Assembly: GCA_016191145.1 (NCBI GenBank)
Contig: JACPPD010000007.1
Coordinates: 91,158-155,157, forward strand
Origin: Ignavibacteria bacterium
Lineage (GTDB): Bacteria > Bacteroidota > Ignavibacteria > Kapaibacteriales > Kapaibacteriaceae
Direction: 5' to 3'
Length of the DNA stretch: 64,000 nt
How positions within the stretch are numbered: position 1 is the first letter of the stretch; every line of letters starts with the position of its first letter. Below, piece after piece: positions 1 through 64,000 of the stretch. The notes beneath the pieces are model-generated. The model had not been told where the DNA came from. It searched no databases and was given only the letters and a program-made list of their open reading frames with translations. Position numbers and translations under genes: made by a program.

Positions 1-28
1 TAATGTCGGTTATCGTCTGAAAAAGCAA

Positions 29-1081
29 ATGAGTAAAGATTTGACAATAGAGCACCATCACGAGACCCATAGTACGGGGAATCGACCAGTACACGAAAGC
101 ACCCATCATCCCGAAGGGGGCGAGGTATTCACGCATTTGATTTCGGAGATTGGCGACACGTACGAGCTGAATCTGTTCTTCGTAAGACTGCCCATTCTCC
201 CCGTTATCCTTGTTGATGATGGCATTCATATATATCCGAATCTTCACGTCATGGAAGAATCGGGTGCGTTTACACTGCACCACAGCAAGGCTCCTTTTAA
301 GATGGTCAGTACAACGAAGGTAGATGCTGCCGGCAACCCTCTGGCGCCAGCTCTCAACCTGTCTGTTACCAACTATGTTGCCTACGAATGGATAGCGATG
401 GCAATTGTAACCATCCTGTTCCTGATTGCGAGGCGCCGTTACATAGAGCATGCCACGGAAGCTCCAAAGGGCATTCAGAATCTTTTGGAATCGATCGTGG
501 TTTATATCCGCGACGAAATTGTTGTTCCCAACGTTGGAACAGTGAAACGGGCTGTAAGGCTGATGCCGTATATCATGTCGCTGTTCTTCTTTATTCTTAC
601 GCTAAACCTACTTGGACTCATTCCCGGATGGCAGGCTGCAACTGGGGCACTCGGAATAACAATGGCATTGGCGCTCACATCGTTTGTTGTGGTCAACTAT
701 ATCGCATTCAAGGATGCAGGACCTCGTGCCTGGTTCAGCCACCTGCTTGGCGGCGCTCCTGCGTATATCGCGCCCATCATGGTGCCCATTGAAATAGTAT
801 CGTTGTTTACTAAGCCATTTGCTTTGATGATTCGTTTGTTTGCAAACATGACGGCCGGGCACATCGTGATTCTGTCGCTGTTGGGGCTCATCTTCTTTTC
901 AAAAAGCTGGTTTGTAACGCCAATCAGCGTGGGATTTTCCGTTTTCATCTATTTGCTGGAACTACTGGTTGCATTCTTGCAGGCTTACATCTTTGCAATG
1001 CTGACGTCTGTATTTGTCGGGCTTGCCCTTGGAGATCATGCCCACGCTGATAATCATCACGAAACTGAACGACTTCATTAA
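29..1081 (+). CDS. atpB: F0F1 ATP synthase subunit a
   Basis: 350-aa ORF. The C-terminal two thirds are polytopic with the a-subunit signature (LMPYIMSLFFFILTLNLLGLIPG ... RLFANMTAGH with the conserved Arg). The N-terminal extension is His/acidic-rich, so the true start may be internal. Followed directly by atpE. Confidence 0.8.
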   Translation: MSKDLTIEHHHETHSTGNRPVHESTHHPEGGEVFTHLISEIGDTYELNLFFVRLPILPVILVDDGIHIYPNLHVMEESGAFTLHHSKAPFKMVSTTKVDAAGNPLAPALNLSVTNYVAYEWIAMAIVTILFLIARRRYIEHATEAPKGIQNLLESIVVYIRDEIVVPNVGTVKRAVRLMPYIMSLFFFILTLNLLGLIPGWQAATGALGITMALALTSFVVVNYIAFKDAGPRAWFSHLLGGAPAYIAPIMVPIEIVSLFTKPFALMIRLFANMTAGHIVILSLLGLIFFSKSWFVTPISVGFSVFIYLLELLVAFLQAYIFAMLTSVFVGLALGDHAHADNHHETERLH

Positions 1082-1124
1082 CTGATAACATTAACAATCA
1101 ACAACTAATCTCATCGGAGGAACA

Positions 1125-1355
1125 ATGGAAGCAGTAGCATTTGCGTGGCTTGGCGCCGGTATCGGCGTAGGCGTTACGGTTTTTGGTGTAGGCACTGGTA
1201 TTGGCCGGCTTGCCGCCGCCGCTCTCGAAGCTAGTAGTCGGCAGCCAGAGAATGCCGGAGACATACGAACGACGATGATCATCGGCGCAGCACTCATCGA
1301 AGGCGTTGCGTTGCTTGCAGGCGTCATTTGTATTCTTCTTGCATTCAAATCATAA
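1125..1355 (+). CDS. atpE: F0F1 ATP synthase subunit c
   Basis: 76-aa proteolipid with two TM helices, a Gly-rich helix 1 and a conserved carboxylate in helix 2 (ALIEGVALL). GGAGG Shine-Dalgarno 5 nt upstream. Confidence 0.9.
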   Translation: MEAVAFAWLGAGIGVGVTVFGVGTGIGRLAAAALEASSRQPENAGDIRTTMIIGAALIEGVALLAGVICILLAFKS

Positions 1356-1444
1356 GTGTATTGGCCCTGCCCGGCGGCAGGGTCAGTGTCGGGTTGCTCT
1401 GTGGAACATTCCGACATTGACTCTCCACGCTTAACAAAACGTCT

Positions 1445-1939
1445 ATGCCAGCTTTTTTAGATCTGAATCCCGGTCAGATTATTTGGACCCTGATCAACTT
1501 TTCACTCTTCGTTTTCATCATTGGGAAATATGGATGGCAACCGATGATGAATGGTTTGGCTGCACGCGAAAAAGCAATACATGATGCGATACAGGGTGCT
1601 GAGGATGCCAACGCTCATGCAAATGCAATCCTTAAGGAAAACAGGGAGAGCATCGCCAAAGCACAGGCCGAGATGATGTCCATTGTTCGCGATGGCAAGA
1701 CTCAGTCTGAAGCTCTGGTGCGGCAGGCTGCCGAAGAGGCCTCTGCCATTAAACTTCAGAAGGTGAAGGAAGCTGAACGAGATATTGACAGACAAAAAGA
1801 AGAAGCCATAAAGGAGATCCGCGAAGAGGTTTCGAATATGGTTGTTAAGGCAACTGAGAAACTAATTGGCCGAACCATGCAGACCGAAGATCATAAGCAT
1901 ATTGTTGATAATTACGTTAACGAATTGTCAAAGAACTGA
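1445..1939 (+). CDS. atpF: F0F1 ATP synthase subunit b
   Basis: 164 aa with one N-terminal TM helix followed by a long charged Ala/Glu/Lys-rich helix. Position between atpE and atpH. Confidence 0.8.
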   Translation: MPAFLDLNPGQIIWTLINFSLFVFIIGKYGWQPMMNGLAAREKAIHDAIQGAEDANAHANAILKENRESIAKAQAEMMSIVRDGKTQSEALVRQAAEEASAIKLQKVKEAERDIDRQKEEAIKEIREEVSNMVVKATEKLIGRTMQTEDHKHIVDNYVNELSKN

Positions 1940-1946
1940 TACCGTA

Positions 1947-2486
1947 ATGTCCTCTCACGTAATCGCCCATCGCTATGCTCAGGCTGTCTTCGACCAGGCT
2001 GTCAGCAGTAATCAGGAAGAAGTTGTCGAGAAAGATCTCGCAACTATGAAGGCCATCAATACAGCCGTGCCAGAATTGTTTCGCATACTTAAGAGTCCGA
2101 TTATCGACACGTGGCGCAAAAAGAAGATTGCACAAGAAGTTTTTAAAGATCGACTTTCCCCGCTTACGCTGAGTTTTGTTACACTCATATTGGAAAAGGG
2201 AAGAGAGTCATTTGTACTCGACATCATCAGCCAATATGGTAAACTAATGGATGAACGTAGAAACATTATGCGGGTCGAAGTAACGTCGGCTAAGCCGCTG
2301 GATGACAGTTCAAAATCTCATCTGGAAACATCGTTAGAAAAACTGACCAATAAGAATATCAGCGCTACTTACCGCGAAGATGCGAGTCTTCTCGGGGGCT
2401 TGAGTGTTCTTATCGGCGATAAGGTATATGATGGTTCGCTGCGGCAGCAGTTGCGGAATCTAAAGTTGAAACTGGCGAGCGAGTGA
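1947..2486 (+). CDS. atpH: F0F1 ATP synthase subunit delta (OSCP)
   Basis: Starts MSSHVIAHRYAQAVF, the typical delta N-terminus (ARRYAxALF). The ORF-track start at 1866 would overlap atpF. About 180 aa, sits between atpF and atpA. Confidence 0.75.
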   Translation: MSSHVIAHRYAQAVFDQAVSSNQEEVVEKDLATMKAINTAVPELFRILKSPIIDTWRKKKIAQEVFKDRLSPLTLSFVTLILEKGRESFVLDIISQYGKLMDERRNIMRVEVTSAKPLDDSSKSHLETSLEKLTNKNISATYREDASLLGGLSVLIGDKVYDGSLRQQLRNLKLKLASE

Positions 2487-2527
2487 TTCCCATACATTGT
2501 AAATGAATTTAATTAAGGAATGAAACG

Positions 2528-4078
2528 ATGGCAGAAGTGAAGGCCGAAGAAATTTCTGCAATACTTCGCAGGCAGCTTGCAGGGTTTGAACCGCAGACCG
2601 ATATCTCGGAAGTTGGCACCGTCCTGCAGGTTGGTGATGGTGTTGCCCGGGTATACGGACTTACGAAAGTAATGGTATCGGAACTCATCGAGTTTCCGAA
2701 TAACGTATTCGGAATGGTACTCAACCTCGAAGAGGACAGTGTTGGCGTTGTTCTATTTGGTGATGACTCACTTGTTAACGAAGGAGATCAGGCGCGTAGA
2801 ACTAGTCGTGTTGCTTCCGTTCCTGTTGGAGAGGCATTGATAGGCCGTGTGGTTAATCCACTGGGTTTGCCGCTCGATGGCAAGGGGCCGATTAAAACCG
2901 ATCACTACCTGCCTATTGAACGTAAAGCGCTCGGAGTTATCGACAGACAGCCCGTAACCGAGCCGCTGCAGACAGGAATCAAGGCTATCGATTCGTTGAT
3001 CCCCATCGGAAGGGGTCAGCGAGAACTGATCATTGGCGACCGTCAGACAGGTAAGACGGTTATTGCAGTAGATACAATTATCAATCAGCGTCATACCCAT
3101 ACCAGGGAAGCACAAGAGCGCGGCATCAAGCCGATGTATTGCGTATATGTTGCAATTGGACAGAAGGGCTCGACAGTTGCAAACGTTGTTGCAACTCTCG
3201 AAGAGTATGGCGCAATGGAATACACAACAGTTGTAAATGTTTCTGCATCCGATCCGGCTCCTCTTCAGTTTATCGCGCCATACTGCGGCTGCTCGATTGG
3301 GGAATATTTTCGCGACAGTGGCAGGCACGCCCTGGTTATCTACGACGATCTCTCAAAACAAGCGGCTGCCTACAGGCAGGTGTCGCTACTCCTGCGCCGT
3401 CCACCCGGACGCGAGGCATACCCCGGCGATGTATTCTACCTTCACAGCCGCCTTCTTGAACGCGCTGCCAAGCTTAACGATTCTTTGGGAGGGGGCTCGT
3501 TAACGGCTCTGCCGGTAATTGAAACTCAGGCTGGCGACGTAGCAGCATATATCCCGACGAATGTAATTTCTATTACTGACGGACAGATCTACCTTGAACC
3601 AAATCTTTTCAACGCAGGTATTCGCCCTGCATTGAATGTTGGGATTTCCGTTTCTCGCGTAGGCGGTAATGCCCAGATAAAGGCAATGAAGAAGGTGGCA
3701 GGACCGCTCAAACTAGAGCTTGCACAGTATAGAGCACTGGAAGCATTTGCAAAGTTTGGTTCAGACTTGGATAAGACAACACAACAACAACTGCGTCGGG
3801 GAGCACGGTTGATGGAGGTTATGAAGCAGCCTCAATACTCACCAGTTCCGGTCGATGAGCAAGTAGTGGTGATCTTTGCAGCTACCAACGGATACATGGA
3901 TGAATTACCGGTAGAAGCCATAAAGCGCTACGAAAACGAACTTCTCTCGCTTATGCACAGTACCCATGCCGATGTGTTGGATGCTATCTCCGTCGAGAAA
4001 GCCTTAACCGACTCAATAGTAGAGAATCTGAAGTCAATTATAAACACATTTACAGAACGCTTTACAGCGTCGCTGTAA
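2528..4078 (+). CDS. atpA: F0F1 ATP synthase subunit alpha
   Basis: 516 aa with P-loop GDRQTGKT and strong global similarity to alpha subunits ([45 protein letters not shown]). Confidence 0.95.
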
Positions 4079-4086
4079 TTCAATTC

Positions 4087-5052
4087 ATGCCAATGATTGT
4101 TCTGACGGGCGGCGCGGGTTTCATCGGCAGTTGCATGTTGGCAACCCTTAACGCATCGGGGTACACCGATGTGCTAATCGTAGACTCATTGCGTTCCGGT
4201 GACAAATGGAAGAATCTTGTTGGTCATTCCTTCCTCGACATTGTTAGCAAGGAGAACTTCCGCGAAATGATGATGACGGGTGTCGATGAAGGGATTGAGA
4301 CCCTGATTCATTTTGGCGCGTGTTCCACAACAACGGAAAGAGATGCAGATTATCTATACGACAACAACACGAGGTACTCGCAGGAAGTGGCTGAATTCGC
4401 ATTCCGTCAGGGTGCGCGTCTCATCTACGCGAGTTCGGCAGCAACGTATGGTGATGGCAGCAAGGGCTACAGCGATGATGAGCGGTTGCTACTCCCGCTA
4501 AATATGTATGGATACTCTAAATACTTGTTCGATGAATGGGTAAGAAGTAATGGATACGATGGGTCTTGTGTTGGTCTGAAGTTTTTTAACGTCTATGGTC
4601 CTAATGAATACCATAAAATAGATCAGGCAAGCATGATCTACAAAGCAGTGCAGCAGATTGCTCAAACTGGAAGTGTGAAGTTGTTTGCGTCGAACGATCC
4701 ACAGTATCCAGATGGCGGACAGATGAGAGATTTCATTTACGTTAAGGATGCCTGCAAGGTAGTTATGTGGCTAATGAAATCCCCGCAAATCAATGGTATT
4801 TTCAATTTCGGATCCGGCACGGCTCGCACTTGGAACGATGCTGCACGCGCAGTATTCGCTGCTATGGAGTTGGAACCGCATATTGAGTACATCGAAATGC
4901 CAAAAGAGCTAAAGCTGCAGTATCAAAACTTCACACAAGCCCAAATGTCTAAACTCAGGAATTATATTCCCACAATGTCATTCTCAACTCTCGAAGAAGG
5001 TGTTGCCGATTACGTAAAGAATCATCTTGTGCAATCATGGCAATATTATTGA
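4087..5052 (+). CDS. hldD: ADP-L-glycero-D-manno-heptose 6-epimerase
   Basis: 321 aa with N-terminal Rossmann motif TGGAGFIGS. Collinear similarity to E. coli HldD/RfaD along the full length (YASSAATYG, NMYGYSKYLFDE, FFNVYGPNE, FNFGSG). Confidence 0.85.
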   Translation: MPMIVLTGGAGFIGSCMLATLNASGYTDVLIVDSLRSGDKWKNLVGHSFLDIVSKENFREMMMTGVDEGIETLIHFGACSTTTERDADYLYDNNTRYSQEVAEFAFRQGARLIYASSAATYGDGSKGYSDDERLLLPLNMYGYSKYLFDEWVRSNGYDGSCVGLKFFNVYGPNEYHKIDQASMIYKAVQQIAQTGSVKLFASNDPQYPDGGQMRDFIYVKDACKVVMWLMKSPQINGIFNFGSGTARTWNDAARAVFAAMELEPHIEYIEMPKELKLQYQNFTQAQMSKLRNYIPTMSFSTLEEGVADYVKNHLVQSWQYY

Positions 5053-5063
5053 TCGGCTAATCC

Positions 5064-5948
5064 ATGGCTACACTACGTGAAACACGAACAAGGATCAGCT
5101 CTGTTCGAAACATTTCAAAGATCACACAGGCAATGCGAATGGTTGCTGCAGCCAAACTGCGGCGCGCAGAAGAAGCCATCAAGTCGGCGCGGCCATTTGC
5201 GCGGCAACTGGAAAAGATTTTGTTCAACATTGCAAAAGCCGAAACCGATTTCGTACACCCATTTCTCGAAAAGCGTGCAGCGGTAAATTCTGTTCTGCTG
5301 ATTGTTGTTTCCAGCGATCGGGGATTATGCGGAGCATTTAATGCAAATCTGATGAGGGTGGTTGGCACACGGAATGTACTGCTGAGAAAAGACAATCCAA
5401 ACGTAGACATATCTGTTGTTACCGTTGGCAAGCGCGCCATTAATTCAATGCGCCGAACTAAAGAAAAAATTCTTGCTGAATTTCCCGACGTATTCAACAA
5501 GCTTGATTATTCAGTTGCAGTTGAATTATCGCACATTGCCGTTAATGCATTTACTACCGGTCACGCAGATAGGATCGAAATCATTCACAACGAATTCGTT
5601 TCTATCATCAGGCAGGAAGTCAAGGTTCTTCAGCTTCTCCCGATCGAACCCGCCGTGGTGAAGGGCGAAACAACTAAGGAAGCCAACGTCGATTACATTT
5701 TTGAACCTACAAGAGCACTGCTGGATGCAATTCTGCCGCTGTATTTGAACGCTCAGGTCTGGCGCACATTGCTGGATTCCAACGCTGCAGAGCACGGAGC
5801 CCGGATGATGGCTATGGATAACGCCACAACGAATGCAAGAGATCTCATCAAGGCGCTGCAGCTCATGTATAACCGGGAACGCCAGGCAGCCATCACTAAA
5901 GAGATGCTGGAAATTGTTGGCGGAGCTGAAGCTCTTTCAAGCACGTAA
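5064..5948 (+). CDS. atpG: F0F1 ATP synthase subunit gamma
   Basis: 294 aa. N-terminus MATLRETRTRISSVRNISKITQAMRMVAAAKLRRAEE and C-terminus ITKEMLEIVGGAEAL are classic gamma-subunit signatures. Confidence 0.9.
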   Translation: MATLRETRTRISSVRNISKITQAMRMVAAAKLRRAEEAIKSARPFARQLEKILFNIAKAETDFVHPFLEKRAAVNSVLLIVVSSDRGLCGAFNANLMRVVGTRNVLLRKDNPNVDISVVTVGKRAINSMRRTKEKILAEFPDVFNKLDYSVAVELSHIAVNAFTTGHADRIEIIHNEFVSIIRQEVKVLQLLPIEPAVVKGETTKEANVDYIFEPTRALLDAILPLYLNAQVWRTLLDSNAAEHGARMMAMDNATTNARDLIKALQLMYNRERQAAITKEMLEIVGGAEALSST

Positions 5949-5954
5949 ATCTCA

Positions 5955-6488
5955 ATGCAGAGCCGACCGACATTTTTTTCGCTTCGGTCCCTGGCCCTCG
6001 CTGCTGCGATGGTAACTTTCTATACAATCCTGGTTTCCGTAGACTTCGGTGGGTACAATCCGTATGCTGAATCGTATAGGTCCCGCATTGGACTCTATGC
6101 AAGCAAACTTGATACTCTTGCACTGATCACGTCGTGGAACAAAAAGATGTTCCTTCGGCACCTTGCGAATTTCGAGATACCCAGGTACGTAGCCCAACAC
6201 ATCCAGCAGGGCGACACAGTACTCCTGCCCCCTTGGGAATATGCGGCCCAGTACATCGAGGTGGATCCAACGTGGACAGATCCGCGAGTGTTTACTTACA
6301 TGACGGGCTTTCAGCCAATTGTAGCCTTTAACGATTCCTTGCGGTGGAAGAGCGCTAACACGTACATTGTTTTGGAGGGGGCATCCATCTGGCTGGCACG
6401 AAGAGGAGACCGGACAAATATTGATTCGTTGCTCAATGAATATCGACGTCTGGCTGCAACGAATCCGAACAACGTTAAGTCGCTATGA
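5955..6488 (+). CDS. hypothetical protein with N-terminal signal/TM anchor
   Basis: 177-aa ORF with a hydrophobic N-terminus. No recognisable family. Overlaps the next gene by 4 bp, which suggests an operon. Confidence 0.5.
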   Translation: MQSRPTFFSLRSLALAAAMVTFYTILVSVDFGGYNPYAESYRSRIGLYASKLDTLALITSWNKKMFLRHLANFEIPRYVAQHIQQGDTVLLPPWEYAAQYIEVDPTWTDPRVFTYMTGFQPIVAFNDSLRWKSANTYIVLEGASIWLARRGDRTNIDSLLNEYRRLAATNPNNVKSL

Positions 6489-7840
6489 TAGCAGCTATCA
6501 TCATAATTCTTCAGATAGTAACTGGATTTGGTATTCTGGCGCAATGCCGTTTTCTTTCGATGCGTGCCGCTATTATTCCGTTAGCTTTTCTTGTCGGATC
6601 GTTTGTTCACTCCATGCTATTCTTCACAGCCGATATCTTCTCAATTGGACTCAGCCAATCATCAATGATTGTTACAGCAGGCCTGTGCGCTGTGATTTCG
6701 CATTTACGGTTGCGTCCGGTTATTGAATTCTACAATTATTTAGTACTCTTTCCAAAGTTCACGCTGCAGATGCACGACGTTGTTAGCATAGTTATTGCAT
6801 CGGGTCTTGCGTATTACGTTGTGTGGGCTGCGTGGTACTGGCCTGTTACTCCATTCGATGCTATGGCAGGAATTGATTTGGTTGCACGGCAGACGGTCGA
6901 AGAGGGTACGATTGCAAACCGTGTGTTTTTCGAGTCGTCTCTTACAAGCAATCTGTCTAATCAACCATTCTATGCCCCCTATGCAATGCTTATGCAGGTA
7001 ATGTACAGGTTGATGGGCTTCACGTTTGGTCAGCTATGGGTGTCGTTTGTAGCCATAGCATTTTCATGGATAGTATGGATAGCCTTGCGGCAAGTGTGCC
7101 ACGCATTCATTGCAAATGTTCTGTGGTTTTTCTTTCTGCTGACGCCGGAAATTTTGGGCTATACATATCTGTTGCAGACTGATTACGCTAACGCTGCGTT
7201 CTTTAGCACTGGCGTGTTGATGTTAGTTGCTGGCCTCAGAAGTGATTCTAAAGCACACTTTACTGTCTCGGCATTTTTATTCTCAGCAGCATGTTGGTCT
7301 CGATCAGAGACTATTGCCATTGTAATGGCTGGAGTAATTGCATCGATACCATTATTCCGCAAGGCGATGGCATGGCGAGAAGTCTTTCTGCAGTCGGGCA
7401 AGGTAATTGGCGCATCGCTCATTTCATTTCTATTGTGGTCAGCATACTACGTGCCCTTCCGTTTGCCGATCCAGCCTGATCTATCCTGGGAGCTGAAAGG
7501 AAACGCTTTGCAACGTTTGTTACAGGTGATACCAGATACATTTCAGCATGTAATCATCAACACGCATCTGTGGGGTTGGGCTTTTATATTGTTTGTGATA
7601 ATGTTCGGCATAAGTTGGATTACGACGCGAACGCCGGGACGGATGGCGCTACTGCTGTGGATTGCCGTAACACTTCTGTGTCTGGTGGTTATATCATCGG
7701 TATTTCAATCGGCAATAGTGGAATTAACATTACGCCGAGGTATTTTCAAGATTATTCCGCTCATCATCATTTTAATTGGTTCGTTGCCATTGATTCGTAT
7801 TTGGAGTGAGCGATTGCGGCAATGGGAATTTGGGGCATAA
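6485..7840 (+). CDS. polytopic integral membrane protein (GT-C-like topology, function unknown)
   Basis: 451 aa with about 11-12 predicted TM helices separated by short loops and an acidic motif (PFDAMAGIDLV) in the first extracytoplasmic loop. Resembles GT-C glycosyltransferases or polymerases but has no diagnostic motif. Confidence 0.55.
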   Translation: MIAAIIIILQIVTGFGILAQCRFLSMRAAIIPLAFLVGSFVHSMLFFTADIFSIGLSQSSMIVTAGLCAVISHLRLRPVIEFYNYLVLFPKFTLQMHDVVSIVIASGLAYYVVWAAWYWPVTPFDAMAGIDLVARQTVEEGTIANRVFFESSLTSNLSNQPFYAPYAMLMQVMYRLMGFTFGQLWVSFVAIAFSWIVWIALRQVCHAFIANVLWFFFLLTPEILGYTYLLQTDYANAAFFSTGVLMLVAGLRSDSKAHFTVSAFLFSAACWSRSETIAIVMAGVIASIPLFRKAMAWREVFLQSGKVIGASLISFLLWSAYYVPFRLPIQPDLSWELKGNALQRLLQVIPDTFQHVIINTHLWGWAFILFVIMFGISWITTRTPGRMALLLWIAVTLLCLVVISSVFQSAIVELTLRRGIFKIIPLIIILIGSLPLIRIWSERLRQWEFGA

Positions 7841-7846
7841 CCACAA

Positions 7847-8689
7847 ATGTCGAAGCTGCTTTTCATATTTATTTCCGGTATCGTAACACTGTTGGCGTTG
7901 TGGGCGTTGAGCGCCTACGTGTCGCGACTGTTTGTAAAACGATCCATACAGCATCTGCTTCGTTCCATTGGTAAGGAGCCCCTTCCAAACTTTTCATCAC
8001 AATTGTCGCGAATACTGCCAGAACCTGTGAAGAGGTATCTGCATTTTGCACTAAAGGAGGGTCAGAAAAACATTCGTTATGCCATCTTAACACAACAGGC
8101 ATCGTTCAGACATCGGCCTGACAGTACATGGTTTACTGTTCGTTCAACAGAGTACATTTCAGGGATGGAACCCGGATTTGTATGGGATGCTGTGCTGAGA
8201 CACAATACCTTCTGGTGGAGAACTGCAAAGCTGAGTTATATGCATGGCATAGGGTACGGACACATCAAGCTGTTTGGAGCATTAACGCTGCAGGAGCATG
8301 AAGGACGAGAGACCGACGTTTCAATGCTCTTCCGTTATTTGAGTGAATTGGTTTGGCTGCCGACGGGGCTGATTCCTACAAAGACCCTTCGGTGGGAAGC
8401 GATCGACGATAATTCTGCCTTGGCAATCATCAGCGACGGTGGGATAAAGGTCGAAGCTACGTTTCATGTAAATCAGGCAGGTGAAATTGATCGTATTAAA
8501 ACGACGCACAAATTCCGCGATCATAAGAGTGGTTTTGAGCAGCAGCCTTTCACCCTTGAGTGCAGAGCGTATCGGGATGTAGAGGGAGTGATGATTCCCA
8601 CACGGGTAGATTTCATCTGGAATCTTGAATCGGGTGACTTCCGGTACGGCCAATTTGAAATTGTTGATGTTAGATATTTTTATAATTAA
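7847..8689 (+). CDS. hypothetical protein (N-terminal TM anchor)
   Basis: 280-aa ORF, 7 nt after the previous gene. No recognisable domain. Confidence 0.5.
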   Translation: MSKLLFIFISGIVTLLALWALSAYVSRLFVKRSIQHLLRSIGKEPLPNFSSQLSRILPEPVKRYLHFALKEGQKNIRYAILTQQASFRHRPDSTWFTVRSTEYISGMEPGFVWDAVLRHNTFWWRTAKLSYMHGIGYGHIKLFGALTLQEHEGRETDVSMLFRYLSELVWLPTGLIPTKTLRWEAIDDNSALAIISDGGIKVEATFHVNQAGEIDRIKTTHKFRDHKSGFEQQPFTLECRAYRDVEGVMIPTRVDFIWNLESGDFRYGQFEIVDVRYFYN

Positions 8690-8692
8690 CAC

Positions 8693-10066
8693 ATGAAGAG
8701 CCGCACGATTTTCAGATGCTCATCATGCGGTCACATCGCATCGAAATGGCTCGGCAGATGTCCTTCCTGTGAATCCTGGGATACTATGATTGAGGAAGTT
8801 CAGCATGCATCCTCCAGGAGCGTCGCGAGTAAGAAAGGAAGGTCTAATGGCAGTGTGCTCACTGTAGAGCATCTCGACTCAATCAACAGCATTGAAAAGG
8901 GGAGAATCATAACCTCCATTCAGGAACTGGACCGTGTTCTTGGCGGTGGAGTTGTTCCGGGCAGCGTTGTGCTGATAGGGGGCGATCCGGGAATGGGTAA
9001 AAGCACGCTTGCTCTGCAAATTGCCGCTGCTGTTGGTGATCGCTTTGGTCCCTCCCTTTATGTTACCGGCGAAGAGAGTCTTCAGCAGCTGAAACAACGT
9101 GCTGAACGTCTAGCGCTCAGTGTGAAAAATATTCACGGCGCTGCTGAGACCAATATTGAAACAATCGCTCAGGCGATAATTGCCGTACGACCCTCGATTG
9201 TTGTTATCGACTCTATCCAGACGATGGCAACCGGGCTGATGGAGTCTTCGGCAGGGAGCGTAGCACAGGTTCGTGAGTGCACAGCATTGCTGACGAAAAT
9301 CGCAAAGGCGGAATCCATCCCTATCCTGCTCATCGGTCACGTTACCAAGGACGGCTTTATTGCTGGTCCTAAAATTCTTGAACACATGGTTGATGCAGTA
9401 CTTCAATTTGAAGGTGAAGAACGATATGCATATCGTGTTCTGCGGGCACTAAAGAATAGGTATGGATCGACGAATGAGATTGCCGTTTTTTCTATGATGG
9501 AAAGGGGCTTACAAGGCGTCAGCAATCCATCGCAAGTGTTGCTGTCCGGCAGAAACTCCGATGCGCCGGGAACCGCAGTAGTTGCCGTTATCGAAGGAAC
9601 AAGACCGCTGCTAGTAGAAATTCAGGCATTGGTCTCGCACAGTGGTTTCAGCATGCCGCAGAGAGTAAGCACCGGGTACGACGGCAAGAGGCTGCAAATG
9701 ATAATTGCCGTGCTCGAAAAGCGCTGCGGAATAACGCTTAGGCAGCACGACGTGTTTGTGAATGTTGCCGGAGGCTTCTCGTTTCAGGACCCTGCGATGG
9801 ATTTAGGAGTAGCTATCGCCATCGTATCATCGGTCTACGACACGCAAATTCCTTCAGATGTATCTTTTATGGGTGAAGTGGGATTAACAGGAGAAATTAG
9901 GCAGGTGACACAAATCGACAAGAGAATTGCTGAATCACGAAGAATGGGACTAGTTAAAACTTATATTCCGAAATTAGACGTTCCAGGTCAGCCCGATGGC
10001 CTTGTTGAATTTGGGAAACTACAACATGTAATTCACGATTTGTTCGTCGTGACCGCCAATGGATGA
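8693..10066 (+). CDS. radA: DNA repair protein RadA/Sms
   Basis: N-terminal zinc ribbon CSSCGH...CPSC, RecA-like P-loop GGDPGMGKSTLALQ, KNRYG motif and a C-terminal Lon-like domain. Confidence 0.9.
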   Translation: MKSRTIFRCSSCGHIASKWLGRCPSCESWDTMIEEVQHASSRSVASKKGRSNGSVLTVEHLDSINSIEKGRIITSIQELDRVLGGGVVPGSVVLIGGDPGMGKSTLALQIAAAVGDRFGPSLYVTGEESLQQLKQRAERLALSVKNIHGAAETNIETIAQAIIAVRPSIVVIDSIQTMATGLMESSAGSVAQVRECTALLTKIAKAESIPILLIGHVTKDGFIAGPKILEHMVDAVLQFEGEERYAYRVLRALKNRYGSTNEIAVFSMMERGLQGVSNPSQVLLSGRNSDAPGTAVVAVIEGTRPLLVEIQALVSHSGFSMPQRVSTGYDGKRLQMIIAVLEKRCGITLRQHDVFVNVAGGFSFQDPAMDLGVAIAIVSSVYDTQIPSDVSFMGEVGLTGEIRQVTQIDKRIAESRRMGLVKTYIPKLDVPGQPDGLVEFGKLQHVIHDLFVVTANG

Positions 10067-10667
10067 GGAGCTACTTAAGAGATTCCTGGAAGGGGATGAA
10101 CGCGCATTTGTGGAGTTAATGCGCAAATACAAAGAGCCGATTACATCGTTTAGTTATCGGTTCCTCGGCGACTATGACGATGCAGTTGATATTGCTCAGG
10201 AAACCTTTGTACGGCTTTATCGCTTCGCTCACACCTTCCAGGGCGAAGTAAAGTTCACAACATGGCTGTATGCCATCGCAGCCAATCTTGCGCGTTCAGA
10301 ACTAAAACGTTACCGCCGGAGAAACGGAGTTTCCATCCAAACTGCATTCCGGCAGTCTGAAGATTCTGATGCCTGGGATGTACCCGACGAAACGTACCGT
10401 CCGGACGAACGCGTCGACAGAACTCGCGTTGCCATGGAAGTGCAGACTGCACTCATGAGAGTGTCGCCATCCTACAGGGAAATGGTTATCCTCAGAGATA
10501 TTCAGCAGCTTACCTATGAGGAGATTGCCGGGATTACTAATACTGAAATGGGTACAGTTAAAAGCAGAATCAATAGGGGTAGGGCACAGCTCCAGGAGCT
10601 ACTTAAATCCCTTTATGAAGAGGTTTTTGGAACAACGAAGACTATCGAACCGTCTGACGACAACTGA
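10059..10667 (+). CDS. RNA polymerase sigma-70 factor, ECF subfamily
   Basis: 202 aa with region 2 (DIAQETFVRLYRF ... TWLYAIAANL) and region 4 (LTYEEIAGITNTEMGTVKSRINRGRAQL) signatures. Overlaps radA by 8 bp. Confidence 0.85.
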   Translation: MDEELLKRFLEGDERAFVELMRKYKEPITSFSYRFLGDYDDAVDIAQETFVRLYRFAHTFQGEVKFTTWLYAIAANLARSELKRYRRRNGVSIQTAFRQSEDSDAWDVPDETYRPDERVDRTRVAMEVQTALMRVSPSYREMVILRDIQQLTYEEIAGITNTEMGTVKSRINRGRAQLQELLKSLYEEVFGTTKTIEPSDDN

Positions 10668-10670
10668 AAA

Positions 10671-11054
10671 ATGAAAAATTTGTCACGCATTCAAACGCCA
10701 GACGATTTCGAGCAGGAAATTTTTGTACGGGCTCTCCTTTCACGACTCGAGACTCCGGAACTCAACCCTGCTTTTGATACGCAAGTTCTAAGAAGAATTA
10801 GTAAATCCACGCCTAAGGCTTGGGGATTTATTTCTGCGGTACTGGCTGTTGTAATTACTGGGGTAATGATATGGTGGATTTCAGCGCCAGATATCGTCAG
10901 AGTTGCAAGTGTGCCAACCATTAGCCCATACCAGATAAATTTAGAGCACCTGCCTCCCGCCCCCTACCATGAATATGTAGTTGTGGAACGTAATCCTGGT
11001 AAGTCTGCCGTTAAGAAGAGGGATCATATTACGCCTGGGGTATCCGGGTATTGA
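10671..11054 (+). CDS. putative membrane anti-sigma factor
   Basis: 127-aa ORF 3 nt downstream of the ECF sigma gene, with a single central TM helix. The call is by position only. Confidence 0.4.
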   Translation: MKNLSRIQTPDDFEQEIFVRALLSRLETPELNPAFDTQVLRRISKSTPKAWGFISAVLAVVITGVMIWWISAPDIVRVASVPTISPYQINLEHLPPAPYHEYVVVERNPGKSAVKKRDHITPGVSGY

Positions 11055-11094
11055 GTCTCAGGCTCCGTATCTTTCGGCGCAGCATTAATAGTAA

Positions 11095-12276
11095 TTGCGC
11101 CATAACATGTTCGAGAAGGAACTTGATAGGGAACGAAAGGGACTGAAATCTCTCATTTCCCTTTCAGAACCATACGTAAAGATTGAGGCAATTACTGCCA
11201 CTGATAGCGTCCACCCCGCATACCGCGCCTATTTTGAGGCCGAAGTTGCGTGGTGGATTCACGAAGAGCGTGCTATTCGGACGTCGAACCCAAGGTTCGA
11301 TACTGCGAGCAGCAGAGTGCGTGACCTTGCCCAAAAGCTTGACGCCGAATTTGTAAAAAATGCAAGGTTCGATCACGAAGAGCTCAGTGCAACAATCGAT
11401 GCCGCAGTAAGAACGCGCCTAAATTTTTTATGCCGTCCGCGTACTACACTTAAGTGGTTCGTTTACCGAGGCGAACCCACAAAGCCAATTCAGGAAGTCT
11501 TATTGCGACTTGGTTTTTTTTACGACTACAGTTATCTAACGGATGGAATTCGCTCGTGGGCAAGGTCGCGCAGTCCCAATGATTCAGGATCGTTTGAAAT
11601 TCTTTCAATCATCGAATTTGAAAGGATTGTTGAGAAAGTAGACAACGACGGGATTCTCGACCTTTCTCAGGATGAATTTGTGAGCCTGCTGACACCTTTG
11701 TATGAGTTTTTTTCCAGTGCGGCTCCGGATATCCCGCCGGAGACAGTACCGACGGAAGCTGTAATTATTTTTCTCGACGATAAGGGGGCTATACCAATTT
11801 CACAAGCACTCGAACGCATGCTGTATCGGGAGGATCTCAAATACCTTACCCGATCGAAGTTCCTCGATGTGATTGATGAGGTGATTCGCGGACTCGAAAG
11901 CGAAGACACCCTTATGCGGGAAACCGAAGGCTCTGTGGCAAAGCCATACGGTGAAGGCAAAGCCCCGGATCCTTTTGCCGCAGACGAATACGGTGCAAGT
12001 GCCCTAGACACCGAAGAGCATGCCATGAGCATCGTCGATCTGCGCCGCTTAAAGTTTGCCGAATTCGTCGACGGAGCGCAGAGAGAGCGTTTTACGGAGA
12101 AGTTGTTTGCGGGAGATTCGCGTGTTATGGAAGATGTTTTGCAGGACGTACTATCGTGCAGTCAGTGGAAGGATGCTATGGCAAGGCTCGACCGCTGGTA
12201 TGCGCGCAATTCCATAGAGCCGAACAGCGCTCCTGCCATGGAGCTCGCTCATGCATTGAACCGGACGTACAGATGA
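11095..12276 (+). CDS. hypothetical acidic protein
   Basis: 393-aa ORF with no recognised domain. Its stop overlaps the obg start (ATGA). Confidence 0.5.
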   Translation: MRHNMFEKELDRERKGLKSLISLSEPYVKIEAITATDSVHPAYRAYFEAEVAWWIHEERAIRTSNPRFDTASSRVRDLAQKLDAEFVKNARFDHEELSATIDAAVRTRLNFLCRPRTTLKWFVYRGEPTKPIQEVLLRLGFFYDYSYLTDGIRSWARSRSPNDSGSFEILSIIEFERIVEKVDNDGILDLSQDEFVSLLTPLYEFFSSAAPDIPPETVPTEAVIIFLDDKGAIPISQALERMLYREDLKYLTRSKFLDVIDEVIRGLESEDTLMRETEGSVAKPYGEGKAPDPFAADEYGASALDTEEHAMSIVDLRRLKFAEFVDGAQRERFTEKLFAGDSRVMEDVLQDVLSCSQWKDAMARLDRWYARNSIEPNSAPAMELAHALNRTYR

Positions 12277-13271
12277 ACTTTATCGATACTGCTGCTGTTA
12301 CAATCAAGGCAGGGGATGGCGGTAAGGGGCATGTATCGTTCAGGCGAGAAAAATATGTTCCCAAAGGCGGACCCGACGGCGGCAATGGCGGCGACGGTGG
12401 CAGCATTGTTGCCGTTGCCGACACCCAACTTGGGACACTTCTTGACTTTCGTTATAAACGAATTTATAAAGCTCCATCGGGCAATCCCGGCTCTACAAGC
12501 CGATGCACAGGCAGCAGCGGCGAAGATGTAATCCTCCGAGTTCCCTGTGGCACCATCATTAGAAATCGAATGACGGGAGAACAACTTGCCGATCTTGCAT
12601 CAGATGGGTCGTCCGTTGTACTTGCCCATGGAGGCAGGGGAGGCAGGGGAAATTCAGAATTTGCCACCAGTGTGAACCAAACTCCCCGTTATGCCGAGCC
12701 TGGCACTCCCGGAGAAGAGCTGCTCATCGATCTGGAACTCAAGCTGCTTGCCGATGTCGGACTTGTCGGTTTTCCCAATGCCGGGAAGAGCACGCTTATC
12801 AGCGTAGTCTCGGCGGCACGCCCGAAGATTGCCGATTATCCGTTCACAACGCTTACTCCCAACCTGGGGATGGTGCGCGTGGGCGAAGGACGGTCGTTTA
12901 CCATTGCCGATATTCCCGGGCTCATCGAAGGAGCCCACGAGGGTAAGGGGCTTGGAATCCAGTTTTTACGGCACATTGAGCGTACAGCCGTCCTGATCTA
13001 CCTCATCGAATGCACCGATCCGAAACCGGAGAAAACGCTAAACATATTGAAGAATGAGCTTTCCAGTCACAACATTTCCCTTATGAACAAGCCCTACTTA
13101 ATAGTGCTGTCGAAGGCCGACCAGCTCGACGCAGCCCAACGTACTCAATTGGAACAAAGTAGATTTGCAATTGGTAACCGGGCACGTCTGCTTTCTGCCG
13201 TTAGCGGAGCCGGAGTTCAGGAATTAATGGAAGAGTTATGGAGCTATGTGATTCAAAGCAGAGTTCTTTAA
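12273..13271 (+). CDS. obg: GTPase Obg/CgtA
   Basis: Starts MNFIDTAAVTIKAGDGGKGHVSFRREKYVPKGGPDGGNGGDGG, the Obg fold glycine-rich N-domain, followed by GFPNAGKST (G1) and DIPGLIEGA (G3) motifs. The track ORF start at 12156 is an upstream artefact. Confidence 0.9.
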   Translation: MNFIDTAAVTIKAGDGGKGHVSFRREKYVPKGGPDGGNGGDGGSIVAVADTQLGTLLDFRYKRIYKAPSGNPGSTSRCTGSSGEDVILRVPCGTIIRNRMTGEQLADLASDGSSVVLAHGGRGGRGNSEFATSVNQTPRYAEPGTPGEELLIDLELKLLADVGLVGFPNAGKSTLISVVSAARPKIADYPFTTLTPNLGMVRVGEGRSFTIADIPGLIEGAHEGKGLGIQFLRHIERTAVLIYLIECTDPKPEKTLNILKNELSSHNISLMNKPYLIVLSKADQLDAAQRTQLEQSRFAIGNRARLLSAVSGAGVQELMEELWSYVIQSRVL

Positions 13272-13674
13272 AGAATTGGCACGGCTCTTGTGAGGAAGCG
13301 ATTGCCATTAGGGTCGATCTTCGATAAGTACCGTTATTACGGGGGATAATCGGAGGATCCTGGGTGTGAACCTGTGAAATTGTCTTCACAGGTGGTGTGC
13401 TATCAGAATTTCGAAAGTAAGCTTTGACGCAGATGTTACTTAAGGGCACAATCGTTGGAAATGAAATCATCCTTAGTGGATGTGTGCATTTCACGTTTGG
13501 CGCAATCATCTGTCAGAGGTATTTTAGCGGCGCATTGGAGGCACCGCTCACCCGGTTGGGGGGTGGTGTGCGCTATTCCATCATTGGGGGCGGATTACAG
13601 GCAGTGTATGAGAGATAGATACTTTTGGGCCGGACCGGGCAAAACCGTTCCGAACAAACATTTGGAAAATGCAT

Positions 13675-13700
13675 GGCGCCGAAGGCGCCTTTTGGTGTTT
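13675..13700 (+). terminator. GC hairpin plus T-tract (terminator/attenuator-like) in leader of giant gene
   Basis: GGCGCC-GAA-GGCGCC followed by TTTTGGTGTTT, about 80 nt upstream of the SD-supported start at 13779. Confidence 0.4.
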
Positions 13701-13778
13701 ACTAATAAAATGGATAATCAAAAAAGTTTTGAAAACAAGACAGTCATTATCAATCGTAACTCTTTCTCGGAGGATTGT

Positions 13779-16700
13779 ATGAATCGTTTCGATTCCGCGT
13801 TATCTGCGCGGCAACGGGGCGGTGGGTTTGTTGAACGGTTCAAGGCCGTAGCAGCCACGCTGTTGTCGTTGCTTGTTGTGGGTTCTATTGCGGCATCGGC
13901 TCAGCCGACCCTTACACACGTCGGACCGCCACCGCCAGCAGCAGTATTCACCGCAGGTCAAATTTGCTCGGGCCAGACACCACAATTCGAAGTAGGTACC
14001 ACAGCCAAGCCTGTAACAACCTACAACTTGGTTGAGGGGAACGTAGCGCTCGAAGCCGAAGTTGGAGCCACTGATATCATTGGCAACCTCGGCGACGACC
14101 AGGTGTGGAAACTACCCGCGGGCGATATTCAGGCGGCAGCAGGGGGGAACTTTATATTCGAATTCTTTGGTCAGCCGCACAATCTCTCCACAGAGGGTTT
14201 GTTTATCGGTACAAACGGATTTGTTCGGTTCCAGGATGGCGATCCCACCAACGATGCAAACGTTGAACTGCTCGAAACGGGAATCATTGCCCAAAACATT
14301 CCGAATGTGGCCGGACCAAACGGTGCCGCCTACTTCCTGAATATTGACCTTGCACCACAGGCTGGTGAAGATGTCGACTGGGAAATTCAGGATGTTAATG
14401 GTGGTGATGCCCTGGTTCTCACGTTCCGGGATGTGTCTCAGTACAATCCTCTGCTAGTGTATCCATACCAGCAGGTTGAAGTACAGATTATTCTGTATCC
14501 GAACAATCACCCAAACACGCCAAATATGATCGAAGTCCGCCTGGGCAACTGGCCGGACCCGAACGTTATCCCTGCGCGCGTGCACACTATTGGTGTTGAG
14601 AACCAGTGCGGAACTGTTGCCTATGCTGATGCAGACCACAACGCCGATACATGGGCTGTTGCCAATGCTGCAGGCGAAGTAGCTGGCTATTCGATAACAT
14701 TCGATCCTCAGGCAGGAGCATCTCAAACGCTGACAACGACTCTCTATGTTGTTGGACCAAACGGTGTTATTAATACCTATTCAACATCGAGTGCGTCACC
14801 GGATGATATTACCAGATCTGGAGCTACGGCTGGTACAACGGGAATACCTGTTAGTATAACGTCGAATACTGCAGTTACGTCTGTAACTCCTGCAGGGCAG
14901 CTTACATTTTTTGCAGTCGTTGAATACGAAGACTGTATAATTGAAGTAACAAACACTGTAACGCTTACCGTAAATCCAACACCCACTGCGGTAACCATTA
15001 CCGGACCGGTGAACGTTTGTGTTGGTACTAACTATAATTACAATGTCCCGCTAAACAACGGTAATACGTATTCGTGGACATCTACCGATGGTTTCGCGAC
15101 GATTACGCCGGCAATACCCACCATTAATGCAAATACCGCAACGGTTAATTGGGCAACCGGATCAAACGGTGGCACAGCTCAGACTCTCACAAGTACGGAA
15201 ACAACGCCGGCAGGATGCCAGGCTGTTCATACTGTTAACGTCACTGTGTACACGGTGCCTAACGGAACCATTTCCGGTCCCACGCCAGTTTGTGCGAATT
15301 CGGCCGGCAATGTGTATTCAATTTCTGGTGGACCGTACGGAGCGTACCAATGGTCGATTACTGGCGCTCCTGCCGGAACTACAACGGGATCAACAACAGG
15401 GACGACGTTTTCCGTAAACTGGGGTGATTTTGCCCAGCCAGGTACTGCTCAATTCCCGCAGGTCAGGGTTACCGTTTCCAACGGTCCTGGCGGCCTGTGC
15501 TCGTTTACCGCAACTCCGCTTGTTGTTACGGTTAACCCGCGTCCACCTGTAAAGACAATCACTGCATCGGATGCTACTCCATGCGTAAACCAGACTATCA
15601 CGTATAGTGTGGGCCTTACCGCTGGCAACAACTATGCATGGACTGCGGCTGGCGGAACCTTCGCCTATACCAGTCCTGGTGCATACGTTAACGGCACACC
15701 TACGCTGAACCTGAATTCGGTTCAGTTGCAGTGGACAAATGCAGGTAGTGGTCGGTCTATGACGGTGAATGAAACAACACCTCAGGGTTGCCTTCGGACA
15801 ACAACGATGTCAGGTATTGTTGTAGAAGCATTACCGACGCCAGTCATTACCGGACCGTCGATTAACGTTTGCGGTTACCTTGCATCTGCCGGTGGCAACC
15901 CATCGTTTAACACTGTTCCTAACCCAATCCAGCACACCTACGCAGTTGCAGTTCCAAATGCATCAAATACGTATGCTTGGTCAATACCTGCAGCTTCAGG
16001 GTATATCGTTTCAGCTGGACCTGGGACACCATCGCCGACGCCGGGACCAGGTATTACATCTGTGTCTGGTCTGAACGTTACGCAGATAACAGTTCGTTGG
16101 AACAACCCGGCTATATCTGTTGCCCGCACTGTTAACGTTACAGAAACATCTGTTAACAATTGTGCAGGAAATGCTCCGACGTTCAACCTTACAGTGGTTC
16201 ATACACCAGAAGCTGCTAACTTCTCACTTGCAGGACCTGGTATTACAACTACCGATCCGTGTGCGAACACAACAGGTGTTATTTACACTGGTACGACAAC
16301 ACTACCGGCTGGAACACTTCAGCAGGTATATGTCCTTGCTGGTGGAACGCTTGTGTCTTCAGTCGATGCTTACCCGAATGTTACGGCAACGGTCAATTGG
16401 GGTAACGCAGCTACAGGAACACTTCGTCACGAAGCCACTGCTCCGACGGGTTGCGTGTCGTACGAAGAGTACGTTATAACAATTCGTCCGCTTCCAGAAG
16501 CCGATATTACAGGACCATCAACGGTCTGCGGTGGAACAACGGGCCAGGTTTATGGCGTTACCAACATCCAGAATGGCCCAATCACTCACAGTTGGTCATT
16601 TGCCAGTAACCCGGGTGGAATCGCATCGTTCCCGGGCGCAACAACGAACTCTACAGTAACGGTTGACTTTGCTAATCCTGGGGCTCAAACGATTGTTGTT

Positions 16701-19700
16701 CTTCAAGACTTCATCACCGGTCCTGGGCCATGGCTGTGCACGAACACCATTACCTACAACATCACCGTTAACCCAACTCCAGCGGCGCCAATTATTGCAG
16801 GCGCCGATGGTGGTGGAACTCCCGAGTATGTCTGCGCTGGCACCACTGAAGGGTACACTGTAACAGGTATAGGTGGTGGTACAACAACCATATCGGTTGT
16901 TGGTGGAACTCCAAGTCAGACAATTTTTGCCGGTGCAGGTCCGTTCAACTTCAACGTTACCTGGGGCTTTGTACCTGGTGGCGGTGCAGGAAGCATAACA
17001 GCCACTATTACACTGAACAACTGCCCAAGTACTCAAACGGTATTTCCAGTTACGGTTTCTCCGCTGCCGGCAGTGCCAATCTTTGAGTATTCTTTGGACA
17101 ACGTCACGTTCAGTACAACAATTCCGCCACTCTGCGTTTATAATGTCCCATTTTATGTTCGAGTACAGAACAGCACGGCAGGCGTAACATACAACTGGAA
17201 TGAATATCCCCAGATCTGCTGGCCTACTGCTTCTGCATCGGATAATCCTGGCGGTGGCACCAACGAATTGTGGACCATTACGAACTGGAACTGTGCGCAC
17301 CCGGCAAACGAGCTTTACATTGTTGCTTACGCACAAGACGATATCACCGGTTGTATTTCTCCTGGAACCGGATTGCCGGCTCCATGGACAGGTTTAGGTG
17401 CACCCTATACCAGCTCGCCAGCAGTCGTTGTTGCCCCGGTTCCGACTCCAGTTATTTCCGGCCCAACAGACGCATGTAATAACGTCTTCGATCCGGCTGG
17501 GATGAATGGAGCGACGGTTGACGCCGATCCTACCTCGTATACCTACACATACTCAACACCGCAAGTAGTTGGCAACTCCTATTCGTGGACTGTTACAAAC
17601 GGTTATGTGGTTGCTACATCAACGGACGGTGGGTCCACATGGACATACCTGAACCCCGTTGCAACAACGAATGGCGCACCAATTCTGAATGCTAATACCG
17701 TTCAGGTAGTGTTCTACGGACCAACACCGGGCAAGGTGAAGGTATCGGAAATTGCTCCGGGCGGATGTCAGGCAACAACCCTCGACTATAACGTAAATCT
17801 GAATCCATTCCCAATAGCGCAGTCTCTGGTATCTTGGTCACCCGAAGTGTGCTCTGGTGATTGGGGACTGTTAGCATCATTTAATTCCGAAGCAACCTTT
17901 ACCTACCGTGTTGAGACTTCGACAGACGGAGGGTCTACGTGGACGCCAACGCCTGGAGTAGGAACGCAGACTGGTAATGGTGGAGGTCTCTTATGGTTTA
18001 TTCCACCAGCATCAATCCCATATACTGCAGTTCCACCGAACATTACAACGTATACATTCAGGATAACTGCTCAGCACACCGCAACGGGTTGTGGATGGTA
18101 TCCAGTGTCGAACACGGATATCATCAACGTTAATCCGAAGCCGGCAGACAACATTCCTGTGGTAAACACCACACCGTTAACCTGCGAAGGTGATAACGTT
18201 GTTGTCGAAGTTGGCGATGGCGGCACACCATCGGAAAGCTGGGTGCAGTATCAGCTCATGCGTCGGCAGATCGCAGATCTTTCGACAGGAGCACCGATTG
18301 CACCAACACCGTACACATACGTTGGCAGTCCCCAAGTTGGTAATGGTATCGGGTCCATTCAGTTAATTGACAACACCGCTCCGGCAGGGGGCTATCCACT
18401 CCTGAATGCCGACGTATATCAATACCAAGTTGAAGCGGTAACAGACATGGCTCCTGCGCCGCCGCCCAATATTCAGTGCACAACTATGCTCGCCCAGACC
18501 GTCACTGAAAGAGTCTTTGCTCTTCCATTGGCACAGGTGGTGAGCTACACGCCAAATCCAATTTGCTGGGAAGCTGATCTTACGGTTGATCTTTCCGGTT
18601 CGCAGGATGGCGTTGAATATGAAATTCTCCGCGACGGTTTGAGCATGGCACCACCAGTTATCGTTGATGGTAATGGCGGACCTGTTCAAGTTATCGTACC
18701 TGCAGTGCAAGTGATGCCATCGAATCCGCTTTTCCCAACGGCTGTTGTGTTCTCTACACAGGCACGCTTGCGTACAGAGGCATTCCCACCATACGACAGA
18801 CCTATTCCTCCGTCGTCGTGTCCCAATACTTTCGGCTACGAAGAAGTTACCGTCAATCCAAAACCAGTGGCAGTTATCAATGGACCAGACGTAGCATGCG
18901 GCCCTTCTACAGTTGATTACACACCAGGACCATGGTGGGGTGGCTGGCCTTCTACATACGACTGGGCAATCCTGTTTGCAGCCGATCCGTATCCGGCCCC
19001 ACACAGCGATCCGCCTGTGGGCACGACTCCGCTATTTGCGAACAACACAGGATTTGGTACTGTAGATCCGTTCACAGTAGACTGGGGTGTTCACCTCTTG
19101 AGCTGCGATGGAACGTACAACCCGATTACGGTTGTGCTTCAGATGATTGAAACGAACCTGTTCAATTGTCCGGATACTGCATTCAAGGAAATCACAATCG
19201 AGCCTACACTCAGCGACGCTGTTATCAGCGGACCTACTCAGGCTTGTATCTATGGTGGTTTCGAACAACACCTAACAACGTACACCATCAGCCGTCCGAA
19301 TCCATGCATCTTCCCGGCAGGAACGACCTTCTTATGGAGCATGCCAACCGGACCGGTAATTGGCGTCATTCGCTCAGGTCAGGGTACTCCGACCATCGTT
19401 GTTGAGTGGACGCAAACTGGCGGCACTAACATCGGTACTATTCAGAGCACTGTAACACTTCCGCCGTCGCACGGTGGTTGTGCAACAACTGTGACCTACG
19501 ATGTGATTGTATATCCGCTGCCGCAGCCAATCGTGGTTGGACCCACATCGGTTTGCCAGGGCGATCAGAACGTGATTTACACTGCCGACTACTATGCCAC
19601 GGACAATTATGAGTGGATCGTTGTTGGCGGTACAATCAACGGCGGTTCCGGCTCAGGCACTATTGCCGATCCAGGTTACCTATCCAATCTTGCAGCCAAC

Positions 19701-22700
19701 ACAATCTCTGTTAACTGGCTTGATCAGGCAAATCCGAATGCCTATGTAAGACTCAATCAGGTAAGCGCAGCAGGTTGCTACAACACCAACACATTGCAAG
19801 TGACCGTGAACCCAACACCGACACCGGTAATTGGTGGTCCGGCAATCGTTTGCGACAACAGCGTTTATCAGTACTCTACGCAGAGCAACGCGCCCAACAA
19901 CGTGTATCAGTGGACGATCAGCGGTAATGCCGTTATCAACAATGGTGCAAATCAGGCGACCGTGACAATTCAAACGGGCGCCATCGGTGGAGGAACGCAA
20001 TTTGTTCTCGAGCTTACGGAAACCGTACAGGCTACCACCTGCACCAAGACCGTATCGCGAACCATTGACATTGTTGAGAAGCCGAATCCAACAATCACCC
20101 GCATTACTGCAGGTGGCGCAGTTGGTGGTGCATGCCTCAATCAGACAATCGAGTATGGCGATACCGATCCGGTAGCTGGCAACCCAGGGTACTCCTACAT
20201 GTGGACGGTGTATAACGGTTCAATCAGTGGATCGAACACTGCATCAACTGTGATTGTAACATGGAATACCATTGGCACCGGAACTGTAACACTTGCCAAG
20301 TGGCACACCAGCTCGCAGTGTACAACCACTGTAAGCATGGACGTCAACATCACCGCTCCGCCACAGCCGGCCATTTCCGGTCCGCTGCAGGTTTGCGGTG
20401 AAGGCGAGTACACATACAGCACTCCGTTTGTTGTTGGCAACACCTATGAATGGACAATCAGCGGCAACGGTACTATTACCTCCGGCGCAAACACGAATGC
20501 GGCCGTTATCAAATTTGATAATCCGCTTCCTGGATCAACGCTGAGTGCCGACATAACGGTTACAGAAAGCACAACACTCAGTGGATGTGAAGCAAGTGCC
20601 GTGGTAGAGGTTACTATCAACTACCAGCCACAGGTCCAAAACATAGATCGAATCGCTCCTGCAGGTCCAGTTGGACAAGCATGTCTGATGGATCAGATTA
20701 CCTATGCACTGCCAAACAACAACCCTGGTTCCACCTATCAGTGGACAGTTACCGGTGGCTCCATCGTTGGCAGCTCAACGAACTATGATGTAACCGTACA
20801 GTGGACCAGCGCTGGTGCACAGGTTCTCACAGTAGTTGAAACGGACGCATCTGGAGCCTGCGAAGCAACGTCGACGCTGAACGTCTCCGTGACGTACAAA
20901 CCAACACCTGCTATCTCGGGACCAGTGGCGCCTTGTACAGATGTTGATATCACGTACAGCACGCCAGCAGTGCCTGGCAGCACTTATCAGTGGTCGATTA
21001 CGCCGGGTGTTGGATACATTATGCTTACGGGTACAACATCCAATTACATTACCGTGAGATTCACAGCAGCTGGACCGTACACGATAACGCTTACCGAAGC
21101 AAACGGTCCGTGCGAAGTCACAACTTCTGTTGATATCAACGTTACCCAGCTTCCAACGCCCCTTATCACCAGAGTTTCGCCTCCTGGTAATGCGCAGTTG
21201 GCTTGCGAAGGCGACATTATCACCTATTCAACACCCGAAGTTGCAGGTAATTCCTACCTCTGGACGGTTGTTGGCGGTGGTACAATTCTCGGCTCCAACA
21301 CTTCGAATGAAGTAACAGTACAGTGGGTATCGCAGGGTACACATGCCCTGACAGTTCTCGAGACGACTCCGGGTGGCGGCTGCTTCGATGAAGCCACGCT
21401 TTGGGTTACAGTTACCTACAAGCCGACACCGAACATCAATGGTGCCAACGTTGCTTGTATCGAGAAGATCCTCACGTACTACACACCGGCAGTTGCAGGC
21501 GACACCTATGAATGGAGCATCACACCTGCCAATTCATTCTCTCCAGTTGTTGGCTATCCGAATTCAAACAGCATTACAGTTCAGTGGATTCTCCCTGGTC
21601 TGCATACTGTGACAGTAACTGAAACAAACGTTGCTGGCGGATGTGTGACAACCGTCTCCATGGATGTTCAGGTGAATGAAATTCCTGCACCATTCATCAC
21701 ATCGCCGACAGGTTATGGCAACCCTCCGGGACGCCGACCTGGCATCGTTTGCAACTTCAGTACGCACACGTATACAACGTTCCCAACACCTGGCAACACC
21801 TTCCACTTCTTTGTGACAGGTGGTACCATCATCGGCAACCCATACACTAACCAAGTTGTGGTTGAATGGGGTCCGGCTGGTATAGGTACAATCTGGGTAG
21901 TTGAGACAGTTCCAGGATCCGACTGCATCACGACGAAGCTCGACTCCATCGACATTCGTCCGACACCTGCACCGACCATCACTGGATCCAGCAATCCATG
22001 CGGCAACAGTCTCCAAACCTATTCAACGCCATTCGTTGCTGGTAACAGCTATGAGTGGACAGTTGTGGGAGCTGCATCTTGGTTTGTTGTTCCTGGTAAT
22101 CCGAATCAGATTCGTGTAACGTGGAATAGCCCAGTATGGCCAAACACTATTGCTGGCAGCGTCAGCGTTACCGAATGGGTCACGGATGTACTGCCTGATA
22201 AGTCATGCATCAATTCAACAACCCTTAACGTCACGGTACGCCCGAACCCACCAGTACCGACCATTACCGATACGTCTGTGGTTTGCGCAACCGACCTAAC
22301 GGATACACCGGCTACGATTAATCAGGTCACCTATTCATCGAGCGATCCGGGTGGCGTAAGCTTCCTGTGGACTATCTCGTCGAATGGTACCATCATCGGC
22401 AGCTCGACTTCTTCTTCGGTTCAGGTACAGTGGACAAACACGGGATTGACGCCGACGACAGGCACAATCACTGTTCGCCACACCTCGATACCTTGGGGTT
22501 GCGAAAACACTGCTTCGATGACGGTGACGATCAATCCATTGCCACGTCCTAACATTACTGGCGACCTCTCTGCTTGCCAGAACACAATCCATGCATACAG
22601 TACTCCTGGCTTACCAGGGCATTCTTACAGCTGGACTGTAGGTGGTGGGAACATCATTCGTTCGGGACAGGGAACACCAAACGTTATGGTTGAATGGACA

Positions 22701-24173
22701 CTTCCGGGTACCTATACTCTTACAGTGTCTGAAACCAACACGTACCGTTGTACTGCACAGGATCAGATCAGCGTGACCGTGAATGAGCTTCCGGATGTGA
22801 CGATCACTGCATCAGGTCCGACCACGTTCTGTCAGGGTGGCGACGTCACTCTCACTGCACCAATCGGATTTGAATCATACGTGTGGTCTACTGGCGAGAC
22901 GGCTCGCAGCATCGTGGTTCGTACTACTGGTCAGTATTGGGTTAAGGTCACCAACGAGTTTGGCTGCTCCAACAACTCCGATACAATTACCATTAACGTC
23001 TTCCCAAGCACGCTGCCAATCATTACTGTAAGCGGACCAACAACATTCTGCGAAGGTGGCTCTGTTGTTCTCACCGCTCCGTCGGGCTTCTCTAACTATC
23101 TGTGGTCGACAGGCGAAACATCGCAGTCAATCACGGTTACGCAGAGCGGCACCTACACAGTAACAATTGCAGACAACAACGGATGTACTGGAACATCAAC
23201 AGAAGTCGATGTTGTTGTGAACCCGAAACCGGCTCCAATCCTGACAGTTGTTGGTTCAACAACAGTTTGCTCAGGGGATAGCGTAGAAGTAAGGGCACCG
23301 GCTGGATACGTTTCCTACACGTGGATTTCAACGTCAGCTACCAACTATGGAACTGGACGCACGATCTTCGTTAGCCAGCAAGACGAAATCTACGTTGAGG
23401 TTGTTGATCTGAATGGATGCGTTGGCCAGTCGGATACGGTCAGCATCGAAGTTAGTCAGATTACACAGCCAGTAGTTATTCCAAGCGGACCAACAACGTT
23501 CTGCGAAGGCGGTTCTGTTGTACTCTCAGCTCCAGCAGGGTTTGCGTCCTACATCTGGTCGAATGGTGCTACAACACGCGAGATAACAGTCGAAGATGGC
23601 GGTGAATACTCAGTAACCGTCGTGAATGCTGTTCTCTGCGTGGCTGCTTCATCCAAGACAGAAGTAACGGTGAATCCGCTTCCGGAACGGCCATCAATCG
23701 AGCGCAGAGGAGATACTTTAAAGGCAATCTCCCCTGTAGCTGAAGCTTGGCAGTGGTACAAAAATGGAACTGAGATCACTGGCGCAAATGCTTCGTTCTT
23801 CATCGTTACGCAGGCAGGTATCTACCGCGTAGCAATCAAAGATGACAACACATGCTCGGCCATTTCAAATGGATTCGACGTGATTCTTACCGGTCTTGAT
23901 GATGATGTGGTTGCAGGAAAGGTCGGAGACATCAGACTCTACCCGAACCCAACAACCGGTATGTTCACTATCGAAGCTGATATTGCAAAATCCGGTGTGG
24001 TTTCCATCGAACTCGTCAACACTGTTGGCGAAATTGTGAAGACGATCACCGACGATTCGCAAGGCGGAGCGTTCAAGAAATCCATCGACATGGGAACACT
24101 TGCAAGTGGTGTATATAATGTAGTCGTCACGAGTGCTAACCAGCGCTGGACGGTACGGTTGGTTCGTCAGTAA
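13779..24173 (+). CDS. giant (~3460 aa) cell-surface adhesin-like protein with ~30 tandem Ig-like modules and T9SS C-terminal sorting domain
   Basis: GGAGG 5 nt upstream of ATG 13779, then a signal peptide (RFKAVAATLLSLLVVGSIAASA-QP). A roughly 400-aa N-terminal domain of unknown family is followed by about 26 repeats of ~85-90 aa (consensus P.P.ITGP..VC.G..Y.Y......G.TY.W.V.GG.I..G.......V.W...G...LTV.ET...GC, two Cys each). Four to five modules of a second type follow (GPTTFCEGGSV.LTAP.GF.SY.WS.GET...I.V...G.Y.V.V....GC). The C-terminus (LYPNPTTGMFTIEADIAKSGVVSIELVNTVGEIVKT...LASGVYNVVV...) matches the Por/T9SS CTD pattern. The ORF-track start at 13455 lies upstream of the hairpin and SD and is rejected. 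Confidence 0.85.
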   Translation: MNRFDSALSARQRGGGFVERFKAVAATLLSLLVVGSIAASAQPTLTHVGPPPPAAVFTAGQICSGQTPQFEVGTTAKPVTTYNLVEGNVALEAEVGATDIIGNLGDDQVWKLPAGDIQAAAGGNFIFEFFGQPHNLSTEGLFIGTNGFVRFQDGDPTNDANVELLETGIIAQNIPNVAGPNGAAYFLNIDLAPQAGEDVDWEIQDVNGGDALVLTFRDVSQYNPLLVYPYQQVEVQIILYPNNHPNTPNMIEVRLGNWPDPNVIPARVHTIGVENQCGTVAYADADHNADTWAVANAAGEVAGYSITFDPQAGASQTLTTTLYVVGPNGVINTYSTSSASPDDITRSGATAGTTGIPVSITSNTAVTSVTPAGQLTFFAVVEYEDCIIEVTNTVTLTVNPTPTAVTITGPVNVCVGTNYNYNVPLNNGNTYSWTSTDGFATITPAIPTINANTATVNWATGSNGGTAQTLTSTETTPAGCQAVHTVNVTVYTVPNGTISGPTPVCANSAGNVYSISGGPYGAYQWSITGAPAGTTTGSTTGTTFSVNWGDFAQPGTAQFPQVRVTVSNGPGGLCSFTATPLVVTVNPRPPVKTITASDATPCVNQTITYSVGLTAGNNYAWTAAGGTFAYTSPGAYVNGTPTLNLNSVQLQWTNAGSGRSMTVNETTPQGCLRTTTMSGIVVEALPTPVITGPSINVCGYLASAGGNPSFNTVPNPIQHTYAVAVPNASNTYAWSIPAASGYIVSAGPGTPSPTPGPGITSVSGLNVTQITVRWNNPAISVARTVNVTETSVNNCAGNAPTFNLTVVHTPEAANFSLAGPGITTTDPCANTTGVIYTGTTTLPAGTLQQVYVLAGGTLVSSVDAYPNVTATVNWGNAATGTLRHEATAPTGCVSYEEYVITIRPLPEADITGPSTVCGGTTGQVYGVTNIQNGPITHSWSFASNPGGIASFPGATTNSTVTVDFANPGAQTIVVLQDFITGPGPWLCTNTITYNITVNPTPAAPIIAGADGGGTPEYVCAGTTEGYTVTGIGGGTTTISVVGGTPSQTIFAGAGPFNFNVTWGFVPGGGAGSITATITLNNCPSTQTVFPVTVSPLPAVPIFEYSLDNVTFSTTIPPLCVYNVPFYVRVQNSTAGVTYNWNEYPQICWPTASASDNPGGGTNELWTITNWNCAHPANELYIVAYAQDDITGCISPGTGLPAPWTGLGAPYTSSPAVVVAPVPTPVISGPTDACNNVFDPAGMNGATVDADPTSYTYTYSTPQVVGNSYSWTVTNGYVVATSTDGGSTWTYLNPVATTNGAPILNANTVQVVFYGPTPGKVKVSEIAPGGCQATTLDYNVNLNPFPIAQSLVSWSPEVCSGDWGLLASFNSEATFTYRVETSTDGGSTWTPTPGVGTQTGNGGGLLWFIPPASIPYTAVPPNITTYTFRITAQHTATGCGWYPVSNTDIINVNPKPADNIPVVNTTPLTCEGDNVVVEVGDGGTPSESWVQYQLMRRQIADLSTGAPIAPTPYTYVGSPQVGNGIGSIQLIDNTAPAGGYPLLNADVYQYQVEAVTDMAPAPPPNIQCTTMLAQTVTERVFALPLAQVVSYTPNPICWEADLTVDLSGSQDGVEYEILRDGLSMAPPVIVDGNGGPVQVIVPAVQVMPSNPLFPTAVVFSTQARLRTEAFPPYDRPIPPSSCPNTFGYEEVTVNPKPVAVINGPDVACGPSTVDYTPGPWWGGWPSTYDWAILFAADPYPAPHSDPPVGTTPLFANNTGFGTVDPFTVDWGVHLLSCDGTYNPITVVLQMIETNLFNCPDTAFKEITIEPTLSDAVISGPTQACIYGGFEQHLTTYTISRPNPCIFPAGTTFLWSMPTGPVIGVIRSGQGTPTIVVEWTQTGGTNIGTIQSTVTLPPSHGGCATTVTYDVIVYPLPQPIVVGPTSVCQGDQNVIYTADYYATDNYEWIVVGGTINGGSGSGTIADPGYLSNLAANTISVNWLDQANPNAYVRLNQVSAAGCYNTNTLQVTVNPTPTPVIGGPAIVCDNSVYQYSTQSNAPNNVYQWTISGNAVINNGANQATVTIQTGAIGGGTQFVLELTETVQATTCTKTVSRTIDIVEKPNPTITRITAGGAVGGACLNQTIEYGDTDPVAGNPGYSYMWTVYNGSISGSNTASTVIVTWNTIGTGTVTLAKWHTSSQCTTTVSMDVNITAPPQPAISGPLQVCGEGEYTYSTPFVVGNTYEWTISGNGTITSGANTNAAVIKFDNPLPGSTLSADITVTESTTLSGCEASAVVEVTINYQPQVQNIDRIAPAGPVGQACLMDQITYALPNNNPGSTYQWTVTGGSIVGSSTNYDVTVQWTSAGAQVLTVVETDASGACEATSTLNVSVTYKPTPAISGPVAPCTDVDITYSTPAVPGSTYQWSITPGVGYIMLTGTTSNYITVRFTAAGPYTITLTEANGPCEVTTSVDINVTQLPTPLITRVSPPGNAQLACEGDIITYSTPEVAGNSYLWTVVGGGTILGSNTSNEVTVQWVSQGTHALTVLETTPGGGCFDEATLWVTVTYKPTPNINGANVACIEKILTYYTPAVAGDTYEWSITPANSFSPVVGYPNSNSITVQWILPGLHTVTVTETNVAGGCVTTVSMDVQVNEIPAPFITSPTGYGNPPGRRPGIVCNFSTHTYTTFPTPGNTFHFFVTGGTIIGNPYTNQVVVEWGPAGIGTIWVVETVPGSDCITTKLDSIDIRPTPAPTITGSSNPCGNSLQTYSTPFVAGNSYEWTVVGAASWFVVPGNPNQIRVTWNSPVWPNTIAGSVSVTEWVTDVLPDKSCINSTTLNVTVRPNPPVPTITDTSVVCATDLTDTPATINQVTYSSSDPGGVSFLWTISSNGTIIGSSTSSSVQVQWTNTGLTPTTGTITVRHTSIPWGCENTASMTVTINPLPRPNITGDLSACQNTIHAYSTPGLPGHSYSWTVGGGNIIRSGQGTPNVMVEWTLPGTYTLTVSETNTYRCTAQDQISVTVNELPDVTITASGPTTFCQGGDVTLTAPIGFESYVWSTGETARSIVVRTTGQYWVKVTNEFGCSNNSDTITINVFPSTLPIITVSGPTTFCEGGSVVLTAPSGFSNYLWSTGETSQSITVTQSGTYTVTIADNNGCTGTSTEVDVVVNPKPAPILTVVGSTTVCSGDSVEVRAPAGYVSYTWISTSATNYGTGRTIFVSQQDEIYVEVVDLNGCVGQSDTVSIEVSQITQPVVIPSGPTTFCEGGSVVLSAPAGFASYIWSNGATTREITVEDGGEYSVTVVNAVLCVAASSKTEVTVNPLPERPSIERRGDTLKAISPVAEAWQWYKNGTEITGANASFFIVTQAGIYRVAIKDDNTCSAISNGFDVILTGLDDDVVAGKVGDIRLYPNPTTGMFTIEADIAKSGVVSIELVNTVGEIVKTITDDSQGGAFKKSIDMGTLASGVYNVVVTSANQRWTVRLVRQ

Positions 24174-24201
24174 GAATTGACCACTGCAATATGAAAATAT
24201 A

Positions 24202-24236
24202 GAAGGCCGCACCTAGGTGCGGCCTTCTTTATTTTG
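24202..24236 (+). terminator. rho-independent terminator of giant gene
   Basis: GAAGGCCGCAC-CTAG-GTGCGGCCTTC perfect 11-bp stem followed by TTTATTTTG, about 30 nt after the stop codon. Confidence 0.85.
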
Positions 24237-24262
24237 TAACCACATGATCGCTCGTGTATCTT
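24234..24262 (+). promoter_or_regulatory. candidate sigma70-like promoter (TTGTAA-N17-TATCTT) reading into the heptamer repeat
   Basis: The -35-like hexamer overlaps the terminator T-tract and the -10-like hexamer ends 2 nt before the repeat. Sequence match only. Confidence 0.3.
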
Positions 24263-24263
24263 T

Positions 24264-24431
24264 AGTTCAGGGTTCCAGGTTCAAGGTTCCAGGTTCAGGG
24301 TTCCAGGTTCAGGGTTCAAAGTTCAAGGTTCAAAGTTCAAGGTTCCAGGTTCAGGGTTCAAGGTTCCAGGTTCAGGGTTCAAGGTTCCAGGTTCAGGGTT
24401 CCAGGTTCCAGGTTCCAGGTTCATAGTTCCA
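24264..24431. repeat. perfectly phased heptanucleotide tandem repeat (RGGTTCM)x24
   Basis: 24 contiguous 7-nt units (AGTTCAG GGTTCCA GGTTCAA ... AGTTCCA) with no indels. Sits between the terminator and the SD/start of the next gene. The track ORF 24217..24426 is only a translation of this repeat. Confidence 0.9.
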
Positions 24432-24471
24432 AGTGGTCGTAGTGCCGGGTGCCAAGTGCCAGGGAGTAATT

Positions 24472-25335
24472 ATGCAGGATTTATTCTTAGAGCTTATTGG
24501 AAACCGTGCAAAGTTCCAATTGCCATTTGTGTTGCTATTGTGCCTGCCTATTATGCAGGTATTGGCTGCATCGGGTGGCGTATCCCGTCAGAGCGCCTTC
24601 GGGTGCGGTCCCGGCGGATGCCATGGACCTACGGCCAGCTCCCAGACATCTGCTCGCATTAAGGAGGAGGAGTATGGTAGGCTGTCTTTTGAGCCGAATG
24701 AAAAGAGGAAGCTAACTCTTATTATAAATAACAATAACCGTCCGGCAGTCGGCTGCAATATTTCGGTTAAGACTACGAAGGGCGGCTACACAAATGCCGG
24801 GACACTTTCGACAATTCAGGGACAGGGACTGAGATTGTTGATTGGCGAGCTCACGCATGATTTCCAGCCTAAGGCTATGGCCTACGGTGAAGTACAATTT
24901 GAATTCGAATGGACGGCGCCACCTTCTGCAGGCACATACTTTCTGCATGCTGCAGTGAATGCCGTCAATATGAATGGTATTGCCGACGGCAACGACCAGT
25001 GGCAGGTAATGCAGGCAGTCGAAATCACCGTTTCGCCAACTAATTCTGTTTTCGAACAGAACAGCTCCAATCAGGCGCAAATCACGCCCCTTCCCGCTCA
25101 CGAACAAGTTAGCATTCACGCTCTGGTAGGGGGCGATGAAGCTGTGGATCTAAGAATCTTCGACATCTCTGGAAATATTGTTAAAGTAGCGTCGATCCGG
25201 CCGATGAATAACAATGTTGACTTTCTGTGGAATGGAACCGACGACGCTGATAGGCCTCTCCCGTCAGGCTTGTATCCTTTCAATATTGTTGCACCTGAAG
25301 CCGTCATCCGAGGCATCATTCTCTTTGAACGGTAA
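24472..25335 (+). CDS. secreted protein of unknown function with T9SS C-terminal sorting domain
   Basis: GGGAG SD 5 nt upstream, then a signal peptide (FVLLLCLPIMQVLAA). The C-terminal ~75 aa (VDLRIFDISGNIVKV...FLWNGTDDADRPLPSGLYPFNIV) fit the T9SS CTD pattern. Contains an unusual CGPGGCH motif. Confidence 0.6.
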   Translation: MQDLFLELIGNRAKFQLPFVLLLCLPIMQVLAASGGVSRQSAFGCGPGGCHGPTASSQTSARIKEEEYGRLSFEPNEKRKLTLIINNNNRPAVGCNISVKTTKGGYTNAGTLSTIQGQGLRLLIGELTHDFQPKAMAYGEVQFEFEWTAPPSAGTYFLHAAVNAVNMNGIADGNDQWQVMQAVEITVSPTNSVFEQNSSNQAQITPLPAHEQVSIHALVGGDEAVDLRIFDISGNIVKVASIRPMNNNVDFLWNGTDDADRPLPSGLYPFNIVAPEAVIRGIILFER

Positions 25336-25343
25336 CTGATTTT

Positions 25344-27668
25344 GTGAATGACAAGAAACCTATACTACATCAATCATTATCGGTTGGACTTCTAACACTG
25401 ATTGTATTCCTGTGTACAGCAGAAGTGAATGCGCAGTGGAAGAAACTTAACCTTCCTGGACAATATGCCAGTGGTTACTATCTCGATGTCTTCTTCCTAA
25501 AAGATAATCCCAACTATGGTTGGGCCTGCAGTATTGAAGGCTTTGTTGTAAGGACGACAGATGGTGGAGTAACCTGGCAGGGGAGTCGCACTTCCCGAAG
25601 CTTTTTGGAAAGTGTTCAGTTTTTAACGCCAACAATTGGCTATACATCGGGGCCTGCGGGTATTTATAGGTCGGACGACGGTGGCGCAACATGGAAAGAC
25701 ATTACACCACTTTCGTTAAATCTAAACCCAGGGAGCGGATTCCAGAACTCGCCATGGGGAAGCTATTTTATTAACCAAAATGAAGGTGTATTCCTTGCAG
25801 ATGGGTGCGGAAGTGTTCAGAGATTTTATCGCACAACCGACGGTGGCCAGAACTGGCAATACACAGTGGATAATATTGCCAATGGAAAACTCTCCGATGC
25901 TCTGATATTCCGAGACGGTTCTGGATTTGCTGTTGGAAGCGGCGTGCTTTGGAGAACAACCGACTATGGCGCGAACTGGGTCTTTCATTCATTCACCGGA
26001 TCTCGCATTTGGACAGAGGAACTAACATTCTATGCAGGCAGCATTCTGCTTCCTACTGCCGGGAATGACTGCGACGGCGCTCCAACCGGGATCGGCTCGC
26101 TGCGATACTCGACAGATAATGGTTTTAACTTTCGAGAGTTTCAAACCAATGCTAACATGTTTGGCTCCTTCCTACTCGATAAAAATCGGGGTTGGGGTGT
26201 GGGTAGTAACGCATCCGTTTATTATACCGAAGATGCCGGAAGAACCTGGGTATTGAGGAACTGTGGTATCAAGGGAGATATGGACGATATCTTCTTCCTC
26301 GACGACACAACAGGATGGGTTGTGGGCAATGGAATATACCGTTCAAACTTTAATCAACCCGAAAATCCTGTTCTGATTGAACCAGATTCAAACTTGATTG
26401 AATTGTGTAAAGGCGATTCAGTTTTTATCAGGGCTTCAGATGGTTTCTCCCAATACCGATGGAACGATGGAGTTTGGTCTCAAGGAAGATTAGTAAGTGC
26501 AGAAGGAACGTACATTGTAAGCGCATTTAATGAATTAACGTGCAACATTTTGTACGACACGTTAACCATAAAGTATAAACCCAGCAAGGATCCTGTAATT
26601 GAAGCCAGCAAGACAGAGATTTGTGAAGGAGATTCCATTGAACTGCGACTGGTTGGAGACTTCGTTTCACAGTCGTGGTCGACAAAGGATTCATCAAAGT
26701 CGATACGAATACGAAAGAGTGGAGTTTATTCGGTTACCACATTAGACATCTTTGGCTGCAGGCGAACAGCGTACAGTCCCTTTATCACGGTTCGCCCTTT
26801 ACCAGAACCAGTGATTACTGCAAACCGTAGTACAACAATTTGTATTGATGAAACAGTAACGCTGTCTGCCCCGCCCGGTTTAGATAAGTATGTTTGGTCG
26901 AATGGTTCAACCGAGCGGGCAATAGTAGTTAGCAAAGCTGGCAAGTATGCAGTGACTGTAACTAATGAATATGGCTGTACTGCAACATCGGACTCGGTTA
27001 GCATTACCGTACTTGATACAAAAAATAAAATTGAAATAAATCTCAGTAGTACAAATGGTGATTTTATTATTGCTGATCAAATTGTTGGGGAGAAAAGCTG
27101 TAATTATCTCACAATTCGCAACGTATCGTTAACGGAAGATCTCGTAATTGCTAAGCCTTGGATAATCGGCAATGTGATGTTTTCCATTCCTCAAGCACAG
27201 TTGCCAATTCGTATAGCTCCTCAACAAACCGCCACGCTCGAGCTGTGTGCCTCGGCAATTGACACAGGGTTGATTGAGGATACACTCTATTTGCCAGATA
27301 CATGCTCCCCAACACTAGTACCTTTGAAGACCAGAGGAACGTCGTTGGCATTTGAAGGTACGTCGAGATGCAGCGTTGGCGTTTCGACACTTGTGATCCG
27401 TGCAGGTAAAACATATCGTTTATCTGCCCCTTACCCAATGCCGGCTAATCAGCAGTTTGCCATAGAAGTTGAACCAGCAGCTTCGCAAACAACAGCAAGT
27501 ATGTTTGATGCACTGGGAATCGAACGTGTCCGGGCAAATGTTATTAGATTGGACAAGAATTCGCTCATTGAGTTTCGTACGGACAACCTGCCGGTTGGTG
27601 TTTATCAGGTTGTTATTGAAATTGATGGAGACGTAGTCAAATCGTATACAACGATAATACAGCGGTAA
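25344..27668 (+). CDS. secreted BNR-repeat (sialidase/Ycf48-like beta-propeller) protein with Ig-like modules and T9SS C-terminal domain
   Basis: Signal peptide, then six or more BNR/Asp-box motifs (TTDGGVTW, SDDGGATW, TTDGGQNW, TTDYGANW, STDNGFNF, TEDAGRTW). Three modules are homologous to the type-2 modules of the giant protein (ICIDETVTLSAPPGLDKYVWSNGSTERAIVV..GKYAVTVTNEYGC). The C-terminus is CTD-like (YPMPANQQFAIEV...VGVYQVVIEIDG). Confidence 0.75.
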   Translation: MNDKKPILHQSLSVGLLTLIVFLCTAEVNAQWKKLNLPGQYASGYYLDVFFLKDNPNYGWACSIEGFVVRTTDGGVTWQGSRTSRSFLESVQFLTPTIGYTSGPAGIYRSDDGGATWKDITPLSLNLNPGSGFQNSPWGSYFINQNEGVFLADGCGSVQRFYRTTDGGQNWQYTVDNIANGKLSDALIFRDGSGFAVGSGVLWRTTDYGANWVFHSFTGSRIWTEELTFYAGSILLPTAGNDCDGAPTGIGSLRYSTDNGFNFREFQTNANMFGSFLLDKNRGWGVGSNASVYYTEDAGRTWVLRNCGIKGDMDDIFFLDDTTGWVVGNGIYRSNFNQPENPVLIEPDSNLIELCKGDSVFIRASDGFSQYRWNDGVWSQGRLVSAEGTYIVSAFNELTCNILYDTLTIKYKPSKDPVIEASKTEICEGDSIELRLVGDFVSQSWSTKDSSKSIRIRKSGVYSVTTLDIFGCRRTAYSPFITVRPLPEPVITANRSTTICIDETVTLSAPPGLDKYVWSNGSTERAIVVSKAGKYAVTVTNEYGCTATSDSVSITVLDTKNKIEINLSSTNGDFIIADQIVGEKSCNYLTIRNVSLTEDLVIAKPWIIGNVMFSIPQAQLPIRIAPQQTATLELCASAIDTGLIEDTLYLPDTCSPTLVPLKTRGTSLAFEGTSRCSVGVSTLVIRAGKTYRLSAPYPMPANQQFAIEVEPAASQTTASMFDALGIERVRANVIRLDKNSLIEFRTDNLPVGVYQVVIEIDGDVVKSYTTIIQR

Positions 27669-27730
27669 TAGGATACGTATGTCCGAATATCAGTTCCTGT
27701 GTATTTTAGTGGCTGAATAACCAAAGAACT

Positions 27731-28126
27731 ATGGCAACTATCATTTCGCTTGATCCGCGTGTTACGCGCATGGAAATCGGTGTTGATTCCGCACAGGAAG
27801 CAGTGCCAAAGAACGCCTTGGATCAGTTTCAGACGTTTGAAGTTTTTCATCAGCAAAAGCGCGGTGCTCACCACGTTCACGTTGGGTCGGTACATGCCCC
27901 CAACTCAGAAATGGCTCTTGTGTTTGCAAAGGAGCAGTATGGCCGCAGAGGACAGACAGTTAACATTTGGGTAGTTAGTACCGACCATGTTCTAACGATG
28001 CGTGGCGAGGATGCAGACGTCTTTGAAACAACGCCTGAAAAGAAATATCGCGATGTGGCTGCATATATGGTCCGCAACAAGGTGGAAGCGTTTAAGAAAT
28101 CGCAGAAGGAAGGGGGCGATGAATAA
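27731..28126 (+). CDS. paaB: 1,2-phenylacetyl-CoA epoxidase subunit B
   Basis: Core FEVFHQQKRGAHHVHVGSVHAPNSEMALVFAKEQYGRRGQTVNIWVV matches the PaaB family signature (EVF.R...G..H.HVGS.HA.....AL..AR..Y.RR.E..SIWVV). A ~35-aa N-terminal extension means the start may be internal. Confidence 0.8.
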   Translation: MATIISLDPRVTRMEIGVDSAQEAVPKNALDQFQTFEVFHQQKRGAHHVHVGSVHAPNSEMALVFAKEQYGRRGQTVNIWVVSTDHVLTMRGEDADVFETTPEKKYRDVAAYMVRNKVEAFKKSQKEGGDE

Positions 28127-28881
28127 TGAATTCCGACGCGATAAAGGACTTGTTGCTAAGAGTTGCAGACGATGAGCTAATCATTGCACATCGGCATTCA
28201 GAATGGACCGGACTCGGGCCGCTGCTCGAAGAAGATATTGCCTTCAGCTCCATTGCCCAGGATAAGCTGGGTCATGCACAAGCATTGTATTCAATTCTCC
28301 ACGAAAAATTTTCACTTGCAACTCCCGATGAAATGGCGTTTATGAGGAGTGAAGTCGATTTGCGCTGTTGTCATCTTGTTGAATTACCGAATCAAGACTA
28401 TGCATTTAGTCTAATGCGACATTTTCTGTACGATGCAGCCGAATATCTCCGCTACTCCATGCTAACAAAAAGCACATTTGAGCCTTTGGCGCAGTTGGCA
28501 CGAAAGGTTCACGGAGAAATTAAATATCATTTATATCATGCCACTACCTGGGTTGTGCAGCTTGGCGGGAATGGTACTACAGAGAGTCACGACAAAATGC
28601 AGAGAGCATTAGATGAGGTGTGGCCGTTTGCTCTGGGCATGTTCGAACACGGACCGTATGAAGAACAGCTAAAGACTGAGGGTATTTTTAATGGTGAAGA
28701 CGAACTGAAGATTACCTGGCTCAATTATGTTAAAGACATATTGAACAGGGCTGCGTTAATTATTCCGGCAGATGCAAAGCATGTGTTAGGAGGTCGGCAT
28801 GGTTATCACACCGAATATATGGCGCCGTTACTTCTTGAAATGACGGAAGTGTATCGCACTGATCCTGCTGCAGAATGGTAA
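28126..28881 (+). CDS. paaC: phenylacetate-CoA oxygenase subunit PaaC-like (ferritin-like)
   Basis: 251 aa with ferritin-like four-helix features (LLLRVADDELIIAHRHSEWTGLGPLLEEDIAFSSIAQDKLGHAQALY) and a length typical of PaaC rather than PaaA. Adjacent to paaB and paaD. Confidence 0.65.
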   Translation: MNSDAIKDLLLRVADDELIIAHRHSEWTGLGPLLEEDIAFSSIAQDKLGHAQALYSILHEKFSLATPDEMAFMRSEVDLRCCHLVELPNQDYAFSLMRHFLYDAAEYLRYSMLTKSTFEPLAQLARKVHGEIKYHLYHATTWVVQLGGNGTTESHDKMQRALDEVWPFALGMFEHGPYEEQLKTEGIFNGEDELKITWLNYVKDILNRAALIIPADAKHVLGGRHGYHTEYMAPLLLEMTEVYRTDPAAEW

Positions 28882-28882
28882 G

Positions 28883-29368
28883 ATGACTGTACCTCAAATC
28901 ATAGAGCATCTGCACAGCGTTAAAGACCCAGAAATCCCAACCATTTCTGTTGTAGACATGGGCATCGTGAGCAAGGTTGAGATGCAGTCTCTGGATAGAG
29001 TGGTGGTGACAATCACACCAACATTCGTTGGCTGTCCTGCTTTGGAAGTGATGAAGCGAAACATTGAACATGCAGTCATGGGGATTGGAATAAAATATGT
29101 TGATGTTATTGTAAGTTATGATATTCCCTGGTCGTCGAATAGAATAACTGAGCAGGGTCGTGCAGCGCTGCTAAAGCACGGTCTAGCTCCACCGGTACGT
29201 TACGACGATACAGTGGAGCTTCAGCTTGATGTTCTCAATGAAACTCCATGTCCGTTTTGCGGCAGCATGAAAACCATCTTGAAATCGCCATTCGGACCTG
29301 CTCTATGCAGATCTCTTCATTACTGCAACAACTGCTTACAGGCGTTTGAATCGTTTAAGCCAGTCTAA
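28883..29368 (+). CDS. paaD: phenylacetate-CoA oxygenase subunit PaaD (DUF59/MIP18 family + C-terminal zinc ribbon)
   Basis: 161 aa with a DUF59-like N-terminus (HLHSVKDPEIPTISVVDMGIV...TITPTFVGCPALEVM) and a C-terminal CPFCGS...CNNC zinc ribbon. Confidence 0.75.
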   Translation: MTVPQIIEHLHSVKDPEIPTISVVDMGIVSKVEMQSLDRVVVTITPTFVGCPALEVMKRNIEHAVMGIGIKYVDVIVSYDIPWSSNRITEQGRAALLKHGLAPPVRYDDTVELQLDVLNETPCPFCGSMKTILKSPFGPALCRSLHYCNNCLQAFESFKPV

Positions 29369-31500
29369 TATAGATTGATCGTTGTCTGAACAAAGTATTG
29401 CCTGCCAACAAGGGCGGGGATTAATACTGGATTTAACACATCTGCAATATTGTTGATACCTACAGTAACGGTTAAATCTTTTATCATTCCGATTTCAAAT
29501 TTTCGCATTAAGGCAGTATTCCATACTATATAGCCTGCAACGTATTCATCTGGCCTATCCAGAACCTTCCTGGGGGGCTGACTCATCACAATGCCATTCT
29601 TATCGAGAGATTCATCGCCGTACTTCCCAACAAATTGTGCCCTGATATTTGCACTCCATGTACGGTCGGTGTTATCGAATTGAATCCTGAGTGTTCCGCT
29701 ATTGGCCGAACGGTTCCACAGTCCGCCATAGGCCTCACGGGTTAGCTGTTCGTTAATGGTGCCTGCCGTTCCCGCGTCGATTGCCTCCAGCACTTCTACA
29801 TCCTTTGCATCAAGGAATTGATAGCTGGCCGAAAGGCTATACGTTCCGGCTGAATTCGTAGACAGCGCCATAGTAAAACTGAATTCAACTCCTTGTGTGT
29901 AAGCCCTTGTAAGATTGCGGTATGAGTATACGCTTCGATTGTCAATGGTACCGTAGAGGTAGTACTCAATAAGATTATACAGGTTGTTTCTAAACAATCG
30001 TAGCGAGGCGTTGTACAAAATCGTTAAATCAGGCGACAAGTCACGCTGACCATCCTCATATCGAATTCCGAGATCGTACGAAACACTCCGTTCGGCTTCC
30101 AGTGTAGTGCCTAGGCGTGCTGCTCCAATCAAATCGTAACCAGCGCCGGGAAGTCTGTTGGAAAAATTTATATAAAGCTGACGGAAGTCCGGGGCCTTGA
30201 AGCCTGTGCCAATGGCTCCGGAGAGTCTGACGTGTTCTCCCGGTTTCCACAGTACGGCAAATCGTGGACTGAGCGCCTGACCATAAACATTGTTATTATC
30301 GAACCTGAGACTTAACACATAGGAAATCCAGTCGTTGGGTAAGCCTTCCCATTGTGCAAAACCAACACCTGTTCTGTACAACGGTCGTCCGCCGGAACTG
30401 TCGGAATCTGCATAACGAGTGCCGTAAATGTCGTCGTATAAAAATTCACCCCCTAACGTCATCCTGTTTGATTCGCCAAACAGCAAATCGTACTGGGCAT
30501 AGGTTCGAAAAATTCTTCGCGTTAAGTCGTCGAGAGCACTTCCGCTGCCTTGAGAAACATCGAAGTTATAACGTTCCTGATAAGACGAAGCATAGGTGTT
30601 CAGCCTGAGCCGTGCCCGTCCGGCAGTCCATTCAACGCCAGAGTTGGCTGAGAGATCCCACTGTTGCACGCTGCCCGAATTTGTGGCAACCTGACCCAGT
30701 ACACTCTCGACAAACTCGCCTCTTGATTCCGATACGAAGCCACGCAGCCACGTCAAGAGTTTCCAGTGTTTATCTATCCGCCAGAGAACTTTTGCCTGTG
30801 CGGTTCCATCCTGAAACCCGGAGTAGGGAAACTGAAGTGTGTCGTATTGAACGGAAAACGGCTGCGACCTTTTATAATCGATAAACGACGTTAATTCTAC
30901 GTCGGACGAACCAAAACCTAATTCACTGCGGATTTCCGACGGTCCGTTTGTCAACGTCTGTAATAGCACACTGCCACTGAATCCGTCCCGAGGCGTTTCT
31001 GTAATTATGTTTATAACTCCTGCCAAAGCTTCGCTGCCGTACATACTAGACATTGGACCCTTTACAACTTCGACACGGTCGATGTTGCCCACAGAGATTC
31101 TTGTTAAGTCAATCACTCCCGCTATGCGGCCAATCACTGGCTGACCGTCGATGAGAATAAGCGTATAGTCGGGACTTAGTCCATTCATTTGAATACCCGG
31201 CCGAATGCCGCCTTGCAGCAGCAATCCGGGCTGCTCTTTCAGCAAGTCACCGAGACCAACCATTGAAGTCGTCTTTATCTGCTGCTGATCTATCAGCTCT
31301 ATCCTCACTGGCGAGTCCTTAAGACGAACAGTATTGCGGGTACCCGTAACAACTACCTGCCGGGCTAATACGCTTCGAATACTGTCAGACGCTCTGTGAG
31401 CAGTCAATGAGTCGGGTACATCGGAAAACGCTTCCATAGCAAACGAAGTCAATGAAAACGCGCAGATGATAAATTGTACAAGTATGTTACGCAGCATCAA
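29365..31500 (-). CDS. TonB-dependent outer-membrane receptor
   Basis: Signal peptide, then a plug domain (VVVTGTRNTVRLKDSPVRIELI...IDRVEVVKGPMSSMYGSEALAGVINIIT), about 600 aa of beta-barrel with alternating aromatic pattern, and a terminal aromatic residue. Confidence 0.85.
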   Translation of the reverse strand: MMLRNILVQFIICAFSLTSFAMEAFSDVPDSLTAHRASDSIRSVLARQVVVTGTRNTVRLKDSPVRIELIDQQQIKTTSMVGLGDLLKEQPGLLLQGGIRPGIQMNGLSPDYTLILIDGQPVIGRIAGVIDLTRISVGNIDRVEVVKGPMSSMYGSEALAGVINIITETPRDGFSGSVLLQTLTNGPSEIRSELGFGSSDVELTSFIDYKRSQPFSVQYDTLQFPYSGFQDGTAQAKVLWRIDKHWKLLTWLRGFVSESRGEFVESVLGQVATNSGSVQQWDLSANSGVEWTAGRARLRLNTYASSYQERYNFDVSQGSGSALDDLTRRIFRTYAQYDLLFGESNRMTLGGEFLYDDIYGTRYADSDSSGGRPLYRTGVGFAQWEGLPNDWISYVLSLRFDNNNVYGQALSPRFAVLWKPGEHVRLSGAIGTGFKAPDFRQLYINFSNRLPGAGYDLIGAARLGTTLEAERSVSYDLGIRYEDGQRDLSPDLTILYNASLRLFRNNLYNLIEYYLYGTIDNRSVYSYRNLTRAYTQGVEFSFTMALSTNSAGTYSLSASYQFLDAKDVEVLEAIDAGTAGTINEQLTREAYGGLWNRSANSGTLRIQFDNTDRTWSANIRAQFVGKYGDESLDKNGIVMSQPPRKVLDRPDEYVAGYIVWNTALMRKFEIGMIKDLTVTVGINNIADVLNPVLIPALVGRQYFVQTTINLY

Positions 31501-31513
31501 AAAGCATTAGCTA

Positions 31514-34500
31514 TCAGGGCATCCAGGCAATTGAATAGGCATATCGTTGAGTTGGTGAGTCTACAATTACATGATATAGTCCACTGGCCGCCTGAGTCAT
31601 ATTCAGCCTGATAAGTATGTCGGACTCTTCAGCCAAGCCGCGAATACCAACATCTTCCCTGATTATGCGACCTTCCACGGAAACAATGCGAACAATAAAC
31701 GATCCGGGCTCACCGCCGGAAATCAATACATCGATAGCGCCTGACGATGGTTTGGGCAGAACTAACACATTTGTTGGTGGGAAGAGTTTAAACATACGTT
31801 GAGGCAGACCACACCCAGTAATATAAAGTTCACCGGGAGTAGACTTAGGTGTGGGGCAGACAACATCTGTCCACTCAACATCTTCCCACACCAAGGTGCC
31901 AACGTCATCTTTTCCTAAAAGTGTCATTCCACGCACTTCGGTAATTTTCTGACGTTTTGTAACGATAAGTAAATCATTAAACGTCAGGTAGGCGCGGCGC
32001 TCATTGTTTCTCAACCCTGGAACGAGTGTACCCCTATCGGTACTCTGCGGAATGAACAAATCTGCCTGCATTATCAGTGTGGCTTTTAGTTTTGAGACAC
32101 GCAATGGCAGTAGTTCTTGTGCCACATCAACGTAGATTGGAATGCCTGCGCTTCGCTCACCCACGTTGGCCGTAACGGAGCCTGCGACGATCCGAACACT
32201 TGCAGTATCAATTACCGTTACTGTTAAATACTTTGTTTCGGTGCATCCCAGAGCATCAACACCAATCACTTGATACACCGTAGTCACCTGCGGCGCTGCT
32301 ATTGGATTAGAGCTGGAAACATCACTCAATCCATCAGGCGGATCCCACCTATATGATGCTGCACCGGTAGCAAGCAATTCTACCTGTGAGCCAAAACAAA
32401 TACTTGTATCACGTGAAAGTGTTAGATCGAGGTTTGAGACGAACACGGTAACGGAGTCGATAGCTGTACATGAACCGTTTGTGGCTGTAAGAGTATACGT
32501 TGTGGTTGTTGCTGGTGAAGCAATCGGCGAGAGAATGAACGGATCACTTAAACCAGCAGTAGGTCGCCACTCGTAGCGCTCTGCGCTTCCTGTAGACGAC
32601 AATCGAATGGATGCCCCCTTACAAAGCTCCAAATTAGCGCCTGCATCGATGAGCGGCGATGGTGTTACCGAAATGGTGATCGTATCGAAAGTTGAACATC
32701 CGGCACTTGTGCGCGCTTCTGCAATGTATGTTGTTGTCACTGTCGGCGAAGCAATGACTGTCCTTCCGGTATCGCTGCTAAGACCGGCTGATGGCGACCA
32801 CAGAACTGTGGGCGTACCTGTAGATGCATAGAGAGACGTCGACATTCCCAGGCACAGATCTGTGTTCGGTGACTGAACTTCGATAGGTGAAGCCTCATTA
32901 ACCTTAATCGTAATCACAGAGGTATCGGAACATGAGCCAGCCTTGCCAATCACTCTGATCCTCGATTCACTAAATAATATTACAACTGCAGAATCGCCAA
33001 CGGCCTGAATAATTCCGTTGCCACTCCAGGAATAATCAGTTGCATTGCCGCTTGCATAAATAACGAAGCGCTCACCGGAACAGACAACTGCAGGGCCGGA
33101 AAGCGTTGTCTGTACAGATTCAACTACTGTTACAACAACTGTGTCGGAAACAACGCAACTATCGACTCGCATCGTAACCACATACGATGTTGTTTGCGTT
33201 GGCTTAGCTATTGGGTTAGCAATATTGGGATTGCTTAATCCAGTGGCAGGCGCCCACTGATACGATGCTGCTCCAGAGGCAGTCAGCACCACCGAATCGC
33301 CGTTACAGACAGAGAGATCGGGTCCAACAGAAGGACTGGTAACCGTAACCACAACGAAAGCTGTATCGAAACAACCCTCTGCAGATGTTCCAATAACCCT
33401 GTATTTCGTTGTTGTCAGGGGGCTTGCAGTGGGTGCCGCAGATGTTGAATTCGAAAGTCCGGCGGCAGGAGACCACACATACGACTGAGCGCCACTTGCC
33501 GTTAGCTTTACAGATCCACCCTTACATATCCGCGAATTTCCAGTAACGCTAACCTGGGGTGGAAAGAGGACTCGCACCCATGTAGTTACGGTATCGCTTC
33601 CGTACAAGTTTGATACAATCAGAGTGACTGGAAATGAGCCGGCCGAATTGTAACAAATTTTAGGAGAACGCTCCCTCGACGTCGAAGGATTTCCTCCAGG
33701 CGTCTGCCAGTACCACGAATCAATGAATCCCTTGCTGTCATCTACAAGGCGAAGGCATTCGCCTATACAGGTCGATAATTCCTGAATCCTCGCTATGGGC
33801 TTTCTGCAAGCGCCATCACCTGGCCTGAACTGTAAAAGCATACTGCCGGGGAAGTTTGGAAGGCCCGCTCTGACTTCGCCAATAAGGACAACGGCAGAAT
33901 CCTGCAAGCCCGGACTAGGCATGGAAGGCGTGTTGAAACGAGCCAATATGTTTGTGCCGGGGCGGCCAATATAGATTTTAGCGTCGGGGCCAAGCTGCAG
34001 CGGCATCCACCCCTCCGAACTACCAAACCATGCTACGGATTCCTTCGATGACAGTATCACGCTTGGATCGTCTGAGTCAACAAACCACCTGTAGATCGTT
34101 GAGCCCTGTGCGGGATATTCAGTGGTAACGGCTGTGTATACGTACTTGTTATCGATGGAAAAAGACGCACCATAATGTGTGCCTATTCTGGTTCCGTTGA
34201 AAAGGTCGACCTGATCGTAAACAACACCGGTTGCACGATCTACATTGAACAGTAACGACAAACCCGAAGACGAAGTGATAACAAGTTTTGAACCGCTTGG
34301 CGATGTTTGCATCTGGCCGGCATCGCGGATATCGTAACCATTTTTAATAACAGATACCACCGGTATCTTTGAAATGCCTGCTGATGTTAAGTGAAACGAA
34401 ACGAATGCAGGGATATTTCTCTTTCGGGCTATGATCCACCAGCCGCCCCCTTCACAATCGGGTGTGGCTGTTACATGTTCGGTTATATCATCTTCCAAAA

Positions 34501-35044
34501 TCTCATTTTTAACAACTACGTCGCCATACCCATCTTCGCGGCGCATATCAACAATCGAGTATTTAAGACAAAAACATCTACCGTTAATGTTGCTCGAAGT
34601 AATTGGAGCTGGGTTAACAACAATGTAACTAAATGTATTTCCTGGCATTGGAAGAATAAGGGCGCTTTGCGACGTCGATTTATCTCCATGCAATCCTGTG
34701 CCATTCGGCATTGGATTGTGTAGCCGGTTCCAAATTGTTACGCCATCGGTATAAAACAGCATTTCACCATTTGACAGGCGAGATATCGTAGCGCTGCCTT
34801 CAAAGGTATTGATCTGCCCACCCGTTAGCACTTCCGGATCGCCGTCGAGAAACGTGATTCCGGCGTTGGCGCCGAAGTACCAATTCTTGGCAAGATTCTG
34901 CGCTTCTGCACGCTGCGCAATTACAAGCACGCAGGCAGCGGTGATGCAAAAAACCACCCCGAGGCATAAACGCCCCTTTCCCCCTGAATCATATAGGGTT
35001 ACCCTTTGCACTACAATGTTGGAATTTACACTAAAAGGCGACAC
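31514..35044 (-). CDS. large secreted protein: N-terminal beta-rich domain + ~8 Ig-like repeats + T9SS C-terminal domain
   Basis: Signal peptide (CLGVVFCITAACVLVIAQRAEA), then a ~400-aa N-terminal domain (NWYFGANAGITFLDG...LFYTDG). Repeats of ~80 aa follow (C.GGSV.LTASGA.SY.W.PA.GLS...A.P..TT.Y.V.G....GC.DT..V.V). The C-terminus (DVLISGGEPGSFIVRIVSVEGRIIRE...ASGLYHVIVDS) fits the T9SS CTD. Confidence 0.75.
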   Translation of the reverse strand: MSPFSVNSNIVVQRVTLYDSGGKGRLCLGVVFCITAACVLVIAQRAEAQNLAKNWYFGANAGITFLDGDPEVLTGGQINTFEGSATISRLSNGEMLFYTDGVTIWNRLHNPMPNGTGLHGDKSTSQSALILPMPGNTFSYIVVNPAPITSSNINGRCFCLKYSIVDMRREDGYGDVVVKNEILEDDITEHVTATPDCEGGGWWIIARKRNIPAFVSFHLTSAGISKIPVVSVIKNGYDIRDAGQMQTSPSGSKLVITSSSGLSLLFNVDRATGVVYDQVDLFNGTRIGTHYGASFSIDNKYVYTAVTTEYPAQGSTIYRWFVDSDDPSVILSSKESVAWFGSSEGWMPLQLGPDAKIYIGRPGTNILARFNTPSMPSPGLQDSAVVLIGEVRAGLPNFPGSMLLQFRPGDGACRKPIARIQELSTCIGECLRLVDDSKGFIDSWYWQTPGGNPSTSRERSPKICYNSAGSFPVTLIVSNLYGSDTVTTWVRVLFPPQVSVTGNSRICKGGSVKLTASGAQSYVWSPAAGLSNSTSAAPTASPLTTTKYRVIGTSAEGCFDTAFVVVTVTSPSVGPDLSVCNGDSVVLTASGAASYQWAPATGLSNPNIANPIAKPTQTTSYVVTMRVDSCVVSDTVVVTVVESVQTTLSGPAVVCSGERFVIYASGNATDYSWSGNGIIQAVGDSAVVILFSESRIRVIGKAGSCSDTSVITIKVNEASPIEVQSPNTDLCLGMSTSLYASTGTPTVLWSPSAGLSSDTGRTVIASPTVTTTYIAEARTSAGCSTFDTITISVTPSPLIDAGANLELCKGASIRLSSTGSAERYEWRPTAGLSDPFILSPIASPATTTTYTLTATNGSCTAIDSVTVFVSNLDLTLSRDTSICFGSQVELLATGAASYRWDPPDGLSDVSSSNPIAAPQVTTVYQVIGVDALGCTETKYLTVTVIDTASVRIVAGSVTANVGERSAGIPIYVDVAQELLPLRVSKLKATLIMQADLFIPQSTDRGTLVPGLRNNERRAYLTFNDLLIVTKRQKITEVRGMTLLGKDDVGTLVWEDVEWTDVVCPTPKSTPGELYITGCGLPQRMFKLFPPTNVLVLPKPSSGAIDVLISGGEPGSFIVRIVSVEGRIIREDVGIRGLAEESDILIRLNMTQAASGLYHVIVDSPTQRYAYSIAWMP

Positions 35045-35133
35045 ATTCTCAACCTATGTAATGTGTTTTTTACTCAAATGTGAACACCCTATTACCCTAG
35101 ATTTGCCAAGGCACAAGCCACATAAAGGACTAG

Positions 35134-35838
35134 ATGGAAAAGAAGATTTTAGTTGTCGACGACGAGCAAGACATCGTTGACCTCATCTCTTACAACCTAG
35201 GCAAGGAAGGCTACAAGGTTTTCACAGCATCGAATGGCACAAAGGCTGTGGAAGTGGCTACGGCACTGCATCCCGATCTGGTGATCCTCGACATCATGAT
35301 GCCGGGTATGGACGGCTTTGACGTGTGCCGTACTCTTCGTAGGAATGCATCAACGCAGTCCGTAGCAATCATGTTTTTAACTGCAAAATCCGGGGAAATT
35401 GATCAGATACTTGGCCTGGAGCTTGGCGCCGACGACTATATTCAAAAGCCAATCAGTCCGCGGGTTTTAATTGCGCGTGTGAAAACGATTTTGAGAAGAG
35501 GCACGGAAACGGTTCGAACGGAAACGATTGCAGCTCCGGAAATACTGCAGATTGGCGCACTGGAAATCAACCGACAGAACTATACCATCCGCGTCGATAA
35601 AAAGGAAATATTCTTTCCTAAAAAAGAATTCGAACTGCTAGCCTTTCTTGCTGCTAATACTGGCAAAGTATTTTCGCGCGAATCGCTTCTCCGACGGATA
35701 TGGGGAGAAAGCGTCTATGTTATCGATAGAACGGTTGATGTTCACATATCAAAAATTCGCGAAAAAATTGCCCCTTATAGCAGTTGGATAGAAACAGTTA
35801 AAGGTGTTGGTTATCGTTTCAGAGAGCAACTCTCATAA
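35134..35838 (+). CDS. two-component response regulator, OmpR/PhoB family
   Basis: Receiver domain (ILVVDDEQDIV...LDIMMPGMDGF) and winged-helix output (SRESLLRRIWGESVYVIDRTVDVHISKIREKI...VKGVGYRF). Confidence 0.9.
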   Translation: MEKKILVVDDEQDIVDLISYNLGKEGYKVFTASNGTKAVEVATALHPDLVILDIMMPGMDGFDVCRTLRRNASTQSVAIMFLTAKSGEIDQILGLELGADDYIQKPISPRVLIARVKTILRRGTETVRTETIAAPEILQIGALEINRQNYTIRVDKKEIFFPKKEFELLAFLAANTGKVFSRESLLRRIWGESVYVIDRTVDVHISKIREKIAPYSSWIETVKGVGYRFREQLS

Positions 35839-35847
35839 CTTGCATAC

Positions 35848-36933
35848 ATGTCGGTGCTTTCCCGTAAGCAGCCTTTTCATCGCGTCTCAGTAATCTGGAC
35901 CGCCATTGCTATATCGGCTGTTGTGCTGCTGTTCCTTGCAGTTGCCGGAGTGTATACTCCAAATATTGCAGCACAGTTTGGCGCTCTGCGCCTTGCGGCT
36001 CTGATTGTAAGCATTGTCCTGATTGGATTTGGAATTCATTGGGCACACATACGCTCATTGGAGCGGCGTGTGCTGCATCCACTGCAACGGGTAGCAGACA
36101 TCACACAGGCAATTGTTGATGGTGCAGTGTCGGGTCAGATAGATCTTGATAAGGACACCGTTCAGGATGTTGTAATAGTGTCGGAGGCAGTGAATAGGCT
36201 TGCACAAAAGGCTACTCGCGACGTTTCCGAAATGAAGCGCCTCGAGCGCGTCAGGAGTGAGTTTATCGGCAACGTTTCGCATGAATTGCGTACACCAATA
36301 TTCAGCGTCCAAGGCTACCTTGAAACCTTGCTGGACGGCGCCATAGACGACGCCAACGTTAGCAGGCAATTTTTAGAGAAGGCTTATCAGAATGCACTGA
36401 GATTAAATGCACTTCTTAGCGATCTGATAGATATATCGCGAATCGAAAGTGGTGAACTGCGTTTGTCGTTTCGGTATTTCGATATCGCAGATGTATTAAA
36501 AGAGGTTGTCCAGACAATGGAAATCAGGAGCCTGCAAAAAAACGTTCACATTGCAATCGACGTTGAGCCGAATGCGGACTTAACTGTGTACGGCGATAAA
36601 GAACGACTAACGCAGGTGATGACGAATCTGATAGACAATGCAATTAAGTATAGCGTAGAAAAGGGATTTGTAACAGTTAAAGCCTTCAGACACGATGGCC
36701 ACGTAAGGATATCCGTTAGTGACAATGGCATTGGCATTGCGCCAGAGCATCATCCAAGAGTGTTTGAACGGTTCTATCGCGTAGATCGGGACAGATCGAG
36801 GGCAGTGGGTGGAACCGGACTCGGTTTGGCGATTGTTAAACATATTTTGGAAGCGCACCAAGCACCAATTACTCTTCACAGTGAGCAAGGGGCTGGAACA
36901 ACGATAAGCTTCGAGTTGAAGGCAGCTACCTGA
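35848..36933 (+). CDS. two-component sensor histidine kinase
   Basis: Two N-terminal TM helices, an H-box (FIGNVSHELRTPI) and an HATPase_c domain with N and G1/G2 boxes (LIDNAIKYS, DNGIGI, GGTGLGLAIV). Confidence 0.85.
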   Translation: MSVLSRKQPFHRVSVIWTAIAISAVVLLFLAVAGVYTPNIAAQFGALRLAALIVSIVLIGFGIHWAHIRSLERRVLHPLQRVADITQAIVDGAVSGQIDLDKDTVQDVVIVSEAVNRLAQKATRDVSEMKRLERVRSEFIGNVSHELRTPIFSVQGYLETLLDGAIDDANVSRQFLEKAYQNALRLNALLSDLIDISRIESGELRLSFRYFDIADVLKEVVQTMEIRSLQKNVHIAIDVEPNADLTVYGDKERLTQVMTNLIDNAIKYSVEKGFVTVKAFRHDGHVRISVSDNGIGIAPEHHPRVFERFYRVDRDRSRAVGGTGLGLAIVKHILEAHQAPITLHSEQGAGTTISFELKAAT

Positions 36934-39793
36934 TTACGGTTATACGCTCGGGTAGAATGGTCTGGCTGGTTCGCATTGTAAGAGTATAAGAACCAACGGG
37001 AACCTGCATTAAATTCACCAGGAGTGACTGACCGGACTGATACCAGCTTGCGGAATGCGTAGTCCCATGAATGTCAATAAGATTACAATCGTCTATTTGA
37101 ATGCCAACTTCAAGTCCAATCATTACGTGCGTCGCCGCCGGCTGAGGATACACAACATGTACAGCCTGAGTTTGGTCGGTTACCGACGTCAACTGCTCAA
37201 TTGAGAAATCGTCAAAATAAAATCCGTCAGACTGCTTGGTGACATTCGACCTGAACCTCAAACGGAACAGAAGAGTGTCGCGTACTACCAATTCACGCCC
37301 TGTTATCCTGGCCGTCCCATATCGCCATGCATCGTCACCCTTTGTTGTGTCTGCCCAGCGATCATCGAGCGATGAGTTCCACCATGCTAGTACGCTCCAT
37401 TTACCATCGAAACCATATCCAGATTTTGTTTCCAAGAACATTGTATCACCTGGATCGATAAATGCAGCAACGCGCCACGAGAGTATTACATCATTTCCTT
37501 CCGTGGAAGGAAATGGTTCGGAAAATGGGTAGAGATAGACGGTGTCTTTGGATGATCGCGCGTAAGGTCCGACGGAAGAATCGGTGTACGATGCCGGCTC
37601 GGAGAAATAAAAATTGTTAGTTGTGTCCCATGATCCTTTAGTGACAAGGTATCTGGGCTTGGCACTGAAATTTTCAAAGTAGTTGGCTAGGCTGCCAGCA
37701 TACACAACAGTAGTATCTGAGAAGGGAGAGCTATTGCTCTCATCGTCGACAACAGCAGAGCTGATTCTATACCAACCACGTTCGCCAACATATACATTAA
37801 ACGTAATTGTCCTGCCGGTATCACTCGGTTCAACATCAAAATCGAATACAAACGAATTCGCCCGAATCCGGATAGTATCAAGATTTACGAGTTTGGTAAC
37901 GCCATCGAGCCGCGTAGTGGGGATGGTTAATACCACTGTTACAGAATCAAGTTCGCTACCGTTCGCAGACATGACGGTGGGAATGCCCGGCAATTTGGAT
38001 CCACCAGCAAATGCAGAAGCATAACGAGGTGAACTGACAGATGGCCCGGAAGCGGCAACGAGTTTGTATTGATATTCAGAGTACCTTACAAGACCAGTAT
38101 CTTTCCATGATAGGATGGAGACCGGAGTTTGAAAAACTGAATCTCCATCACGATAGATGATAAAAAACGTGTTTGCTGAGTCAAGGGGCTGGCCAAACGA
38201 TCGCTGCGTAATAGCACTCCACTCCAGCAATATCGATGTTGGCTCATCAGCTAATGTTGTTGCTGTAAACTCCGCGGGTGGTTCGGGTGCATCAACCGGT
38301 ATCACGCTTGTATAGACGTCGTTGTCTGATTTGTTCGATGGAGTCACATTCCGCATGTCAACCCACGACGGATAAATACGCCCCTTATAAAAATCACATC
38401 CGCTATAGTCACCAGCAAAGGTGTTTCCCTGGAAAGGATTCTGACGCAGATCATTTATTCCATCGCCAACCAGCCTGTCCGTCCAGTTGCTTCCGCCGTC
38501 AGACGTGTAGCTGACGTAGCTGTTTACGAGAAGGTTTTGTGCATCATTCCTACTATCAAGGTACATAACTGCCACATCGCCATTAGTCGGATCTAGCGCA
38601 ATCCACGGCCAAAATTGATCGTTAGTTGTATCGGAATGAACAATCCGAGGAGACGACCATGTTTGGCCATTATCCGTCGAGCGTGAAAAGTAAACATTTG
38701 GATAATTATCGGCAGCCCAGCACAAATACAGCCATCCATTTCGTGAACCGCCAGTGTTGTCGATAACAAGTGTCGGATACGCTTCAGCGCGAACAACTCC
38801 CTTTACACGCGAATTAGTCTGCTTGCTGATTTCGATCTTTTCGCCGAACGGCTGATAGGTGTGGATTATCTCAGGTTGAGTCCACGACGCACCTCCATCC
38901 GAAGACCGCGCGTACCGTATAGCACTCTCCGTCCCGCTGTTCCACACTACATGTACATTTCCATTGGGTGCCGTTCGTGCAAGTGGAAAACTCTGCCCAA
39001 ATGTAGGATCATCGCTGGAGCTGGCAAATCGATTGCTGACGTTTGTTGGTGCCGACCATGTTAAACCACGGTCGGTGCTAAATGAAATTACAATCTGCGT
39101 GGATGTATCTGCATTGATAACTCGTTTCCAGGGAATGTATATCCGACCCCTATACGGCGAGGTTCTGCTGGTATCCACGTGGATGTAGTATTTATCTTCA
39201 AATGCACTATCGGCCGTTTGCTGCCCTGTGTGAATGATGACGGGCACATGCTTCGGGTTCCACGTTGCACCGGCATCGGTGGTTACCGAAACAAATACAC
39301 CATTCTCACCAAACTGCGAATTATCGACTCGGTTAAAACCGCCATAACACAAAAATCCTCGTCCCTCGTGGTCGAAGCTTACAGATGGATCGTTGCTCGA
39401 CGCCCAACCCACCCTTGCTTTCCCGAGATTAGTGTTCTGCCATGTAAGGCCTCCATCGGTGGAGTGATACGCCCACGTCGACGAACCATCGCGATAATCA
39501 ACAGCAGATGCAATCAGATGTAATGGATTGGTGGGGTTTACCGCAATTGATGATTCATTCTGTGTGGGTAGCGGGTCATCCTCTTCGATAATCGTGTTCA
39601 CATTCAGGAATAACGACGGGAATGGAACTGACTGCATCATCGGAATCATCGGTAGCTTTTGAGCCCCTTCACTTTGTTCAATGGGTGTTGGATGAGCTCG
39701 TTCAAAATTCCGTTCGTGTGGATTTACCGTCTGTGCATGGAGCAGAATTTGAACAGCCAGTAACATAACTACAGCAATAACGGCGGCTTTCAT
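36926..39793 (-). CDS. secreted BNR/sialidase-like beta-propeller protein with FN3-like region and T9SS C-terminal domain
   Basis: Signal peptide MKAAVIAVVMLLAVQILLHAQ, with the internal Met start preferred because it avoids overlap with the upstream gene. Six or more Asp-box motifs (STDGGLTW, TDAGATW, STDRGLTW, SSDGGASW, STDNGQTW, TSDGGSNW). The C-terminus (VVYPQPAATHVMIGLEV..IDIHG...GSYTL) is CTD-like. Confidence 0.7.
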   Translation of the reverse strand: MKAAVIAVVMLLAVQILLHAQTVNPHERNFERAHPTPIEQSEGAQKLPMIPMMQSVPFPSLFLNVNTIIEEDDPLPTQNESSIAVNPTNPLHLIASAVDYRDGSSTWAYHSTDGGLTWQNTNLGKARVGWASSNDPSVSFDHEGRGFLCYGGFNRVDNSQFGENGVFVSVTTDAGATWNPKHVPVIIHTGQQTADSAFEDKYYIHVDTSRTSPYRGRIYIPWKRVINADTSTQIVISFSTDRGLTWSAPTNVSNRFASSSDDPTFGQSFPLARTAPNGNVHVVWNSGTESAIRYARSSDGGASWTQPEIIHTYQPFGEKIEISKQTNSRVKGVVRAEAYPTLVIDNTGGSRNGWLYLCWAADNYPNVYFSRSTDNGQTWSSPRIVHSDTTNDQFWPWIALDPTNGDVAVMYLDSRNDAQNLLVNSYVSYTSDGGSNWTDRLVGDGINDLRQNPFQGNTFAGDYSGCDFYKGRIYPSWVDMRNVTPSNKSDNDVYTSVIPVDAPEPPAEFTATTLADEPTSILLEWSAITQRSFGQPLDSANTFFIIYRDGDSVFQTPVSILSWKDTGLVRYSEYQYKLVAASGPSVSSPRYASAFAGGSKLPGIPTVMSANGSELDSVTVVLTIPTTRLDGVTKLVNLDTIRIRANSFVFDFDVEPSDTGRTITFNVYVGERGWYRISSAVVDDESNSSPFSDTTVVYAGSLANYFENFSAKPRYLVTKGSWDTTNNFYFSEPASYTDSSVGPYARSSKDTVYLYPFSEPFPSTEGNDVILSWRVAAFIDPGDTMFLETKSGYGFDGKWSVLAWWNSSLDDRWADTTKGDDAWRYGTARITGRELVVRDTLLFRLRFRSNVTKQSDGFYFDDFSIEQLTSVTDQTQAVHVVYPQPAATHVMIGLEVGIQIDDCNLIDIHGTTHSASWYQSGQSLLVNLMQVPVGSYTLTMRTSQTILPERITVIR

Positions 39794-41739
39794 AAGGGAC
39801 TCCAACCAAAGTCTCGCACCATTGTTTGTACGGCGTGTTCAAACCGACCTACATTGTCGTCGCGTTCGTTTCTCATCATCGTAACAATATTTATCATCGT
39901 CAGTAGCCTTGCCGGTGATTTTCTATCGTGTGTAATACGTGTTGCCTCTGTGAGCAGGGCACGCCCTTTCTGTTCGTCGTTATTTGCCAGCGCAAGCACT
40001 GCACGAACGTTTAGCAGCATTACCTTGTCGTCTGCCGACCTTACCGATTCTACCCCCGCTTCGTCGAGCAGTGCCTCTGCATCCTTCATCGCCTGCATTG
40101 CAATGCACGCCCTTGCAGCAATGCAGCGAGCAATTATCCGCTCATGACTTGTGAGAGTCTTCCGCTGCAATACATCTAATGCTAATCGGCGGGCACTCTG
40201 AGGCTCATTGTTTAACAGGTGCTCACACGCAGATCCCAGAATGATTACTGCCATTTGATGCCGTTCAGAAGATGTGCTTTCCGGTGCCGCAGGTTCTTCG
40301 GAAAGATCGACGGTTTCTGATGAAACCGTTTTAATCAGGAGTTCCGCCCTGATAAAATCCGAAGTATCGAATGCACCTATCATCTCAGCTCCAACTGCGG
40401 CAGACTCCAGCATGGCATTCATGGTAGCTTCATTCTCTGCTTCCGAACTATGTGCTGCTATGAATGCTGCAATCTGAAAACGAATTTCATCTACTGACGC
40501 TGCGTTGTGCTCCCGCGATAGAATTTCGACGATGCGTTGATGTATGTGTTTTCGTTCTTCATATTCCGGGTAGTGCAGGAAGTGCAGAAATGCAACGCTC
40601 GTTGTAAATTCATACGTCGTGGTTTTAAGTCCATACCTTGTCCGCATACCCACACTCTTTACACATCCTGTTTGCATTTGAATTCTGCGCAGTGTCCTGA
40701 CGGCCGACAACACATCGGTGTTCATCAGAGACGAAGCAAGGAAGGCAGTGAATTCTCTGCCCTCTGCTGCACAAAGCGATAGCGTGATAGCATCCTGCTC
40801 AGAGATTTCGTGAAGTGTAAAATCTGTGTAGGGATGATCGCTCAGCTTCACTCCGCTCTCTGATAGAGCAGTGTCGGGGATTACACCATCCTTACCGATC
40901 TGATTTGTGCGTTCGAAGTACCGAATGTATTCTACGAGGACTCCGGGGATTCCGGCGCTCCGCTCATGAAGCATCTGAACCTGCTTATCCGTTGGTTTTA
41001 GGTAGGGGGCATGTAATTCAATAATCTTCGCAACATCATCAATATTTATAGTATCTAGGTGAAGAGTTCGCGCAGCGGCATTTGTATGCTGCAGTAGCGA
41101 TGCTAATTGGAGATTTGATCTATTGGCAACAGATGGAGTTACACACCAAATCAGCAGGATTGGCTGGGCAGATGGTTCTTCCAGCAGCCTCTTTACTACT
41201 TCAACACTTTGCGCATCCGACCAGTGTCCATCGTCGATTAAAAGTATCAGCGGAGTTTGGGCAGCAACCCGACGCAATGTTGTGATGCAATCATCGACAG
41301 CGGCGCGTTTTTTTTGCTGAAGGGCAGCCGTTTCCTTTCTGAATTCAGTAACGTCTTGCGATATCGCTTTGATGGCGTAAAAAATGTCGCCGGCTATCGG
41401 TATCGATGCCAGCACAGACATCCCAATATTCACAGCGAGTCGCTTTCGGGCAGCCCTCTCTGTGTTTAGGAAGACCTGCTCCAGAGCATATCCAAACGGC
41501 TGCAGCGGCTGAATTGCCGATACGTTAAACGAGCCTATTGGTGGGCGACAATCTACCCTGACGATTGAATGTTCACCTACGCTGCCACCGAATGTTTCCT
41601 GAACGGCACTTAACACATAGCTCTTACCCGAACCCGGTTCGCCGGTAATGAACAATACATCGCCCTTGCCCTTGCGCCATTGTGCCACCGACTCATCGAT
41701 ACGACTTGCAAGATGTGTTCGTCCAATAATCTTCATCAA
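39790..41739 (-). CDS. STAND-type NTPase (AAA_16-like P-loop + TPR-like helical repeats), paralog 1
   Basis: Walker A GEPGSGKS, Walker B LILLIDDGHWSD and a C-terminal ~350 aa of alpha-helical TPR-like repeats. Similar in architecture and motifs to the protein at 47161..49395. Its start overlaps the upstream membrane-protein gene by 4 bp. Confidence 0.7.
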   Translation of the reverse strand: MMKIIGRTHLASRIDESVAQWRKGKGDVLFITGEPGSGKSYVLSAVQETFGGSVGEHSIVRVDCRPPIGSFNVSAIQPLQPFGYALEQVFLNTERAARKRLAVNIGMSVLASIPIAGDIFYAIKAISQDVTEFRKETAALQQKKRAAVDDCITTLRRVAAQTPLILLIDDGHWSDAQSVEVVKRLLEEPSAQPILLIWCVTPSVANRSNLQLASLLQHTNAAARTLHLDTINIDDVAKIIELHAPYLKPTDKQVQMLHERSAGIPGVLVEYIRYFERTNQIGKDGVIPDTALSESGVKLSDHPYTDFTLHEISEQDAITLSLCAAEGREFTAFLASSLMNTDVLSAVRTLRRIQMQTGCVKSVGMRTRYGLKTTTYEFTTSVAFLHFLHYPEYEERKHIHQRIVEILSREHNAASVDEIRFQIAAFIAAHSSEAENEATMNAMLESAAVGAEMIGAFDTSDFIRAELLIKTVSSETVDLSEEPAAPESTSSERHQMAVIILGSACEHLLNNEPQSARRLALDVLQRKTLTSHERIIARCIAARACIAMQAMKDAEALLDEAGVESVRSADDKVMLLNVRAVLALANNDEQKGRALLTEATRITHDRKSPARLLTMINIVTMMRNERDDNVGRFEHAVQTMVRDFGWSPL

Positions 41740-42713
41740 CGATTATCCTCATGCAAATTCGATTTCGGAGTAGCCATTAAAGCGCGAACAAGAAGCTCAG
41801 TTTCACTATTCGTGAGTCCCTCGATGGTGTGCCCCCTTGCATCAGAGAAAATCGATCTGTCGATGGAATCCTCTGCGCGTCCGTACATCAAGATTGCGGC
41901 GTATGTGATAAGGAGAATAAATTCCAGTCCCAGCGCTGACAGCACCATGCTGGGATCTGTTGCCGGCAGGAACTTAAGCCCCCTGACACCAATCACGATA
42001 ATGAGAATTGCCGCTCCCATGTATACCAAGCCTAGCACGGCATTGCTATAGCGGTCTGTGAAATACTCACGCATGTAAAATTTTATAGCATCGTGTGCTT
42101 TTAGAAATCTAAAAATACCGGAAGAGTTTCTCCACAACACTGCGCGACGCAGAAGTTCCAGATCCGGAAATGTGATGTGATATATATCGGCCAGATCGTG
42201 CAATCTTCTAGTATCGGAATTTATTATCTCGTTAGTTAGAGAAAGAATCTCCTGAGGCGTGTGTTCTCCGAACTGAATAAAGGCAAGCCGATCCAACGCA
42301 AGAAGTATTTCCCTTTCAATCTTTTGCCGAAGGTAACCGGAGGGGAAAAGAGACGTCAGCAAGGCCGCAAGAGTAAAGCTGCCTACGAGAACCAGCGGCG
42401 TGAGTGCGAGTATGGGTCTGAACAGATATTCCGCAACATACACGTTCCGTGGATCGACGAGTGCCCACACCGTAATCAAGCCAGTGGTAACGTGTTCAAC
42501 GGGGCGGTTCTCCGTCATTTGGTAGGAGACGACGGCTCCATCGTAAACCACACGGCTTCGGAGGAACGTCTCGAAAAACAGTTCAAACAGCGGTACGAAC
42601 ACGCAGTAAAACAGTGCCACAGCCAGCAATCCAATCAACATCCAAAATGCGACAACCTGCAATGGCGTGTGCCTGCTGAGCTCAACAACTCGGGTACGGG
42701 TGGTACTTGACAT
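41736..42713 (-). CDS. hypothetical integral membrane protein (2+2 TM with ~110-aa soluble middle)
   Basis: 325-aa ORF with two TM helices near the N-terminus and two near the C-terminus. No recognisable family. Translationally coupled to the STAND NTPase gene. Confidence 0.5.
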   Translation of the reverse strand: MSSTTRTRVVELSRHTPLQVVAFWMLIGLLAVALFYCVFVPLFELFFETFLRSRVVYDGAVVSYQMTENRPVEHVTTGLITVWALVDPRNVYVAEYLFRPILALTPLVLVGSFTLAALLTSLFPSGYLRQKIEREILLALDRLAFIQFGEHTPQEILSLTNEIINSDTRRLHDLADIYHITFPDLELLRRAVLWRNSSGIFRFLKAHDAIKFYMREYFTDRYSNAVLGLVYMGAAILIIVIGVRGLKFLPATDPSMVLSALGLEFILLITYAAILMYGRAEDSIDRSIFSDARGHTIEGLTNSETELLVRALMATPKSNLHEDNR

Positions 42714-42766
42714 ACATTAAGATAGCGGGTTGAACTCATATTCTGGTATCCGTATATGAAACGACC

Positions 42767-43186
42767 CTACTGCTGCTCAATCCACTCTATAACTCTTGCC
42801 TTTATCTGATCCCTGATTGTTCGAGTCTGTGCCAGAATCTCTTCTTCAGTTCCCCGAAGTGCAGATGGGTCCGGGAAATTCCAGTGGAGCCGCTGAAAGG
42901 CGCCGGCGATGTATGGACAGCGCTCGGCGCCGGCATCGTCGCATACGGTGATAACGGTGTCTACTGTGGGATTTGCCGACAGAAATTCATCCACGGTTTT
43001 TGTGGAATTGTTGGAGATATCGATCCCATCTTCCATCATTACCCTAACTGCTATGGGATTGAGAATGCCCGCCTCGAGACCTGCACTTTCTGCATGTACC
43101 AAATGGCCGTAGAAGTGATTCATATATGCCTGAGCAATCTGACTGCGAGCGCTGTTGTGAATGCAAACAAATAGTATGTGTTTCAT
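42767..43186 (-). CDS. arsC: arsenate reductase, LMW-PTPase/thioredoxin-coupled type
   Basis: 139 aa with a P-loop ILFVCIHNSARSQIA (CX5R) and a downstream Cys pair CDDAGAERCP, as in pI258/Bacillus ArsC. Confidence 0.8.
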   Translation of the reverse strand: MKHILFVCIHNSARSQIAQAYMNHFYGHLVHAESAGLEAGILNPIAVRVMMEDGIDISNNSTKTVDEFLSANPTVDTVITVCDDAGAERCPYIAGAFQRLHWNFPDPSALRGTEEEILAQTRTIRDQIKARVIEWIEQQ

Positions 43187-43190
43187 TGTC

Positions 43191-43904
43191 CTAACTTATT
43201 ATTTCCGACATGCAGGCTTCGCAACATTGCCTTCCGTGCGTTCTGCAACAGAGCATTACTGCAGTGAGGGCACCGAGAGTGGGCGATGCAACGTAGATCC
43301 ATAGATGGCTGATGTTACCTGACGCGACGGCAGGTCCAATACTTCTAGCTGGATTCATGGATGCGCCGGATATGGGGCCGCCTACATACGCCTCCACTGC
43401 AATCAGCGCACCAATGGTTACGGCAACGCTCCAAAGGGCAAACGTCTTTGATTGCTGCAAATACAGTATGGTGTACATTAGCAGGAATGTGAATGTAAAT
43501 TCAATTAATATCGATAGCGCAATGCCTCCTGTTGGATTCGTCGTCCCAAGGTCGGCATCTGCCGACGTTACGGCCATCAGAGTAAATGAAGCGAGAATGG
43601 CGCCGAGAATCTGTGATACAATGTACATGAAGGCACGATTCCGATTGATTTGTCCCGCAGTCAGAAATCCAAGTGTTACTGCAGGGTTAATGTGAGCTCC
43701 GCTGGTTTTGCCAAAGGCAAGGATCATGAGCGCAACTGCACCTCCAAAGGCAATGCCGCTGGCAAGCATTGGATTGACGAAAGGCACTATGTGCTGCATG
43801 GCTATGACGCCAGTACCGACGAAGACCAGGAAGAACGTTCCCGTAAACTCAGCTATAAATCTCTTCATACCTTCGTTTTGAGAATGGAGAGGTTTTCGCC
43901 CCAC
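43191..43904 (-). CDS. MIP-family channel (aquaporin/aquaglyceroporin)
   Basis: Six TM helices with two NPA boxes (SGAHINPAVT and SMNPARS). The true start is probably the internal Met (MKRFIAEF...). Unusual Cys-rich C-terminal tail CCRTHGRQCCEAC. Lies 4 nt upstream of arsC. Confidence 0.8.
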   Translation of the reverse strand: MGRKPLHSQNEGMKRFIAEFTGTFFLVFVGTGVIAMQHIVPFVNPMLASGIAFGGAVALMILAFGKTSGAHINPAVTLGFLTAGQINRNRAFMYIVSQILGAILASFTLMAVTSADADLGTTNPTGGIALSILIEFTFTFLLMYTILYLQQSKTFALWSVAVTIGALIAVEAYVGGPISGASMNPARSIGPAVASGNISHLWIYVASPTLGALTAVMLCCRTHGRQCCEACMSEIIS

Positions 43905-44395
43905 GGACCAACATGGTCTGAATACTGTTTTGCAATTACACGAACAATTTGCATGATGTGATTGAGATCGTGTGCTGCCCAGGTGGCAAGAAGGTTTTTT
44001 AGTGATACCCGACCAATCGAAGGATGCAGACCAATAAGAGAGAATTGTTTTTCGGTGAGATTCATTCTGCGAAGAGTTTTGATGTTGGCCAGACGCAGCG
44101 CTTCAAACTCGTCGAGAAGATTGTTCAACGTCTTGCCTTTCGACTCAGTGAGTTGTGCAAACCGATCGAACGGTTCAAACGCCTCGGTATCGCCGTGTTC
44201 GAGGATTTTATTCAGCCTTGGCATCCAATGTTGTCTATCTCCATGGATAAGATGGCCGACAACATCGTACGGACTCCATGATTCGCCCCCTTCATTGTTA
44301 TGCGTCCATTCTTCGTCGAGACCCTGCAACAAATATCTGAGCACGGATGGTGTTCGTTCGATGATTTCAATAGTGTGGTCAAGAGTAAAATTCAT
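43865..44395 (-). CDS. DinB/YfiT-like (DinB_2 superfamily) putative metal-dependent thiol transferase/hydrolase
   Basis: 176 aa with a His-containing four-helix-bundle pattern (VVGHLIHGDRQHW...HDLNHIMQI) typical of DinB_2 proteins. A weak, family-level call only. Confidence 0.45.
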   Translation of the reverse strand: MNFTLDHTIEIIERTPSVLRYLLQGLDEEWTHNNEGGESWSPYDVVGHLIHGDRQHWMPRLNKILEHGDTEAFEPFDRFAQLTESKGKTLNNLLDEFEALRLANIKTLRRMNLTEKQFSLIGLHPSIGRVSLKNLLATWAAHDLNHIMQIVRVIAKQYSDHVGPWGENLSILKTKV

Positions 44396-44469
44396 TATCG
44401 GGCTCCGCTGTGAACATCAATGCATGACGACAAATAGAAACACAATCATAACAGTTTGAAGATTCATGG

Positions 44470-44518
44470 CATGTTATGAAAATGAAATGGGTCGCCCGGT
44501 ATATACCGAGCGACCCAT
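44470..44518 (-). terminator. rho-independent terminator downstream of dnaK
   Basis: 9-bp stem ATGGGTCGC/GCGACCCAT, extended by the internal palindrome CCGGTATATACCG. Followed on the minus strand by the U-rich TTCATTTTCAT. Confidence 0.5.
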
Positions 44519-44545
44519 AGTATTAATCGGCCGGGTTGATTTGAA

Positions 44546-46465
44546 TTACTTGTCTTCGTCCACAACCGTGAAGTCGGCATCTTCAACCTTCTGTCCACCC
44601 GGTGCCGCTCCGGCTGCCGATGATGGCTCTCCGTCTTGAGTACTTTGCTGCTGACTACCAGTAGCCGATGCTTCCTGATACATCTTCGTGGATGCTTCGC
44701 TCCACAATTGGTTCAGGGCATCCATTGCCGGACGGATATCGGAAGCATTGTTCTTAATTGCATCCTGCAGCCTATCCTTAGCCTTTGTAATCCGATCAAC
44801 GGTGTCGGTATCGAGTTTGTCCTTGAATTCATTGAGCTGTTTCTCTGTACTGTAAACAAGGTTATCAGCTTGATTCCTCAGCTCAATTTCTTCCTTGCGC
44901 TTCTTGTCTTCGGCAGCGTGTTCCTGAGCATCGCGTTTCATCTTCTCAACTTCGTTCTTATCCAAACCACTCGAGCCAGTGATGCGAATGTTCTGTTCTT
45001 TGTTAGTTGCTTTGTCTTTTGCAGTAACACTAAGAATTCCATTCGCATCGATATCGAAAGTTACCTCGATCTGCGGAATGCCGCGAGGCGCCGGAGGGAT
45101 GCCGTCGAGATGAAATTTGCCGAGTGTTTTGTTGTCGGCAGCCATTGGCCTCTCGCCCTGCAGGATGTGAATCTCAACAGATGGCTGACTATCCGACGCA
45201 GTCGAGAACGTTTCTGTTTTCCTATGCGGAATGGTTGTGTTTGACGATATCATCGGAGTCATTACGCTGCCCATGGTTTCGATTCCAAGGGTAAGGGGCG
45301 TTACATCGAGCAGCAACACATCCTTAACATCGCCGGAGAGCACGCCTCCCTGGATTGCAGCACCAACTGCAACAACTTCGTCGGGATTAACACCCTTCGA
45401 TGGATCCTTGCCAAAGAAGTTCTTTACCAATTCCTGAATCTTTGGAATTCTGGTTGAGCCCCCTACAAGAATTACTTCATCAATTTGTGAAGGAGTAAGA
45501 TTTGCATCTCGCAATGCAACTTCGCACGGTTTAAGAGACCGATCGAACAGATCTGTACACAACTGTTCGAATTTTGCTCGCGTGATGTTTACGTTGAGGT
45601 GCTTGGGACCTTCCTGTGTGGCAGTGATGAAGGGTAAATTCACATCTGTCTGCAACATTTGTGATAGCTCCATCTTGGCCTTCTCTGCTGCCTCGCGCAA
45701 ACGCTGCAGAGCCATCGGATCCTTGCGAAGGTCTATACCTTCCTGCTTCTGAAATTCATCTGCGAGATAGGTAACAAGACGGTGGTCGAAGTTATCGCCA
45801 CCCAGATGCGTGTCGCCATTTGTAGACTTCACCTCGAACACGCCTTCGCCAATTTCAAGAATGGAGATGTCGAATGTTCCGCCTCCAAGGTCGTACACGG
45901 CAACAGTCTGATTCTGACCTTTTTTATCAAGTCCGTACGCAAGCGCTGCTGCAGTAGGCTCGTTGATAATTCTTCGTACCGTTAAGCCTGCGATTTCGCC
46001 TGCATCCTTTGTTGCCTGACGTTGTGAATCGTTGAAGTATGCTGGTACTGTAATCACGGCTTCGGTGATTTTTTCGCCCAGATAATCTTCGGCTGTTTGC
46101 TTCATCTTCTGAAGTATCATGGCCGATATTTCAGGGGGCGAGTAATGCCTTCCGTCGATATCAACTCGTGCCGTGTTGTTGTCGCCCGAAACAACGGCGT
46201 ACGGAACTGCCTTGGCTTCGTCTGTTACCTCGCCAATCTGACGTCCCATAAATCTCTTTATGGAATACACGGTGTTTTTTGGATTGGTAACAGCCTGACG
46301 TTTCGCAGCTTGTCCTACGAGACGCTCGCCACCTTTAGTGAATGCCACAACAGAGGGTGTAGTACGCATACCTTCGCTGTTTGCAATTACAATCGGCGAA
46401 GCGCCCTCCATTACGGCAACCACAGAGTTCGTGGTTCCCAGGTCGATTCCGATAATTTTTGCCAT
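44546..46465 (-). CDS. dnaK: molecular chaperone DnaK (Hsp70)
   Basis: 639 aa starting [18 protein letters not shown], with the DLGGGTFD and [12 protein letters not shown] motifs. AAGGAAA SD 8 nt upstream. Confidence 0.95.
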
Positions 46466-46477
46466 TAATTCTTTTCC

Positions 46478-46918
46478 TTACTTGATAGAGATTTCTTGTT
46501 CCTTAGGTTTTGATGGCTCTGCTTTCGGGATCGAAACATTCAGAACGCCATTCTCAAACGATGCATCGACTTTTGATGTGTCGAGATTATCAGGCAATGC
46601 AAAGGAACGTGTGAAAGAACCCCAGCTGCGTTCTACACGCAGGAAATTCTTTTCTTCCGTTTTTTCTTCGCGTTTCTTTTCTCCACGAATCGTCAGGACG
46701 TTACCATCGGTGATGGCGATCTTCACGTCACTCTTTACCAATCCCGGAAGTTCTGCATGAAATGTAATGCTGGTATCTGTGTCGGCAATATCAACACGCG
46801 GTGAAAAGTCTCCGATTTCAAATCGGACGCCACCTCGGTTTACATCGTCGAAAACTTCGCCTACTCTGCGGAGCATATTATCGAATCCGCGGAACGGATC
46901 AACTTTGATGATTCCCAT
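46478..46918 (-). CDS. small heat-shock protein, Hsp20/alpha-crystallin family
   Basis: Alpha-crystallin domain (FHAELPGLVKSDVKIAITDGNVLTIRGEKK...ENGVLNVSIP). The start was chosen at MGIIKVDPF because AGGAGA sits 6 nt upstream. The longer track ORF running to 47047 is rejected. Confidence 0.8.
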   Translation of the reverse strand: MGIIKVDPFRGFDNMLRRVGEVFDDVNRGGVRFEIGDFSPRVDIADTDTSITFHAELPGLVKSDVKIAITDGNVLTIRGEKKREEKTEEKNFLRVERSWGSFTRSFALPDNLDTSKVDASFENGVLNVSIPKAEPSKPKEQEISIK

Positions 46919-47014
46919 TTTGGGTCTCCTAGAAAAATGTGACTGGTACATTGTATTTCTCCTTGAGGTGAACCAACCTGGTAAAAGCGTGCCAAGCACG
47001 ATAATCTGCCATTC

Positions 47015-47053
47015 TGACGCATGGGGATCTGAATGATGATTCTTCATGCGTCA
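47015..47053. promoter_or_regulatory. inverted repeat TGACGCATG-N21-CATGCGTCA in divergent hsp20 / STAND-2 intergenic region
   Basis: Perfect 9-bp arms (10 of 11 when extended) centred between the two divergent starts. Candidate operator. Confidence 0.4.
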
Positions 47054-47160
47054 AAATGGTGTTCTACCCTCTGCCATTTGTTCATACCCTTAGGTATCCC
47101 GAAGTTCGTAGCCCTATGAGAGCCAGCTTACTAAAAAATCTATGTACTCCGAAGGAGAAG

Positions 47161-49395
47161 ATGCCTGTCACGTTTTTGCTCGGTGATGCAGGCATGGGCA
47201 AAACAACACTCCTGCGCGAAGTTGAAGTACACTTGAATGCGCATGGCGATGAGCGATGTGTTTTAGCTGATTGTTCTGCACCTGTTGCCGGTATCGATGT
47301 TGGTAGTGTCGAAGCGTTGCATCCATGGATTGCAGTGATGAAAGCGTTGGCAACAACCAACGACAAGTCTAAGACACAATCGCTTGTGACAGACCTTGCA
47401 ATGGCATGGATAAAATTCGTTCCAATTGTTGGCGACCTTGTAGAATCAACGGTGAGTACCGTTGGCATCGTCCGACGTCACAGGCAATCAACCACTGAAC
47501 AACCCACAAGTAAGGAGCATGTATTTCAACAATGCATTTCATTTTTTAATGCCGTTGGTGAAAAACAAAAACTTGTTATCATTATTGACGATGCACATTG
47601 GGCCGATAATTCTTCAGTCAACCTGCTATTTGCATTGGCGCGATCTGGCACTCCCAATATCAGATACATTGTAGCCTACAGACCATTCGACGTGGCAAGT
47701 ACACATGGCGGAGAAGAGCATCATCTTGCTCGCATCAATCGTGAACTCACACGTTATGAATTGTGCGAAAACATCGAAGTACCACCTTTGACCGATGAAG
47801 AGGTCCGTAGTCTGTGCGGCACAATTGCCGGCCATTCTGATGATGAAATCGTTCAGAAAGTAAAGAAATTTAGCGGCGGAAACCCTCTGCTCGCGTTGGG
47901 ATGGATGGAAGGGGGCAAGGTAGCCGCATCCGTCGAAGCAATCGTGGTGGAGCGCATTCGCAGATTGGACACCGATTTGCGCAGCTTGCTGATGCTTGCC
48001 GCTGCAGAGGGTGAGACATTCACTTCGCACGTTATACGCCAACTCTCCACGTATCAGCCAATGGCAATTGCATCAATGTTGCGCAGAGCCGAAGCTGAGC
48101 ATGGTCTGATAAGGGCTCTGGGCAAGATGCCTGTGTATTCAACGGAAACACCGGCGTATGTATTTAGCAACCAGGCTATTCACCGAGCTTTGGAGGCAAT
48201 GCTCGGAACCGAGGAGCGAGAACTTGCTCACGGTACGATTGCAGATATTTTGACTGATGAGAGATCCAGCCTCGGCATGTCGGATTCAGAGTGGATGGCT
48301 GTGAGTGTCCGGCTTGCTGTGCATTTGGAATTGTCTGACAGGCAGCAAGAATCGGCCGCGGTTTACATGGAAATTGCACAGCGGGCATGGCAGCTCTATG
48401 CAGAGCACGAGGCATTGACGGCAATCTCAAATGTGTATCGGTTACTAGGTTCAGTTGCATCGGCAATCAGCGCCGACAAAGAGATAAGGTTGAACGCTCT
48501 CGATCTTGAATCGCGTATCCATCAATTTGCCCACCGTATGTCCGAGGTAGAACATAGTACTGAAATGCTGAGAACGTTTGCTCTTGAATGTGGAAGCAGC
48601 AAGGCTGCAGTAAACGCTCTTGTCCGTCGGGCACAGATTGCAAACATGAATGGCAATCCCGAAGAAGTACACACCTATGCGATACAAGCGCTGGATGAAG
48701 CTACGCGAATAGCATACGTCGACGGAATGCGTGGCGCTACATCGATGTTGGGTATGTGGCACGAAGCCAATGGAAGACTCGATGATGCAGAAGCATGCTT
48801 TAGGGCGACGTTCGAGTACGCAGTTACTGAACAATCGGACAAATTCAAAGCAACATCGTTAGTAAACATTGGTAGAATCTTCACTCACAGAAGTATGTAT
48901 CAAGAAGCGTTAGAGTGTTTTAACAACGCTGTGGAAATGTTGGAGCGTGAACGGGATTGGGACGGCATGGCGAGAGCACTAAGTAACGTAGGGATTTGTC
49001 GGGTAGAACTCGGTTTGTTTCCAGAAGCGGCAGCGGCATACGAACGTGCGCTCGAACTAAACGAAAGAATTGGGAGCAGGATCGGCGCGTCGTCGATTCG
49101 AACAAATCTTGGTCAGTTGTTGCTTCGGCAAGACAAGGTAGAAGAATCGTTGGAGCAATTCGAAAAGAGCATCAACCTGAAACGGGAGCTCGCGGACCCT
49201 TATGGTTTGGCTATCGCACTCTATTCAAAGGGACTTGCACTCAGTGAAAGCGGCCGGTTTGAAGAGTCCTTTGAAATCCTGGAAGAGGCAATACAATCGG
49301 CTGAAGAGTCGGGGGAAATGTTAGTCATCAAGGAAGTCAACCGCATCACAGAGATTGTGCGCAGGGCATCTGCCGGGCGAAAGTCAGAACATTAA
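47161..49395 (+). CDS. STAND-type NTPase (AAA_16-like P-loop + TPR repeats), paralog 2
   Basis: AGGAG SD 6 nt upstream of MPVTFLLGDAGMGKTTLL (Walker A). Walker B VIIIDDAHWADNS and a C-terminal run of clear TPR units (NIGRIFTHRSMYQEALECFNNAVEM; SNVGICRVELGLFPEAAAAYERALEL; ...). No DNA-binding or effector domain is evident. Confidence 0.7.
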   Translation: MPVTFLLGDAGMGKTTLLREVEVHLNAHGDERCVLADCSAPVAGIDVGSVEALHPWIAVMKALATTNDKSKTQSLVTDLAMAWIKFVPIVGDLVESTVSTVGIVRRHRQSTTEQPTSKEHVFQQCISFFNAVGEKQKLVIIIDDAHWADNSSVNLLFALARSGTPNIRYIVAYRPFDVASTHGGEEHHLARINRELTRYELCENIEVPPLTDEEVRSLCGTIAGHSDDEIVQKVKKFSGGNPLLALGWMEGGKVAASVEAIVVERIRRLDTDLRSLLMLAAAEGETFTSHVIRQLSTYQPMAIASMLRRAEAEHGLIRALGKMPVYSTETPAYVFSNQAIHRALEAMLGTEERELAHGTIADILTDERSSLGMSDSEWMAVSVRLAVHLELSDRQQESAAVYMEIAQRAWQLYAEHEALTAISNVYRLLGSVASAISADKEIRLNALDLESRIHQFAHRMSEVEHSTEMLRTFALECGSSKAAVNALVRRAQIANMNGNPEEVHTYAIQALDEATRIAYVDGMRGATSMLGMWHEANGRLDDAEACFRATFEYAVTEQSDKFKATSLVNIGRIFTHRSMYQEALECFNNAVEMLERERDWDGMARALSNVGICRVELGLFPEAAAAYERALELNERIGSRIGASSIRTNLGQLLLRQDKVEESLEQFEKSINLKRELADPYGLAIALYSKGLALSESGRFEESFEILEEAIQSAEESGEMLVIKEVNRITEIVRRASAGRKSEH

Positions 49396-49422
49396 GCGAT
49401 GCAAATCTGAAGTAGTGCGGAA

Positions 49423-49911
49423 TTATAACAACCGACGTGCACCGATATAGCGCAAACTCCAGTACCGATCCGACATCTGAGTAATTATTACTCCGCTTGT
49501 TGTCGAAGAATGGATAAATGCGTTATCGCCAATAAATATTCCAACATGCGATACGCCCTTGCCAGATGTATTGAAAAACACAAGATCGCCAGGGGCGAGT
49601 GCTGATGGCTGGACTGCTTTGCCCGACGAAAAGAGCTCAGACGAAGTTCTGGGCACCATTATCTGTGCTGTCGCAAAGCAATAAAAAACAAATCCCGAAC
49701 AATCGAAACAATCTGGTGTTTGGCCATTTAAGCAATAGGGCGATCCCTTTAGCTGGGCAGCAGTTTGTAGGACTTTGTCGGTCACGTCATTGCCTGTTTT
49801 CCGAATAGAAGTAGTGGAAGAACAAGCGGCAATAACACAACCAATTACAATGGAAACTGCAACTGCTTTTGCCAACTGAATATCACCTCTTAGCTGTTTG
49901 CGTATCATCAT
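49423..49911 (-). CDS. NlpC/P60 (C40) family peptidoglycan endopeptidase lipoprotein
   Basis: Lipobox VIAACSS, catalytic Cys context FDCSGFVFYC and a downstream His (SHVGIFIG). Confidence 0.75.
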   Translation of the reverse strand: MMIRKQLRGDIQLAKAVAVSIVIGCVIAACSSTTSIRKTGNDVTDKVLQTAAQLKGSPYCLNGQTPDCFDCSGFVFYCFATAQIMVPRTSSELFSSGKAVQPSALAPGDLVFFNTSGKGVSHVGIFIGDNAFIHSSTTSGVIITQMSDRYWSLRYIGARRLL

Positions 49912-50827
49912 TCTTTTGCTCTGGGTTCATGAGAGAAAGAATAATCGATGTGGCGAGAATAAATGCTATCGAGCACAGTGTCCACTCGATAGGAATTGGA
50001 AAATGGTCGTGAACGATCATCTTGACGCCGATCAACGATAGTATGACGCTCAGACCATATTTGAGGTAGTGGAATAAACCCATGACGCCGGCGATAACAA
50101 AGAACAGCGACCTGAGCCCCATAACAGCAAAAATATTTGATGTAAATACGACGAACGTGTCTTTTGTAATAGCAAAGATTGCTGGGATAGAATCTATTGC
50201 AAATACAAGATCGGTGATTTCAACAACAATCAGTACAACCATTAGCGGAGTGAAATATCGTAAGCCATCGATAACAACGATAAAATGATCCTGACGATAG
50301 TCCTTGGTAAGCCTGAGTTTTCTTTGAATAAATCTCACAATGCTATTGTCGCCAATATCCTCTTCGTCTTGCGTTACAAATGCCATACGGATACCGGTGA
50401 ATACAAGAAAGGCGCCGAACACGTAGAATACCCAGTGTATGTTAGCCAGCAGCATGGCGCCAAATGCGATGAGACTTCCACGCATGACGATTGCGCCAAG
50501 AATACCCCAGAACAACACTTTGTGATGGTACTGAGGCGCAACCTTGAAATACCTAAGGATGAGAATGATAACAAAGATGTTATCTACGGACAGTGATTGC
50601 TCTAAGAGATACCCGGCAAAAAATTCCTTACCAGCAACTGGCCCCCTGGTGTAATACACAAAGGCGTTAAATGCAAGCGCAAGCACAACCCAAAACGTTG
50701 TCCACCCAATCGCTTCGCTCAGCTTTGCTACGTGCGGTGTGCGGTTGAACACACCCAGGTCCATCGCCAGCAGGAGCGCTACGAGTGTGAGGAAACCTAT
50801 GTAAAGCCAGATATCGGGTATGGCCAT
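49883..50827 (-). CDS. TerC-family integral membrane protein
   Basis: Polytopic, with TerC signatures (DNIFVIILI, acidic residues in TM helices). An ATG start at 50827 (MAIPDIW...) is preferred over the track GTG at 50872 because the latter lies only 5 nt from polA. Confidence 0.75.
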   Translation of the reverse strand: MAIPDIWLYIGFLTLVALLLAMDLGVFNRTPHVAKLSEAIGWTTFWVVLALAFNAFVYYTRGPVAGKEFFAGYLLEQSLSVDNIFVIILILRYFKVAPQYHHKVLFWGILGAIVMRGSLIAFGAMLLANIHWVFYVFGAFLVFTGIRMAFVTQDEEDIGDNSIVRFIQRKLRLTKDYRQDHFIVVIDGLRYFTPLMVVLIVVEITDLVFAIDSIPAIFAITKDTFVVFTSNIFAVMGLRSLFFVIAGVMGLFHYLKYGLSVILSLIGVKMIVHDHFPIPIEWTLCSIAFILATSIILSLMNPEQKNDDTQTAKR

Positions 50828-50844
50828 AAGCGCTGCTGCAGAAG

Positions 50845-53715
50845 ATGCAAATGTACAATCCGGTATATTCACGGCTCATGGGACCGCTAATATTAGTCGA
50901 CGGGTTTTCACTCGTATTTCGAGCATATCATGCGCTTCGAAACAGCGGCATGGAATCTGCAAACGGCGAACCGACATTTGCAGTTTTTGCTTTTGCCAAT
51001 ATTCTAACGTCGTTGCTCGACAAGCATCACCCGGATGCAATTGCCGTGGTGTTCGACACGGCTACGCCCACGTTCCGTCACGAATTGTACGACCAGTACA
51101 AGGCTAACCGCGATGCCTTCCCGGAAGACCTTGTGCCGCAATTGGCTCGTATCAAGCAACTCATTTCCCTTATGGGGCTTGAGCAAGTTGAAATGCCGGG
51201 ATATGAGGCCGATGATATCATCGGCACCATTGCAGCCCGTGAATCGCAGGATGGACATGAGATTCTATGCCTAACGTCCGATAAAGACTACTTTCAACTT
51301 GTGACGGATAAGGTAAAAGTCCTCCGCCCGGGAAAGGACATAAACACGTATGAGACCTACGATCCCGACCTGGTAAAGGAGCGGTTTGGAGTGCCGCCCG
51401 GCAAGGTGATCGACGTCCTTGCCCTCATGGGAGATTCCGTCGATAATGTTCCAGGTGTGAAAGGAGTTGGAGAAAAGACGGCAAAACCCCTCGTAGAGCA
51501 GTTCGGATCCATCGAGAATATTTATGTAAACATAGATAATATTGAAAAGGTTTCGTTGCGAAAAAAACTGGAAGAGTCAAAAGACCTTGCATTCTTATCG
51601 AAGAAACTGGTGACAATTCATAGGGATGTTCCAATCAACGCAAAGCGTGTTATGCTCGAGCGAAAACCTATGGACTACGCAGCCATTGATGAACTGTGTG
51701 CCGAGCTTGGATTTACAACCCTTAGGAACAAATTCAGAAAGTATGCCGAATCTGCAGGCGTTGAGTTAGAAACCATTTTAAATGACTCGAAGGGGGCAGG
51801 TAGCGGAGAATCTGATGGATTGAGTGAGACGCAGATTTCACGTCAAGCCGATAAGCTAAAAACAATTAGCGATGTTAACCATACTTATGTTCTGGTTGAT
51901 ACACCCGGAGGGCTCGACGAGTTGGTAAACGAATTGAAGAATGTTAAGGAACTAAGTGTAGACCTCGAGACGACTGGATTAGATGCAATGCAATGCAGTA
52001 TTGTCGGCATCTCTCTATGTGCAAAGGAAGGCCACGCGTTTTACATTGATGTCGACGATCCCATAGAAACACCCACTGGCGCTTTGTTTACATCGGGAAG
52101 TGAGCGCCATGGTCTCGATGTGCAGCTTGTGATTGAATCTCTCAAGCCACTGCTGCACAATCAAAGCATTAGCAAGATTGGACAGAACCTGAAGTTCGAT
52201 GCCCTGATTCTTAAGCGTTACGGCATAGATGTGCAGCCCATAGCGTTCGACACTATGCTTGCAAGTTTTATCCTTGATCCAGACAGGCATCATAGCCTCG
52301 ATGCTCTTGCCGAGCGCTGGCTGAGTTACAAGACCGTTCCCATCACTGATTTGATTGGAGAAAAACGTGGGCAGCAAAAATCAATGAAGGATGTAGATCT
52401 GCAATTGATCACTGAATATGCCGGCGAAGATTCTGATGTTGCATTGAAATTGAAGCACATGATGTACGCAGTGCTAAAAAGGGAAAAGCTCCTTGAACTT
52501 GCAGAAACCGTTGAGTTTCCATTGGAACGTGTTCTTGTGACGATGGAATTCAATGGCGTGAGAATTGACTCCAATGCGCTTGGAGACCTTGCAGATTTTA
52601 TGAGAAAGGAGGCAGCTCGGCTCGAAAAGGAAGTGTGGAAGGAAGCCGGCGAAGAGTTCACCATTGGATCGCCAAAACAGCTTGCCGAAGTGTTGTTCGA
52701 AAAAATGATGCTACCCGCTGGCAGAAAAACCAAGACCGGTTATTCGACGGATTCGGGTGTTCTTTCCGAACTGGCAGAATCGTTCCCGATTGCACAAATG
52801 GTGCTGGATTACAGACAGGTTGAAAAGCTTCGATCGACCTACGTAGAAGCCTTGCCTCGGCTCATCAATCCACGCACAGGACGCGTTCACACAACCTACA
52901 ACCAGACTGTTGCTGCTACAGGTCGGTTGTCATCGACAGATCCAAATCTTCAAAATATTCCTATCCGAACAGAGCTTGGGCAACGGATACGAAAGGCATT
53001 CGTAGCGCAGGCAAGTGATGCCGTAATAATGTCTGCCGACTACTCTCAAATTGAACTGAGAATTATGGCTGGAATATCTCAGGATGAAAATCTTATCGCT
53101 GCGTTTAATGATGGCGCAGACATCCACAAGTCGACTGCTGCGATTTTGTTTGGTGTTTCCACGGACAAGGTAACAAGCGAACAACGCCGTATTGCCAAGA
53201 CTACTAACTTCGGAATCATGTATGGTCAGGGCGCCTTTGGATTATCTCAGCAACTTGGAATTTCACGATCCGAAGGACAACAAATAATTGCGAATTACTT
53301 TGAAAAATATCCCGGCATCAAGCGCTACATGGACGAGACTGTACGGCTGACGCGAGAGCGCGGTTTTGCAACAACACTGCTCGGACGTCGCCGATATTTT
53401 CCACAAATCAGCAGCAGCAATCGTCAGCTTCAGGCGGCCGCCGAACGCGCTGCCGTGAACACTCCCATTCAGGGTACTGCTGCCGACATGATGAAAAAGG
53501 CGATGATCAGCATTCATACACGTATGGAAAAGGAAGGGTTTAATTCGTTAATGATGCTTCAGGTGCATGATGAACTTGTATTCGAGGCAAAGAAATCGGA
53601 AGTGAAGGAATTGCAAAAGTTAGTTACAGATGAAATGGAGCATGCGCTACCTCTTAAAGGCGTACCGATTGTGGTAGAAACGGGAGTTGGCGAGTCGTGG
53701 TACGAAGCTCATTGA
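50845..53715 (+). CDS. polA: DNA polymerase I
   Basis: 5'-3' exonuclease N-terminus (PLILVDGFSLVFRAYHAL), a 3'-5' exonuclease-like middle, and polymerase motifs A (DYSQIELRIMA), B (RRIAKTTNFGIMYG) and C (LQVHDELVFE). A start at 50878 is also possible. Confidence 0.9.
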   Translation: MQMYNPVYSRLMGPLILVDGFSLVFRAYHALRNSGMESANGEPTFAVFAFANILTSLLDKHHPDAIAVVFDTATPTFRHELYDQYKANRDAFPEDLVPQLARIKQLISLMGLEQVEMPGYEADDIIGTIAARESQDGHEILCLTSDKDYFQLVTDKVKVLRPGKDINTYETYDPDLVKERFGVPPGKVIDVLALMGDSVDNVPGVKGVGEKTAKPLVEQFGSIENIYVNIDNIEKVSLRKKLEESKDLAFLSKKLVTIHRDVPINAKRVMLERKPMDYAAIDELCAELGFTTLRNKFRKYAESAGVELETILNDSKGAGSGESDGLSETQISRQADKLKTISDVNHTYVLVDTPGGLDELVNELKNVKELSVDLETTGLDAMQCSIVGISLCAKEGHAFYIDVDDPIETPTGALFTSGSERHGLDVQLVIESLKPLLHNQSISKIGQNLKFDALILKRYGIDVQPIAFDTMLASFILDPDRHHSLDALAERWLSYKTVPITDLIGEKRGQQKSMKDVDLQLITEYAGEDSDVALKLKHMMYAVLKREKLLELAETVEFPLERVLVTMEFNGVRIDSNALGDLADFMRKEAARLEKEVWKEAGEEFTIGSPKQLAEVLFEKMMLPAGRKTKTGYSTDSGVLSELAESFPIAQMVLDYRQVEKLRSTYVEALPRLINPRTGRVHTTYNQTVAATGRLSSTDPNLQNIPIRTELGQRIRKAFVAQASDAVIMSADYSQIELRIMAGISQDENLIAAFNDGADIHKSTAAILFGVSTDKVTSEQRRIAKTTNFGIMYGQGAFGLSQQLGISRSEGQQIIANYFEKYPGIKRYMDETVRLTRERGFATTLLGRRRYFPQISSSNRQLQAAAERAAVNTPIQGTAADMMKKAMISIHTRMEKEGFNSLMMLQVHDELVFEAKKSEVKELQKLVTDEMEHALPLKGVPIVVETGVGESWYEAH

Positions 53716-53730
53716 GCTAATTTTGTGTAA

Positions 53731-55218
53731 ATGTCGTTTTTAGTTGCCCTTTTGCTCGGAGTCATCCAGGGTCTTACAGAATTTATTCCGATATCAAGTA
53801 CTGCACATCTTACGATTGCAGGAAGTCTTCTTGGGACGATCGACCCAAATAATCCTGAATCGTGGACTGCATTTATTGCTACCATTCAACTAGGTACGTT
53901 AGTTGCCGTAACTGTTTTTTTTCGACGAGATATCATTTCGATGTCGAAACACTTTTTCGTTGAAAATTTTGGCTCAGGCAGATTGCCTGTCAAGGACCAG
54001 AGTCGCGATTCGCGCATGACTTGGTTTGTTATTGCCGGCACTGTTCCGGTAGTTGCAGTAGGCCTTGCCTTCAAGGATTTAATTGAAGGATCGCTCACTA
54101 AGGATTTACACATCATTGCGTCGAGTCTGATTGTTGTTGCCATTCTTCTTTGGATAGCCGAGCGTAAGGCAACGTTTACGAGGACGTCAGCTCAATTGAA
54201 TTTTCTTGATGCAATGATTATCGGATTTGCACAAGTGCTAGCTCTCATTCCGGGCTCGTCGAGAAGCGGAACAACCATTATGGCTGGACTTTTCAGGGGG
54301 CTTACACGCGAACATGCAGCCAGGTTTTCGTTTTTATTGTCCATACCCGCAATTTTGGGTTCAGGCATTCTTGAGTTTGCGGGGGAAGTTTCACATTTGA
54401 ATTGGGAAGAGTCGGGAGCTGCATTGTTAATTGCAACACTTGCATCGATGATAAGCGGTTATTGGTCGATAGCATTTCTGCTGCGTTACCTGCGAACGCG
54501 AAACATGAACGCTTTCATTATTTATCGAATTGCGCTTGGCGCCGCGCTGTTACTTACGGCTTGCTCTTCCGATACAGGGCAGCGCGAGGGAACAGACATT
54601 GCACGAGAGATGAGTCCGCCATATGCTACGGTTGATTCAGCAGCAAATAATTTTGCGCAAACGCCGGCGGATACTTCCGTGATAACGGATGTGGTTGATC
54701 TTCGCACTTCTGCAGGTACCATAACGCTTGGATTGTACGGCAAGGATGCCCCGCTTACTGTGAAAAATTTTCTCGGACTGGTAAGAAAGAAATTTTACGA
54801 TGGAATTCTGTTCCACCGCGTTGCAAAGAATTTTGTGATACAGGTTGGCGATCCTAAAACTCGCGATGCAAATGCCAGAGCCGAGTGGGGCACAGGCGGT
54901 GAGACTGCAGATGGGAAGCCCCTTCCCGAAGAACTCGATGCATCGGCGCCATCGGCAAAAGCGGGGTATCAATTTGGAGTTGTGGCTATGGCAAGAACCG
55001 CGGAACCGAATTCTGGTACGAGTCAGTTTTTTATTTGTCTTGAAAAAGCTGCAGCATTGCCGCACCAATACACGATATTCGGCCGTGTGATTGATGGTTT
55101 AAAAGTTGTTTCTCAAATTGGTAATGTCGAGTTTGAGAAAACGACTCCCGACGCAATAGAGGGGATTCCAAGGAAAGCTGTGGTAATTAAAAGCATTCGC
55201 CTACGAAAACTTAACTGA
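53731..55218 (+). CDS. uppP: undecaprenyl-diphosphate phosphatase (UppP/BacA) fused in-frame to a cyclophilin-type peptidyl-prolyl isomerase
   Basis: Residues 1-~280 are a BacA-type polytopic protein (FIPISSTAHL...PGSSRSGTT...FIIYRIALGAALLL). They continue without a stop through a lipobox-like LLTAC and linker into a cyclophilin domain (FHRVAKNFVIQVGDP...SQFFICL). Confidence 0.7.
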   Translation: MSFLVALLLGVIQGLTEFIPISSTAHLTIAGSLLGTIDPNNPESWTAFIATIQLGTLVAVTVFFRRDIISMSKHFFVENFGSGRLPVKDQSRDSRMTWFVIAGTVPVVAVGLAFKDLIEGSLTKDLHIIASSLIVVAILLWIAERKATFTRTSAQLNFLDAMIIGFAQVLALIPGSSRSGTTIMAGLFRGLTREHAARFSFLLSIPAILGSGILEFAGEVSHLNWEESGAALLIATLASMISGYWSIAFLLRYLRTRNMNAFIIYRIALGAALLLTACSSDTGQREGTDIAREMSPPYATVDSAANNFAQTPADTSVITDVVDLRTSAGTITLGLYGKDAPLTVKNFLGLVRKKFYDGILFHRVAKNFVIQVGDPKTRDANARAEWGTGGETADGKPLPEELDASAPSAKAGYQFGVVAMARTAEPNSGTSQFFICLEKAAALPHQYTIFGRVIDGLKVVSQIGNVEFEKTTPDAIEGIPRKAVVIKSIRLRKLN

Positions 55219-55245
55219 TTACATTATTTACAAAGGCACGATAAC

Positions 55246-55794
55246 ATGATTGGAACACTTTTTTCAACGCTTGTCCTAATTGGAGCATTAATGTCGGACA
55301 CACAACCTCAGTACATCATATCGGTCCGACAGGGCAACCACGATATGGGAAAAATTCGAATTCAACTTTGGCCATCAGTTGCACCCAAGCACTGTGCCTT
55401 CTTTGAAGCCCGTGTTTCGGAGGGATGGTATAACGGCTCGGCATTTCACCGCATTGTTCCCGGATTTGTAATTCAGGGTGGAGATCCAAATTCGAAGAAT
55501 CAGCCTAAGGAAACGTGGGGTCAGGGTGGCTGGCCGGAAAAGGTACCAGCAGAATTCAACGAAAAGCACCATGTAAAGGGTGTATTGTCAGCAGCCCGGA
55601 CTAACGATCCAAATAGTTTCGGCGGACAGTTCTTTATTTGCCTGGGCGACGTCAGCCATCTGAATGGGAAGTACACTGCATTTGGAGAAGTTGTGTCGGG
55701 CATGGAAGTCGTTGATGCAATAGCGGCAGTTCCAGTGGATGCCGACACGCGCCCGTTGGAAAAAATCGAAATGACGATTGAGAAGGTTAAGTAA
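55246..55794 (+). CDS. peptidyl-prolyl cis-trans isomerase, cyclophilin type (probably periplasmic)
   Basis: N-terminal signal-like segment MIGTLFSTLVLIGALMS, then a cyclophilin core (FHRIVPGFVIQGGDP...GGQFFICLGD). Confidence 0.85.
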   Translation: MIGTLFSTLVLIGALMSDTQPQYIISVRQGNHDMGKIRIQLWPSVAPKHCAFFEARVSEGWYNGSAFHRIVPGFVIQGGDPNSKNQPKETWGQGGWPEKVPAEFNEKHHVKGVLSAARTNDPNSFGGQFFICLGDVSHLNGKYTAFGEVVSGMEVVDAIAAVPVDADTRPLEKIEMTIEKVK

Positions 55795-55813
55795 TGGAAC
55801 TGATAACCACGCT

Positions 55814-57379
55814 ATGATAACTAAATTTAGTTATGTGTTCTTCGCTGTTATCGTAATAGCGTTAGGTATCGGTTTGAATGCAGCATCGGCTCAAGAAGCC
55901 GATACGCAGCAGGTTGACTCCATGTACCTGCCGGTTAATCTGGGACCGTCGGTGAATGGACCGTACGATGATATTCTGCCGGTGATTTCACCGGACGGGC
56001 AGACGCTGTATTTCTGCAGAAGTCAGGCGCCGGAAAACATCGGTGGGGGCAGACAGGATATTTGGGTAAGCGAGCTGCTGCCAGATGGTTCGTGGAGTGT
56101 GGCGCGAAACATTGGTGTACCGCTGAATAATCGCGACAACAACTACATGTGTTCGATTACTCCGGATGGGAACACGGCTGTTGTTGCCGATGCGTATAGC
56201 GACCCCAAAAACACTCAGCGAAGTGTTGCAATGTCGTTTCGCACAAAGGGAGGATGGTCTATCCCTCGCCCCCTAACCATTAAAAATTATTACAATAAGA
56301 ATCGCTTCCATGAATTCTCATTGGCCAACGACGGGAAAACGCTGCTGATGGCAATTGAACGAAACGATTCAAAGGGTGGTAAGGACCTGTATGTATCGTT
56401 CAGACAGCCAGACAGCACCTGGAGCGAGCCGCAGAACTTAGGCAACGTTGTTAATACCATTGGACACGAAGCAACTCCATTTATCGCGTCTGATAATTCC
56501 TCGTTATACTTTTCATCAGACGGGCATCGCGGCTATGGAGGCTTTGATGTATTTGTAACCAGAAGGCTCGATTCAACGTGGACTGTGTGGAGCCAGCCCG
56601 AAAATCTTGGTCCGCTCATCAACACTGCCCGCTGGGACATCTACTACACCATTCCAGCGTCTGGTGATTACGCCTATTATGTTTCTTTCTCAAATAGCTT
56701 TGGGTTGGGTGATATTTTTAAGATCAAACTTCCCGAAACTGCACGTCCGCGTCCTGTTGTACTTGTTAAGGGGCGAGTACTGAACAAGAAGACGTTAGAA
56801 CCAATCGAAGCAGACATTGCCTACGAGGAATTACCATCGGGTAAGGAATTGGGGATTGCACGTTCCACTCCGGAAACTGGCGCCTATAAAATTGTGCTCC
56901 CAGCCGGTATGAAATATGGCTTCCGGGCATCTGCGCCTGGATTCATTTCCGTAAACGAAAATCTAGATCTCTCACAGATTGCGGAATACACGGAAATCAC
57001 TCGAGACTTATACCTTGTTCCAATAGAAGAGGGAAGCGTAGCACGCATCAACAATATCTTTTTTGATTATGATAAGTGGAATTTGCGTCCGGAGTCTTTT
57101 CCCGAATTGGATCGGGTTGCACAGATGCTCGCGGCAAACCCAACGATGATTGTAGAACTCGCCGGCCACACCGATAGTGTTGCATCAGACCAGTACAATC
57201 TGCGATTGTCGGACAAGCGTGCGAATTCCGTTGTTCAGTATCTATTTACGACCCATAAAATCAGCCTTAATCGAATCAAGCCTAAGGGTTATGGCGAAAG
57301 TCGGCCTGTTGCCAGTAATGCCACACCGGAGGGGCGTCAGGAGAATCGTCGCGTCGAAATGGTGATTCTTAAGAAGTAG
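55814..57379 (+). CDS. OmpA-family protein with TolB-like (PD40/WD40-like) beta-propeller and OmpA C-terminal peptidoglycan-binding domain
   Basis: Signal peptide MITKFSYVFFAVIVIALGIGLNAASAQ. PD40-like repeats (PDGQTLYFC, PDGNTAVV, NDGKTLLM, SDNSSLYFSS). C-terminal OmpA domain (NIFFDYDKWNLRP...LAGHTDSVASDQYNLRLSDKRANSVVQYL...RRVEMVI). Confidence 0.8.
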   Translation: MITKFSYVFFAVIVIALGIGLNAASAQEADTQQVDSMYLPVNLGPSVNGPYDDILPVISPDGQTLYFCRSQAPENIGGGRQDIWVSELLPDGSWSVARNIGVPLNNRDNNYMCSITPDGNTAVVADAYSDPKNTQRSVAMSFRTKGGWSIPRPLTIKNYYNKNRFHEFSLANDGKTLLMAIERNDSKGGKDLYVSFRQPDSTWSEPQNLGNVVNTIGHEATPFIASDNSSLYFSSDGHRGYGGFDVFVTRRLDSTWTVWSQPENLGPLINTARWDIYYTIPASGDYAYYVSFSNSFGLGDIFKIKLPETARPRPVVLVKGRVLNKKTLEPIEADIAYEELPSGKELGIARSTPETGAYKIVLPAGMKYGFRASAPGFISVNENLDLSQIAEYTEITRDLYLVPIEEGSVARINNIFFDYDKWNLRPESFPELDRVAQMLAANPTMIVELAGHTDSVASDQYNLRLSDKRANSVVQYLFTTHKISLNRIKPKGYGESRPVASNATPEGRQENRRVEMVILKK

Positions 57380-57404
57380 GCACCAAACACTAAATTCGTG
57401 CGAT

Positions 57405-59333
57405 ATGATTAACATTACCCTGCCCAATGGCGACGTGAGACAGTATCCTGAAGGCACTACCGGCACAGACATTGCCAAGAGTATCGCCGAAGGTCTTGCG
57501 CGGAATGCATTGGGCATTTTCGTTAACAATGTACCATACGATTTGTCGCGTCCGATAACATCCGACGCAAAGATAAAAATAGTTACATTCGATGACGACG
57601 AGGGCAAGGCAATTTTCTGGCATTCATCTGCCCACCTGATGGCAGAGGCATTGGAAGATCTGTATCCCGGTGTAAAATTTGGAATCGGTCCGCCTATTGA
57701 GCGCGGGTTTTATTACGACGTAGACCTTCCTGGCGATATGAAACTCTCAATCGACGACTTACCGGCGATTGAGTCTAAGATGTCGGAACTCGTAAAGCGA
57801 GATGTACCATATCAGCGGATCGAAATCGAGTGGGAAGACGCAGTAGCATACTTCAGGGAAAAAGGCGACGAGTATAAGCTCGAACTGCTTGATGGATTGA
57901 AGGATCAGGAGGTAACCTTTTACACTCAGGGAAACTTCACGGATCTGTGCCGTGGCACGCACGTGCCTTCCACGGGAATGCTCAGATTCCCCAAGCTCCT
58001 GTCCGTTGCAGGCGCATATTGGCGGGCCGACGACACGCGCAAGATGCTCACTCGCATCTACGGCATTTCGTTTCCAAAAAAACAAATGCTTGAGGACTTT
58101 CTTAAACAACGTGAGGAAGCAGAACGGCGCGACCACCGGAAGCTTGGTCGAGAATTAGAAATCTATCTCATAACACCCTTGATTGGAGGGGGCTTGCCAG
58201 TGTGGCTCCCCAACGGAACTATATTACGTCGAACACTAGAGGCCTTCCTACGCAGTGAACAGCTTAAACGTGGCTATCAGGAAGTGATTACACCTCACAT
58301 TGGAAATTTGGAACTTTATAAGACCTCTGGTCATTACCCATACTATGCCGATTCGCAGTTCGACCCGATAACAGTCGAAGACGAACAGTATTTGCTGAAG
58401 CCGATGAACTGTCCGCACCACCATCAGATTTATGCATCGAAACCCAAATCATATCGGGATTTACCATATCGAATTGCAGAGTTTGGCACTGTGTACCGGT
58501 ACGAGCAAAGCGGTGAATTGAATGGCCTGAGTCGGGTGCGCGGTTTCACACAGGATGATGCGCACATCTACTGCACACAAGATCAGCTTAAGGACGAGAT
58601 CAAGAATGTTGTGGAGCTCACGCAGCTTGTTTTTGGGACGTTTGGAATGGAGGTTACTACACGACTTTCGTTTCGCGACGATAATGCAGAGAAGTACGGC
58701 GGCGACTTACGGTTCTGGGAGCGCTCTCAAAACGAAATCAAGGAAGCTGCCGACGAGATGGGGCTTGAATATTTCATTGGCATTGGCGAAGCGGCTTTCT
58801 ACGGTCCTAAAATCGATTTCATTGTTCGCGATGCAATTGGCAGAAAGTGGCAACTGGGAACAGTGCAGGTGGATTACGTGATGCCGGAGCGATTTCAGCT
58901 GGAATATGTTGGAGCCGACAACGCCAAGCACCGTCCCGTTATCATCCACCGTGCTCCATTCGGCTCTATGGAACGATTCATCAGCATTTTGATAGAACAT
59001 TATGCAGGCAACTTTCCCTTTTGGCTGGCTCCCGTGCAGGTAAGCATCCTACCTATTGCCGAGGCGCATCATTCGTTTGCAATGGATTTGCTAGCCGAAT
59101 TTGAGCGCATGGGCTTGCGAATACACTGCGATGTGCGAAAAGAAAAGATCAACAGAAAGATTGCCGAAAGCGAGCAAAAGAAAGTGCCCTATGCTCTTAT
59201 CATCGGTTCTAAAGAAATTGATAATGACTCAGTTGCTGTTCGCATTCATGGAGAAGGAGACAAGGGTCTGATGAAAGTAAATGATATTAAGGAATTGTTT
59301 ATTAGGTTAAATAGTGCGACGAGATTTGGTTGA
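57405..59333 (+). CDS. thrS: threonine--tRNA ligase
   Basis: 642 aa with a TGS N-domain, class II core motifs (FRDDNAEKYGG..., GTVQVDYVMPERF) and a C-terminal anticodon-binding domain. Confidence 0.95.
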   Translation: MINITLPNGDVRQYPEGTTGTDIAKSIAEGLARNALGIFVNNVPYDLSRPITSDAKIKIVTFDDDEGKAIFWHSSAHLMAEALEDLYPGVKFGIGPPIERGFYYDVDLPGDMKLSIDDLPAIESKMSELVKRDVPYQRIEIEWEDAVAYFREKGDEYKLELLDGLKDQEVTFYTQGNFTDLCRGTHVPSTGMLRFPKLLSVAGAYWRADDTRKMLTRIYGISFPKKQMLEDFLKQREEAERRDHRKLGRELEIYLITPLIGGGLPVWLPNGTILRRTLEAFLRSEQLKRGYQEVITPHIGNLELYKTSGHYPYYADSQFDPITVEDEQYLLKPMNCPHHHQIYASKPKSYRDLPYRIAEFGTVYRYEQSGELNGLSRVRGFTQDDAHIYCTQDQLKDEIKNVVELTQLVFGTFGMEVTTRLSFRDDNAEKYGGDLRFWERSQNEIKEAADEMGLEYFIGIGEAAFYGPKIDFIVRDAIGRKWQLGTVQVDYVMPERFQLEYVGADNAKHRPVIIHRAPFGSMERFISILIEHYAGNFPFWLAPVQVSILPIAEAHHSFAMDLLAEFERMGLRIHCDVRKEKINRKIAESEQKKVPYALIIGSKEIDNDSVAVRIHGEGDKGLMKVNDIKELFIRLNSATRFG

Positions 59334-59334
59334 A

Positions 59335-59556
59335 TTAACTGCTCCTATGTGTATAATTTGTCGGTTTGGATATAGGAGCACCGGTTTCGTTGTAGAATTC
59401 TGCTAATGTTTCAATTAAGTCAAGACCCATTTTAGTGGCTTCCTCATAGGTGGCTCCATGAGTCTTTGCATTCCGAAATTCAGGAATCGTAACAATGAAT
59501 GCGTCGTCGTCATCTGACCATTCAACGATCATGGTGTAGTGAATGTTGTCTTTCAT
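59335..59556 (-). CDS. hicB: type II antitoxin, HicB family
   Basis: 73 aa. IVEWSDDDDAFIVTIPEFRNAKTHGATYEEATKMGLDLIETLAEFY matches the HicB/UPF0150 pattern (IPELPGC.S.G.T.EEAL.N..EAI). Confidence 0.6.
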   Translation of the reverse strand: MKDNIHYTMIVEWSDDDDAFIVTIPEFRNAKTHGATYEEATKMGLDLIETLAEFYNETGAPISKPTNYTHRSS

Positions 59557-59750
59557 GATTTGATAGATTTGATAGCGTCATCAACAATTTTGATAATATA
59601 CAGTTTTGCATCCGATCCATCACTTCCCGAGAGTACGATGAGTACTTTACTTTTAGCATGGTACCAATTTTCGTGACGTCCCTTTCCTTGCGATCGAATG
59701 AAACCACAGCGCTGTAATTTTGAGCGCAATTCACGCATCTTAAGAGGCAT
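59553..59750 (-). CDS. hicA: type II toxin, HicA (YcfA-like) family
   Basis: 65 aa from the internal Met MPLKMRELRSKLQRCGFIRSQGKGRHENWYH..., matching the HicA pattern (L...GF.....GSH..Y.H). Overlaps hicB by 4 bp. The longer track ORF running to 59912 is rejected. Confidence 0.5.
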   Translation of the reverse strand: MPLKMRELRSKLQRCGFIRSQGKGRHENWYHAKSKVLIVLSGSDGSDAKLYIIKIVDDAIKSIKS

Positions 59751-59792
59751 GCTCTTAAGTGGACGTACTCCAATATCTTGTGACAGGTTGTT

Positions 59793-60197
59793 ATGATGAG
59801 TTCGGACAATGCAGTCGATCGAGAACATCCCGGGAAAAAACAGCTCACAGAAAAAGTTCGGGTGTTGCATCCCGGTACTCACGAACACCACATCTTTCTC
59901 TGTGCCGATCAAACCGAGCCTAAATGTTGTTCAAGAGAGGTCGGACTTGCATCGTGGGAGTATCTTAAACAGGAGCTGAGAAAACGCGAACTCGATGTTC
60001 CAGGCAAGGTGTATAGAACAAAAGCGAATTGTCTTCGCATGTGTGCAATGGGTCCGATTGCAGTGGTTCACCCCGATAACGTTTGGTATCACTCTTGTAC
60101 TCCAAAGGTTTTGGATAGAATTATAGAAGAGCATTTAGTTAATGGCAAGCCAGTGGAAGAATATAGGATTCGTGCCGAGACTGAAGGTAATCCATAA
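59793..60197 (+). CDS. thioredoxin-like [2Fe-2S] ferredoxin-family protein
   Basis: 134 aa with a four-Cys pattern in thioredoxin-like spacing (HIFLC...CC...x...[20 protein letters not shown]). Confidence 0.45.
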
Positions 60198-60236
60198 GGA
60201 CATCGATTAGCCATCGTCTTACCAAGGTTTCAAACT

Positions 60237-60878
60237 TCACACAAGATTCTCAACCACGTATAGCCATAGCGCAATGCCTGCAAGCCCGAGCGGGACTATG
60301 ACTCCTGTCCAGGATGCAATTGTTTTAATTCTTGCTATGTTCTGTCGTGGTATAAACCTGAATGAAAAGAGAGAACTTCTGATTCCATGCCTTAGATGCG
60401 ATGCAAGAGCTAGCATGGACAGTGTATAGAACGCAGTATAGGGGAGTGAGGCAAATGCAGAATGAGCTTCGGTATACAGATCAAACCCCTTTGTTTCAAG
60501 AATCCTGTTTGGGATGAAAAATCGCAGAAGGTGAATGATAAGAAAAATTAAGATGACAACGCCAGTATAGCCGACAAAACGTGTCGAAAAGTATTTAGGC
60601 TTGGGAAGGTTTGGGTTCCGGCGCTGAATTTGCCTGTGATGCAGGCGCATCACTAAACCAACAACGATATGCGTGATGAACAACGCGAACAAAGCCCCCT
60701 CCAATACCCTTACGAAAATCGATGTGCCAAGAGAGGCGGTGTACCAACGGTATGGTTCTGGATTGCTCAGCAATAAAAGAGCGTTGCCAATCAGGTGTTC
60801 AACAAGGAAGAGCAGCAAGAGTGCTCCAGTGAGCGCTTCCAAATTTTTCCGCCCAAGTGGAGTTCTCAGAGAAATCAT
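60237..60878 (-). CDS. five-TM cytochrome b-like membrane protein (SdhC/b558-like), putative
   Basis: 213 aa with five TM helices and conserved His in TM helices (EHLIGN, THIVVG, SHLRHG), as in the dihaem succinate dehydrogenase cytochrome b558. No sdhA/sdhB genes lie adjacent, so the call is weak. Confidence 0.35.
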   Translation of the reverse strand: MISLRTPLGRKNLEALTGALLLLFLVEHLIGNALLLLSNPEPYRWYTASLGTSIFVRVLEGALFALFITHIVVGLVMRLHHRQIQRRNPNLPKPKYFSTRFVGYTGVVILIFLIIHLLRFFIPNRILETKGFDLYTEAHSAFASLPYTAFYTLSMLALASHLRHGIRSSLFSFRFIPRQNIARIKTIASWTGVIVPLGLAGIALWLYVVENLV

Positions 60879-60889
60879 AGAGCTGAATG

Positions 60890-62218
60890 CTACGCTGTTG
60901 CTTGTTTAGGCAGTACGCGGCGCAGAAAAAGTAGACCGAAAATTGATGAGAGCAGCGACCCCGTGATGATGCCAAGCTTTGATATGTTTAGGTCTGCAGG
61001 AGCAACAAAGGCCAGGTTGGCGACGAACAAAGCCATGGTAAATCCAATGCCGCAGATAATGCTGACGCCATAGATCTGAAGAAGCGAAACATTTTTTGGA
61101 AGTACGGCTAGCTTGAGTCTGACCAAGCCCCATACCGCTGCAGTAATACCAACCTGTTTGCCGATGAATAAACCAAATACAATTCCCAAACCAACAGGGG
61201 TATAGAGTTTACTCAGGGATGATGTATCGATTACGACGCCAGCGTTCACAAGTGCAAACACCGGAATGATTGCAAACGACACCCACCCCTGCAATGCGTG
61301 CTCTATCCGGTGCAATGGCGATTGAACTGCCTCGCACATTTCTTCGAGAGCGTGCACATTGTCCATCTGAATTCCTTCCTCTTCATCATTCACAACCTTG
61401 TGCCGAATCTTCCTTATGATGTCGGCAGCGCGTTCGGAAAATCCCACTGAATCAATTTTCGCATCAGCCGGAATCGTTAGCGCCAAAACAACACCTGCAA
61501 TTGTTGGGTGTATCCCTGAAAATAAAATCAAAACCCATAGTGCGACGCCAAAAATTGCATAGTACATCACGGACTTTATTCCAATACGGTTCCCACCGTA
61601 GAGTATGCAGGTGACGATTCCTGCTGCAAGCAATACAGACAGGTTGAGTTCTGAACTGTAAAACAATGCGATAACCAATACTGCAAGTAAGTCGTCGGCT
61701 ATTGCAAGCGCAGCAAGAAAGACCTTTAAACCGATGGGAACACGGGGTCCAAGGAGTGCAAGAACACCCAGGGCAAACGCAATGTCGGTTGCAACGGGAA
61801 TCCCCCATCCCCTGATTGCCGGTGTGCCCGCGTTAAACGCAGCATAGATTGTGCCTGGGCCAATCATGCCGAAAACAGCGGCAATTAACGGAAGGATTGC
61901 ACGCTTTGTTGTTGATAATTCACCAACAAGAATTTCTCGCTTAATCTCTAAACCAACAACCAGAAAGAACAAAACCATCAGCCCATCGTTAACGAATCGT
62001 TCGAATGGGAAATAAAGCTGAAACCATGATAGGGTAACTGAGATCGGCTGATGAAGTAATTGATGGTAACTCTCCTGAAATGGAGAGTTACTCCAGATTA
62101 GGGCAATGGCCGTTGAAACCAGGATGACGATGCCTCCGGACGTCGACCTTTTGAAAAACTCCTGGAATGAAGTTTCGATTACAGAACGAATCTGCTTTAG
62201 GTTGGTTTTGATCATCAC
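60890..62218 (-). CDS. nhaA: Na+/H+ antiporter NhaA
   Basis: 442 aa with 12 TM helices and the NhaA-family conserved Asp pair region (LAALAIADDLLAVLVIA). Confidence 0.85.
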   Translation of the reverse strand: MMIKTNLKQIRSVIETSFQEFFKRSTSGGIVILVSTAIALIWSNSPFQESYHQLLHQPISVTLSWFQLYFPFERFVNDGLMVLFFLVVGLEIKREILVGELSTTKRAILPLIAAVFGMIGPGTIYAAFNAGTPAIRGWGIPVATDIAFALGVLALLGPRVPIGLKVFLAALAIADDLLAVLVIALFYSSELNLSVLLAAGIVTCILYGGNRIGIKSVMYYAIFGVALWVLILFSGIHPTIAGVVLALTIPADAKIDSVGFSERAADIIRKIRHKVVNDEEEGIQMDNVHALEEMCEAVQSPLHRIEHALQGWVSFAIIPVFALVNAGVVIDTSSLSKLYTPVGLGIVFGLFIGKQVGITAAVWGLVRLKLAVLPKNVSLLQIYGVSIICGIGFTMALFVANLAFVAPADLNISKLGIITGSLLSSIFGLLFLRRVLPKQATA

Positions 62219-63087
62219 TGATTTAACAAGCTTTCACAATAAGCCCTATACGACGAAATTGGCAGCGTGGCGATGGATTTTACATATTGCTCGCGCGTTA
62301 ATAAGCCCGTTCGCAGTGCAACCTCCTCGAGACAGGCAATCTTTAAACCCTGACGCTTTTCTATGGCGTGAATAAATGTGCTGGCATCTAAAAGGCTCTC
62401 GGGCGTACCGGTGTCCAGCCATGCAATGCCCCTTCCGATTTTCACAATATTTAGTTTATCCATTTTTAGGTAAGCGTTATGTATGGCAGTAACTTCCAAT
62501 TCGCCTCTGGCACTTGGCTTTAGGGAGGAGGCAATGCTGCAAACGTCGGAATCGTAAATGTACAGTCCGGGAATGGCAAGCGTTGATTTCGGCTGCAACG
62601 GCTTTTCCTCAATAGAAATCACGCGTCCGGAGTCGTCGACTTCCACAACGCCGTATCGTTGTGGATCGGTTACTGCATAGCCAAAAATCGTTGCTCCGGT
62701 GTTCGCGCGTATTGCATTGCGTAGAAAATCGAGCTTACCATAAAACAAGTTGTCGCCCAGAATCAGAACAACCTGACTGTTTGAAATAAATGTCTGTCCG
62801 AGTATAAACGCTTCGGCAATTCCGCGCGGCTGCTCCTGGACTTCATACGTAAGCGAAATTCCAAATCGAGAGCCATCGCCAAGAAGAGTTTGAAAGGCAG
62901 GTGCATCGTGTGGTGTAGAGATGATTAGTACGTCTTTGATGCCTGCCATCATTAGCGTCGACAAAGGGTAATAGATCATCGGTTTGTCGTACACCGGCTG
63001 CAATTGCTTCGAAAACACTGCAGTCATCGGATGCAGTCGAGTGCCGCTTCCGCCGGCCAGGACAATTCCTTTTGTAGACTTTTGCAT
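62215..63087 (-). CDS. rfbA: glucose-1-phosphate thymidylyltransferase
   Basis: Starts MQKSTKGIVLAGGSGTRLHPMT, the nucleotidyltransferase G-rich loop, with RfbA-wide similarity along the ORF (YVYDSDV.. region, KIACLEE). Confidence 0.9.
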   Translation of the reverse strand: MQKSTKGIVLAGGSGTRLHPMTAVFSKQLQPVYDKPMIYYPLSTLMMAGIKDVLIISTPHDAPAFQTLLGDGSRFGISLTYEVQEQPRGIAEAFILGQTFISNSQVVLILGDNLFYGKLDFLRNAIRANTGATIFGYAVTDPQRYGVVEVDDSGRVISIEEKPLQPKSTLAIPGLYIYDSDVCSIASSLKPSARGELEVTAIHNAYLKMDKLNIVKIGRGIAWLDTGTPESLLDASTFIHAIEKRQGLKIACLEEVALRTGLLTREQYVKSIATLPISSYRAYCESLLNQ

Positions 63088-63137
63088 CTGCCGTTCTGCG
63101 ATTAAAAAAGGGATGCAAGTTACAACCGATGCCTGCG

Positions 63138-63809
63138 TTAATCGGTGTCGGTGTTCACAGCTCGGTGTCGAACCAATTTTGCTCGCACGAGAAAGATTAC
63201 CATCTCGGCAATGTTTGTTGCATGGTCGGCCATTCGCTCAAGATCATGGAGGACAAACAGCAGGTTCGATCCTGCTCGAACAAGCTTGCTGTCTTCTTCC
63301 ATCAATGCGATGAGCTTGGCAGACATCGAATAGTAAATGTCGTCGACGGTTGAATCACTTGGAAGTATATGGTCGGCAAGGTCGGGATCGTTATTGATGA
63401 AGGCATCCAGACTTGCCTTGAGCAAACGAAACATTGAATTGGAAAGATGCTCTATTTCGATTCGCTTGCCGAGTTCAACCGATTCTGGAGAATTAATTAC
63501 GACGCTGGCGATTGCGCCTGCCATATCGCCAATCCGCTCCAGTTCATTATTGATTTTAATAGCGGAAAGCAACAATCGAAGGTCGCTGGCAACGGGTTGG
63601 TTCAATGCGAATATTCGCTGGCAAAGTTTATCAATTTTTAGATCAAGCTTGTCTACCTTGTTATCGCGGTCAATCACAATGGCAGCCAATTCGCGGTTAC
63701 CCTCCTGAAGGGAGCGAAGGGCAAATTCAACCTGCTCTTCTACCAGAGAACCCATGCGGATGAGTCTGGTTCGTAGCTTATCGAGATCTTCTTCAAATGG
63801 TTTTATCAT
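63138..63809 (-). CDS. phoU: phosphate signalling/transport regulator PhoU
   Basis: 223 aa with two PhoU repeats (DxxxD-containing helices: VIDRDNKVDKLDLKID and LHDLERMADHATNIAE). Confidence 0.9.
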   Translation of the reverse strand: MIKPFEEDLDKLRTRLIRMGSLVEEQVEFALRSLQEGNRELAAIVIDRDNKVDKLDLKIDKLCQRIFALNQPVASDLRLLLSAIKINNELERIGDMAGAIASVVINSPESVELGKRIEIEHLSNSMFRLLKASLDAFINNDPDLADHILPSDSTVDDIYYSMSAKLIALMEEDSKLVRAGSNLLFVLHDLERMADHATNIAEMVIFLVRAKLVRHRAVNTDTD

Positions 63810-63848
63810 GACGTAGGGTATGACGACGTGAGAGGGGGTATTTGCATG

Positions 63849-64000
63849 TTAACCAAATCGACCCGTTATGTAATCTTCCGTTTCTTTCACGCTCGGACTT
63901 GTAAATAACGTTCGTGTTCTGTCGAATTCAATCATCCTTCCCAGCAGAAAAAAGCCGGTGTAATCGCTTACGCGCGCAGCCTGCTGCATGTTGTGCGTTA
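63849..64000 (-). CDS. pstB: phosphate ABC transporter ATP-binding protein, C-terminal fragment (truncated by window edge)
   Basis: The reverse-strand translation ends ...[42 protein letters not shown], a typical PstB C-terminus. Sits immediately upstream of phoU. Confidence 0.7.

Follow-up and report, generated by a model that had tools for sequence, protein, structure and literature searches.

A probable sigma-54-type promoter with phased upstream sites at the hsp20-dnaK operon of a Kapabacteria/Ignavibacteria lineage, and the STAND NTPase gene beside it

Our results suggest that a sigma-54-type (-24/-12) promoter would drive hsp20-dnaK, together with an array of TGnCA-N3-TGnCA sites upstream of it, and that neither the palindrome found in the same spacer nor the STAND NTPase encoded on its other side would take part in this control, a reading to which we give a probability of a little under 60%. 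The array would presumably be bound by a dimeric or oligomeric regulator encoded elsewhere, most likely the enhancer-binding activator of sigma-54. Since sigma-54 chaperone promoters are already documented in Bacteroidota, the promoter described here would be a new case of a known design.

The coordinates of the features are given in Table 1, in which the window is the whole 64-kb stretch of DNA analysed. As originally predicted, the NTPase gene on the plus strand is divergent from hsp20 and dnaK on the minus strand, the latter two assigned by PF00011 and PF00012. A second in-frame ATG exists for hsp20 at 46951, and ortholog starts match the equivalent of 46918. The two chaperone genes are adjacent in 16 loci among the relatives compared.

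Table 1. Positions of the genes and other elements in the window
Feature	Position	Strand	Description
STAND NTPase gene (more likely start)	47116..49395	+	AAA_16 NOD and about 12 TPR-like helical pairs; 759 aa; no effector domain
Distal site CTGCCATTTGTTCA	47071..47084		65 bp from the proximal site; 32-45 nt upstream of the NTPase start codon
Palindrome	47009..47059		arms 47009-47023 and 47045-47059 (14/15 complementary); loop 47024-47044
Proximal site CTGCCATTCTGACG	47006..47019		quasi-palindromic TGnCA-N3-TGnCA; 11 nt upstream of TGGCAC
Putative -24/-12 promoter box TTGGCACGCTTTTACC	46980..46995	-	sigma-54-type, would serve hsp20-dnaK; GG at 46993/46992
hsp20	46478..46918	-	146 aa; PF00011 2.1e-26
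dnaK	44546..46465	-	639 aa; PF00012 895 bits; 12 nt downstream of hsp20
Paralogous AAA_16 NTPase gene	39790..41739	-	649 aa; Pfam AAA_16

The box upstream of hsp20-dnaK

The TTGGCA of the box is invariant in all 18 chaperone-operon upstream regions compared, which comprise 16 distinct hsp20 upstream regions and two dnaK upstream regions without hsp20 from Kapabacteria/Ignavibacteria MAGs. This hexamer is followed by C in 16 regions and by T in two, and the T at position 11 is again invariant (18/18). The resulting pattern, TTGGCA(C/T)(R)-N4-T, lies 60-110 nt before the start codon in these regions, the box being placed 76-111 nt ahead of the hsp20 ATG, and its orientation and distance to the gene are kept across orthologs. 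In L002 and L003, the two loci that lack hsp20, the box is found directly upstream of dnaK, about 100 nt before it. The -24 element of the window, at 46989-46995 on the minus strand, carries the TGGCAC with invariant GG expected of sigma-54, and the hsp20 transcription start is predicted near 46968. Neither strand of the spacer gave a sigma-70-like promoter, no conserved -10 was seen 17 nt after TTGGCA, and a terminator scan of the spacer returned nothing relevant. The use of sigma-54 and induction under stress are what we infer for the operon.

The -12 element is non-canonical, with TACC here rather than TTGC, and TTTC(A/T) or TCGT in relatives; at positions 13/14 the box of the window has CC, where relatives have C/T, G/T or C/A. 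No GC stands 10-11 nt after the GG, nor within N5-7, and a defining feature of sigma-54 promoters is thus missing. No Bacteroidota -12 consensus was found in the literature searched, and the element was judged against the canonical TTGC(W). Neither rpoN nor a gene for an enhancer-binding protein (PF00158) is present in the window or beside hsp20 in relatives; a search for an activator beside hsp20 in ten relatives gave just histidine kinases, T9SS-tail proteins and unknowns.

Upstream sites and the palindrome

The proximal TGnCA-N3-TGnCA site is present in 8/8 loci of the sub-clade, its position shifting by 1 nt at most, with half-site changes of the kind TGTCA/TGACA and TGCCA/TGGCA. The distal site, at which the direct repeat TCTGCCATT is found, is identical in L004 (14/14) and nearly so in L001 and L005 (13/14 each), and sites at comparable distances occur in L006 and L028. 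Further upstream sites are phased by about 31-33 bp. In L028 the site centres fall at -18/-50/-80, and in L015-L017 TGyCAT begins at -46/-79/-110. The sequence CTGCCA/TGGCAG occurs 19 times against 1.3 expected, CTGCCAT is enriched 20-fold, and in 322 kb of lineage sequence the composite of box and sites is nearly confined to chaperone operons, with three stray matches. The TGnCA sites are presumably candidate activator sites, and we infer both the identity and the sign of the protein that would bind them. Measured from the predicted start, the proximal site is centred at about -44, closer in than is usual for enhancer sites, and a repressor would fit this position equally well.

It is possible, but unlikely, that the box and the TGnCA sites all bind one ordinary transcription factor, such as a heat-shock repressor, while the real promoter is a lineage-specific one of the sigma-70 family and sigma-54 has no part. 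The core TGGCA of the box is the same as the upstream half-site TGGCA, the GC of the -12 element is missing, and the proximal site abuts the box as an operator would. However, the box has invariant flanks of its own (TTGGCAC-R and the T at +11) and fixed spacing, whereas the sites are degenerate, no other conserved -10/-35 element is seen, and the same genes are under documented sigma-54 control in the sister phylum. A sigma-54-type promoter with an upstream site array remains our preferred reading of the spacer.

The palindrome was the element singled out by the original prediction as a non-canonical stress operator. Its arms, TGACGCATG at 47015-47023 and CATGCGTCA at 47045-47053 with a 21-nt spacer, are exact and can be extended to 15-nt arms with 14 of 15 positions paired, some 41-91 nt upstream of the predicted hsp20 transcription start. 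Perfect 9-nt inverted repeats with a loop of up to 40 nt are common, with 27 in the window against about 11 in Markov simulations, but repeats of 15 nt with one mismatch are rare, with three loci in 64 kb against 0.05 expected; the remaining two are terminator-like hairpins at 24194-24235 and at 44487-44518, the latter after dnaK. Comparison with orthologs indicates that this one appears to be strain-specific and not itself the operator. The right arm keeps 11/15, 7/15, 8/15 and 4/15 identities in four orthologous loci, conservation in right arm and loop does not rise above that of unconstrained spacer stretches, as at a neutral rate, and no compensatory changes between the arms were seen. Only the left arm overlaps the conserved proximal TGnCA site; the right arm would be a degenerate inverted copy, CGTCAAAATGGTG, which happens to be unusually complementary in this strain. 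The idea of regulatory DNA in the spacer stands, but the palindrome as its operator does not.

Further copies near chaperone genes, for which the original prediction had proposed a search, did not turn up in the window or in a scan of metagenome contigs. The half-site TGACGCATG has no other exact copy in the window, where matches with one mismatch are below chance; the 22 exact palindrome matches in metagenome contigs are all long hairpins in unrelated DNA of other GC content, and tblastn around them gave no hsp20, dnaK or NTPase nearby. The palindrome was rightly held to be neither CIRCE nor HAIR, since no match at 3 or fewer mismatches was found for CIRCE in the window or for HAIR in the region. 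Like it, the operators of CIRCE/HrcA and HAIR/HspR are inverted repeats upstream of chaperone operons, but they are conserved between species and recur in their regulon, while here the two arms are not both conserved, the element does not recur at other chaperone genes and there is no sequence match to either.

A functional strain-specific operator or DNA cruciform, adding control on hsp20-dnaK, the NTPase gene or both, is quite unlikely against this neutral and uncompensated evolution and the lack of a second copy in the window or of related copies in metagenome contigs, although the palindrome is statistically rare, sits in a divergent promoter region and has degenerate counterparts in similar place and spacing in L004, L001 and L006 (TGCCAGT...ACTGGCA, 37 bp centre to centre). 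It is extremely improbable that the palindrome works as an RNA hairpin, whether in the 5'-UTR of the NTPase mRNA or by serving hsp20 as a thermometer or attenuator. In the minus-strand RNA the stem does dominate both the minimum-free-energy fold and the centroid fold; however, its position is upstream of the start predicted for hsp20 transcription, it has no U-tract and no Rfam match at a permissive E-value, and it shows neither covariation nor arms kept in orthologs. The consensus fold of five hsp20 leaders is also weak (-4.9 kcal/mol), again with no covariation.

The STAND NTPase and its paralog

The NTPase is 744 aa long from its annotated start at 47161 and 759 aa from 47116. The upstream start is more likely, judging from orthologs, because the 15 extra codons (MRASLLKNLCTPKEK) are conserved, the orthologs starting at MRAxLL, and the changes in them are mostly synonymous (6/9 nucleotide differences from L004). 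The intergenic gap, reported earlier as 242 bp, would therefore be 197 bp.

The protein has the features of a STAND NTPase, namely a P-loop NOD, Walker A and B, helical and winged-helix domains and a repeat sensor. Its 23 Pfam hits include AAA_16 (4.9e-17, 63 bits), TPR_12 (1.3e-26, 93 bits), KAP_NTPase (26.7 bits), NB-ARC and TPR_MalT. Foldseek ranks 6mfv_A, a STAND protein that has a TPR sensor, first among the matches to its AlphaFold model (pLDDT 86; E=3.8e-13 over 750 columns), and a sequence search of the PDB gave TPR matches only. It resembles the PH0952-type STAND NTPases with TPR sensor (PDB 6mfv; MalT/AfsR/AAA_16 group) in its P-loop NOD, DDxHWAD Walker B, helical and winged-helix region and C-terminal TPR superhelix. 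It differs from this group in lacking an HTH, kinase, cyclase or any other effector domain and in a conserved hydrophobic PIVGD insert that separates Walker A from Walker B (residues 97-130, of low model confidence). The lack of an HTH had been foreseen, and Pfam and NCBIfam revealed no HTH, LuxR HTH, SARP or similar DNA-binding effector; in the model just 17 residues precede the first strand, and the TPR is at the C-terminus. Sigma54_activat (PF00158) is absent from the Pfam hits of this protein and from the paralog.

Paralogy with the product of ORF 39790-41739 was borne out (BLASTP, 24% identity over 394 aa, E=1e-22), but the description of both as AAA_16+TPR proteins was not, as Pfam gives AAA_16 without a TPR match for the latter. 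The corresponding segments predicted for the pair (FVPIVGDLVEST and SIPIAGDIFYAI) and the Walker B segments (IIIDDAHWAD and LLIDDGHWSD) are present, all conserved in the family, across whose alignment GxxGxGK[ST] and DDxHW are invariant; the hhhhDD-HWAD motif is, however, a general AAA_16 signature and no special feature of this pair. ORF 39790-41739 has before it ORF 41736-42713, a lineage-specific multi-pass membrane protein, and after it the BNR ORF 36926-39805, and in L028 AAA_16 and BNR are fused in a single gene of 1603 aa. A universal link of hyp325 plus AAA_16 to dnaK was considered and rejected, as hyp325 stands alone in L026 and L027. For a defence role, PADLOC on the two NTPases, the membrane protein and the BNR ORF gave a generic TPR match only, and the comparison with Avs-like anti-phage STANDs failed, the structural match to Avs3 being weak and partial (rank 26, TM 0.24).

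The original prediction had proposed the NTPase as the cognate regulator or sensor, that is, a STAND-TPR protein that senses proteotoxic stress and controls hsp20-dnaK. The gene does adjoin hsp20, divergently and across the shared spacer, in five distinct close loci, the window among them and L007 counted together with L004, which it repeats; it lies within a few kb of dnaK in all seven distinct NTPase-bearing loci, and the paralog and the membrane protein follow dnaK in the same lineage. Nevertheless, we consider such a role very unlikely. The protein has no domain for binding DNA or activating sigma-54; its gene stands behind Nramp or DinB, in an apparent operon, in L002 and L003; and it is missing near hsp20-dnaK in 12 loci (among L008, L028 and L009-L019) that keep the promoter and the sites. 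Its orthologous clusters number about 12 against more than 150 for the neighbouring hyp325, and the flanking genes for TerC, NlpC/P60 and polA are as syntenic yet unrelated. The NTPase belongs to the ordinary STAND/TPR proteins and borders hsp20 only in a small sub-clade, as a syntenic neighbour; its role as a chaperone regulator is unsupported. A wider scheme is also highly improbable, in which the two effector-less NTPases bracketing dnaK, together with membrane protein 41736-42713, would form a chaperone-linked stress-sensing module whose TPR or propeller sensors would recognise unfolded or envelope proteins and act, through protein-protein contact, on a sigma-54 activator using the TGnCA sites of the spacer.

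Relation to known chaperone promoters

In E. coli, the small heat-shock protein gene ibpB has a sigma-54 promoter that is auxiliary beside sigma-32; in the operon described here, by contrast, no other conserved promoter-like element accompanies the box. For Flavobacterium psychrophilum, the mapping of transcription starts has located a sigma-54 -24/-12 motif upstream of groES-EL, lon, dnaK, grpE-dnaJ, htpG and clpB (PMC9723704). A cross-phylum survey predicts sigma-54 promoters before GroEL, IbpA, GroES, GrpE, DnaJ and DnaK in Bacteroidota and Planctomycetota, and its supplementary table of RpoN domain architectures lists a complete RpoN in Ignavibacterium album and Melioribacter roseus (PMC12316311). 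The likeness to this Bacteroidota proteostasis regulon (motif SM4 of F. psychrophilum) lies in a TGGCAC -24 box just upstream of dnaK or chaperone genes, within the same FCB superphylum, and in the need for an activator encoded elsewhere (PMC9723704, PMC12316311). It differs in that the operon is hsp20-dnaK of Ignavibacteriota/Kapabacteria, the -12 element is without GC and the start is predicted only, and also in that a quasi-palindromic site is fixed 11 nt from the box, with more sites phased by about 32 bp. A sigma-54 chaperone promoter with phased upstream sites is a design already known from related bacteria, here with an atypical -12 element.

For annotation, the comparison corrects the start codon of the NTPase, and it cautions that a palindrome in one genome should not be read as an operator. 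What makes the promoter class unusual is that its -24 element is perfect while its -12 element has no GC. If our reading is true, the sigma-54 proteostasis regulon would extend from Bacteroidota to Ignavibacteriota/Kapabacteria, TGnCA-N3-TGnCA phased by about 32 bp would supply a candidate site for its activator, and the view that core chaperones in the FCB superphylum are under sigma-54, and not sigma-32 or HrcA, would gain support.

The inverted repeat beside hsp20-dnaK

The original prediction read a long palindrome in the spacer between hsp20-dnaK and a STAND NTPase gene as a non-canonical stress operator, with the NTPase as its possible regulator. Our results confirm its sequence and position, and the arms extend to 15 nt (14/15 complementary). 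Perfect 9-nt inverted repeats are not unusual in the window (27 observed, ~11 simulated); 15-nt arms with at most one mismatch occur at 3 loci against 0.05 expected, the other two being terminator-like hairpins, and this rarity marks the palindrome as real and non-random.

The spacer was aligned with four orthologous loci retrieved via the NTPase (L001, L004, L005 and L006; 52-86% protein identity), all retaining the divergent arrangement. Identity to the window was 11/15, 7/15, 8/15 and 4/15 in the right arm and 8-13/21 in the loop, the level of other unconstrained spacer stretches, and arm substitutions showed no compensatory pattern. The half-site has no further exact copy in the window, and an exact-pattern scan of metagenome contigs gave 22 matches, all of them long hairpins from unrelated sequence with no hsp20, dnaK or NTPase gene nearby. 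Since right arm and loop are unconserved, without compensation or related copies, the palindrome as such is a strain-level feature, and its interpretation as an operator is not supported. What does hold is that the spacer is regulatory and neither CIRCE nor HAIR. The proximal site (see table) overlaps the left arm. The right arm, which reads CGTCAAAATGGTG on the plus strand, resembles a degraded, inverted version of that site, and this accounts for how so long a repeat could have formed.

Features of the window discussed in the text
Feature	Position	Strand	Remarks
hsp20	46478-46918	-	PF00011
hsp20 in-frame extension	46919-46951	-	alternative ATG 11 codons upstream
dnaK	44546-46465	-	PF00012, 895 bits; 12 nt past hsp20
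Terminator-like hairpin	44487-44518		after dnaK
Box	46980-46995	-	GGTAAAAGCGTGCCAA (TTGGCACGCTTTTACC on the hsp20 strand); 15-16/17 identical in close loci, 13/17 in L006
Proximal site	47006-47019		CTGCCATTCTGACG; 10-12/14 identical
Distal site	47071-47084		CTGCCATTTGTTCA; 13-14/14 identical in close loci
Palindrome, extended arms	47009-47023, 47045-47059		
NTPase	47116 (probable start; annotated 47161)-49395	+	AAA_16 + TPR
NTPase insert	47404-47505	+	residues 97-130
Membrane-protein ORF	41736-42713	-	325 aa, multi-pass
AAA_16 paralog	39790-41739	-	649 aa
BNR-repeat ORF	36926-39805	-	959 aa
Box-like sequence	42604-42619	-	TGGCACTGTTTTACTG
Near-canonical sigma-54 box	13277-13292	+	TTGGCACGGCTCTTGTG
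Giant ORF	13455-24173		3572 aa
Terminator-like hairpin	24194-24235		
Tandem array	24265-24431		~23 copies of GTTCAAG/GTTCCAG (7 nt)

A conserved probable promoter box and phased upstream sites

Three spacer blocks are conserved in the four-locus alignment: a box, which reads TTGGCACGCTTTTACC on the hsp20 strand, and two upstream sites. A genome-collection scan with Hsp20 added 12 Kapabacteria/Ignavibacteria MAG loci, all with the hsp20-dnaK pair and all with a TTGGCAC(A/G)-N4-T box 76-111 nt before the ATG; in L002 and L003, where hsp20 is missing, the box lies directly upstream of dnaK. TTGGCA and a T at position 11 are invariant in 18/18 boxes; TTGGCA is followed by C in 16 of them and by T in the other 2. 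Judged from sequence, the geometry is that of a sigma-54 -24/-12 promoter, with which the -24 element, position and conservation agree, but membership in this class is incomplete, as the canonical -12 GC is absent (TACC in the window, TTTC(A/T) or TCGT in other loci). Neither a sigma-70-like promoter nor a conserved -10 element was found in the spacer, and no RpoN or activator gene lies in the window or adjoins hsp20 in relatives.

Over the 140 nt preceding the box, CTGCCA/TGGCAG (19 observed, 1.3 expected) and CTGCCAT (11 against 0.53) are enriched. A quasi-palindrome, TGnCA-N3-TGnCA, is fixed 11 nt before TGGCAC in 8/8 loci of the window's sub-clade (to within 1 nt in the case of L003). Among its half-site variants are TGTCA...TGACA and TGCCA...TGGCA. 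Additional sites are phased, with centres at -18, -50 and -80 in L028 and TGyCAT starts at -46, -79 and -110 in L015-L017, and in 322 kb of lineage DNA the composite of box and site occurs almost only at chaperone operons. The likeliest mechanism, with a probability of about 0.6, is that hsp20-dnaK would be transcribed from a sigma-54-type promoter, assisted by a regulator binding the phased TGnCA-N3-TGnCA sites. At ~-44 from the predicted hsp20 transcription start, the proximal site is nearer than classical enhancers and could therefore be a repressor site.

Two other sequences in the window resemble such boxes. TTGGCACGGCTCTTGTG, located in the 183 nt that separate obg from the giant ORF, may indicate the form that a more standard sigma-54 promoter takes in this genome. 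TGGCACTGTTTTACTG falls within the coding sequence for the N-terminal part of the membrane protein and is very similar to the hsp20 box TGGCACGCTTTTACC, probably by chance. A tandem array sits just after a terminator-like hairpin, in the space separating the giant ORF's end from the following gene.

The alternative hsp20 ATG has a strong AAGGAG Shine-Dalgarno sequence, and the extension is retained in L001, L004, L005 and, with a frame-preserving 3-nt deletion, L006; for more distant orthologs the downstream ATG is the start. The leader region yielded no conserved RNA structure. Leaders of the distant relatives L009-L019 (~80-110 nt) carry clade-specific conserved palindromes (such as AATGCAATTGCA in L015-L017 and CACACAGCATGCTGGTTGTCGTG in L009 and L011), candidates for additional operators or RNA elements.

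The divergent NTPase and neighbouring genes

The window derives from a MAG of Ignavibacteria/Kapabacteria type. The NTPase, identical (100%) to NCBI's 'MAG: tetratricopeptide repeat protein [Ignavibacteria bacterium]', is divergent from hsp20-dnaK as described. Its start is probably 47116, since orthologs begin MRA(S/T)LLK and, in the 15 extra codons, 6/9 differences from L004 are synonymous. An AlphaFold model from 14 sequences was confident (pLDDT 86, pTM 0.75) except at residues 56-65 and the PIVGD insert; over its full length, the STAND protein 6mfv_A, whose sensor is of TPR type, is the best PDB match, and the other matches are TPR proteins. The insert (AWIKFVPIVGDxIEST), conserved and hydrophobic between Walker A and B, is the longest low-confidence stretch. 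KAP_NTPase matches the NTPase domain (residues 18-315) at 26.7 bits (cut-off 20), and the insert could conceivably associate with the membrane like the corresponding loop of KAP NTPases.

A regulatory role for this protein, as originally proposed, is unsupported. No HTH, sigma-54 activator AAA+ domain or defence-system signature was found in it, and its neighbourhood is variable: it adjoins hsp20 only in the window, L004 (repeated as L007), L001, L005 and L006, lies directly behind Nramp or DinB, in the same orientation, in L002 and L003, and is absent from the flanks examined in L008, L028 and L009-L019, though promoter and sites are kept. TerC, NlpC/P60 and polA, neighbours with unrelated functions, are just as syntenic. 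Only ~12 orthologous clusters were found, against >150 homologs of the neighbouring membrane protein; for TPR-rich proteins the word-index pre-filter of the search may give too low a count. A regulatory link at the protein level is unlikely but formally possible.

The predicted paralogy of the two NTPases holds (24% identity over 394 residues, E=1e-22), with GxxGxGK[ST], the P-I-x-G-D segment and a DDxHW[AS]D Walker B in common, but DDxHWAD is a general AAA_16 hallmark and thus no special feature of this pair; the paralog has no Pfam TPR match. It overlaps the BNR-repeat ORF by 16 nt, and one 1603-aa AAA_16+BNR(+Por tail) gene in the 'Chlorobi' MAG locus L028 (8975-13786) is the counterpart of both; this reflects either the splitting of a gene or a STAND-propeller fusion of an unusual kind. 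For the membrane protein, Pfam, NCBIfam and PADLOC gave no match; its source-named homologs come from Kapabacteria, Ignavibacteria, 'Chlorobi' or 'Bacteroidetes' MAGs, and its gene directly follows dnaK in L002, L003, L008 and L028 and stands alone in L026 and L027.

Relation to known sigma-54 chaperone promoters

In Flavobacterium psychrophilum, mapped transcription starts revealed a sigma-54 -24/-12 motif at the groES-groEL, lon, dnaK, grpE-dnaJ, htpG and clpB promoters (PMC9723704). A 2025 survey predicted sigma-54 promoters before GroEL, IbpA, GroES, GrpE, DnaJ and DnaK, enriched in Bacteroidota and Planctomycetota, and listed complete RpoN for Ignavibacterium album and Melioribacter roseus (PMC12316311). 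Given these precedents, the element described here is best placed with the known sigma-54 chaperone promoters, in a neighbouring phylum.

Follow-up and report, generated by a model that had tools for sequence, protein, structure and literature searches.

By the usual rule for lipoproteins, the lipobox cysteine lies ~15-35 residues from the N-terminus of the translated product, and to our knowledge the lipobox of Lgt and Lsp substrates is always found within ~35 residues of the N-terminus. Hayashi et al. are said to have found in 1985 that internalised prolipoprotein signal sequences are modified and processed, and Thony-Meyer et al. reportedly described Bradyrhizobium japonicum FbcH, a cytochrome b-c1 precursor that is cut at an internal signal sequence. 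According to a review, Lsp needs local context only and cleaves short peptides that are lipidated at an internal Cys. In the undecaprenyl-pyrophosphate phosphatase BacA/UppP of E. coli, two crystal-structure papers (PDB 5OON, 6CB2) place both termini, the C-terminus included, in the periplasm; Arg261, which corresponds to R266 of the protein described here, lies mid-membrane and locks the two BacA domains together. In an artificial BacA-Phe273::beta-lactamase fusion, the reporter was exported while full phosphatase activity was kept (Manat et al. 2015, PMC4641660). We found no published description of a UppP-cyclophilin fusion in the searchable literature, no case of a natural polyprotein with an internal signal of type II (lipobox), and nothing relevant on internal lipoboxes or on PPIase lipoproteins of Ignavibacteria.

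The window (the whole 64,000-nucleotide stretch of Ignavibacteria bacterium DNA that was analysed) contains a single ORF that joins a BacA-type phosphatase to a cyclophilin through a lipobox. Its features are as follows.

53731..55218, plus strand: uppP(bacA)::cyclophilin fusion, predicted precursor (single 495-aa ORF, ATG start, both Pfam domains)
53731..54561, plus strand: UppP/BacA part, residues 1-277 (Pfam BacA E 9e-79; alignment to E. coli BacA 5oon/6cb2)
54484..54561, plus strand: basic cytoplasmic loop RYLRTRN (252-258) and last BacA helix H10 (~259-277) (AF2 helix 260-279; BacA topology)
54553..54564, plus strand: internal lipobox L275-T276-A277-C278 (predicted Lgt site Cys278; predicted Lsp cut A277/C278)
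54565..54687, plus strand: hypervariable disordered tether, residues 279-319, of the predicted mature lipoprotein (pLDDT, alignment)
54688..55203, plus strand: cyclophilin-type PPIase domain, residues 320-491 (PF00160 E 6.5e-42; structure alignments; AF2)

The in-frame fusion that was put forward in a preliminary description of this DNA is real: the ORF listing gives the UppP and cyclophilin parts without an intervening stop, and 74 protein clusters are alike in this. A complete BacA/UppP occupies residues 1-277 and is followed by a disordered tether and then by a cyclophilin that is likewise complete. Pfam places BacA (PF02673) at residues 6-271, where profile positions 1-256 of 257 are covered, while its match to Pro_isomerase (PF00160) spans 322-488. 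PGAP labels proteins of this kind either 'UppP' or 'peptidylprolyl isomerase', never both together. In the AF2 model (pTM 0.59) the two domains are independent of each other, with a flexible linker in between, and with the linker disordered, a cyclophilin docked onto UppP through a fixed interface is unsupported.

The UppP part scores 265 bits against PF02673, for which the cut-off is 33.4, and lies below the cut-off of TIGR00753 (214.3 against 217.5) and under the strict cut-offs of all NF0013xx equivalog models. Judged by its sequence, we regard it as a member of the BacA family without assignment to one curated equivalog. It carries the motifs Q13-x3-E17, S22/S23, H26, P174-G-x-S-R178-S-G and R266, and its catalytic residues align with E17/E21/S26/S27/H30/R174/R261 of E. 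coli. In the alignment of 74 fusion sequences (A1), Q13, E17, P20, S22, S23, T24, H26, P174, G175, S177, R178, S179, G180 and R266 are invariant, and the catalytic core of the predicted C55-PP phosphatase is intact. The alignment to E. coli BacA (PDB 5OON, 6CB2) extends over residues 2-274 (E 8e-30) and includes the catalytic motifs and the mid-H10 Arg. The natural C-terminus of the E. coli protein aligns to position 278, which is Cys278, whereas the chain of the fusion runs on through the lipobox, the tether and the PPIase domain.

The PPIase domain reaches 143.9 bits against PF00160 (cut-off 21.7), but misses the NCBIfam equivalog cut-offs (89 bits against 308). It matches 90 PDB cyclophilins at E < 1e-10, aligns to the structures of PPIL2, PPIL1 and E. 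coli PpiA/PpiB, and is modeled by AF2 at residues 320-491 as a beta-rich barrel with high pLDDT. Its catalytic core comprises H362-R363, F368 (nFviQ), Q371, M420-A421 and Q432-F433-F434, in which R363, Q371 and Q432 are invariant in 74/74 fusions and F433/F434 are conserved in at least 90%. We take these catalytic residues to be the counterparts of R55, F60, Q63, Q111 and F113 of human CypA; the equivalent of His126 is Tyr, as in E. coli PpiA/PpiB. The core is intact. The tether, in which pLDDT is < 50 over residues 282-310, has no conserved column across the fusions except a loose PP motif, and it also varies in length, with a distance of 78-95 residues from the Cys to the FHR motif.

At the junction the sequence reads ...RYLRTRN-M259-NAFIIYRIALGAALL-L275-T-A-C278-SSD, in agreement with the preliminary description, and the codon of Cys278 is TGC (54562-54564). 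The lipobox that was suspected there is also real, and Cys278 is invariant across the 74 fusions. The residue at position -1 is G, A or S in 74/74 (G40/A27/S7), position -2 is mostly T (T48/V12/A7/S5), and position -3 is L41/F17/V11. Using what we take to be the PROSITE PS00013/PS51257 rule, {DERK}(6)-[LIVMFWSTAG](2)-[LIVMFYSTAGCQ]-[AGS]-C, we found the pattern at the junction in 74/74 fusions versus 0/39 stand-alone UppPs, and only 1 match away from the junction among the 74 fusion proteins. The spacing from the mid-helix Arg (R266) to the Cys is 12 in 72/74. The lipobox also stands at the end of a hydrophobic segment that comes after the basic RYLRTRN loop and is oriented N-in C-out according to the BacA structures and the beta-lactamase fusion. 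In function, this loop and H10 together are predicted to match the n- and h-regions with which a lipoprotein signal peptide begins. The Cys is at ORF residue 278, outside the usual N-terminal range; it would fall within that range only if the count began at the basic loop (residue 252) or at the unconserved internal Met259. This off-N-terminus lipobox is the feature that makes the fusion an atypical lipoprotein precursor.

Because the Cys and the small character of the -1 residue are invariant while the adjacent linker is hypervariable, the junction lipobox is under strong purifying selection. The conservation proves selection, and taken alone it fits lipidation with or without cleavage. Cleavage of type I (SPI) at the junction is unlikely, in that position -3 is L/F/V and not small and the invariant feature is the Cys. 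A disulfide between Cys278 and the other invariant cysteine, Cys436, is also unlikely: Cys436 belongs to the QFFIC strand, a buried strand that is typical of cyclophilins, and in the unfused orthologues the corresponding lipobox Cys is part of a classical signal peptide, which likewise disfavors a disulfide role of Cys278.

The fusion architecture is found in 74 protein clusters with identities of 53-88% from unrelated Ignavibacteria/Kapabacteria assemblies. The identical protein (P0001) is present in NCBI on a 212-kb contig of an Ignavibacteria MAG, 73 further full-length clusters have both domains in one ORF (JGI, ENA, Logan and NCBI assemblies), and three GTDB species representatives carry the fused ORF as well. 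In a search of 1.84 billion representatives we did not find a second family with both domains, and other BacA proteins with C-terminal extensions have a junction without a lipobox. The architecture is confined to one clade.

The gene order polA-uppP-cyp-cyp2-PD40/OmpA is identical in fused and unfused relatives. In two unfused loci (L001 and L003), stand-alone lipoprotein cyclophilins lie directly 3' of uppP (L001 4852-5553, L003 4938-5654) and are orthologous to the PPIase of the fusion. These syntenic cyclophilins are classical lipoproteins, with MRIRFCSVALVVGVLALVGC followed by TTE in L001 and ...FLLISC followed by EQS in L003, and a lipobox is present in most adjacent cyclophilins of other Ignavibacteriota as well as in most of the closest stand-alone cyclophilin representatives. 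By sequence comparison, the mature cyclophilin part of the fusion is orthologous to predicted lipoproteins. Most likely, the fusion goes back to the pair of tightly linked genes for UppP and the lipoprotein cyclophilin in Ignavibacteriota. A small deletion would have taken away the tail of UppP, the stop codon and, from the signal peptide of the cyclophilin, the n- and h-regions, and would have spared the lipobox. A single fusion origin is unsupported, as at least 3 changes between the fused and unfused states are needed in 200/200 NJ bootstraps, a simple method in which the direction of change is not polarised.

From these observations, we propose that the ORF encodes a precursor that is probably cut into two proteins, with H10 in place of a signal peptide and with Lgt and Lsp lipidating the chain and cleaving it before Cys278. 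On insertion into the inner membrane the precursor would take up the BacA fold, and H10, running from the cytoplasmic RYLRTRN loop to the periplasmic face and bearing the lipobox L-T-A-C278 at its periplasmic end, would carry the downstream chain across like a signal peptide. Lgt would then add diacylglycerol to Cys278, signal peptidase II (Lsp) would cut between Ala277 and Cys278, and an N-acyltransferase may act after Lsp. One product would be the complete undecaprenyl-pyrophosphate phosphatase UppP (residues 1-277), which has one residue fewer than E. coli BacA; since E. coli BacA ends at the residue aligned to 278, cleavage would leave an intact enzyme. The other, residues 278-495, would be a cyclophilin in the periplasm with a lipid anchor and a flexible ~40-residue tether, matching the mature protein that is made from a separate gene in unfused relatives. 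We infer that lipidation and cleavage at Cys278 do occur, and on balance we favor the view that this is a natural polyprotein processed by type II signal peptidase, whose 'signal peptide' would be the whole essential 277-residue UppP, functional after cleavage.

Post-translational lipidation and cleavage by Lgt/Lsp at an internal lipobox is the best-fitting reading and is absent from the preliminary description, which was nevertheless right in placing the PPIase part in the periplasm, where the literature puts the C-terminus of BacA, and in taking the last BacA helix as the source of the export and anchoring signal. Against processing, ten helices of a folded domain precede the lipobox of the fusion at residue 278. 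H10 is also a packed, integral BacA helix, to which access of Lgt/Lsp could be sterically hindered; such hindrance would be avoidable if processing precedes final folding.

A doubtful but serious alternative is a permanent, uncleaved bifunctional protein in which the 40-residue linker tethers the cyclophilin to UppP, with Cys278 lipidated or not, such that a folding catalyst is held beside the machinery of lipid-carrier recycling and peptidoglycan synthesis. The single ORF with both domains intact, the stable, exported and active artificial fusion of beta-lactamase to the BacA C-terminus, and the AF2 model of independent domains on a flexible linker all agree with such a protein, and the BacA fold could shield H10 sterically and block Lsp. 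However, permanent attachment leaves unexplained why the Cys, the small -1 residue and the hydrophobic -3 residue are kept in 74/74 while the next 40 residues drift freely. The unfused orthologue is moreover a lipoprotein of the cleaved type that is not attached to UppP, and therefore attachment is dispensable for function in the sister lineages. At least 3 switches between the states are also easier to explain if both give the same end products. The suggestion that the last BacA helix anchors the PPIase permanently thus holds for the helix as an export and anchor signal, while its permanence does not account for the invariant Cys and -1 residue.

An internal start at Met259 (ATG 54505), the MNAF start of the preliminary description, would give a separate prolipoprotein MNAFIIYRIALGAALLLTAC... 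beside the full-length product, which we regard as very improbable. In this window the ATG does lie 19 codons upstream of the Cys, so that the stretch up to the Cys, at 20 residues, would be as long as a signal peptide, and ATG is also present in 2 of the 3 other fused loci examined, with TTG in the third. In contrast, position 259 in the 74 fusions is L38/M26/V5/T4/I1, and because it is equally variable in fusions and stand-alone UppPs, Met259 is an ordinary BacA residue and not a selected start; as a conserved mechanism, initiation there is out. The resulting peptide would also have no basic n-region, its sole charge being Arg266 inside the helix. There is no SD-like motif upstream in the four fused loci examined, which is weak evidence in this lineage. 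Even with such a start, the fused product would still be translated from the upstream start and the lipobox in it would still need explaining.

Finally, an assembly or sequencing artefact, in which a missed stop or frameshift merged two adjacent genes, is effectively refuted: although the two genes of the close relative L001 overlap by 4 nt so that one indel could merge them, the 74 clusters with the fused ORF come from independent projects and assemblers at identities of 53-100%, the three GTDB genomes share it, and the junction, with its fixed Arg+12 spacing, lacks ~10 UppP tail residues and ~16 signal-peptide residues and is not a simple frameshift. The proposed comparison of orthologues for a stop codon between the two parts gave a mixed picture, with two genes in some relatives and one fused ORF in the 74 clusters; the two-gene relatives reflect a true evolutionary difference, not an error in the present sequence.

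Two other genes of the window bear on the export of the cyclophilins and on the lipoproteins of this genome.

55246..55794, plus strand: second cyclophilin, exported paralogue, 182 aa (PF00160 E 1.5e-45; operon-like array with the fusion)
49423..49911, minus strand: NlpC/P60 lipoprotein gene, N-terminal ...VIAAC followed by SSTTS (Pfam NLPC_P60; lipobox pattern scan)

The second cyclophilin begins exactly 27 nt after the stop codon of the fusion, in line with the preliminary description. The hydrophobic stretch at its N-terminus, MIGTLFSTLVLIGAL, plausibly acts as a signal peptide; its orthologues have clear SPI-type or lipobox signal peptides, and its synteny holds in relatives with and without the fusion. 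The NlpC/P60 lipoprotein, a canonical one with nearly the box of the junction (VIAAC followed by SS), serves as an internal control, showing that this genome uses the same type of lipobox as the junction. Neither lgt nor lsp turned up in the Pfam-annotated 42-64 kb part of the window, and we infer their presence in the genome from its canonical lipoprotein signal peptides.

If the cleavage occurs, Lgt and Lsp would need no N-terminal signal peptide in nature and could work on a multi-pass membrane protein, folded or still folding, at its C-terminal helix. A structural helix of a multi-pass enzyme could double as a signal for export and lipidation. Bacteria would then split a polyprotein with signal peptidase II, for which we found no natural precedent, and lipoprotein predictors that consider the N-terminus only would miss a class of substrates. 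If the protein is uncleaved, it would be the first natural example found of an enzyme domain on the periplasmic C-terminus of UppP. Apart from this, the pairing of uppP with an exported cyclophilin gene, conserved across Ignavibacteriota, suggests that recycling of the lipid carrier and protein folding in the periplasm are co-regulated.

Among known cyclophilins, E. coli PpiA (periplasmic) and PpiB (cytoplasmic) share with the fusion PPIase the fold and the core FHR...Q...AMAR...SQFFI...Y-x-x-FG, but PpiA is soluble and SPI-exported, is not a lipoprotein and has no linkage to uppP. The stand-alone Ignavibacteriota cyclophilins are 42-47% identical to the fusion from the lipobox on, with the same layout of tether plus cyclophilin. 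Each begins at a start codon of its own with a classical N-terminal signal peptide made up of a basic n-region, an h-region and a lipobox, whereas in the fusion the basic loop of UppP and helix H10 stand in for these. The BacA-Phe273::beta-lactamase reporter (Manat et al. 2015, PMC4641660) resembles the fusion in that a globular domain is placed through a short linker on the last BacA residue; unlike the natural fusion with its lipobox and predicted cut, it is an engineered construct that lacks a lipobox and stays uncleaved. FbcH and the engineered internalised prolipoprotein signals are like the fusion in that an internal signal for export and a domain in the periplasm come after a polytopic membrane protein, and like the proposed processing in that one gene gives two proteins via signal-peptidase cleavage. 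FbcH, however, uses a dedicated internal signal peptide with type I-like cleavage, while in the fusion the signal is the last structural helix of the enzyme and the motif is of type II, a lipobox.

The 495-aa fusion ORF is one reading frame, uninterrupted by a stop codon at the joint, confirming the in-frame UppP(BacA)-cyclophilin read-through that the preliminary description had proposed, together with the lipobox-like junction before SSD and the second cyclophilin gene 27 nt downstream. The locus contains the following features:

47056-49395, + strand: STAND-type NTPase (AAA_16/NB-ARC-like), 779 aa with C-terminal TPR repeats, flanked by the Hsp20/DnaK genes and by NlpC/P60
49423-49911, - strand: NlpC/P60 peptidoglycan-hydrolase lipoprotein
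49883-50872, - strand: TerC-family membrane protein
53731-55218, + strand: fusion ORF, 495 aa
55246-55794, + strand: cyp2, the second cyclophilin, 182 aa, beginning 27 nt past the fusion stop codon
55778-57379, + strand: PD40/OmpA protein, called from TTG 55778 and overlapping the end of cyp2

Both Pfam domains are complete: BacA/UppP spans residues 6-271 (E 9e-79, covering positions 1-256 of the 257 in the profile), cyclophilin spans residues 322-488 (E 6.5e-42), and the junction between them reads ...RYLRTRN-M259-NAFIIYRIALGAALL-LTAC278-SSD... The catalytic residues of both are invariant in the fusion alignment, and neither domain is unusual within its own family. The UppP part scores just under the TIGR00753 cut-off (214.3 vs 217.5). 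Public names are inconsistent: the query-identical P0001 at NCBI is only a 'peptidylprolyl isomerase' while orthologues are only 'undecaprenyl-diphosphatase UppP', and none of the names affected, which include those of P0001, P0009, P0021 and P0023, conveys two domains or a lipobox.

The unusual trait of the fusion is the place of its lipobox, behind a 10-helix enzyme with the Cys at residue 278, outside the N-terminal position required of lipoprotein precursors. Among 74 fusion proteins (P0001 and 73 others), Cys278 is invariant, preceded by G40/A27/S7 at -1, T48/V12/A7/S5 at -2 and L41/F17/V11 at -3, and followed by T, S, Q or A only at +1 and by Pro in 48 at +2. From +3 on, ~40 residues of variable length show no conserved column except a loose PP motif. 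A PROSITE-type lipoprotein pattern matches at the junction in all 74, only once elsewhere in these proteins, and in none of 39 stand-alone UppPs. The canonical NlpC/P60 lipoprotein of the same genome (...VIAAC-SSTTS) has a box nearly matching that of the fusion. The invariant mid-helix Arg266, equivalent to the Arg261 that both E. coli BacA crystal-structure papers describe midway along the final helix, H10, lies 12 residues before the Cys in 72 of the 74. The spacing is 14 residues in P0006 and P0052 (...YRIALGIIVLLFLTSC and ...YRIIIGLVILGVLAGC), which may reflect independent fusion events; in the BacA tree, P0006 is placed beside a clade of unfused proteins.

In an AlphaFold2 model built with the 74-sequence alignment (mean pLDDT 88.7, pTM 0.59), the last BacA helix spans 260-279, the segment 282-310 is disordered (pLDDT <50) and the cyclophilin is well folded at 320-491; the pTM is consistent with two domains placed independently of each other. 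Both termini of E. coli BacA are periplasmic according to both crystal-structure papers. Alignment to 5oon_A places the end of E. coli BacA at the equivalent of position 278, so the UppP set free by a cut just ahead of Cys278 would lack only one residue relative to the enzyme that was crystallised.

We infer that the precursor is probably lipidated and cleaved by Lgt and Lsp at Cys278. The basic loop RYLRTRN and H10 would together do the work of a type II signal peptide's n- and h-regions. At the outer leaflet Lgt would attach lipid to Cys278, and the chain would be cut by Lsp between Ala277 and Cys278, yielding UppP(1-277) and a lipid-anchored cyclophilin with the same layout as that of unfused relatives. 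Feasibility is supported by internalised prolipoprotein signal sequences, reportedly processed in work by Hayashi et al. in 1985. It is also supported by a review describing LspA cleavage of short peptides with a lipidated internal Cys. The main weakness is that H10 is packed within the BacA fold, so that Lgt and Lsp may have to act before folding is complete in order to gain access.

The natural fusion has an experimental analogue: Manat et al. joined beta-lactamase to the last BacA residue, Phe273, via a 12-residue linker, and the hybrid conferred ampicillin resistance, was fully active as a C55-PP phosphatase and could complement a ts mutant (PMC4641660). The main rival, an uncleaved, tethered bifunctional UppP-cyclophilin, is compatible with that experiment but leaves the invariant lipobox unexplained, and we consider it rather unlikely. 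Internal initiation at Met259 (MNAF), raised in the preliminary description, is very improbable: position 259 is L38/M26/V5/T4/I1 in the fusions and just as variable in stand-alone UppPs, and this reading is therefore without comparative support. An assembly or sequencing artefact, which like internal initiation is poorly supported, can practically be dismissed, given an identical protein on a 212-kb contig of an NCBI Ignavibacteria MAG (5.8 billion proteins searched), 73 more full-length clusters (486-503 aa, 53-88% identity; JGI, ENA, Logan and NCBI assemblies) and three GTDB species representatives with the fused ORF (Candidatus Kapaibacterium ZLKRG19, Ignavibacteria RE-18aug17-124 and UBA2333). 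All 73 carry PF02673 and PF00160 in one ORF, so the architecture is conserved in the orthologue comparison that the preliminary description had called for. When 1.84 billion representatives at 50% identity were scanned exhaustively with HMMER, both domains occurred together only in P0001 and one fragment, which confines the architecture to one family inside Ignavibacteria/Kapabacteria.

A stop codon between the two parts, named earlier as a sign against the fusion, does occur in relatives L001 and L003, where the genes are separate, but not in the 74 fusion clusters, each a single ORF. L001 (a 181-kb JGI contig) has the order polA, uppP, 233-aa cyclophilin, second cyclophilin, PD40/OmpA, and separate-gene relatives share this synteny with the fused locus. 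Its 284-aa UppP ends in ...YRIVLGGILLSLIAAGILQP and its gene overlaps by 4 nt that of the 233-aa cyclophilin, whose N-terminus, MRIRFCSVALVVGVLALVGC-TTENNK, is a textbook lipoprotein signal peptide; the L003 signal is ...FLLISC-EQS. An exported cyclophilin, usually a lipoprotein, follows uppP by 3-130 nt in Ignavibacteriaceae, Melioribacteraceae and other Ignavibacteriota, and the nearest stand-alone cyclophilin representatives are mostly lipoproteins. Based on these syntenic lipoproteins, the fusion looks like a deletion that took ~10 UppP tail residues, the stop codon and the signal-peptide n- and h-regions, and kept the lipobox onward. With 13 outgroups included, NJ trees of the BacA part required at least three fused/unfused transitions in 200 of 200 bootstrap replicates, which suggests that the two states interconverted repeatedly or were exchanged by recombination, with the lipobox always retained. 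The exported-cyclophilin array beside uppP grows and shrinks between lineages: in L006 the second cyclophilin is tandemly duplicated (4529-5104 and 5157-5732; one SPI-type signal, one lipobox), and L020 (Kapaibacteriota) has three consecutive paralogues after uppP (3899-6011).

The neighbourhood comprises ordinary chromosomal housekeeping genes, and no mobile-element signatures were found in the surveyed surroundings. DnaK, Hsp20 and the STAND/TPR protein, possibly a signalling or defence-type ATPase, lie nearby. The NlpC/P60 and TerC genes are divergent, upstream of polA, and L001 has the same NlpC/P60-TerC-polA-uppP order, indicating that conservation of this envelope-related neighbourhood extends past the uppP-cyp pair. 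polA, the fusion, cyp2, PD40/OmpA and ThrRS are co-directional on the + strand, with NhaA, nucleotidyl transferase and PhoU further downstream. The PD40/OmpA protein has both PD40 repeats resembling those of TolB and a Pal-like OmpA domain, and synteny of its gene with uppP-cyp holds in fused and unfused relatives alike. Its start is more likely the in-frame ATG 55814, 19 nt past the cyp2 stop, which gives a clean SPI signal peptide (MITKFSYVFFAVIVIALGIGLNAASAQ-EAD), than TTG 55778.

Neither a natural internal lipobox nor a fusion of UppP to a cyclophilin turned up in the searchable literature. The fusion offers a clean, well-conserved natural experiment on whether Lgt and Lsp can process a lipobox that ends a polytopic enzyme. 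The nearest concept is B. japonicum FbcH, an internal-signal-peptide polyprotein, which differs from the fusion in having a dedicated internal signal and type I-like cleavage.
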